Part shown: piece by piece, positions 1 to 24,000 of the stretch | How the letters are laid out: every line of letters begins with the position of its first letter | Position numbering within the stretch: the first letter of the stretch is position 1 | Assembly: GCA_026016245.1 (NCBI GenBank) | Contig: CP061211.1 | Span: forward strand, 270,679-294,678 | Direction: 5' to 3' | From: Candidatus Pacearchaeota archaeon | Lineage (GTDB): Archaea; Nanobdellota; Nanobdellia; Pacearchaeales; UBA284 | DNA: 24,000 nucleotides | Position numbers and translations under genes: made by a program | The notes under the pieces: generated by a model | Databases searched by the model: none | The model's input: only the letters and a program-made list of their open reading frames with translations | What the model was told of the DNA's origin: nothing

Positions 1-305
1 ATCTCTATAATTATATTATCTAACTCTCCTTTCTCAAGAGGCATGAATCTTGTATCAGAAAATGCAGCAGATTTTGCAGCTTCAACAACAGCCAAAGCAA
101 GAGATTTTATAGGATAAGGAAAGCCTATACAGCCTCGAAGTTCTCTAGATGGAAATTTATTCAGTGTGACAAAAACTCCTTGATTTTTAGAAAATTCTTT
201 TTTCTCTTCTTCAAAATCTAATTCCTGTCCAGAAAACTGAGATTCTATTGCTTTTCTCGCTAGACTTATTAATTTAAAACCTTGATCTAGAGATAACATT
301 TTCAT
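1..305 (-). CDS. AMMECR1-domain protein, N-terminal part only (gene runs off the window start)
   Basis: Not in the ORF track because it is open at the window edge. Reverse translation from ATG 305-303 gives MKMLSLDQGFKLISLARKAIESQFSGQELDFEEEKKEFSKNQGVFVTLNKFPSRELRGCIGFPYPIKSLALAVVEAAKSAAFSDTRFMPLEKGELDNIIIEI. GVFVTL, LRGCIG and DxRF are AMMECR1 family signatures. An alternative in-frame ATG lies at 299-297. Confidence 0.85.
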   Translation of the reverse strand, partial: MKMLSLDQGFKLISLARKAIESQFSGQELDFEEEKKEFSKNQGVFVTLNKFPSRELRGCIGFPYPIKSLALAVVEAAKSAAFSDTRFMPLEKGELDNIIIE

Positions 306-377
306 GCCCCCACCGGGATTCGAACCCGGGTCCTAGCCTCGAAAGGGCTAAATGCTTGGCCTCTACACCATGGGGGC
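305..377 (-). tRNA. tRNA-Glu (anticodon UUC)
   Basis: GC-rich island in AT-rich DNA. The minus strand reads GCCCCCA TG GTGTAGAGGCCAAGCAT TAGCC CTTTCGA GGCTA GGAC CCGGG TTCGAAT CCCGG TGGGGGC A. It forms a full cloverleaf with a 7-bp acceptor stem. The anticodon loop is C-U-UUC-G-A and the T-loop is TTCGAAT. No CCA is encoded. Confidence 0.9.
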
Positions 378-400
378 TTGAAAGAAAGAGAGGAGAGAAA

Positions 401-408
401 CTTTTAAA
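401..408 (-). promoter_or_regulatory. TATA box for tRNA-Glu (tttaaaag on the minus strand), overlapping the stop codon of the upstream HD-GYP gene
   Basis: The minus strand reads tttaaaag. Its 3' edge (401) is 23 nt from the tRNA 5' end (377), the same spacing seen at the other RNA genes in this window. The TAA stop of the 404..1540 ORF (406-404) lies inside it. Confidence 0.55.
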
Positions 409-1540
409 CTTTTTTATCTAATAATTTAGGATAAACCTCTTTGAAATAAACATCCAAAAGCCTAGAATCAAACTGGGGTTCCATTTTTTTCATTATTTCG
501 ACAGATTCTTTTAGAGTATATTTTTCAGGTTCTCCCCTTGCTTTTCTGTAAGGCCTCTTTGATGTCAAGGCATCAGCAACATCTGCAATAAAAACTATCC
601 TAGCCTCAAGAGGGATATTCTCTCCTTTTAATCCAAGAGGGTAACCGCTTCCATCATAATGTTCGTGATGAAGCCTTATTACATTAAGTAAAATCCTGTC
701 TTGGGCAGGATTTGCTCCATATTCAAGCATTAGATGATAACCTTTCTCTGAATGAGCCTTAACAGGGTTTTCTTCTGGAGTAAAAGCTTCTTCACTATCT
801 AAAGTATCGTCCCTAATTTTTACTTTTCCTATGTCATGCCATTGCCCTGCCAAATTCAACTTTTTAATGAATATTTTGTTTAAACCTATTACTTCGGCAA
901 TCTCACATGATCTTTTTGTTACTCTTTTAGCATGTCCTTTAAGATATGGATGTTGACTTTCTAGATAAGTATAAGTATCTTTCCCAAATTCAAGATGTCT
1001 GTTTTTTATTAATTTCATTATCTCTATCCATGGGGCTATTTGATATGTTGCTATTTTCATTACCTCAATATCAATATTTGAAAAAGCGTCTTTTTTTTCA
1101 CTTATTACTTCTAAAACTCCTACTGGTTTTCCCCTTGTTTTAATTGGGATAACTAAAGAAGAATTGGCTTTTTCATAAGTAACTCCTCTATCTAAAAAAA
1201 TAGGTTTTACTTTGCTTTTATCCCATTTTTTATGCAGATCAGGGGCATATAAAGTTTCGCCTGTCTCAACAGCTCTTCCAATAAATCCCTTGCCTGTAGA
1301 ATATATTAGCTCTGCTGTTTCTTTGTCATAGTTTCTTGTAGCAATAGCACTTATTTCATCAGTATCTTCATCTAAAAGAAAAATTCCGCTTTGTTTGTAA
1401 GGAATAACTTTATCTAATTTTTTTAGAATCAAAGAACATCTGTCTGCAAAAGGCTCTTTTAAATTATTAAGTATTCTACTAATTTCCAAATCAACTTCTA
1501 TAAGTTTTTCTAATCTTTTCTTGGAGATCTTTCCATTCAT
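404..1540 (-). CDS. GAF-domain / HD-GYP-domain phosphohydrolase (cyclic-dinucleotide phosphodiesterase family)
   Basis: 378-aa ORF. The N-terminal half is GAF-like (GFIGRAVETGETLYAPDL, VIPIKTRGKPVGVLEV). The C-terminal half carries the full HD-GYP signature set: HAKRV, WHDIGK, HSEKG, RLHHEHYDGSGYPLGL and FIADVADALTSKRPYR. A GAGGGG Shine-Dalgarno-like element sits just upstream of the ATG. Confidence 0.85.
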   Translation of the reverse strand: MNGKISKKRLEKLIEVDLEISRILNNLKEPFADRCSLILKKLDKVIPYKQSGIFLLDEDTDEISAIATRNYDKETAELIYSTGKGFIGRAVETGETLYAPDLHKKWDKSKVKPIFLDRGVTYEKANSSLVIPIKTRGKPVGVLEVISEKKDAFSNIDIEVMKIATYQIAPWIEIMKLIKNRHLEFGKDTYTYLESQHPYLKGHAKRVTKRSCEIAEVIGLNKIFIKKLNLAGQWHDIGKVKIRDDTLDSEEAFTPEENPVKAHSEKGYHLMLEYGANPAQDRILLNVIRLHHEHYDGSGYPLGLKGENIPLEARIVFIADVADALTSKRPYRKARGEPEKYTLKESVEIMKKMEPQFDSRLLDVYFKEVYPKLLDKKV

Positions 1541-1628
1541 TTTCCCCTCAGCTAACAGTTAAAGAAAATTGAATATATAAATTTTGTTATTTAGAAGTAA
1601 GAAAAAAATTAGGAGAAAAAACAAAAGG

Positions 1629-1742
1629 TGGGCCCGATGGGATTTGAACCCATGACCACTGGCTCTCTTAGAGCTATTCAATCCAAGAATGGATTGCGGC
1701 CATATAAGACCAGTGCTCTAAACCAGGCTGAGCTACGGGCCC
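1629..1742 (-). tRNA. tRNA-Ile (anticodon UAU) with a 38-nt intron at the canonical 37/38 position
   Basis: The minus strand reads GGGCCCG TA GCTC AGCCTGGTTTA GAGC A CTGGT CTTATA [38-nt intron, 1702..1665] A GCCAG TGGTC ATGGG TTCAAAT CCCAT CGGGCCC A. The acceptor and body match the typical archaeal tRNA-Ile pattern. The anticodon TAT is at 1706-1704. A CTTA/TAAG helix flanked by 3-nt bulges (TAT and AGA) fits a bulge-helix-bulge splice motif. The intron contains the perfect hairpin CAATCCA-TTCT-TGGATTG. Confidence 0.8.
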
Positions 1743-1766
1743 GACATTAAGAAGAATGATTTCTTG

Positions 1767-1774
1767 TTTTTAAA
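1767..1774 (-). promoter_or_regulatory. TATA box for tRNA-Ile (tttaaaaa on the minus strand), overlapping the stop codon of the MFS gene
   Basis: The 3' edge of the element is 24 nt from the tRNA 5' end (1742). The TAA stop of the 1770..2933 ORF (1772-1770) lies inside the element. Confidence 0.55.
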
Positions 1775-2933
1775 TTTTCTTTTTCTGGAATGAGAAAGGA
1801 ATAAGAAGAAAGGACCCAATAACACCAAAAATAATAGCAAGATAAAGGTTAGGGACAAAAAACAAGAAAAGCATGAACAAGGCTAGGCTGGTATGAATGG
1901 TTATTTCGCGAACTACTATTACTTCAGCAATATGTTTTCTTTTTGCCATGTCATAATTTATAGCATCAAAAGCTGATCCTCCTGCTGATGCTGGTCCAAC
2001 TGCTCCAAAGAAAATATTTATACCAAGAACCCCAACAAATGTTGTAATAAATAGCCTGACAAACCAGCCTAGAGAAGAAAGCATAGCTCCTATTCTTAAC
2101 ACAGCACCTTTATCATATTTATCTGCTAATCTTCCAACAAAAAAAGTAGATGCTATTGCAACAACCAAACCTGCAGAAGTTAGAGTACCAACACCAACAT
2201 AGCCTTTTAGTATTAAAAACATAATTATAATCCATGCTATAAACGCACACCTAAATGAGGCCTCACTAATAAAACCTGTTAAGCTAATTCCTGCTTTCTT
2301 CATTACTTTTCCAACTTTCTTGATGGAAAATTCCCTACGAACATAAATTTCTTTTGACATAAATAATGGTATCGTGGAAATAAAAAGCAGGATAGAAACA
2401 AATATAAAAAGAGGATTAAAACCTAAGCTGACAAGGATAAAACCTCCAATAACAGGGCCTATCGCAGCAAGAATTAAGGAAATAATAGCATAACCACTTA
2501 TCTGTTCTGCTCTAAGTTTTCTTGAACTAAACTCATAAAAATCTATATGGAAATTCATCCAAAATAAAGAGCCATGAATTCCAGAAAGTATTGGAGCTAA
2601 AAAGAATATCCAATCTAATGAATTTGATGTTAAAAATTGTAATAAAATGAAATAACCTATCAAGAAAGGCATTGAAATAAGCATTCCATGTTTAATTCCT
2701 GTCTTAGTAGATAACTTGGCTGAGAAAAATACTGTTAAAGCAAAAGAAATAGAAACAAGAGCATAAAAAAGAAAAATATACCTTAATTCAAAATTTATTT
2801 GGAAGAGATAAATAGGAATAAAAATAGCTATTAAAGCCAAAGCAAAAGTTTTTCCAGCAATTGTAATATAAATCTCACTAAGTTCCTTGTTTAGAAGATA
2901 ATGAAATATACTATGATGATGAGTGTGTGGCAT
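1770..2933 (-). CDS. Major facilitator superfamily-type transporter
   Basis: 387-aa ORF that is almost entirely hydrophobic helices (about 12). An MFS motif-A-like loop, GRLADKYDKG, lies between helices in the C-terminal half. Confidence 0.65.
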   Translation of the reverse strand: MPHTHHHSIFHYLLNKELSEIYITIAGKTFALALIAIFIPIYLFQINFELRYIFLFYALVSISFALTVFFSAKLSTKTGIKHGMLISMPFLIGYFILLQFLTSNSLDWIFFLAPILSGIHGSLFWMNFHIDFYEFSSRKLRAEQISGYAIISLILAAIGPVIGGFILVSLGFNPLFIFVSILLFISTIPLFMSKEIYVRREFSIKKVGKVMKKAGISLTGFISEASFRCAFIAWIIIMFLILKGYVGVGTLTSAGLVVAIASTFFVGRLADKYDKGAVLRIGAMLSSLGWFVRLFITTFVGVLGINIFFGAVGPASAGGSAFDAINYDMAKRKHIAEVIVVREITIHTSLALFMLFLFFVPNLYLAIIFGVIGSFLLIPFSFQKKKI

Positions 2934-2969
2934 CTTAATTTCCTCTTTTTAAAAATAATAACAAGAAGA

Positions 2970-2977
2970 TTTAATAA
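2970..2977 (+). promoter_or_regulatory. TATA box (tttaataa) for the YchF-type GTPase gene
   Basis: There are 22 nt between the element and ATG 3000. This is the same spacing as at the other leaderless-type starts in this window and supports the shortened start. Confidence 0.5.
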
Positions 2978-2999
2978 TGTTTCTTTCTTTTTGCTTTTC

Positions 3000-4187
3000 A
3001 TGTTAATAGGAATAGTTGGAAAACCTAATGTCGGTAAAAGTACTTTTTTCAAAGCATCTACTCTGGCAGAAGTAGCAATAGCAAGTTATCCTTTTACAAC
3101 TATTAAAGCTAATGAAGGAGTTGGTTTTATAAAAGTAAAATGTCCAGAAATAGAAAAAAAATTGAAATGTAAGCCAAATCATGGTTTCTGTATCAGTGGA
3201 TGGCGTTTTATACCAATAAAGCTCCTTGATGTCGCAGGACTTGTTCCAGGAGCACATGCTGGAAAAGGTTTGGGCAATAAATTCCTTGATGATTTAAGGC
3301 AGGCTGATGCCCTTATACATGTTATTGATGTAAGTGGAACAACAAATGAGGAAGGAAAACTAACAAAAGATTATGATCCAAGTAAAGATATAAAATTTCT
3401 TCAAGAAGAGATAGATAAATGGTTTTATGGAATTATTGGAGAGGACTGGAAACTTCTTGTTAGAAAAATACAAGTAACAGATGTAAAACCTTTAGAAGAG
3501 CTTGCAAGAAAATTTTCAGGCCTGAAAATCACAGAAGAGATGATTAAAGAGGCAATAAAGAACTGTGCTCTCAAAGAAGAATTTGTTTCTTGGAATGATG
3601 AGCAGCTTTTTAGTTTTGTTCAAGAGCTTAGAAAGTTAAGCAAGCCAATGATAATAGCAGCTAACAAGTGTGATATGCCACAAGCAAAGGAAAATTTAAA
3701 AAAACTTCAAGAGGAATTTCCTGAAATGATTATAGTGTCATGTTCTGCAGAAAGTGAACTTGCATTGAGAGAGGCTGCCCGTGATAGTAAAATAGATTAT
3801 GTTCCAGGAAGTAATGAATTTGCAATGCATGATGATAAGTTGAGTGAGAAACAAAAAAAAGGATTAGAGTTTGTTAAAGATAAAATTTTGGAAATTTATA
3901 ATTCAACTGGAGTACAGAGATGTCTTAATAAAGCTATATTTTCTCTCCTAAAATATATTGTGGTTTATCCAGTAGAAAATGAAAATCATTTCACTGATGG
4001 AAAAAATAATGTCTTGCCAGATGCATTTCTTCTGCCTCCAAATTCTAGTGCTTTGGATCTTGCTTATGTAATCCATACCGATATAGGCAATGCTTTTATA
4101 GCAGCAATAGATGCCAGAACTCATAAAAGATTAGCAAGGGATTATGAGTTAAAAGAGGGAGATATTATAAGAATTATGACAAAGTAA
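3000..4187 (+). CDS. ychF: YchF/OLA1-type Obg-family GTPase/ATPase with a C-terminal TGS-like domain
   Basis: The ORF track begins at 2901, but the first 33 codons are hydrophobic junk overlapping the divergent MFS gene. The conserved N-terminus MLIGIVGKPNVGKSTFF (P-loop) starts at ATG 3000. Other motifs present are YPFTTI (G2), LLDVAGLVPGAH (G3), AANKCD (G4) and the C-terminal LKEGDIIRI (TGS-like). Confidence 0.85.
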   Translation: MLIGIVGKPNVGKSTFFKASTLAEVAIASYPFTTIKANEGVGFIKVKCPEIEKKLKCKPNHGFCISGWRFIPIKLLDVAGLVPGAHAGKGLGNKFLDDLRQADALIHVIDVSGTTNEEGKLTKDYDPSKDIKFLQEEIDKWFYGIIGEDWKLLVRKIQVTDVKPLEELARKFSGLKITEEMIKEAIKNCALKEEFVSWNDEQLFSFVQELRKLSKPMIIAANKCDMPQAKENLKKLQEEFPEMIIVSCSAESELALREAARDSKIDYVPGSNEFAMHDDKLSEKQKKGLEFVKDKILEIYNSTGVQRCLNKAIFSLLKYIVVYPVENENHFTDGKNNVLPDAFLLPPNSSALDLAYVIHTDIGNAFIAAIDARTHKRLARDYELKEGDIIRIMTK

Positions 4188-4344
4188 GAACACCTCTTTT
4201 TGTCCCCCCTTTTTCCCAGGACAAAAATTGCCTTTTTCTCGGCTAGCATACTTATTTATGTTCTGCTTGTATATAAATATAGTTAAGGGAAAATATAATA
4301 GACAGAATATAAGCAAAAGAAAAATAAGTTTTCTAAATTATATT

Positions 4345-4827
4345 TTAGAAAAAATCTTTTAGATTTTTTTGTCTAAGAATCTTCTGTAGAAAGTTATGAG
4401 CTCTAGTTAAGAGTTGCCTGACACCCTTAACTCTAATCAATTTTAGAGCTTCATCATAAGTGCACCATTTAAAATTTTCGTGCTCATGGCTTATTTTTAC
4501 ATTCCAGGTTTTTGTCTTAGCCAATAGGAAAACTGCTTCCTTCCTTCTTAACTGGCCTTTTAAACGATAAAACCACTGTTGAGTCTCTCGAAAATGCGGG
4601 ATAAAAACCAAATCAGTTATACCCACTTCTTCAAGAGTTTCACGAAAAGCAGTTTGTTCTTCTGTTTCTCCTGGCTCTACAAGACCTTTCACAAAACCCC
4701 AGTAAGTGGGATATTTCACAAGAAGATAGTTTGGTTGGTCTTTAGAAATATGAAATATTATGGCTCCACAACTAAGCTCGTATTTTACTTTTTGTTTTTT
4801 CATTTTTCTTTTCTTCTGTTCTGGCAT
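4345..4827 (-). CDS. Nudix hydrolase
   Basis: 160-aa ORF with a canonical Nudix box, GFVKGLVEPGETEEQTAFRETLEEVGI (Gx5Ex7REUxEExGU). The N-terminus is Lys-rich. A TATA element sits 22 nt upstream of the ATG. Confidence 0.85.
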   Translation of the reverse strand: MPEQKKRKMKKQKVKYELSCGAIIFHISKDQPNYLLVKYPTYWGFVKGLVEPGETEEQTAFRETLEEVGITDLVFIPHFRETQQWFYRLKGQLRRKEAVFLLAKTKTWNVKISHEHENFKWCTYDEALKLIRVKGVRQLLTRAHNFLQKILRQKNLKDFF

Positions 4828-4849
4828 TAAAAAACAGAAGAGAGAAGAG

Positions 4850-4858
4850 TTTTTAAAG
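4850..4858. promoter_or_regulatory. Single near-palindromic TATA element (tttttaaag) shared by the divergent Nudix and GNAT genes
   Basis: The divergent spacer is 52 nt (4828-4879). ttttaaag (4851-4858) lies 21 nt before ATG 4880. Its reverse reading, tttaaaaa (4857-4850), lies 22 nt before ATG 4827. Confidence 0.55.
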
Positions 4859-4879
4859 TTTTAAGAGTTTAAAAAGAAT

Positions 4880-5323
4880 ATGATAAAATACAAACTCGCT
4901 ACAGTAAAAGAGGCTTCTGGAATTGCAAAGTTACTTCAAAAAAAGTATGGAAGATATTACAGACCAACAAAGTTTACACCGCAATTTGTTAAGGAAAGAC
5001 TGAAAAGAAAAGAGGTATTCTATGTGGTCACTATCGAGGACAAGAAAATTGTAGGAACTATAAGAGCAACTAAAGTAGATATTGATTTAGTAGAATTTAG
5101 ACATGAAGTTTTTTCTGACTTAAAGATAGGAAAGGGACTAATAAAAAAGATGCTTTCAATCTTGAAGAAGAAACGTATGCGAAAAGTTGTTGCTAGAACC
5201 ATCTCAACAGACAGACTTAACAATAGAGTTTACAGAGGTTTGAGATTCAGGAAAGAAGGTTACTTTAAGGATCATTATAGAAAAGGAACGCACATAATCC
5301 AGTATGCAAGATTTTTAAGATAA
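4880..5323 (+). CDS. GNAT-family N-acetyltransferase (probable)
   Basis: 147-aa ORF with GNAT-like architecture: the KKIVGTIRA strand, LVEFRHEVFSDLKIGKGLIKKML (beta4-alpha3 acetyl-CoA loop region) and VYRGLRFRKEGYF near the C-terminus. Assigned by pattern only. Confidence 0.6.
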   Translation: MIKYKLATVKEASGIAKLLQKKYGRYYRPTKFTPQFVKERLKRKEVFYVVTIEDKKIVGTIRATKVDIDLVEFRHEVFSDLKIGKGLIKKMLSILKKKRMRKVVARTISTDRLNNRVYRGLRFRKEGYFKDHYRKGTHIIQYARFLR

Positions 5324-6268
5324 AAGCAGGCAATCCCCTGGTTTTTTATCAAATTTTAGTCTTATAAAGCTTGGTTCTTTTAGTTGTTTATCTTTTGTCA
5401 TTTCTTGATATTTAACTTCTACAATAAGCTCTGGTTTAATCCATGTCACTTCTTCTTTTATCTTATTTCTTTCCTCCTCACTTAGAGCTGGCTTGTCTGT
5501 TTTTAATTTCTTCAGTTTTTTCTTTATTTTTTTATTAAAACCTTGCTTAAGTGTCCCAACATAGATAATTTCTCCTTTTTCTGGAACATATGATGCCAGA
5601 ATTAATGAATCAAAATGTTTTTCTTCCTCATTTTTTGTAGATCCAACAATGAGGGTATTGGTAGTATTGATATTTTGTATATTTAACCATGACCAGCTTC
5701 TTTTGCCTTGTTCATATATACTAGAAAGTTCTTTTGCTATCATACCACTTAATTCTCTCTCTTGAATTTGTTTCCATAATTCTTTGCCATTTGTTGTGTG
5801 GGAAGCTAGAGATATGAAAGGACTATTTGTTATTATTTCTCCAAGAATTCTCTTTCTTTCCCCAAGAGATTTATTTACAAGAGTCTGATCATCCTTTTCT
5901 AGAATATCAAAAACAAATAATGTTGCTGGAACAGTTCTACTTTTTGAATTAATCGCTAGGGGATGATTTAACTGTTCTCTGTATTGTAATGAGCTATGGT
6001 TTGGCTTACCCTCCTTGTTTAAAATAGTAAGGACAGCATCAAGAACACAATCCTTGCAATTTATATTTCTAGGAATCTCAAGAAGTTCTGGATATTTGAA
6101 TATTATATCTCTTCCCTTTCTATTAACAAGCTCAATATCATTACCTTCCTTATAAATTAGAACTCTTATGCCGTCAAATTTAGGCTCAAATATGAAGCCG
6201 ACAAGACTCTTACGATTAAGAAGATCTTTATCACCTAACTTTACGAGCATGACTTTATATTTTTCCAT
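5315..6268 (-). CDS. Minimal ATP-dependent DNA-ligase-family nucleotidyltransferase (adenylation + OB domains only) with atypical catalytic motifs
   Basis: 317-aa ORF. Motif I is EPKFDGIR (Lys30) and motif IIIa is LFVFDIL. The OB domain runs LIVGSTKN...SLILASY...YVGTLKQGF, and motif VI is the LKEPSFIRLKFDKKP-like stretch. Motifs III (LDAVL rather than LDGE-), IV (SGMIAK rather than EGxxxK) and V (WLNIQ rather than WxKxK) deviate from the family pattern. There is no N-terminal DNA-binding domain. Confidence 0.75.
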   Translation of the reverse strand: MEKYKVMLVKLGDKDLLNRKSLVGFIFEPKFDGIRVLIYKEGNDIELVNRKGRDIIFKYPELLEIPRNINCKDCVLDAVLTILNKEGKPNHSSLQYREQLNHPLAINSKSRTVPATLFVFDILEKDDQTLVNKSLGERKRILGEIITNSPFISLASHTTNGKELWKQIQERELSGMIAKELSSIYEQGKRSWSWLNIQNINTTNTLIVGSTKNEEEKHFDSLILASYVPEKGEIIYVGTLKQGFNKKIKKKLKKLKTDKPALSEEERNKIKEEVTWIKPELIVEVKYQEMTKDKQLKEPSFIRLKFDKKPGDCLLLS

Positions 6269-6270
6269 TT

Positions 6271-6678
6271 CTATTTTTTAGAATTTTTTATTGAATAAAG
6301 AATATTAGATATATTTTCACAGTTTATTATTTTTGGGTTAAGTTCTTTAAGTAAATATCCAGGAGCTTTAGAGGGATCTGCTTCTTCTCCACAAGTTAAA
6401 AATTCCCATTGACAATAACATTTGTCATCTGTTCCTTTAGGATTATTGTTAGGAAAAGTATGAACTGCAACATGACTATAACCAATAACAGCAATACCTG
6501 TATAGGCCATACCATAATCTGTCCTAAATCCTTTTATAAATGGACCAGCCTTAAGTTCTGAATCAATTTCTTTTATTACATTTATAAGTAAATCCACTAA
6601 TTTTTTTCTTTTACATCTTGGTTTAGAACACCAAAACTCAACAATAAGATGGTTTATTGATGGTCTCTTTTCATTCAT
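6271..6678 (-). CDS. S-adenosylmethionine decarboxylase (SpeH/SpeD, pyruvoyl) family protein
   Basis: 135-aa ORF that aligns by eye to prokaryotic AdoMetDC proenzymes. Matching segments are HLIVEFWC (family HLxxEFxxC), GIAVIGYSHVAVHTFPN (family xxxxxESHxxIHTWPE) and FLTCGEEADPSKAPGYLLKEL (family FTCGExxDPxKA). It ends 2 nt before the ligase-like gene, so the two probably form an operon. Confidence 0.7.
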   Translation of the reverse strand: MNEKRPSINHLIVEFWCSKPRCKRKKLVDLLINVIKEIDSELKAGPFIKGFRTDYGMAYTGIAVIGYSHVAVHTFPNNNPKGTDDKCYCQWEFLTCGEEADPSKAPGYLLKELNPKIINCENISNILYSIKNSKK

Positions 6679-6782
6679 TTTCTTCTCCTTTTTTCTTATA
6701 AAATAGGAAAATAAAATTTAAAAATCTTCTCGTGTTTGATTAAAAGTATATTATTAAAAACAACGGATAAATTGCCAAAAGA

Positions 6783-6790
6783 TTTAAATA
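6783..6790 (+). promoter_or_regulatory. TATA box (tttaaata) for the Zn-ribbon membrane protein gene
   Basis: There are 21 nt between the element and ATG 6812, with no Shine-Dalgarno sequence in between. Confidence 0.6.
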
Positions 6791-6811
6791 TAAAAGGATT
6801 TTGAAAGAAAT

Positions 6812-7084
6812 ATGCCTCAAAATTGTCCATGGTGCGGGAAAATTCTTGAAATAAAGACACTTGATTTAGGCAATACTCTAAAACAGATCTGTGGAAGGTG
6901 TGGTTTTAAAATTAAAGAATTCGAAAAGCCACAGCCACCAAAAGAAGAGCCTAAACCAGAGGTTGTAGAGGTTAAACAAGCAGAAATCCCAGTGGCAAAG
7001 CAGACGCCAGCATGGCCTTTTATTCTTGGAGCTATAGTTCTAATAATCATAATTATAGCTCTTGTTAAGATCTTTCTAGTTTAA
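6812..7084 (+). CDS. Small zinc-ribbon protein with a C-terminal transmembrane anchor
   Basis: 90-aa ORF. CPWCGK...CGRCG forms two CxxC pairs (zinc ribbon). A Pro/Glu/Lys-rich linker follows, then the hydrophobic helix WPFILGAIVLIIIIIALVKIFLV. A canonical promoter sits at the usual spacing. Confidence 0.55.
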   Translation: MPQNCPWCGKILEIKTLDLGNTLKQICGRCGFKIKEFEKPQPPKEEPKPEVVEVKQAEIPVAKQTPAWPFILGAIVLIIIIIALVKIFLV

Positions 7085-7103
7085 ACAGAAAGAATTCTTC
7101 TCT

Positions 7104-7454
7104 TTATTCAGCTTCTTCTTCAGGTTTTTCTTCAACGGTCTCAGCTTCAGCAGATGGAGCTTCTCCTTCTCCAATAACTTCTATCTTTCCTAATTTCCCT
7201 GTTGTAACTTGTTTCTCTCCTTGGAACTCTTTACAGAAACCATTTGTCAACTTTATTTTGTCTCCTTCTTTTACTCTGTCTATATCTTCGTTCCACAAAG
7301 ACATATTTATTGTTCCAGTGTCATCTTTGACAGTTGCTGTTGCCACACGAATAGGTCTCCCAAAACGAACAAATGTCCTAATCTCCCCTATTTCAGCAAT
7401 TGTAGCCTCTTCTATGTCTGCTTTCTGACCGACTTTCAAATCCGCAATTTTCAT
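7104..7454 (-). CDS. ssb: Single-OB-fold ssDNA-binding protein (crenarchaeal/Sulfolobus-type SSB) with an acidic tail
   Basis: 116-aa ORF. The core TATVKDDTGTINMSLWNEDIDRVKEGDKIKLTNGFCKEFQGEKQVTTGKLGKIEV parallels the Sulfolobus SSB OB fold ([52 protein letters not shown]). The C-terminal tail is acidic (EAETVEEKPEEEAE). The gene lies directly downstream of rfcL. Confidence 0.75.
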   Translation of the reverse strand: MKIADLKVGQKADIEEATIAEIGEIRTFVRFGRPIRVATATVKDDTGTINMSLWNEDIDRVKEGDKIKLTNGFCKEFQGEKQVTTGKLGKIEVIGEGEAPSAEAETVEEKPEEEAE

Positions 7455-7491
7455 TTTAAATTCCTTTTTAATATTATGTAAAAATATGTTT

Positions 7492-8646
7492 TTAAAGGTT
7501 TGTAAAAGGGATATTATCTTGGAAAGCTATCTCTAGGAAAGGAAGCTCTTTATATGCTCTTTTTTTTGATGTGTGTATAATCTTAGCTAATTTTTCAGCA
7601 ATTTCCTTTCTTTTTGCTTGTTTTTGTTTTACTATCCATATTTTTAATATCCTTGAAGGTGGTTTGTATGATGTAAAATCTGTTTTTGCTTCTTTTTTTG
7701 AATTAGAGATACCTTCAGTGAGCAAAGCATTTATGTAAACAAGAAAACGCCAGTGTTGCCATCTTCTTATCCTGCCTCTAAAAACATCTGCCTTGCTTAA
7801 AGCATCATAAGCCTTTGCCAGCTCTTCTCCTCGATACTCTAAAGGCAGGTTTTCATCAATCCATAAAAAAATATCATTAGTATTTATATTCTGCACATTA
7901 TTAAAAGCCCTTAATGTTTTGTCTTTAGCTTTGAATATTTTTCTCAAGGCCTGGAAAATATTTTCATCTTTTTCCCTGGAACACAAGTCTAGCGCATCTT
8001 TTTTTGTTATCTCATTCTCTTTGCGTACAGAAGCCAAAATCTGCAAGTCAGTTATTGCTGCTCTGGCATCCCCTCTGGCCGTGATTGAAATAGTCTCAAA
8101 AGCATCACTGGAGATTTTTAACTTTTCTTTTTTAGATGTTTTTTGTAAAAGAGAAACAATACTTTCTTTATCTAGAGCTTTAAGTTCAATAAACTGCGTT
8201 TTTGAACGTAGGGGCCTTAGTTTAGCTTGCCAGGCATCATTTGCCACAAGAATTATAGGATAGCAGGTTCCTATTATTAATCTCATAAGTTCGCTTAGGC
8301 CTCCCCTGTCTCTAGTTCCAGTTATCCCATCAATTTCATCCACAAGAATTATCTTTCCCTTAGAAAATAAACTTTTTTGTTGAATGGCCTGCCCAATAAT
8401 TTCTTTTATTTGTTGTTTATTTCTAAAGTCAGAGGCATTTAATTCAATAATTTCATAATCAAATTCTGAAGCCAGGGCATAGGCTATAGAAGTTTTTCCA
8501 CTGCCAGCAGGACCATATAACAAGACAGCTTTTCTCCTTTGTATAGGAAAATTTTTTACAAAATCAAGAATTTTCTTTCTAGCTTCGACATTTCCAACTA
8601 TGTCTTTTAGTTTTCTAGGTCTATATTTTTCAGTCCAAGGAATCAT
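7492..8646 (-). CDS. rfcL: Replication factor C large subunit (short form, 384 aa)
   Basis: The N-terminus is MIPWTEKYRPRKLKDIVGN. Walker A is LYGPAGSGKTS and Walker B is IILVDEIDGI. The C-terminal helical domains are present. The start is 8 nt downstream of the rfcS stop. Confidence 0.9.
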   Translation of the reverse strand: MIPWTEKYRPRKLKDIVGNVEARKKILDFVKNFPIQRRKAVLLYGPAGSGKTSIAYALASEFDYEIIELNASDFRNKQQIKEIIGQAIQQKSLFSKGKIILVDEIDGITGTRDRGGLSELMRLIIGTCYPIILVANDAWQAKLRPLRSKTQFIELKALDKESIVSLLQKTSKKEKLKISSDAFETISITARGDARAAITDLQILASVRKENEITKKDALDLCSREKDENIFQALRKIFKAKDKTLRAFNNVQNINTNDIFLWIDENLPLEYRGEELAKAYDALSKADVFRGRIRRWQHWRFLVYINALLTEGISNSKKEAKTDFTSYKPPSRILKIWIVKQKQAKRKEIAEKLAKIIHTSKKRAYKELPFLEIAFQDNIPFTNL

Positions 8647-8654
8647 CTTTTATT

Positions 8655-9623
8655 TTATTTTTTAGCAAGAATGAATGAAGCAAGCAAAGCCTCAAGTTGA
8701 ACAAAATCATCGCTTCCCTCTACTAATCTAAATTCTATTTCCCCACACTTCTCTACAAGTTTTAATTTTTCTTCTTCTTTAATATCTAAATTCCATATCT
8801 CTTTCTGAATTGCTTTAACTATATCTAATCCTCCTAGACCTTGTTTTAACATAACATCAAGAAGCCTGTTTCTGGCATCAAGGAAAGAGCCTTTTAATGC
8901 CATTTCTATGATAGTTTTTATATCAGCTGGTTTAACCTCTGCAATAATCTCATATATTGTATTTTCATTTATGTTTTTTGATATACTTGCGCTGGCTTGA
9001 AGTATATTAATAACACGACGTAGATCGCCATTGCTCACATCATACAAGCCTTCTATAGCCTTATTATTGATCTTGAACTTCTCTTGCTTTGCGATTCTTT
9101 CAACAACTCTGGCCACATCTTTCTTGTCTAAAAGTTTGAATCTAAAAATACTGCACCTTGATTGTATAGGATCAATAATTTTACTACTGACATTACAACT
9201 GAGAATAAAACGACATGTTCCTGTAAACATTTCCATTGTTCTTCTTAATGCTTGTTGAGCTTCTTTTGTCAGAGCATCGCTTTCATCAAGAAAAATGATT
9301 TTGAAAGGCCCGCTAAAAGCCTTTGTTCTTGCAAAGCCCTTGACTTTTTGCCTTACTACATCTATTCCTCTTTCATCACTAGCATTCAACTCTAAAAAAT
9401 TTTCATGCCATGCCTTACCAAAGAACTTTTTTGCTATAATTAAAGCAAGAGTTGTCTTGCCACTTCCTGCAGGACCTGAAAAAAGTAAATGTGGCATATT
9501 CTTATTCTGGACAAAGGCTCTCCCCCTCTTAACAATCTCAGAATGGCCAAGAACCTCAGAAAAGTCTTTAGGACGGTATTTCTCAGTCCAAATTACACTA
9601 TCTTTAAATTCCTTAGCCTTCAT
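8655..9623 (-). CDS. rfcS: Replication factor C small subunit
   Basis: Motifs present are WTEKYRPKDFSEVLGH, Walker A FSGPAGSGKTT, Walker B IIFLDESDALT and the SRC motif IDPIQSRCSIFRF. The ORF track extends to 9806, but the conserved N-terminus starts at ATG 9623 (MKAKEFKDSVIWTEKYRP). That ATG lies 21 nt after a tttataaa TATA box. The longer version would also overlap the divergent gene and its promoter. Confidence 0.92.
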   Translation of the reverse strand: MKAKEFKDSVIWTEKYRPKDFSEVLGHSEIVKRGRAFVQNKNMPHLLFSGPAGSGKTTLALIIAKKFFGKAWHENFLELNASDERGIDVVRQKVKGFARTKAFSGPFKIIFLDESDALTKEAQQALRRTMEMFTGTCRFILSCNVSSKIIDPIQSRCSIFRFKLLDKKDVARVVERIAKQEKFKINNKAIEGLYDVSNGDLRRVINILQASASISKNINENTIYEIIAEVKPADIKTIIEMALKGSFLDARNRLLDVMLKQGLGGLDIVKAIQKEIWNLDIKEEEKLKLVEKCGEIEFRLVEGSDDFVQLEALLASFILAKK

Positions 9624-9644
9624 GTCTAAAAGAAAGGGGAAGTT

Positions 9645-9652
9645 TTTATAAA
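9645..9652 (-). promoter_or_regulatory. TATA box (tttataaa) for the rfcS-rfcL-ssb operon
   Basis: Palindromic 8-mer. On the minus strand, 21 nt separate it from ATG 9623. Confidence 0.6.
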
Positions 9653-9702
9653 TCTTATGTTCAAGAATCATTAATTCCTTAAGAGTAAGAACAAGAAAAA
9701 GG

Positions 9703-9710
9703 TTTAAATA
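9703..9710 (+). promoter_or_regulatory. TATA box (tttaaata) for the 9732..10358 hypothetical gene
   Basis: There are 21 nt between the element and ATG 9732, identical to the spacing at 6783/6812 and 14243/14272. Confidence 0.55.
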
Positions 9711-9731
9711 TCTCCTCCTGTTTCTAATTTT

Positions 9732-10358
9732 ATGGTAAAAATTAATTTTGAATTGAGAAATCCTAGTTATTATTACATTAGTCTTACCAATTATATTGAA
9801 AATCAAATTGATAAGGTTTTAACTAAATTAAGACAGCAGGATAAAATTAAGGGATTAGAAAAAGAAGTAGAAAAACAAAAAAAAGAGGCTGAGATTTCTT
9901 TGGACGTGGCTCTTAGAGAAGAACGAGAAAAAAGAAAAATTCTTCAAGAAAAGTTAATAGTGGAAGCACAATTAGATAAGTATTGTAATGGTGATTCTTA
10001 TATAAAAAAGATATTACCAAAATCAAGAAAAGAGATTAAAATATTATCAGAATCTATCCCCTCAGAAAGAGAAAAGCTCCCTCGCGTTAAAATTAGTTCA
10101 AAACATCCAAGAAGTGAGGAATATTTAAGATTTATCAAGAAATTAGAAGGAATAAAATATATTACAGAGATTGTAGATGGAGAGGCAAGAGAAGCAAAAA
10201 AATCTAGAATTAGAAGAATAACTGAAAAAGAAATTTTATTTATTCATGTTGATAATAATTGTCGTGGTTATCGTATTTCAGTTAAGACTACTGCTGAGAA
10301 TATTAGACAGCAGCATCATATTGTAGCTTTAATAGAAGAATATTTTATTAGACCCTAG
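9732..10358 (+). CDS. Hypothetical protein (charged coiled-coil N-terminal half, unknown C-terminal domain)
   Basis: 208-aa ORF with a canonical TATA box at leaderless spacing. The N-terminal half is Lys/Glu-rich and helical (KGLEKEVEKQKKEAEISLDVALREEREKRKILQEKL). The C-terminal part (EILFIHVDNNCRGYRISVKTTAENIRQQHHIVALIEEYF) matched no family I could recognise. Its 3' end overlaps the convergent gene by 11 nt. Confidence 0.5.
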   Translation: MVKINFELRNPSYYYISLTNYIENQIDKVLTKLRQQDKIKGLEKEVEKQKKEAEISLDVALREEREKRKILQEKLIVEAQLDKYCNGDSYIKKILPKSRKEIKILSESIPSEREKLPRVKISSKHPRSEEYLRFIKKLEGIKYITEIVDGEAREAKKSRIRRITEKEILFIHVDNNCRGYRISVKTTAENIRQQHHIVALIEEYFIRP

Positions 10359-11214
10359 AAATAACAAATCTTGATCCTGCAAAAGCTGATATTACTGCTG
10401 TTATCAAAAGATTTCCTACTTGAGTTTTAAAAATAGGTTCAGATAATGGCTGGCCTGCTCTGTCTGCAAATTTCTGAACAGCTGCTTTTATCTCATCCTC
10501 GTTCAACGTGATTTTTGTTTCTTGTATTGTTCCTTCTCTTGTTATCTTAATAGAAAGATTAGCACCATCACATTGTATTAGAGAAACACCATCATCTTTA
10601 ACAAGAGAATTTAATTTTCCTAAATCTATTCCTGTGATTGCTTCATATTTTTCTTCTGGAGGGGGAGGAGGAACAGGAGCTGGAGGTGCTAGGGCAGGAG
10701 CTTCTGGGACTTCTGGAGCTTCGGGTGTAGGAAACTGCACTGTTGGTGGTGCCATAGCCTCTTCTTCAGGAGGCCTAGCAGGAGATCTTGGTTCAGGCAG
10801 AGGATATTCTTTTTCTGGTTTTGGTGCTTTTGGCAATATAGGCAAGGGTCTCTTATAAACTGGGGCCACTTCTGTTGGGGGAGGTGTTGGTTTTGGCGCT
10901 GCTTCAACTATTTCTTCCATTTTCTCAGGCTCTACTTTTTCTTCTTCTAATGTAAGAGGTTTTAATTTTTCTCTCATTTTCCTGCCTTTCATTATGCCTA
11001 GTCTTAATTTTTTCTCAACTACTGCAACTTCCTTTTCTGCTTTCTCCTTTTTCCCTATTTTTTTCTCTTCTATAATTTGTTTTTCTTTAGCAATAAGAAG
11101 CTGTTTCATAAAAGAGCTAAGAAATTCTCTTTCTCTAGCACTTTTTGCTTTCTCGGCAGCAGTTTCTACAGCTTTTATTTCAGATTTTATAGTTTTTGCT
11201 TTCTTTCTAGCCAT
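10348..11214 (-). CDS. Hypothetical protein with an N-terminal coiled coil, a Pro-rich linker, and a C-terminal domain resembling the N-domain of PilB/TadA/FlaI-type secretion ATPases (no ATPase core)
   Basis: 288-aa ORF. Residues 1-100 are Lys/Glu coiled coil. Residues ~105-187 are Pro-rich (PKPTPPPTEVAP...APPAPVPPPPPEE). Residues ~192-288 read ITGIDLGKLNSLVKDDGVSLIQCDGANLSIKITREGTIQETKITLNEDEIKAAVQKFADRAGQPLSEPIFKTQVGNLLITAVISAFAGSRFVISRV. This parallels the pre-Walker-A N-domain of CpaF/TadA/VirB11-class ATPases ([93 protein letters not shown]). The ORF stops where the ATPase core would begin. Confidence 0.6.
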   Translation of the reverse strand: MARKKAKTIKSEIKAVETAAEKAKSAREREFLSSFMKQLLIAKEKQIIEEKKIGKKEKAEKEVAVVEKKLRLGIMKGRKMREKLKPLTLEEEKVEPEKMEEIVEAAPKPTPPPTEVAPVYKRPLPILPKAPKPEKEYPLPEPRSPARPPEEEAMAPPTVQFPTPEAPEVPEAPALAPPAPVPPPPPEEKYEAITGIDLGKLNSLVKDDGVSLIQCDGANLSIKITREGTIQETKITLNEDEIKAAVQKFADRAGQPLSEPIFKTQVGNLLITAVISAFAGSRFVISRV

Positions 11215-11227
11215 TTTAGAAATATAA

Positions 11228-11608
11228 TTAAAAGGAAAACTCTGGTAAAGGTTTTGGTTTGTGTGTTTCTCTAGATGGTCTTGCTGGACTTGGTCTTTCT
11301 ACTTTGCTTTCCCTAAGTGTTTTTTCTAAAAGAAGCAAGCCTTTTGCTATTGTCATGTTCTGCTTGACAAGATCATCTATCTTCTCTGAAAGTTCAGCAA
11401 TTTCCGACGGAGCTGCTGCGGCTCCCTCTATTCTAGCTTCCTTAAAAGCCTTGCTTGCATCTTCAAATAATTTAAGCAAAGAAGAAACTTTTTTGTTCAA
11501 ACTCTTAAGTTCAGTGGCTAGGTTGGTGATAGTCTTTTGTAGAGCTATAGTGTTCTCTAAAAGTAGATCTATGGCTTTAGTTGATTTTACCCCTTTTTTT
11601 GTCATCAC
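11228..11608 (-). CDS. Hypothetical coiled-coil protein, upstream partner of 10348..11214
   Basis: 126-aa ORF, helical heptad-like throughout (LLENTIALQKTITNLATELKSLNKKVSSLLKLFEDASKAFKEA...). It has an Ala-rich centre and a basic, Pro-rich tail (ERPSPARPSRETHKPKPLPEFSF). It ends 13 nt before the next gene. A TATA-like tttttaaatt lies upstream on the minus strand. Confidence 0.55.
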   Translation of the reverse strand: MMTKKGVKSTKAIDLLLENTIALQKTITNLATELKSLNKKVSSLLKLFEDASKAFKEARIEGAAAAPSEIAELSEKIDDLVKQNMTIAKGLLLLEKTLRESKVERPSPARPSRETHKPKPLPEFSF

Positions 11609-11652
11609 ATCCTAAACAAAAAGGAATTTAAAAATTTTGCTCTTAACAAAAA

Positions 11653-11660
11653 TTTATAAA
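11653..11660 (+). promoter_or_regulatory. TATA box (tttataaa) for tRNA-Leu
   Basis: There are 23 nt between the element and the tRNA 5' end at 11684. Confidence 0.6.
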
Positions 11661-11683
11661 TCTTTAACATTTTTATCTTGTAT

Positions 11684-11767
11684 GCGGGAGTGTCGGAGTG
11701 GTCAAACGAGCAGGACTTAAGATCCTGTGGGTTAGTCCCTGCGCAGGTTCGAATCCTGTCTCCCGCA
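11684..11767 (+). tRNA. tRNA-Leu (anticodon UAA), class II with a long variable arm
   Basis: The sequence reads GCGGGAG TG TCGGAGTGGTCAAACGAG CAGGA CTTAAGA TCCTG TGGGTTAGTCCCTGC GCAGG TTCGAAT CCTGT CTCCCGC A. The anticodon TAA is at 11718-11720. It has a long variable arm and a perfect 7-bp acceptor stem. Confidence 0.9.
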
Positions 11768-11776
11768 TCAGCAAGC

Positions 11777-11784
11777 TTTAAAAG
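11777..11784 (+). promoter_or_regulatory. TATA box (tttaaaag) for the SRP RNA, inside the tRNA-Leu 3' trailer
   Basis: There are 21 nt between the element and the predicted SRP RNA 5' end (11806). Confidence 0.5.
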
Positions 11785-11805
11785 TTCTTTCTGCCTCTTT
11801 TTAGT

Positions 11806-12069
11806 GGGTAGGTTAGGCTGGCACGCTAGCCCTGTGCCGTTTGTAAATGGGCTTTATGACAAGCTGCAAGAGGAGGCGTTATATGCTTGTTGGGGAGTCC
11901 TGACTTGGACGTTGAGGTCTTGTCCTGCTTGATCTTGCCCTAGCAAACCGGGTCAGTTCCGGAAGGAGGCAGCCCTAAGTTAGAGTTAAGATGCTTGTAG
12001 GGTTGCAAGGCTGAGGAAGAGTTAGGGTAGCTTTCTAGTAAGTATAGAAGCAAATCCTCGAACCTGCCC
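11806..12069 (+). ncRNA. Signal recognition particle RNA (archaeal 7S-type SRP RNA)
   Basis: GC-rich, non-coding island. ACCGGGTCAGTTCCGGAAGGAGGCAGCCCTAAG matches the universally conserved SRP helix-8 core, with a GGAA tetraloop flanked by the GGUCAG / GGCAGCC asymmetric and symmetric loops (E. coli 4.5S: ACCAGGUCAGGUCCGGAAGGAAGCAGCCAAGG). The 5' GGGTAGGTT (11806-11814) pairs over 9 bp with the 3' AACCTGCCC (12061-12069), closing the molecule. The 5' region GGTTAGGCTGGCACGCTAGCC resembles the archaeal Alu-domain start. A TTTT run follows. The ends are approximate, within a few nt. Confidence 0.85.
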
Positions 12070-12077
12070 TTTTAAAA

Positions 12078-12797
12078 TTATTTTAAAACTCCTCTAACAT
12101 AACCAAGATTCTCTTTTTTTAAACCAAGTGCTTCTTTTAACCCCTTATATTCAAAATTAAACATTTTTTTGATAAATTCTGGAAAAAGATCATTTGATAT
12201 CCTCACTTTATATTCTGTATAATGAGATAAATAAATATGTGCTGTTGTTTGTCCAATTGCATATTTAGAAGCAATTTCTAAACTTTTTCTTGCCTTTTCT
12301 TTTCCAAACTCTTTCAGTCTAGAATTTATGAAGGGAGTTTGAATAATTCTTTCGTGTAAATCCTTTTTAAAATTTAAATCTTTTTTATAGAATTCTTCCA
12401 TGACGTTATATAATTTAATAAAATCTGAATCTTCATATAGTTCTGAAATAAAACAAACATCAAATTCACAGCCTCCCCTTTTTATTTTTCTTAAAGTCCT
12501 TTCCATTTCTCCTTTTAATCTTCTTAATTTCTTTTCTGCTTCTTCAGAACATAAATCTTGAAATGCCACTATATTATGAACATAAATTTTATCCCATGGA
12601 ATAAGCAATATTTTTTTTGCATACTGAAGCAGATTTATGGTTATATCTCTTATATTTTTTCTTGAATAGTATCTTGAACCAAAACTGATGCCAGCAAAAC
12701 AGCTCAAGGTTTTTGGCTCATATAAAAATTTTTTGCCAAGTCCATATGTTTCTAATATCTCTAACTTTCTAATGGGTTTTATATTTTTAATCATCAT
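12078..12797 (-). CDS. Cyclodipeptide synthase (CDPS)-like protein; tRNA-dependent peptide-bond-forming enzyme family, divergent
   Basis: 239-aa ORF, the same size as AlbC. By-eye alignment to remembered AlbC/YvmC sequences gives several matches. SCFAGISFGSRYYSRKN aligns with ALIGISAGNSYFSQKN (GIS with the acyl-accepting Ser). ILLIPWD aligns with VVYVDTH. SEEAEKKLRRLKGEMERTL aligns with AQEAERSVKRTLKDLRRRL. FISELYEDSDFIKLYNVMEEFYKKDLNFKKD aligns with SLSELQETPEYRAVRERTDRAFEEDAEFATA. KYAIGQ aligns with NYVLAE, so the Tyr is conserved but the catalytic Glu is replaced by Gln. The start overlaps the radical SAM stop by 4 nt (ATGA). Confidence 0.5.
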   Translation of the reverse strand: MMIKNIKPIRKLEILETYGLGKKFLYEPKTLSCFAGISFGSRYYSRKNIRDITINLLQYAKKILLIPWDKIYVHNIVAFQDLCSEEAEKKLRRLKGEMERTLRKIKRGGCEFDVCFISELYEDSDFIKLYNVMEEFYKKDLNFKKDLHERIIQTPFINSRLKEFGKEKARKSLEIASKYAIGQTTAHIYLSHYTEYKVRISNDLFPEFIKKMFNFEYKGLKEALGLKKENLGYVRGVLK

Positions 12798-14182
12798 TTT
12801 AATTTTTTATATACCAAGGATAAAAATTCATCAAAAATTTTTTTATACCTTGGATGTTTTTTGATGAATTTAGAAATTCTCTTTTTATATTCTTCAGAGA
12901 AATAAAAAGTCCTTGACATCTCTCCTTGTATTTCTTTTAATTCGTTACCGCTAAAACAGGGATGGTTGAAAACTAAGTGATTTACATCATACTTTGACTT
13001 ATCCTTTTCAATTAAAAATCCTTTTTCTCTTATTATTTTGTGATCCAATGTTCCTGGAAAAGGAGTATAAATTGGAAAGGAAGCTATATGAATATTATAA
13101 TAAGGCAGTCTATTCATGGTTTCTTTTATCTGCTCTCTAGTTTCCTTAGGCCATCCAATAATTAAGAAAGTTTCACTAAGAATTCCTATTTCTGACGAAT
13201 AGTTCAAAATTTCTTGTATTTTATTTGAAGGACATAATTTTTTTGTTTCTTTCTTGATCCATGGGGGTTGTAGTATATTCTCTAATCCCCAACTTATCTT
13301 TACGCAACCCGCTTGCTTCATCTTTTTTAATAAACCATAACTTATGTTTCTAAACCCAGAAAGAATAGTCCAATAAATATTGAGATTTTCTTGGATTAAA
13401 CTATCACACAATTCTTCTACTTTTTTAGGATTTAGAGTCATATTTAAATCTGTAAAGAAGATATAATTTATTCCAAAATTTTCTTTTAGATTTTTAAGTT
13501 GCCTTGTTATTGTCTCTGGTTTTCTATAAATGATTTTTCTACCTAAGACATTTGGGGAAGCACAAAAACTACAATTAAAAGTGCATCCCCTAGAGTATTC
13601 TAAAAAAGCTGTTTTTCTCTTTTTTGTTGGTGGATAAGACAAATAAGTAGATTTTTGTTTGAAGATCTTCTCTGTTCTAAATGGGTCTGGTAATTTATCT
13701 AAATTTTCTATCCTTTGCCTTCTTGGATTAACAACAATCCCTTCCCCTAAAAAAGCAATACCTTTTATCTTTTCATAATCTTTATTTTTTTCAATAGATG
13801 TTAATAATTCTCTGAATGTTTCTTCACCCTCCCCAAGAATAGCAAAATCAAACCCTTCTTTGATAATAGAAGGCTCTGCTGAGGGATGGTAGCCTCCAAC
13901 GATAGATATTAGATTGGATTTTATTTTTTTTAATTCTTTATTAAATTTTAGGTAAAAATCAATTCTATTTGTTGTACTTGAATATAAAATAATATTTGGA
14001 TTAAAAGCAATTATTTCTTCCATATCTTTTGTGTCTTTTGGAATGAATAAATCAACTTCATGTCCTTGACCTTGGGCTACAGCTAAAATACATTCTAGAC
14101 CTAAAGGCTCATCTAAACCCCTAATTACTTCTTCAATTGTTTCTATATCCTCATGAATTTTGTAAACTCCAGCAACTTTCAT
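12794..14182 (-). CDS. B12-binding-domain radical SAM enzyme (class B radical SAM)
   Basis: 462-aa ORF. The N-terminal Rossmann-like, cobalamin-binding-type domain includes LGLECILAVAQGQGHEVDLF...SIVGGYHPS...ILGEGEETF. The radical SAM cluster motif is YSRGCTFNCSFCASP (CxxxCxxC). The rest is TIM-barrel-like (FFTDLNMT, ISWGLEN). Confidence 0.85.
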   Translation of the reverse strand: MKVAGVYKIHEDIETIEEVIRGLDEPLGLECILAVAQGQGHEVDLFIPKDTKDMEEIIAFNPNIILYSSTTNRIDFYLKFNKELKKIKSNLISIVGGYHPSAEPSIIKEGFDFAILGEGEETFRELLTSIEKNKDYEKIKGIAFLGEGIVVNPRRQRIENLDKLPDPFRTEKIFKQKSTYLSYPPTKKRKTAFLEYSRGCTFNCSFCASPNVLGRKIIYRKPETITRQLKNLKENFGINYIFFTDLNMTLNPKKVEELCDSLIQENLNIYWTILSGFRNISYGLLKKMKQAGCVKISWGLENILQPPWIKKETKKLCPSNKIQEILNYSSEIGILSETFLIIGWPKETREQIKETMNRLPYYNIHIASFPIYTPFPGTLDHKIIREKGFLIEKDKSKYDVNHLVFNHPCFSGNELKEIQGEMSRTFYFSEEYKKRISKFIKKHPRYKKIFDEFLSLVYKKLK

Positions 14183-14222
14183 TTTATCTACTTCTTAGTG
14201 ATATTTGTTTTTATTTTATTGC

Positions 14223-14238
14223 TCTCCAATATTGGAGA
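14223..14238. promoter_or_regulatory. Perfect 16-bp palindrome TCTCCAATATTGGAGA between divergent promoters; candidate TrmB-family operator
   Basis: The sequence is exactly self-complementary across 14223-14238. It lies 4 nt upstream of the trmB-like TATA box (14243-14250). On its other side is the A/T-rich putative TATA of the radical SAM operon (about 14207-14220). Confidence 0.5.
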
Positions 14239-14242
14239 AAAA

Positions 14243-14250
14243 TTTAAAAA
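14243..14250 (+). promoter_or_regulatory. TATA box (tttaaaaa) for the TrmB-family regulator gene
   Basis: There are 21 nt between the element and ATG 14272. Confidence 0.6.
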
Positions 14251-14271
14251 CTAGGAGAAGATTAAAGAAAT

Positions 14272-15033
14272 ATGGAAGAATTTATTAAAGCCCTAATGAA
14301 AACAGGACTAACAAAAGCTGAATCAAAAGTTTATTTTTACTTAGTTGGTGTTTCTCAGTCAACTAGTGGAGATGTCATAAAAAATACGGGACTGCAAAGC
14401 TCAACAGTATATCATGTGGTCAACACCTTAATAGATAAGGGGCTTGTTTCTTACACATTAAAAAATAACATAAAATACTTTCAAGTGACTGGTTTAAGTA
14501 ATTTGATAAATTATTTAGATGGTCTAAAAGAAGAGATAAAAAGCTCTAAGAAAAAATTGAATAGATTATTTGCTGAAATTAAAAAATCTGAAAAAAAGGA
14601 AATTTACGAAGTAAAGGTCTTTGAAGGATGGAATGGAGTATGGAATGCATTTGAAGAATGTTTAGAAAAAACTAATAAAAAAGAACCTATTTTGATATAT
14701 ACCCTTAGCAAATATGTGGGGGCTGATCCAAATATGGCGAAGGCTTTAATAAATAGAATAAGAAATAAGAGATTAAAAAGAAAACTTTACGAGAAAATTA
14801 TTATTAATGAATCTGAAAGAAAAACCCTTGGCAGAGACCATGAAAAATTGCCTTATACTCAAATAAAATATTTGCCTGAAAATTTATCAAATCCAGCTAT
14901 AGTCCACATTTATAGTGATAGGGTTTTAATTGTGATTTCATCTAAAAAACCTATTGCAACTATGATAAAAGATAGGTTTGTTGTTGAGAGTTTTAGAAAT
15001 AACTTTAAATTATTATGGAAAATAGCTAAATAA
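14272..15033 (+). CDS. TrmB-family transcriptional regulator
   Basis: 253-aa ORF. The N-terminal winged HTH is typical of the TrmB family (LMKTGLTKAESKVYFYLVGVSQSTSGDVIKNTGLQSSTVYHVVNTLIDKGLVSY). A coiled-coil linker follows (LDGLKEEIKSSKKKLNRLFAEIKK), then a C-terminal effector-type domain. Confidence 0.8.
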   Translation: MEEFIKALMKTGLTKAESKVYFYLVGVSQSTSGDVIKNTGLQSSTVYHVVNTLIDKGLVSYTLKNNIKYFQVTGLSNLINYLDGLKEEIKSSKKKLNRLFAEIKKSEKKEIYEVKVFEGWNGVWNAFEECLEKTNKKEPILIYTLSKYVGADPNMAKALINRIRNKRLKRKLYEKIIINESERKTLGRDHEKLPYTQIKYLPENLSNPAIVHIYSDRVLIVISSKKPIATMIKDRFVVESFRNNFKLLWKIAK

Positions 15034-15109
15034 TCTAGTAAAAAGATATAAATATCAAAAACTATTTATGCATTTATAAAGTCAGAAAATAAAATGATAA
15101 GTACGATAA

Positions 15110-15655
15110 ATGGATAAAAAGCGAAGTAAGATGAATAAAAAAGCTCAATTTTTCATTATTTTTGCAGTAATTCTTGGGATAATAATTCTAAGCCTGGCAA
15201 CAATATTCAATACAATAATAAAGACTGGAAGAGAAGAAACAGCTCCTAAGAAATTTGCTCTGATGTGTAAAAATTACAAAGAGGAGGTTTTCAGAGTCAG
15301 TGAACATGCAATAAACACAAGCAACAAGAGTGGGGAAGCTGGCTTGATTCTTGATTTCACTAAAGAATTTATGAGTTATGCAGAAAAAACTGATCCTAAT
15401 TTTGGCCTTGTTTATGTTTATGGTAATAATAATTATGTAAATATTTTGGATGCAACAGATTATGAAATTGTTGTTGAGGATTATGATAATTGGCAGTCAT
15501 TAAATGGTTATAGATTTATAGAGATTATTGGACCAGTAGATAAAATAATTTTATCAAGTGAGAAAGTTAATAAACAATATGAAATTGACAATAATGAAAA
15601 GTTTTGGTTTATAGCCTTGACAGAAAAAGATGGTGAAGAATATGTTTGTGAATAA
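15110..15655 (+). CDS. Class III signal-peptide (archaeal type IV pilin-like) protein, paralog 1
   Basis: 181-aa ORF. The N-terminus MDKKRSKMNKKA|QFFIIFAVILGIIILSLATIF has a basic stretch, a small residue, then a hydrophobic helix, giving a prepilin-peptidase-type site. An alternative start is at 15131. It has two Cys and a C-terminal EKDGEEYVCE motif shared with the downstream paralogs. Confidence 0.65.
   Translation: MDKKRSKMNKKAQFFIIFAVILGIIILSLATIFNTIIKTGREETAPKKFALMCKNYKEEVFRVSEHAINTSNKSGEAGLILDFTKEFMSYAEKTDPNFGLVYVYGNNNYVNILDATDYEIVVEDYDNWQSLNGYRFIEIIGPVDKIILSSEKVNKQYEIDNNEKFWFIALTEKDGEEYVCE
15635..15652 (+). repeat. 18-nt exact repeat, copy 1 (gaagaatatgtttgtgaa), spanning the pilin 1 C-terminus and the pilin 2 start codon
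   Basis: Identical to 16600-16617. It encodes EEYVCE in the frame of paralog 1 and contains the ATG (15642) of paralog 2. Confidence 0.9.
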
Positions 15656-16163
15656 AAAAGAAAATAAGAAAGGCATTAGTATCCTTGTTTCTTATGTTCT
15701 GCTCATCACCTTAGCTATAGCTCTTGCAGCAGCCACATATACATTCTTGAGAACCTATGCAGAAAAACCACTCCCAGAAGAAGGCTGTCCTGAAGGAACT
15801 AACATAGTTATTGAAAATTATACTTGTGAAGATGATGGAATCAATATAACAATAAAAAATCGTGGTTTGTTTAATGTTACAGGAGTTTTTATTAAAATTG
15901 GTAATGAAACAGACAGTGAATTTTTATATGATTTTTTAGAGATAAGTCCTGACTGTACAGGCAAACCAAGATGTGTTATTTGTGACAGAGATCCTTGTTT
16001 TGCCCCTAATGAAGAATTTTATCCAGAAAGTCCTTTTAGTTATTCATCTTTTAATAAAATAACAAGAATAGTGGTTATTCCATATAGGGCAGGAGAGCCT
16101 TATGCCACTCTATGCAAGAATGCTATCGCTAGTCTAGATATCCCAGAGGGAGCATGTGAATAA
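15642..16163 (+). CDS. Archaeal type IV pilin N-terminal domain protein, paralog 2 (Cys-rich)
   Basis: Start set at ATG 15642 (MFVNKKENKKG|ISILVSYVLLITLAIALAAA), which overlaps the paralog 1 stop region by 14 nt. It has eight Cys and four N-x-S/T sequons (NYT, NIT, NVT, NET). The C-terminus is IPEGACE. Confidence 0.75.
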   Translation: MFVNKKENKKGISILVSYVLLITLAIALAAATYTFLRTYAEKPLPEEGCPEGTNIVIENYTCEDDGINITIKNRGLFNVTGVFIKIGNETDSEFLYDFLEISPDCTGKPRCVICDRDPCFAPNEEFYPESPFSYSSFNKITRIVVIPYRAGEPYATLCKNAIASLDIPEGACE

Positions 16164-16203
16164 TTTGGATAAAATATTTAAATCCAAAAATCAACTAAGT
16201 AAT

Positions 16204-16644
16204 ATGAGGAAAAAAGATAAAAAAGGAATTTCTCCAGTTGTTGCAACTGTCCTGCTTATAGTTGTCGCAATAGCACTTTTTTTGCTTATTTTTATGTGGC
16301 TTCGTGGTTTTCAAAAGGAAGCTATAACAAAAGATGGCACACCAATAGAATTAGTATGTAATGAAATCAATTTTGATATTTCTTATAATAGTGTTATAGA
16401 AACATTACAAGTAGTTAATATGGGGGATTATCCTATTCATAGAGCAGAGATTTATCGTGTGACTGAAACAAGTACAACTAAATTGGGGGATATTTCTGGA
16501 ATAACTCCTGGTACAACTGGAATAATAAGTGGAATAGCATGTATGGAACAAATAAAAGTTATTCCTGTTTTGCTTGGAATAACTAAATCTGGAGCTCAAG
16601 AAGAATATGTTTGTGAAAACCAAGCACAAACCATTTCATGTTAA
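16204..16644 (+). CDS. Archaeal type IV pilin N-terminal domain protein, paralog 3
   Basis: Start set at ATG 16204. MRKKDKKG|ISPVVATVLLIVVAIALFLLIF is the classical archaeal pilin N-terminus (KKGISPVIATVLLI type). The track's 16156 start is a GTG extension. It has four Cys, and the C-terminus is QEEYVCENQAQTISC. Confidence 0.85.
   Translation: MRKKDKKGISPVVATVLLIVVAIALFLLIFMWLRGFQKEAITKDGTPIELVCNEINFDISYNSVIETLQVVNMGDYPIHRAEIYRVTETSTTKLGDISGITPGTTGIISGIACMEQIKVIPVLLGITKSGAQEEYVCENQAQTISC
16600..16617 (+). repeat. 18-nt exact repeat, copy 2 (gaagaatatgtttgtgaa), in the pilin 3 C-terminus
   Basis: Identical to 15635-15652. It encodes EEYVCE in paralog 3. Here the embedded ATG (16607) opens only a 16-codon relic ORF. 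Confidence 0.9.
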
Positions 16645-16669
16645 AAAATTATACTAAAAGAGGTAAAAA

Positions 16670-17152
16670 ATGAAAAATAAAAAAGGAATTGAACCTGTGA
16701 TTGCAACAGTTTTGCTTATAGTGATCACAATTGTTGTTGTGGCTTTAGTTATTGCTTTTGTAGTGCCTTTTGTACAAGAACAAATGAAGGGAGCAGAATT
16801 GTGTTATGGGGCTAGAGTTGAAATCAAAGAAGCTTGTTTCAATTACACAGATAGTCATTTAGTAATAAGGATTGGTCGTGGAGCAGAAGATTTTGAACTT
16901 GTAGGTATTGTAGTACAAGCCTCAGTAGCAGAAGTAACCAAAACCCATATTCTGAAAGAAGATACAGATTATGGAGATGGGCTACCAAAAGTTTTAGAGG
17001 AGATCCAATATAAAATACCTTTAACTGCATTTGATATTGCAGACAATATAAATATAACTTCAGTTGCAATTTCTCCAGTAGTTAAGAGTGGAGTTACAGA
17101 AAAAACTTGTGAGATTACTTCACAGATGACTATCAGTATATGTCCTGAGTAA
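16670..17152 (+). CDS. Archaeal type IV pilin N-terminal domain protein, paralog 4
   Basis: The N-terminus is MKNKKG|IEPVIATVLLIVITIVVVALVIAF. A GAGGT Shine-Dalgarno sequence lies upstream. It has four Cys, and the C-terminus is TEKTCEITSQMTISICPE. Confidence 0.85.
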   Translation: MKNKKGIEPVIATVLLIVITIVVVALVIAFVVPFVQEQMKGAELCYGARVEIKEACFNYTDSHLVIRIGRGAEDFELVGIVVQASVAEVTKTHILKEDTDYGDGLPKVLEEIQYKIPLTAFDIADNINITSVAISPVVKSGVTEKTCEITSQMTISICPE

Positions 17153-17159
17153 ATAGAAA

Positions 17160-17672
17160 ATGAAAAAACAAGCAGTAGTTTGGGTTTCTACAGTTCTTTA
17201 TATTTTAATTAGTCTGGCTATCCTTGGTATTGTGTTAGCAGCTGTACAGCCAAGGATTAAAGCAGCAAGAGATAAGGCAGCTATAGACCAGACAGTAAAC
17301 ATGTTGAATGAGCTTGATCAAAAGATAATTGAAGTGGATAGTTCAGCAGAAGGAAATGTCAGATCAATAAGCTTGCAGCTGAAAAGAGGTATTCTTATAA
17401 TTGATAAGGATGAAGATGAAATAAAATGGACTCTTGAAGACTCCTCCTATAAATATAGTGAGCCAGGAACAACAATCATCATTGGTAGAATCAAAGCTCT
17501 CACAGAAGAAGTCCCAGGAGGTTTTAATGTTACTTTAACTTTGGATTATCAAAATAATCTAAACATAACTTCTAGCTTGGTATTGCAGCCTGCTGAAATT
17601 CCATACAAAGTTTTTATGAAAAATGAGGGTTTGTATGAAAAACTTAATCAGATTAAAATTTATTCTACTTAA
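17160..17672 (+). CDS. Class III signal-peptide (pilin-like) protein, paralog 5, Cys-free
   Basis: The N-terminus is MKKQA|VVWVSTVLYILISLAILGIVLAAV, followed by a beta-rich domain with NVT and NIT sequons. The start is 7 nt after the paralog 4 stop. Confidence 0.65.
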   Translation: MKKQAVVWVSTVLYILISLAILGIVLAAVQPRIKAARDKAAIDQTVNMLNELDQKIIEVDSSAEGNVRSISLQLKRGILIIDKDEDEIKWTLEDSSYKYSEPGTTIIIGRIKALTEEVPGGFNVTLTLDYQNNLNITSSLVLQPAEIPYKVFMKNEGLYEKLNQIKIYST

Positions 17673-17680
17673 TAAGAAAA

Positions 17681-17688
17681 TTTAAATA
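17681..17688 (+). promoter_or_regulatory. TATA box (tttaaata) for serS
   Basis: There are 22 nt between the element and ATG 17711. Confidence 0.6.
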
Positions 17689-17710
17689 TAGTTCATTACT
17701 TTTTTTATCT

Positions 17711-19015
17711 ATGCTTGATCCAAAGTTTATTCGAGAAAACTCAAAAGAGGTAAAAGAAGCCATAAAAAACAGGCAGCTTGATCCTAAACTTGTTGATGCT
17801 TTTATTCAAAAAGATAAAAAATATAGAGAGCTAAAACAGAAAGTTGATAATTTAAGATATCAGCGTAATAAGATTTCTGAGGATATTAATCGGCTAAAGA
17901 AGTTAAAAAAAGAGAGTGAAGTAAGGAAAAAAATAAAGGAAGCCAAAGAAATTCCTAATAAAATCAAGAAGATAGAGGATGAAATAAGAAGATTCGAACC
18001 AAATATAAGAAATTTACTTCTTACAATTCCTAATATGCCAGCAAAAGATGTTCCTATAGGTAAAAGTGAGAAAGATAACAAAATAATCAAAAAATATAGT
18101 AAGATACAAAAATTCAAATTTAAAGTTAAAGGCCATGAAGAACTTGCCACAAATTTTGATTTGCTTGATATTGAAAGAGCTGCAAAAGTTTCAGGAGCCC
18201 GCTTTTATTACCTGAAAAATGAGGCTGTGATTCTTGACCACGCTTTACAAAGATTTGCCCTAGATTTTATGAAAAAGAAAGGCTATCAACTTATAGAGCC
18301 TCCCTTTATGTTAAAAAAAAGACCTTATGAAGGGGTTGCTCATCTAGAAACTTTCGGGGAAATGCTGTATAAAATTCAAGATGAAGATCTTTATTTAATA
18401 GCAACAGCAGAACATCCTCTTGCTGTTTATCACATGAATGAAGTTTTAAATAATAAAAACCTTCCAATAAAGTTTGCTGGGATTAGTCCTTGTTTTAGAA
18501 AAGAAGCAGGAAGTCATGGTAGAGATACTAAAGGAATTTTCAGAGTTCATCAATTTAACAAAGTAGAGCAATTTATATTTTGCAAGCCAGAAGAGAGCAA
18601 AAGATTACATAAAGAACTTTTGAAAAATATGGAAGAAATTTATAAGGCATTAAAAATTCCTTATAGAATTGTTGAAATGTGTACAAGTGAGTTGGGAAAA
18701 TTAGCTGCAAAACAATATGATATAGAAGCCTGGTTCCCTGCTCAACAAAATTATAGGGAGATCACTTCTTGTTCTAACTGTACAGATTATCAAGCAAGAA
18801 GATTAAATATAAGATTTTTTGATGAAAACGGAGAGAGAAAATTTGTTCATACACTAAATGCAACAGCCATACCAACACAAAGAACAATAGCTACAATCCT
18901 AGAAAATTATCAGCAGAAAGATGGCAGCATTAAGATTCCTAATGTTCTACAAAAATATTGTGGATTTAAAATAATAAAAGGTAAATCAAAAAAGAAAATA
19001 AAGAAAAAGAAGTGA
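17711..19015 (+). CDS. serS: Seryl-tRNA synthetase (bacterial/common type)
   Basis: 434-aa ORF. The start MLDPKFIRENSKEVKEAIKNR is followed by a long N-terminal coiled-coil arm. Class II motif 2 is FRKEAGSHGRDTKGIFRVHQFNKVEQF and motif 3 is VHTLNATAIPTQRTIATILENYQ. The C-terminus carries a Lys-rich tail. Confidence 0.95.
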   Translation: MLDPKFIRENSKEVKEAIKNRQLDPKLVDAFIQKDKKYRELKQKVDNLRYQRNKISEDINRLKKLKKESEVRKKIKEAKEIPNKIKKIEDEIRRFEPNIRNLLLTIPNMPAKDVPIGKSEKDNKIIKKYSKIQKFKFKVKGHEELATNFDLLDIERAAKVSGARFYYLKNEAVILDHALQRFALDFMKKKGYQLIEPPFMLKKRPYEGVAHLETFGEMLYKIQDEDLYLIATAEHPLAVYHMNEVLNNKNLPIKFAGISPCFRKEAGSHGRDTKGIFRVHQFNKVEQFIFCKPEESKRLHKELLKNMEEIYKALKIPYRIVEMCTSELGKLAAKQYDIEAWFPAQQNYREITSCSNCTDYQARRLNIRFFDENGERKFVHTLNATAIPTQRTIATILENYQQKDGSIKIPNVLQKYCGFKIIKGKSKKKIKKKK

Positions 19016-19016
19016 A

Positions 19017-19024
19017 AGGAGGTG
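19017..19024 (+). promoter_or_regulatory. Shine-Dalgarno sequence (aggaggtg) for the internal operon gene 19029..19433
   Basis: The GGAGG core (19018-19022) is 6 nt before ATG 19029, immediately after the serS stop (19013-19015). This contrasts with the SD-less first genes of the operons. Confidence 0.7.
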
Positions 19025-19028
19025 TGAA

Positions 19029-19433
19029 ATGAAAAAATCTACAGCTGAATTATGGGTGAAGATTATTGCTATTCTTGGATTTATTGGAGCAGTATTAGCA
19101 GTTATCGCTGGAATTGCTATGTTAATAGGTGGAAGCTTCTTGCCAGCTATTTTTCCTTACTTTGAACAAGAAGCATGGGGAGGAGTAATTGTTGGCGGTG
19201 TTTTAGTATTTGTTGGAATATTAATCATGGCATTCGGAGTTTTTGAGTTTATTGTGGCTCTAAATCTTTGGCAACATAAGAATTGGGCAAGAATAATAAT
19301 GATGATATTTGCAGTTTTAGGAATAATTTCTGGATTAATAGCTCTACCAGGAGGAATAGTAAGCTTAGTGATTTATGGGGGAATCTTCTATCTGCTTGTC
19401 TTGAACAAGGATATCATAAAACTTTTCCGTTAA
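19029..19433 (+). CDS. Small integral membrane protein (four predicted TM helices), function unknown
   Basis: 134-aa ORF with four long hydrophobic segments (ILGFIGAVLAVIAGIAMLIGG, VIVGGVLVFVGILIMAFGVFEFIV, IIMMIFAVLGIISGLIAL, VSLVIYGGIFYLLVL). A strong SD suggests co-transcription with serS. Confidence 0.6.
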   Translation: MKKSTAELWVKIIAILGFIGAVLAVIAGIAMLIGGSFLPAIFPYFEQEAWGGVIVGGVLVFVGILIMAFGVFEFIVALNLWQHKNWARIIMMIFAVLGIISGLIALPGGIVSLVIYGGIFYLLVLNKDIIKLFR

Positions 19434-19436
19434 ATC

Positions 19437-19470
19437 TTTGTTTTTTATTTTTTAATTTTTCTTTTTATTT
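19437..19470 (+). terminator. Cluster of oligo-T runs; probable archaeal intrinsic terminator of the serS operon
   Basis: ctttgttttttattttttaatttttctttttattt contains several T5-T6 runs directly after the stop at 19433. The next promoter is at 19524. Confidence 0.5.
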
Positions 19471-19523
19471 TCCTATTTTAATTCTTTATTATTACTATTC
19501 CTAAATGACTAAAATTCGGACAT

Positions 19524-19531
19524 TTTAAATA
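19524..19531 (+). promoter_or_regulatory. TATA box (tttaaata) for the M23 peptidase gene
   Basis: There are 22 nt between the element and ATG 19554. Confidence 0.6.
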
Positions 19532-19553
19532 TCCCCATTTCTTACTATATAAA

Positions 19554-20969
19554 ATGGCAAATAAGAATCCAAGGCTAAAAGAATTTAATGATTTATGTAG
19601 GAATGTAGCACAGTATTATGCTAAGAAAGATCTTTACAAATATTTAGATCTTTCCTTAGATTTAATTGGTTTTAAAGATAAAAAAAAGCCAGAACTTCTT
19701 GAACAGCTTCTTAAGGATAAAGAGATTAAAAAAGAAGCAAAAATCTGGGGGACAGTTCATGAAGCATATGAATTAGGCTGTGATATTTTTGAAATTGAGG
19801 TAAAAGAATACAAGGAATCAAAAGAAGAAAAAGTAATAGAAAAAGAGATTCCTAAACCAAAAATTTCAGTTCCTGCTCTTGTTAAGACAAAATCCTTAAT
19901 ACCAGCAGTTCTAAGATCAGTAATAAAAAAACCAAAGCCAATAATATATGCTAAAAAACCTAAGCAACCTAAACCAAAACCTATTGTTGAAAAAGTAGAG
20001 CTGAAAAAAGAATACATAAAGCCTGAGCCTATAAAAGCAGAACCAATAAAAGAAAGAAAAAAGACTAAGGTAAATCCTTGGAATATTGGCATTCCTATTG
20101 GTATTGCTGCCACATCTTGCCTTATGGCATTCTTGTATTTAAGCAGCCAGATAAAAAATATAGAAGCTAATATTTATAATAAGAAACTTGAGTGTTTAGA
20201 TACAATAACTTCTCAGTTAGATAATTTTAATATAGGCAGATCAGTATATCATGAATTAACTCATGATTCCTTAATTGAAGGAGAAAGTAAGGTTTCTTTA
20301 GCAAAACTTGTGAGTTATGATAAAGGAGATGAAAATATAAAAGAGAAACTTGAATCAATTCAGCTAAATCTTGATCCTGGAAATCCTCTTGGTGAAGATG
20401 GATATATAATAACAAGTGGATATTTTGCTGTAAGGCACACTGGAGGTCCTGGCAGCACTAAAACAAGACTTCATAATGCTCTTGATATGGTCGCAAAAAA
20501 AGGAAAAGTAAAACATGAACTTTATCATATAGGTTGTGGGGGTAATGTAACAAGAGCAGGATATAATAGAAATTTATGGCAATATGGGAATCTAGTAGAA
20601 GTGTTAACTGATGATGGATATTATATGAGGTTTGGCCATCTTTCAAAAATTTCAGTAAAAGTTGGGGAAAGAGTAGAGGTTGGAGAGCTTATAGGTTTTA
20701 TGGGAAATACAGGAAGATGTTCAATAAGCGAGAAAACAGGAAAAAAAGCAATACATCTACATCTAGAAACTTTCTACAGAGGAAAAAGTGGTGAAAAAAT
20801 ATTATTCAATCCAATAAAATTTCTCAGAAAGGGTCATTTTGGGAAAGCTAAGAATGGGATTAATAAAGTGAAACAATTTATCACACAATCTTTTCCATCT
20901 CCTCCAAGCCAAGAAAAATCTTCTTATGATGCTGATTTTATCATGTTCCGAGAAATAGAATATGATTAG
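19554..20969 (+). CDS. Membrane-anchored M23 (LytM/lysostaphin-type) metallopeptidase
   Basis: 471-aa ORF. The N-terminal ~175 aa are soluble, with a Lys/Pro-rich stretch (KKPKPIIYAKKPKQPKPKPIVEK). A single TM helix follows (NIGIPIGIAATSCLMAFLYL). The C-terminal M23 domain reads SGYFAVRHTGGPGSTKTRLHNALDM (HxxxD: H307, D311), YGNLVEVLTDDGYYMRFGHLS, VGELIGFMGNTG and AIHLHLE (HxH: H401, H403). Confidence 0.85.
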   Translation: MANKNPRLKEFNDLCRNVAQYYAKKDLYKYLDLSLDLIGFKDKKKPELLEQLLKDKEIKKEAKIWGTVHEAYELGCDIFEIEVKEYKESKEEKVIEKEIPKPKISVPALVKTKSLIPAVLRSVIKKPKPIIYAKKPKQPKPKPIVEKVELKKEYIKPEPIKAEPIKERKKTKVNPWNIGIPIGIAATSCLMAFLYLSSQIKNIEANIYNKKLECLDTITSQLDNFNIGRSVYHELTHDSLIEGESKVSLAKLVSYDKGDENIKEKLESIQLNLDPGNPLGEDGYIITSGYFAVRHTGGPGSTKTRLHNALDMVAKKGKVKHELYHIGCGGNVTRAGYNRNLWQYGNLVEVLTDDGYYMRFGHLSKISVKVGERVEVGELIGFMGNTGRCSISEKTGKKAIHLHLETFYRGKSGEKILFNPIKFLRKGHFGKAKNGINKVKQFITQSFPSPPSQEKSSYDADFIMFREIEYD

Positions 20970-21013
20970 AATTCTTCAAGAAGTTTTTTAAATTAAATTA
21001 TCTTATTCTTATC

Positions 21014-21703
21014 ATGACTAAAAAAATAAAGAAGAAAAAAACAAAGACAAGGAAAAAGAAATTAAAAAAAGGGGAAGAGAAAAAAGAAAAACATTTCAAG
21101 ATTCTAGCTATTGGTGATTTACATGGAGATAGTAGACAAGCTTCAAAATTAGCAAAAAAAGCAAAAAAGCAAAAAGTTGATCTTATCATTCTTTCTGGGG
21201 ATCTTACATTTGCTGAATCTAGTATTGATTATCTCGTAGGGCCTTTTGCAAAAAGAAAACTTGATGTTTTAATAATTCCTGGAAATCATGAAACTCTTGC
21301 AACAGCAAATTTTTTAGAAAAAATTTATAGCCCTCAAGTAAAGAATATCCATGGAAAAGGTCTTAAAAAAGAAGATATAGGAATTTTTGGTGCTGGAGGC
21401 GCAAACATAGGACTTTTTCAGTTAAGTGAGAAGGAAATTTATGATACATTACAAAGAGGATTCAAAAAAGTTAAAAATGTAAAAAAGAAAATAATGATTA
21501 CTCATGTTCATCCTTCAAAAACTTTAATGGCGAAACTTTCTCACTTTGTTCCAGGATCTGAGGGAGTAAGAAAAGCCATCCTAAAATTTAAACCTGACTT
21601 GGCCATCTGTAGCCATGTTCATGAAGCTGAAGGTATTGAAGAGAAAATTGGAAAAACAAAAGTAATAAATGTCGGAAGAAAAGGCAAGATAATTGTGGTT
21701 TAG
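21014..21703 (+). CDS. Calcineurin-like metallophosphoesterase with a Lys-rich N-terminal extension
   Basis: 229-aa ORF. Motifs present are ILAIGDLHGD, ILSGDLT, IIPGNHE, MITHVHP and ICSHVHE. The N-terminal 28 aa are almost entirely Lys. Confidence 0.8.
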   Translation: MTKKIKKKKTKTRKKKLKKGEEKKEKHFKILAIGDLHGDSRQASKLAKKAKKQKVDLIILSGDLTFAESSIDYLVGPFAKRKLDVLIIPGNHETLATANFLEKIYSPQVKNIHGKGLKKEDIGIFGAGGANIGLFQLSEKEIYDTLQRGFKKVKNVKKKIMITHVHPSKTLMAKLSHFVPGSEGVRKAILKFKPDLAICSHVHEAEGIEEKIGKTKVINVGRKGKIIVV

Positions 21704-21704
21704 A

Positions 21705-22145
21705 ATGAGAAAGAAAAGAATACCAAAACAATTAGGAATAGTAAGAGCAGTAATAGCATCTGGTCCAGTAATTCTAAAAAACAAAAAGATATTAGTTGTG
21801 TTGGATGATAAAGATCCTTTTTTAAAATTCCCTGGTGGAAGAATTCATTACAAAGAAGATTTGAAAAAAACTTGTTTGAGAAGAACCAAAGAGGAAATTG
21901 GAGTCAATATTGAGATTATTAGGCCATTAGATCCAATGCTTTTATGGAAAAAACCACACACAGGAGAAAAAATTCCTGTTGTTCTTATACATTGGCTTTC
22001 AAAACTTAAACCAAAACAGATTCCAAGAAAAGGTAAGCTTCCTCGAAAAATCTTTTGGATTGATTCTAAATATAAAGGTCATAAGTTAGCACCAAATGTT
22101 CAATATTTTCTAAAAAACCTGAAAAAAGAGAAGAAAATTAACTGA
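21705..22145 (+). CDS. Nudix-family hydrolase (divergent Nudix box)
   Basis: GGRIHYKEDLKKTCLRRTKEEIGV fits Gx5Ex7R(E->R)UxEExGU. Start set at ATG 21705 (MRKKRIPK), just after the upstream stop. The track's 21693 start is equally possible. The 3' end overlaps the convergent Elp3 gene by 8 nt. Confidence 0.6.
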   Translation: MRKKRIPKQLGIVRAVIASGPVILKNKKILVVLDDKDPFLKFPGGRIHYKEDLKKTCLRRTKEEIGVNIEIIRPLDPMLLWKKPHTGEKIPVVLIHWLSKLKPKQIPRKGKLPRKIFWIDSKYKGHKLAPNVQYFLKNLKKEKKIN

Positions 22146-23490
22146 GATATTTAACCATATAATGTCCTTCTAATTTATAACCAAGCTTTCTGTAATATTC
22201 ACGAACACCTACCCCACTAATAATAAAAATTTTCTTGTAGCTATATTCAGAAGCAATTTTTTCAGCTTCATCCATCAACCACTTTCCTAAACCGGTGTGT
22301 TGAGCTTTTCCTCTTGCTCTTTTACCAATTTTAAGAGCAGGGCCATAAACATGAAGCTCTCTAACAAGCAATATTTCTGATTTATCGGGAATTCTCAATC
22401 TAATGAGGCCAAAAATAATATCATCTTTATTTATTATTTCAATAAAAAGTTCTTTTCCTTTAGACGCCTTATATTCTATCTTATTTAATTTAAGATCTTT
22501 TTTAATTTCTTTTTTCTTAAGTAAAGCAAAACCTATTTCTCTACATCTAATACAATTACATTTCAAACCTAGAACTTCCATTTTGTCATGGATAACTTTT
22601 CTAAGATCAATTCTTATTGTTCCTGCAACAAGAAAATCAGGAGGAATTTCTCTCATCACTCTCATAATTCTACAATATCTTGGAACAATTTGTTTGAATT
22701 CTATAATTAATTTGATTAATTGTTCTTTTGTGTAAGGTTTATATTTTCCTCTCTCATATAATCTTTCAAGCTCTGCTCCTTTGATAACTTGTGTTGGATA
22801 AATTTTTAATTGGTCAGGTTTAAAATCAGAATTTAAGAATAATTCTCTAAACATTCTGATATCTTTTTTAAAATTACTTCCAGGCAAACCAGGCATTATA
22901 TGATAACCAATTTTAAAGCCAGCATTTTTCAGTCTGCGAGTTGCCTCAATTACATCTCTAACTGTATGGCCTCTGCAAACTTTCTTATAGATTTTATCAT
23001 CTGGAGCCTGAACACCAAGCTCAACTCTTGTACAGCCAAATTCTAACATTTTCTCTATATCTTTTTTAGAACAAAAATCTGGCCTTGTTTCTATGCACAA
23101 AGCAACGCACCTATGCTCTGCTTTCTCATTAAGCTTTTTTGCTTGCTCTAGTGTTTTACTTATTTTGCCATTAAAAGCATCATAACATGCTTTGATGAAA
23201 TTATATTGGTAGTTTTTAGGATAAGCAGGAAATGTTCCACCCATTATAATAAGTTCAATCTTGTCAGTAGGATGTTTCATTGCTTGAAATGCTTTTAATC
23301 TAGCAAGAGTCTGTTTGTGAGGATCATAATTTAACAACATAGCGCACATAATTGCTGGACTTTTGGGGGTATAAGATTGAGGAACAGCCAGAGTAGGACA
23401 GTAAAGACAGGTTCCGTGAGGGCATTTTCTAGGTTTAATAACTACTGCTAATGGTGTTACTCCAGATATTGTTTTTGTTGGTTTTCTCAC
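22138..23490 (-). CDS. elp3: Elp3-type radical SAM / GNAT tRNA wobble-uridine modification enzyme
   Basis: 450-aa ORF. The N-terminus KTISGVTPLAVVIKPRKCPHGTCLYCP matches the Elp3 FeS-cluster region. The radical SAM barrel includes IELIIMGGTF, CIETRPD and RVELGVQ. The C-terminal GNAT carries QHTGLGKWLM (the Elp3 QHxGxG acetyl-CoA motif). The first codon is GTG (23490-23488), and the ORF contains no upstream in-frame ATG. Confidence 0.9.
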   Translation of the reverse strand: MRKPTKTISGVTPLAVVIKPRKCPHGTCLYCPTLAVPQSYTPKSPAIMCAMLLNYDPHKQTLARLKAFQAMKHPTDKIELIIMGGTFPAYPKNYQYNFIKACYDAFNGKISKTLEQAKKLNEKAEHRCVALCIETRPDFCSKKDIEKMLEFGCTRVELGVQAPDDKIYKKVCRGHTVRDVIEATRRLKNAGFKIGYHIMPGLPGSNFKKDIRMFRELFLNSDFKPDQLKIYPTQVIKGAELERLYERGKYKPYTKEQLIKLIIEFKQIVPRYCRIMRVMREIPPDFLVAGTIRIDLRKVIHDKMEVLGLKCNCIRCREIGFALLKKKEIKKDLKLNKIEYKASKGKELFIEIINKDDIIFGLIRLRIPDKSEILLVRELHVYGPALKIGKRARGKAQHTGLGKWLMDEAEKIASEYSYKKIFIISGVGVREYYRKLGYKLEGHYMVKYLS

Positions 23491-23504
23491 AATAAGGGAA
23501 GAAA

Positions 23505-23519
23505 TTTAAATCTTAAAAA
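23505..23519. promoter_or_regulatory. Back-to-back TATA elements in the 42-nt divergent spacer between elp3 and the methyltransferase gene
   Basis: tttaaatc (23505-23512, plus strand) lies 20 nt before ATG 23533. tttttaag (minus-strand reading of 23519-23512) lies 21 nt before the GTG start at 23490. Confidence 0.5.
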
Positions 23520-23532
23520 GCTTCTTGATTAT

Positions 23533-24000
23533 ATGAAACAAAATCAGGAAAAAGTTTGGGATGCAATAGCAGAACAATGGTATCATTTTAGACAGAGACC
23601 TTTTAGAGATATTACTGCTGAGATTGACAAAATAACTAGTGAATTCAAGCCTGGCAAGATTCTTGATATTGGATGTGGTAATTGTCGTCACTTATTGCCT
23701 TTTTTTAAAAGAGGTTTTGATTGTTATGGAATTGATTTTAGTAGTGAGATGTTGAAATATGCAAAGGAATTTTCTAAAAAATATGATTTTAAAGTCAAAT
23801 TAAAGAAGGCAAAAGCAGAAAAACTGCCTTTCAAGAACAAGAGTTTTAATTATGTTTTAAGCGTAGCTGTATTACATCATTTAAAAAAGAAAGAACAAGA
23901 GAAAGCTATTAAAGAAATATATCGAATTCTAAAGCCAGGAGGAATAGCCCTTGTGTCTGTATGGAATAAATATCCTCTTCTGTCTTTATTTGTCAAAGAA
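23533..24000 (+). CDS. Class I SAM-dependent methyltransferase, N-terminal 156 codons (runs off the window end)
   Basis: Not in the ORF track because it is open at the window edge. Translation from ATG 23533 gives MKQNQEKVWDAIAEQWYHFRQRPF...GKILDIGCGNCRHLLPFF...CYGIDFSSEML...LPFKNKSFNYVLSVAVLHHL...IYRILKPGGIALVSVWN. Motif I is ILDIGCG, motif II is GIDFS, and the post-I and motif III pattern is typical of Methyltransf_11-type enzymes. Confidence 0.8.
   Translation, partial: MKQNQEKVWDAIAEQWYHFRQRPFRDITAEIDKITSEFKPGKILDIGCGNCRHLLPFFKRGFDCYGIDFSSEMLKYAKEFSKKYDFKVKLKKAKAEKLPFKNKSFNYVLSVAVLHHLKKKEQEKAIKEIYRILKPGGIALVSVWNKYPLLSLFVKE

Follow-up and report, generated by a model that had tools for sequence, protein, structure and literature searches.

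A cyclodipeptide synthase-like protein paired with a class B radical SAM enzyme in a conserved gene module of DPANN archaea

The gene pair and the divergent regulatory gene

The window analysed here is a stretch of 24,000 nucleotides from a 710-kb contig (CP061211.1) of a Candidatus Pacearchaeota metagenome-assembled genome, which belongs to a tiny archaeon of symbiotic type. Within a neighbourhood of housekeeping genes, including a tRNA, the SRP RNA, SerRS and Elp3, it holds a two-gene module of about 2.1 kb that joins a protein resembling cyclodipeptide synthases (CDPSs) to a radical SAM enzyme and lies next to a divergent regulatory gene. The features are as follows.

12078..12797, minus strand: CDPS-like gene, 239 aa (ORF list, HMMs, family profile, AF2/Foldseek)
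12794..14182, minus strand: class B radical SAM gene, 462 aa (ORF list, PF02310 and PF04055 matches)
12794..12797, minus strand: ATGA overlap shared by the stop codon (TGA) of the radical SAM gene and the start codon (ATG) of the CDPS-like gene (sequence reading)
14183..14271, no strand: divergent intergenic region of 89 bp, containing the operator between A/T-rich TATA-like stretches
14222..14238, minus strand: palindromic candidate operator TCTCCAATATTGGAGAG, between the TrmB-like gene and the operon
14272..15033, plus strand, divergent: TrmB-family winged-helix regulator, 253 aa (Pfam TrmB)

A preliminary description of this DNA had reported two coupled reading frames with an ATGA junction, a class B radical SAM enzyme as the partner, and a TrmB-family regulator transcribed divergently across a perfect palindrome, and coordinates, sequence and domain matches agree with all three. 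The junction reads AAA TTA AAA TGA, with ATG ATG ATT in the other frame, and this 4-nt overlap is, by its layout, one that couples translation of the radical SAM and CDPS-like genes. Rfam places the SRP RNA and a tRNA-Leu downstream of the 239-aa gene without overlap, which rules out a known RNA element or an artefact under the reading frames. Anti-phage defence was rejected as well, PADLOC having returned no match for the CDPS-like protein and weak generic matches for the other proteins scanned.

The 462-aa protein is, on its domain content, a class B radical SAM enzyme, predicted to be cobalamin-dependent. It matches the B12-binding domain PF02310 with 60.4 bits (gathering threshold, GA, 32.1) over about residues 25-127 at the N-terminus, and Radical_SAM PF04055 with 70 bits (GA 29.5), the core spanning about residues 195-358, with a cluster motif C200-x3-C204-x2-C207 whose Cys triad is invariant in 11 orthologues. 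Membership of a characterised subfamily was not reached, as all 25 NCBIfam matches listed lie far under their cut-offs, the best being BchE (149.7 bits against 481) and HpnJ (128 against 578); the best PDB sequence matches are AprD4, TokK and CysS.

In the regulator, the TrmB winged-helix domain PF01978 covers residues 8-69 with 45.6 bits (GA 25.6); the C-terminal 180 residues, the part in which TrmB and TrmBL1 carry a sugar-binding effector domain, have no Pfam match, and the TrmB/TrmBL1 equivalogs score 28-47 bits against cut-offs of 600-650. The perfect 16-bp palindrome, TCTCCAATATTGGAGA, lies at 14223-14238, and the TATA-like stretches that flank the operator suggest putative promoters on its two sides. 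Alignment of the window intergenic region with that of a related locus, L008, was used for the operator, and the conserved motif TYTCCARNRTTGGAGAG occurs as one copy per TrmB-bearing locus (L008/L009/L014 and L022), as in the window, always between the TrmB gene and the operon and on the operon strand; it is missing from the 20 other loci and from each of 100 shuffles. The TrmB-like protein would be expected to sit at this conserved palindrome and to control both divergent promoters.

Homology, fold and active site of the CDPS-like protein

CDPSs are the textbook diverters of aminoacyl-tRNAs into natural products, and their fold is a compact Rossmann-type domain like that of class Ic aminoacyl-tRNA synthetases (aaRSs). 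To our knowledge, every characterised member produces diketopiperazines and has the residues known in AlbC as Ser37, Tyr178, Glu182 and Tyr202.

The placing of the 239-aa protein in this family by the preliminary description stands as far as profiles and fold are concerned, but does not carry over to the curated models. Pfam CDPS (PF16715) matches the protein with E=4.6e-5 and 23.7 bits, under the GA of 27, and TIGR04539 with E=2e-8 and 34.1 bits, under the cut-off of 45; PF16715.12 is assigned to it in the database's precomputed annotation from a newer Pfam release. A profile of its family reaches the solved CDPSs with E-values from 3.6e-35 (9gun) to 6e-8, and a profile of its own four-member clade gives E=3.5e-11. 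The latter was the basis of residue mapping to 9gun; the alignment of the 239-aa protein to AlbC is unreliable past residue ~150. AF2 run on the single sequence gave an unusable model (pLDDT 39.5), which was remade with a 35-sequence alignment and then reached pLDDT 95.7 and pTM 0.91. Foldseek against the PDB returned CDPSs as the best 43 matches to this model (E down to 1.3e-9, TMq 0.57-0.78), with TyrRS next at a TM of ~0.5. Judged from profiles and predicted fold, the protein is a homologue within the CDPS superfamily, significant yet sub-threshold in the curated models, and by its residues it is not a canonical CDPS. The family is rare, with 27 matches among 1.84 billion representatives in an exhaustive HMMER search, while a word-indexed homologue search returned the protein itself alone from the 239-aa query and 12 proteins from the family profile.

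The alignment confirms every motif that had been picked out by eye (GIS, the basic helix 84-107, SEL and Y179...Q183), and the reported Glu-to-Gln change is real and fixed in the clade. What had been overlooked is a Ser in place of Tyr202, so that two catalytic residues are gone, not one. The nucleophile loop is present as G36-I-S38, Ser38 aligning with AlbC Ser37, and the nucleophile is retained in all relatives, being Ser except in P0122, where a Cys is identical in three independent assemblies. Tyr179 corresponds to AlbC Tyr178; it is aligned to the Tyr of 9gun and is invariant in the clade that bears Gln at the Glu182 position (Q-clade, bootstrap support 66%), in which Gly36 is likewise retained. 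This Gln, Gln183 in the window protein, is present in five of five Q-clade sequences and in none of the Glu-type relatives; other family members have Glu, or Asp in one case, two truncated sequences being uninformative. One truncated sequence, P0129, also shows a Gln at this position, probably through misalignment.

At the position of AlbC Tyr202 stands Ser201, aligned with the Tyr of the 9gun Tyr-Pro pair, and the dipeptide Ser201-Asn202 replaces Tyr202-His/Pro203. All six radical-SAM-associated sequences (five radical-SAM-linked lineages and P0124/L010) have Ser here. Tyr202 is often lacking in the wider family from uncultured lineages as well, mostly with Asp-Pro in its place, and its loss is not specific to the Q-clade; relatives without it may have an alternative way to cyclise. 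The NYH and XYP signatures (positions 40, 202 and 203) are both absent, the residues found being Ser41/Ser201/Asn202. The basic alpha4 helix at 84-107 has 10 Lys/Arg against 9 in AlbC, and Q-clade members have 6-10; the SEL segment lies at ~119, and 32 positions are invariant across the clade, the active-site residues included.

The meaning of these replacements can be read from work on AlbC. Its E182Q variant forms no cyclodipeptide, yet some Phe-enzyme is made, its S37C variant is active, and its activity needs the basic patch of alpha4, which serves the tRNA moiety (PMC3105412). Furthermore, Methanocaldococcus jannaschii TyrRS has Gln at the position equivalent to Glu182, and its Tyr151 and Gln155 bind the alpha-amino group of the substrate (PMC3105412). 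Glu182 is the proposed base for formation of the dipeptidyl-enzyme; the relay for cyclisation is Tyr202, a residue said to be "strictly conserved" among active CDPSs (PMC5935735). Aligned with these residues, the clade keeps those of the first half-reaction and lacks those of the second, a pattern that is selective. One radical-SAM-linked relative, L023 (188 aa), still has Glu, and Phe stands where Tyr178 would be; Gln is therefore not obligatory for the radical SAM partnership.

Recurrence of the pair and exchange of partners

The preliminary description had named beforehand a failure of the pair to recur in other genomes as a reason to abandon the idea. We found the CDPS-like and radical SAM genes adjacent in five DPANN lineages, in both gene orders and with 23-49% identity between the CDPS-like proteins, and the TrmB gene and operator are kept in three of these five. 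ATGA overlaps occur in two paired lineages, and L008 has the same overlap with the gene order reversed, all three of its proteins being 45-49% identical to those of the window. Regulator orthologues (49-52% identity) adjoin the pair in L008 and L022. Scans for related loci gave two in metagenomes, both already known, and three in genomes, which added Woesearchaeota and Pacearchaeota; the radical SAM orthogroup is restricted to DPANN-type contigs. A radical SAM neighbour was absent at the three Glu-type relatives inspected, and on the 2.5-kb contig of L010 no radical SAM gene adjoins the Q-clade gene.

Genes of sugar-nucleotide type were seen at two loci. In L010 the Q-clade gene is flanked by RmlD- and RmlA-like genes; L008 has an NTP-transferase and an epimerase close to the pair. 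A sugar-nucleotide link was set aside and kept as a lead only, the L010 and L008 NTP-transferases being only 32% identical; sugar-nucleotide genes are absent near the pair in the window, L001 and L022.

The radical SAM enzyme also occurs with another partner. Orthologues that are 44-50% identical adjoin a gene for a UbiE/PmtA-like methyltransferase, with no adjacent CDPS-like gene, and this methyltransferase-linked clade is nested among the CDPS-linked radical SAM enzymes with 100% support. The best matches of the methyltransferase are PmtA and UbiE, which are small-molecule or lipid enzymes, and lie far under cut-off. This arrangement argues that the radical SAM substrate is not a scaffold made by the CDPS-like protein. 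The argument is weakened in that, at 44-50% identity, the substrates of radical SAM enzymes can differ, and the methyltransferase-linked genomes could hold a CDPS-like gene elsewhere than at the locus.

Possible function and comparison with known systems

We tentatively propose, as a reading that comes near to an even chance, that this conserved DPANN module, regulated by TrmB, unites a CDPS-derived single-aminoacyl transferase or carrier with a radical SAM enzyme around one shared substrate; the module probably carries out an undescribed tRNA-dependent reaction. The CDPS-like protein would most likely bind aminoacyl-tRNA through its basic helix, retained tRNA binding being what we infer given that the CDPS scores are sub-threshold. 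The aminoacyl group would then pass to Ser38, its alpha-amino group anchored by Tyr179 and Gln183 in the manner of Tyr151 and Gln155 in archaeal TyrRS. Without the Glu182 base there would be no drive for attack on a second aminoacyl-tRNA, and without the Tyr202 proton relay a diketopiperazine ring would not be closed; since both are lost, a single-aminoacyl transferase or carrier is to be expected, and not a cyclodipeptide synthase. The radical SAM enzyme would act on the same molecule, most probably methylating an unactivated carbon. Two substrates are conceivable: the aminoacyl ester tethered to the enzyme or, with slightly greater likelihood, an acceptor later aminoacylated by the CDPS-like protein, the second option being favoured because orthologous radical SAM enzymes pair with a small-molecule methyltransferase.

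In a more specific form, possible if doubtful, the changes Glu182 to Gln and Tyr202 to Ser would have turned the CDPS fold into a single-turnover aminoacyl carrier or transferase in complex with the radical SAM enzyme. The latter would modify the amino acid held as a Ser38 ester (or Cys thioester), or else the pair would aminoacylate and methylate a lipid or sugar scavenged from the host.

The preliminary description had also raised cyclodipeptide tailoring, in which an active, atypical CDPS makes a diketopiperazine from two aminoacyl-tRNAs and the radical SAM enzyme C-methylates or cross-links it. CDPS homology and fold, together with the retained nucleophile, Tyr179 and basic helix, are what such an enzyme would have, CDPS genes usually lie in clusters with tailoring enzymes, and, given how widespread relatives without Tyr202 are, cyclisation might conceivably proceed by a different route. 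We nevertheless consider it unlikely, because the Glu182 base and the Tyr202 relay are both missing; moreover AlbC E182Q is inactive, the NYH and XYP signatures are lacking, the protein falls under the curated thresholds, and the nested radical SAM orthologues pair with a methyltransferase where no CDPS-like gene adjoins. Arrest at the aminoacyl-enzyme fits the aligned residues better than cyclodipeptide tailoring. As for the novelty claimed for a B12 radical SAM enzyme as CDPS partner, no characterised pathway was found, and no description of the pairing appeared in the searchable literature (CDPS with radical SAM, cobalamin, DPANN, Pacearchaeota or Woesearchaeota), but a 2014 review lists 'RSAM' among the genes near putative CDPS genes.

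It is rather improbable that the CDPS-like protein is a disabled subunit for the tRNA acceptor arm, presenting tRNA or aminoacyl-tRNA so that the radical SAM enzyme can modify the RNA or the esterified amino acid, with a class I methyltransferase as the partner in sister lineages. The loss of two catalytic residues beside a preserved basic tRNA-binding helix would suit such a role, as would the housekeeping surroundings with their tRNA, SRP RNA, SerRS and Elp3, and the class I methyltransferase fold is widely used in RNA methylation. However, a Ser/Cys nucleophile and a Tyr179/Gln183/Gly36 pocket that are invariant in the clade are unexpected in an RNA-binding adaptor, a dedicated divergent regulator with its operator points to conditional expression, uncommon in tRNA modification, the methyltransferase most resembles small-molecule and lipid enzymes, and we know of no class B radical SAM enzyme that modifies RNA. 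That the two genes are chance neighbours, the CDPS likeness being a decaying or non-functional remnant, would accord with sub-threshold HMM scores and a very rare family, but is effectively refuted by adjacency in five lineages in both orders with two ATGA overlaps, by the invariant positions and the confident, well-folded model, and by the conserved regulator and operator, the 23-49% identities excluding one recently transferred element.

Compared with known CDPSs (AlbC, YvmC, Rv2275 and the XYP-type Porphyromonas gingivalis 9gun), the window protein has the same fold (TM up to 0.78), a similar size of ~240 aa, significant profile homology, the GxS nucleophile loop, the Tyr178 equivalent and the basic alpha4 helix for the tRNA acceptor arm. 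It differs in its Gln for Glu182, its Ser for Tyr202, the missing NYH/XYP signature and its sub-threshold scores, in its archaeal (DPANN) host, and in having a cobalamin radical SAM partner where P450s, flavin oxidases, 2-OG oxygenases, methyltransferases or prenyltransferases are known. With M. jannaschii TyrRS, a class Ic aaRS, it shares the Tyr...Gln pair (here Tyr179/Gln183) and a TM of ~0.5 (PMC3105412); it is, however, much smaller, lacks an anticodon-binding domain, carries the CDPS-type Ser nucleophile and basic helix, and groups with CDPSs by sequence and fold. The radical SAM enzyme has the N-terminal B12 domain and CxxxCxxC motif of class B members such as BchE, HpnJ, TokK, CysS, the Fom3/GenK-type C-methyltransferases and AprD4, but stays under every characterised subfamily cut-off, belongs to an orthogroup of DPANN type only, and has interchangeable partners, the CDPS-like protein or a UbiE/PmtA-like methyltransferase.

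In kind, the proposed function would resemble that of MprF, Fem/MurM and PacB, which take a single amino acid from aminoacyl-tRNA and transfer it to a non-ribosomal acceptor. SbzA likewise belongs to the aminoacyl-tRNA-dependent single-aminoacyl transferases (PMC9437257). The likeness to these SbzA-type and other transferases is in function only, as they have unrelated folds, either GNAT/Fem-type or those of full aaRS homologues. DPANN genomes are generally portrayed as having shed biosynthesis, and a conserved, regulated and cofactor-expensive module in them suggests a function that matters for the way these archaea live. We know of no CDPS-fold enzyme that works as a single-aminoacyl transferase, and a half-reaction residue pattern with a B12 radical SAM partner and a regulator would extend this fold to new chemistry and a new class of partner. 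If the carrier or transferase reading is true, the pair would bring the CDPS fold a reaction class new to it and give Pacearchaeota/Woesearchaeota their first defined specialised metabolism, and in the Ser38-tethered variant a C-methylated or rearranged amino acid would be reached by a route that is fed by tRNA and tethered to a protein.

Gene pair, regulator and surroundings

The window comes from a 710-kb contig of a Candidatus Pacearchaeota (DPANN) metagenome-assembled genome, and its genes are otherwise ordinary archaeal housekeeping genes, comprising RFC subunits, SerRS, Elp3, type IV pilin-like genes, SRP RNA and tRNAs. In this part we focus on the following genes:

12078-12797, minus strand: 239-aa cyclodipeptide synthase (CDPS)-like ORF, its product annotated by NCBI as a hypothetical protein
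12794-14182, minus strand: 462-aa class B radical SAM ORF (rSAM), PF02310 and PF04055
14272-15033, plus strand: 253-aa TrmB-family regulator, divergent from the rSAM/CDPS-like pair

The preliminary description of a class B radical SAM gene overlapping the CDPS-like gene, with a TrmB-family regulator divergent across a perfect palindrome, holds in each of these points. The 462-aa and 239-aa ORFs are joined by a four-base ATGA overlap, and in the former PF02310 marks a cobalamin-binding domain (60.4 bits) and PF04055 a radical SAM core (70 bits) with the cluster motif C200xxxC204xxC207. The closest solved structures by sequence are AprD4, TokK and CysS, while none of the characterised class B subfamilies in NCBIfam matches the enzyme, BchE, HpnJ and others all being far under their cut-offs.

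The palindrome, TCTCCAATATTGGAGA, lies in the 89-bp spacer between the TrmB-like gene and the operon, and the putative operator sequence for the TrmB-like protein is TCTCCAATATTGGAGAG. The motif TYTCCARNRTTGGAGAG has exactly one copy in the window and one in each TrmB-bearing locus (L008/9/14 and L022), invariably between the TrmB gene and the operon, on the strand of the latter; it was found neither in the remaining 20 loci nor in any of 100 shuffles of the window. The regulator is linked to the pair by this conserved predicted operator, also at loci whose operon begins with a different gene.

Several other features of the window were recorded. Convergent with the CDPS-like gene and directly downstream of it are an archaeal SRP RNA (11806-12069, plus strand, Rfam 106.6 bits) and a tRNA-Leu(TAA) (11683-11769, plus strand); the 84-aa ORF at 11678-11932 is therefore spurious. 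A 114-nt Rfam tRNA without an ARAGORN call (1629-1742, minus strand) may be an intron-containing archaeal tRNA. Directly 3' of the TrmB-like gene, five tandem small genes (15110-17672, plus strand, 160-181 aa) carry N-terminal class III signals or hydrophobic segments, such as KKGISPVVATVLLIVVAIAL, and in this pilin-like cluster one member scores just under the archaeal type IV Pilin_N cut-off (24.3 against 25.2 bits). In a 288-aa protein (10348-11214, minus strand) that matches no family, the centre is a long low-complexity stretch rich in Pro, Glu and Ala. A 471-aa protein (19554-20969, plus strand) carries a C-terminal peptidase M23 domain (55.6 bits). This peptidoglycan endopeptidase fold, of bacterial type but here encoded by a DPANN archaeon, might bear on interactions with bacteria. 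Aminoacyl-tRNA synthetase genes lie a few kb from CDPS-like genes at several loci (SerRS in the window, 17711-19015, plus strand, and in L021, 6023-7345; a class Ib enzyme and ThrRS in L001, 9921-12674), which may be coincidence in compact genomes.

Fold and catalytic residues of the 239-aa protein

Against the curated CDPS models the 239-aa protein remains below threshold, with 23.7 bits for PF16715 (cut-off 27) and 34.1 bits for TIGR04539 (cut-off 45), and phmmer gives AlbC (E=0.012) and a P. gingivalis CDPS as its best PDB matches. When 1.84 billion representatives were searched exhaustively with HMMER, only 27 relatives emerged, the nearest at 47% identity. The profile of these relatives matches every solved CDPS (9gun, E=3.6e-35; 5ocd, E=2.9e-20), and a profile restricted to the protein's own four-member clade still reaches E=3.5e-11. 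Moreover, the AlphaFold2 model built from a 35-sequence alignment has a pLDDT of 95.7; when Foldseek compares it with the PDB, the first 43 matches are CDPSs without exception (TMq as high as 0.78), and TyrRS comes next at about 0.5. CDPS homology and fold are therefore secure: the family membership first recognised by eye is borne out by profile and structure.

Residue equivalences between AlbC and the 239-aa protein, from alignment to solved CDPSs
Gly35: Gly36, kept
Ser37 (nucleophile): Ser38, kept
Tyr178: Tyr179, kept
Glu182: Gln183, lost
Tyr202-His/Pro203: Ser201-Asn202, lost
Asn40: Ser41, changed

The replacement of the catalytic Glu by Gln had been correctly read in the preliminary description, which missed the loss of Tyr202, here Ser201. 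The base proposed to drive formation of the dipeptidyl-enzyme is Glu182. In AlbC, the E182Q substitution abolished cyclodipeptide synthesis while some Phe-enzyme was still formed, Gln155 of TyrRS superimposes on Glu182, and S37C behaves as wild type (PMC3105412). The nucleophile is Cys in the lineage of the relative P0122, identically in three independent assemblies. As judged from the alignment, the residue pattern is coherent: residues assigned to aminoacyl transfer to Ser, the first half-reaction, are kept, and those assigned to making the peptide bond and closing the ring have been lost.

As the best of the explanations, though at slightly less than even odds, we propose a TrmB-regulated module in which single-aminoacyl transfer is coupled to radical chemistry. 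The CDPS-derived enzyme would move one amino acid from aminoacyl-tRNA through a Ser/Cys acyl-enzyme; the cobalamin rSAM, probably a C-methyltransferase, would have as its target the amino acid while tethered, or else the acceptor; and the TrmB-like protein would regulate the module. Diketopiperazine synthesis of the canonical kind with subsequent radical tailoring, to be weighed with the nucleophile and Tyr179 on one side and the lost Glu182 and Tyr202 equivalents on the other, is unlikely. The α4 helix (residues 84-107) holds 10 Lys/Arg, and the corresponding basic patch of AlbC is required for activity, with tRNA binding proposed (PMC3105412). A tRNA-presenting pseudoenzyme serving an RNA- or aminoacyl-tRNA-modifying radical enzyme is a still more doubtful reading of such a protein, in which the acyl-accepting Ser is kept.

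In the wider CDPS-like family from uncultured lineages (P0123-P0155, alignments A1/A2), the XYP Tyr202-Pro203 position is mostly Asp-Pro, with Tyr in only 3 of about 35 members; many Pfam-CDPS proteins thus do not have a residue called strictly conserved in active CDPSs.

Conservation of the pair and exchange of its partner

Homologues of both proteins were followed to their contigs and the ORFs scored by profiles. The check for co-occurrence in other genomes, as put forward in the preliminary description, came out in favour of the pair, CDPS-like and rSAM genes being adjacent in five lineages:

Window: rSAM followed by CDPS-like with ATGA overlap; TrmB divergent
L008/L009/L014: TrmB divergent, CDPS-like followed by rSAM, likewise with ATGA overlap; all three proteins 45-49% identical to their window counterparts
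L001-L003/L015/L016 (Woesearchaeota MAG): CDPS-like followed by rSAM and a membrane protein of 342 aa
L022: TrmB divergent, CDPS-like followed by rSAM and again this membrane protein
L023/L024: rSAM followed by a CDPS-like protein of 188 aa

Given this recurrence, adjacency by chance is barely credible; the remaining probability lies with some explanation outside the four considered.

Gln occupies the Glu182 position in the window protein, P0122, P0124, L001 and L022, and in none of the relatives of Glu type; truncated P0129 also shows Gln, probably through misalignment. The five Gln-bearing proteins first named are monophyletic (bootstrap 66%). The radical-SAM-associated group has Ser at the Tyr202 position in each of its six sequences, and L023 retains Glu, with Phe at the Tyr178 position. 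No rSAM neighbour is present for the three Glu-bearing relatives checked (P0149, P0153 and P0155), nor is there an adjacent rSAM gene at the Gln-bearing P0124 in L010, a 2.5-kb contig.

On that contig (1-2512), P0124 lies between RmlD-like and RmlA-like (NTP-transferase) genes, and the L008 pair is flanked by NTP-transferase and NAD-epimerase/dehydratase genes (3321-4307, 8161-8994). The module may be linked to nucleotide-sugar metabolism, a link that is not conserved in the window. The 342-aa protein after the rSAM gene (L001, 6736-7764; L016, 6427-7464; L022, 3156-3341) starts with a transmembrane segment and matches no Pfam or NCBIfam model; its first 62 residues are 74% identical between the two lineages, and the module may have in it a third member, for instance an exporter or an acceptor in the membrane.

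Furthermore, a UbiE/PmtA-like class I methyltransferase of 213-217 aa takes the place of the CDPS-like partner, translationally coupled through a 4-nt overlap, for rSAM orthologues of 44-50% identity on further contigs of Pacearchaeota (L004/L017, L006, L018) and for a more distant orthologue (L011) (L004, 5360-7428; L006, 5363-7419; L018, 4363-6419; L011, 5351-7407). Examples of sequences with this form of the rSAM are JBAZNI010000001 and MFWN01000044. These loci have a divergent AsnC/Lrp-type regulator, and no CDPS-like gene was found near their rSAM genes; the combination forms a separate module, itself uncharacterised. Neighbour-joining recovers the rSAM orthogroup with 100% support; L008, which is CDPS-linked, is the first branch (99%), and the methyltransferase-linked enzymes form one clade (100%) nested among the CDPS-linked ones. 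Because of this nesting, the rSAM appears to be the constant element and its partner exchangeable. The rSAM substrate would therefore not be a scaffold built by the CDPS-like protein, and it is more likely that the two kinds of partner decorate molecules of one type.

Relation to known systems

In the searchable literature we found no description of a CDPS partnered by a B12 radical SAM enzyme, nor of CDPS-like genes in DPANN archaea. A 2014 review knew of no archaeal CDPS at that time, and listed 'RSAM' among genes near putative CDPS genes. The rSAM/CDPS-like pair is real, conserved and without earlier description in that literature. The 239-aa protein descends from CDPSs and would work in a similar way, but differs from them in its curated score, in Glu182 and Tyr202, and in the NYH/XYP signature. 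As several defining tests are thus failed, we file it as a variant of the CDPS superfamily and not as a CDPS.
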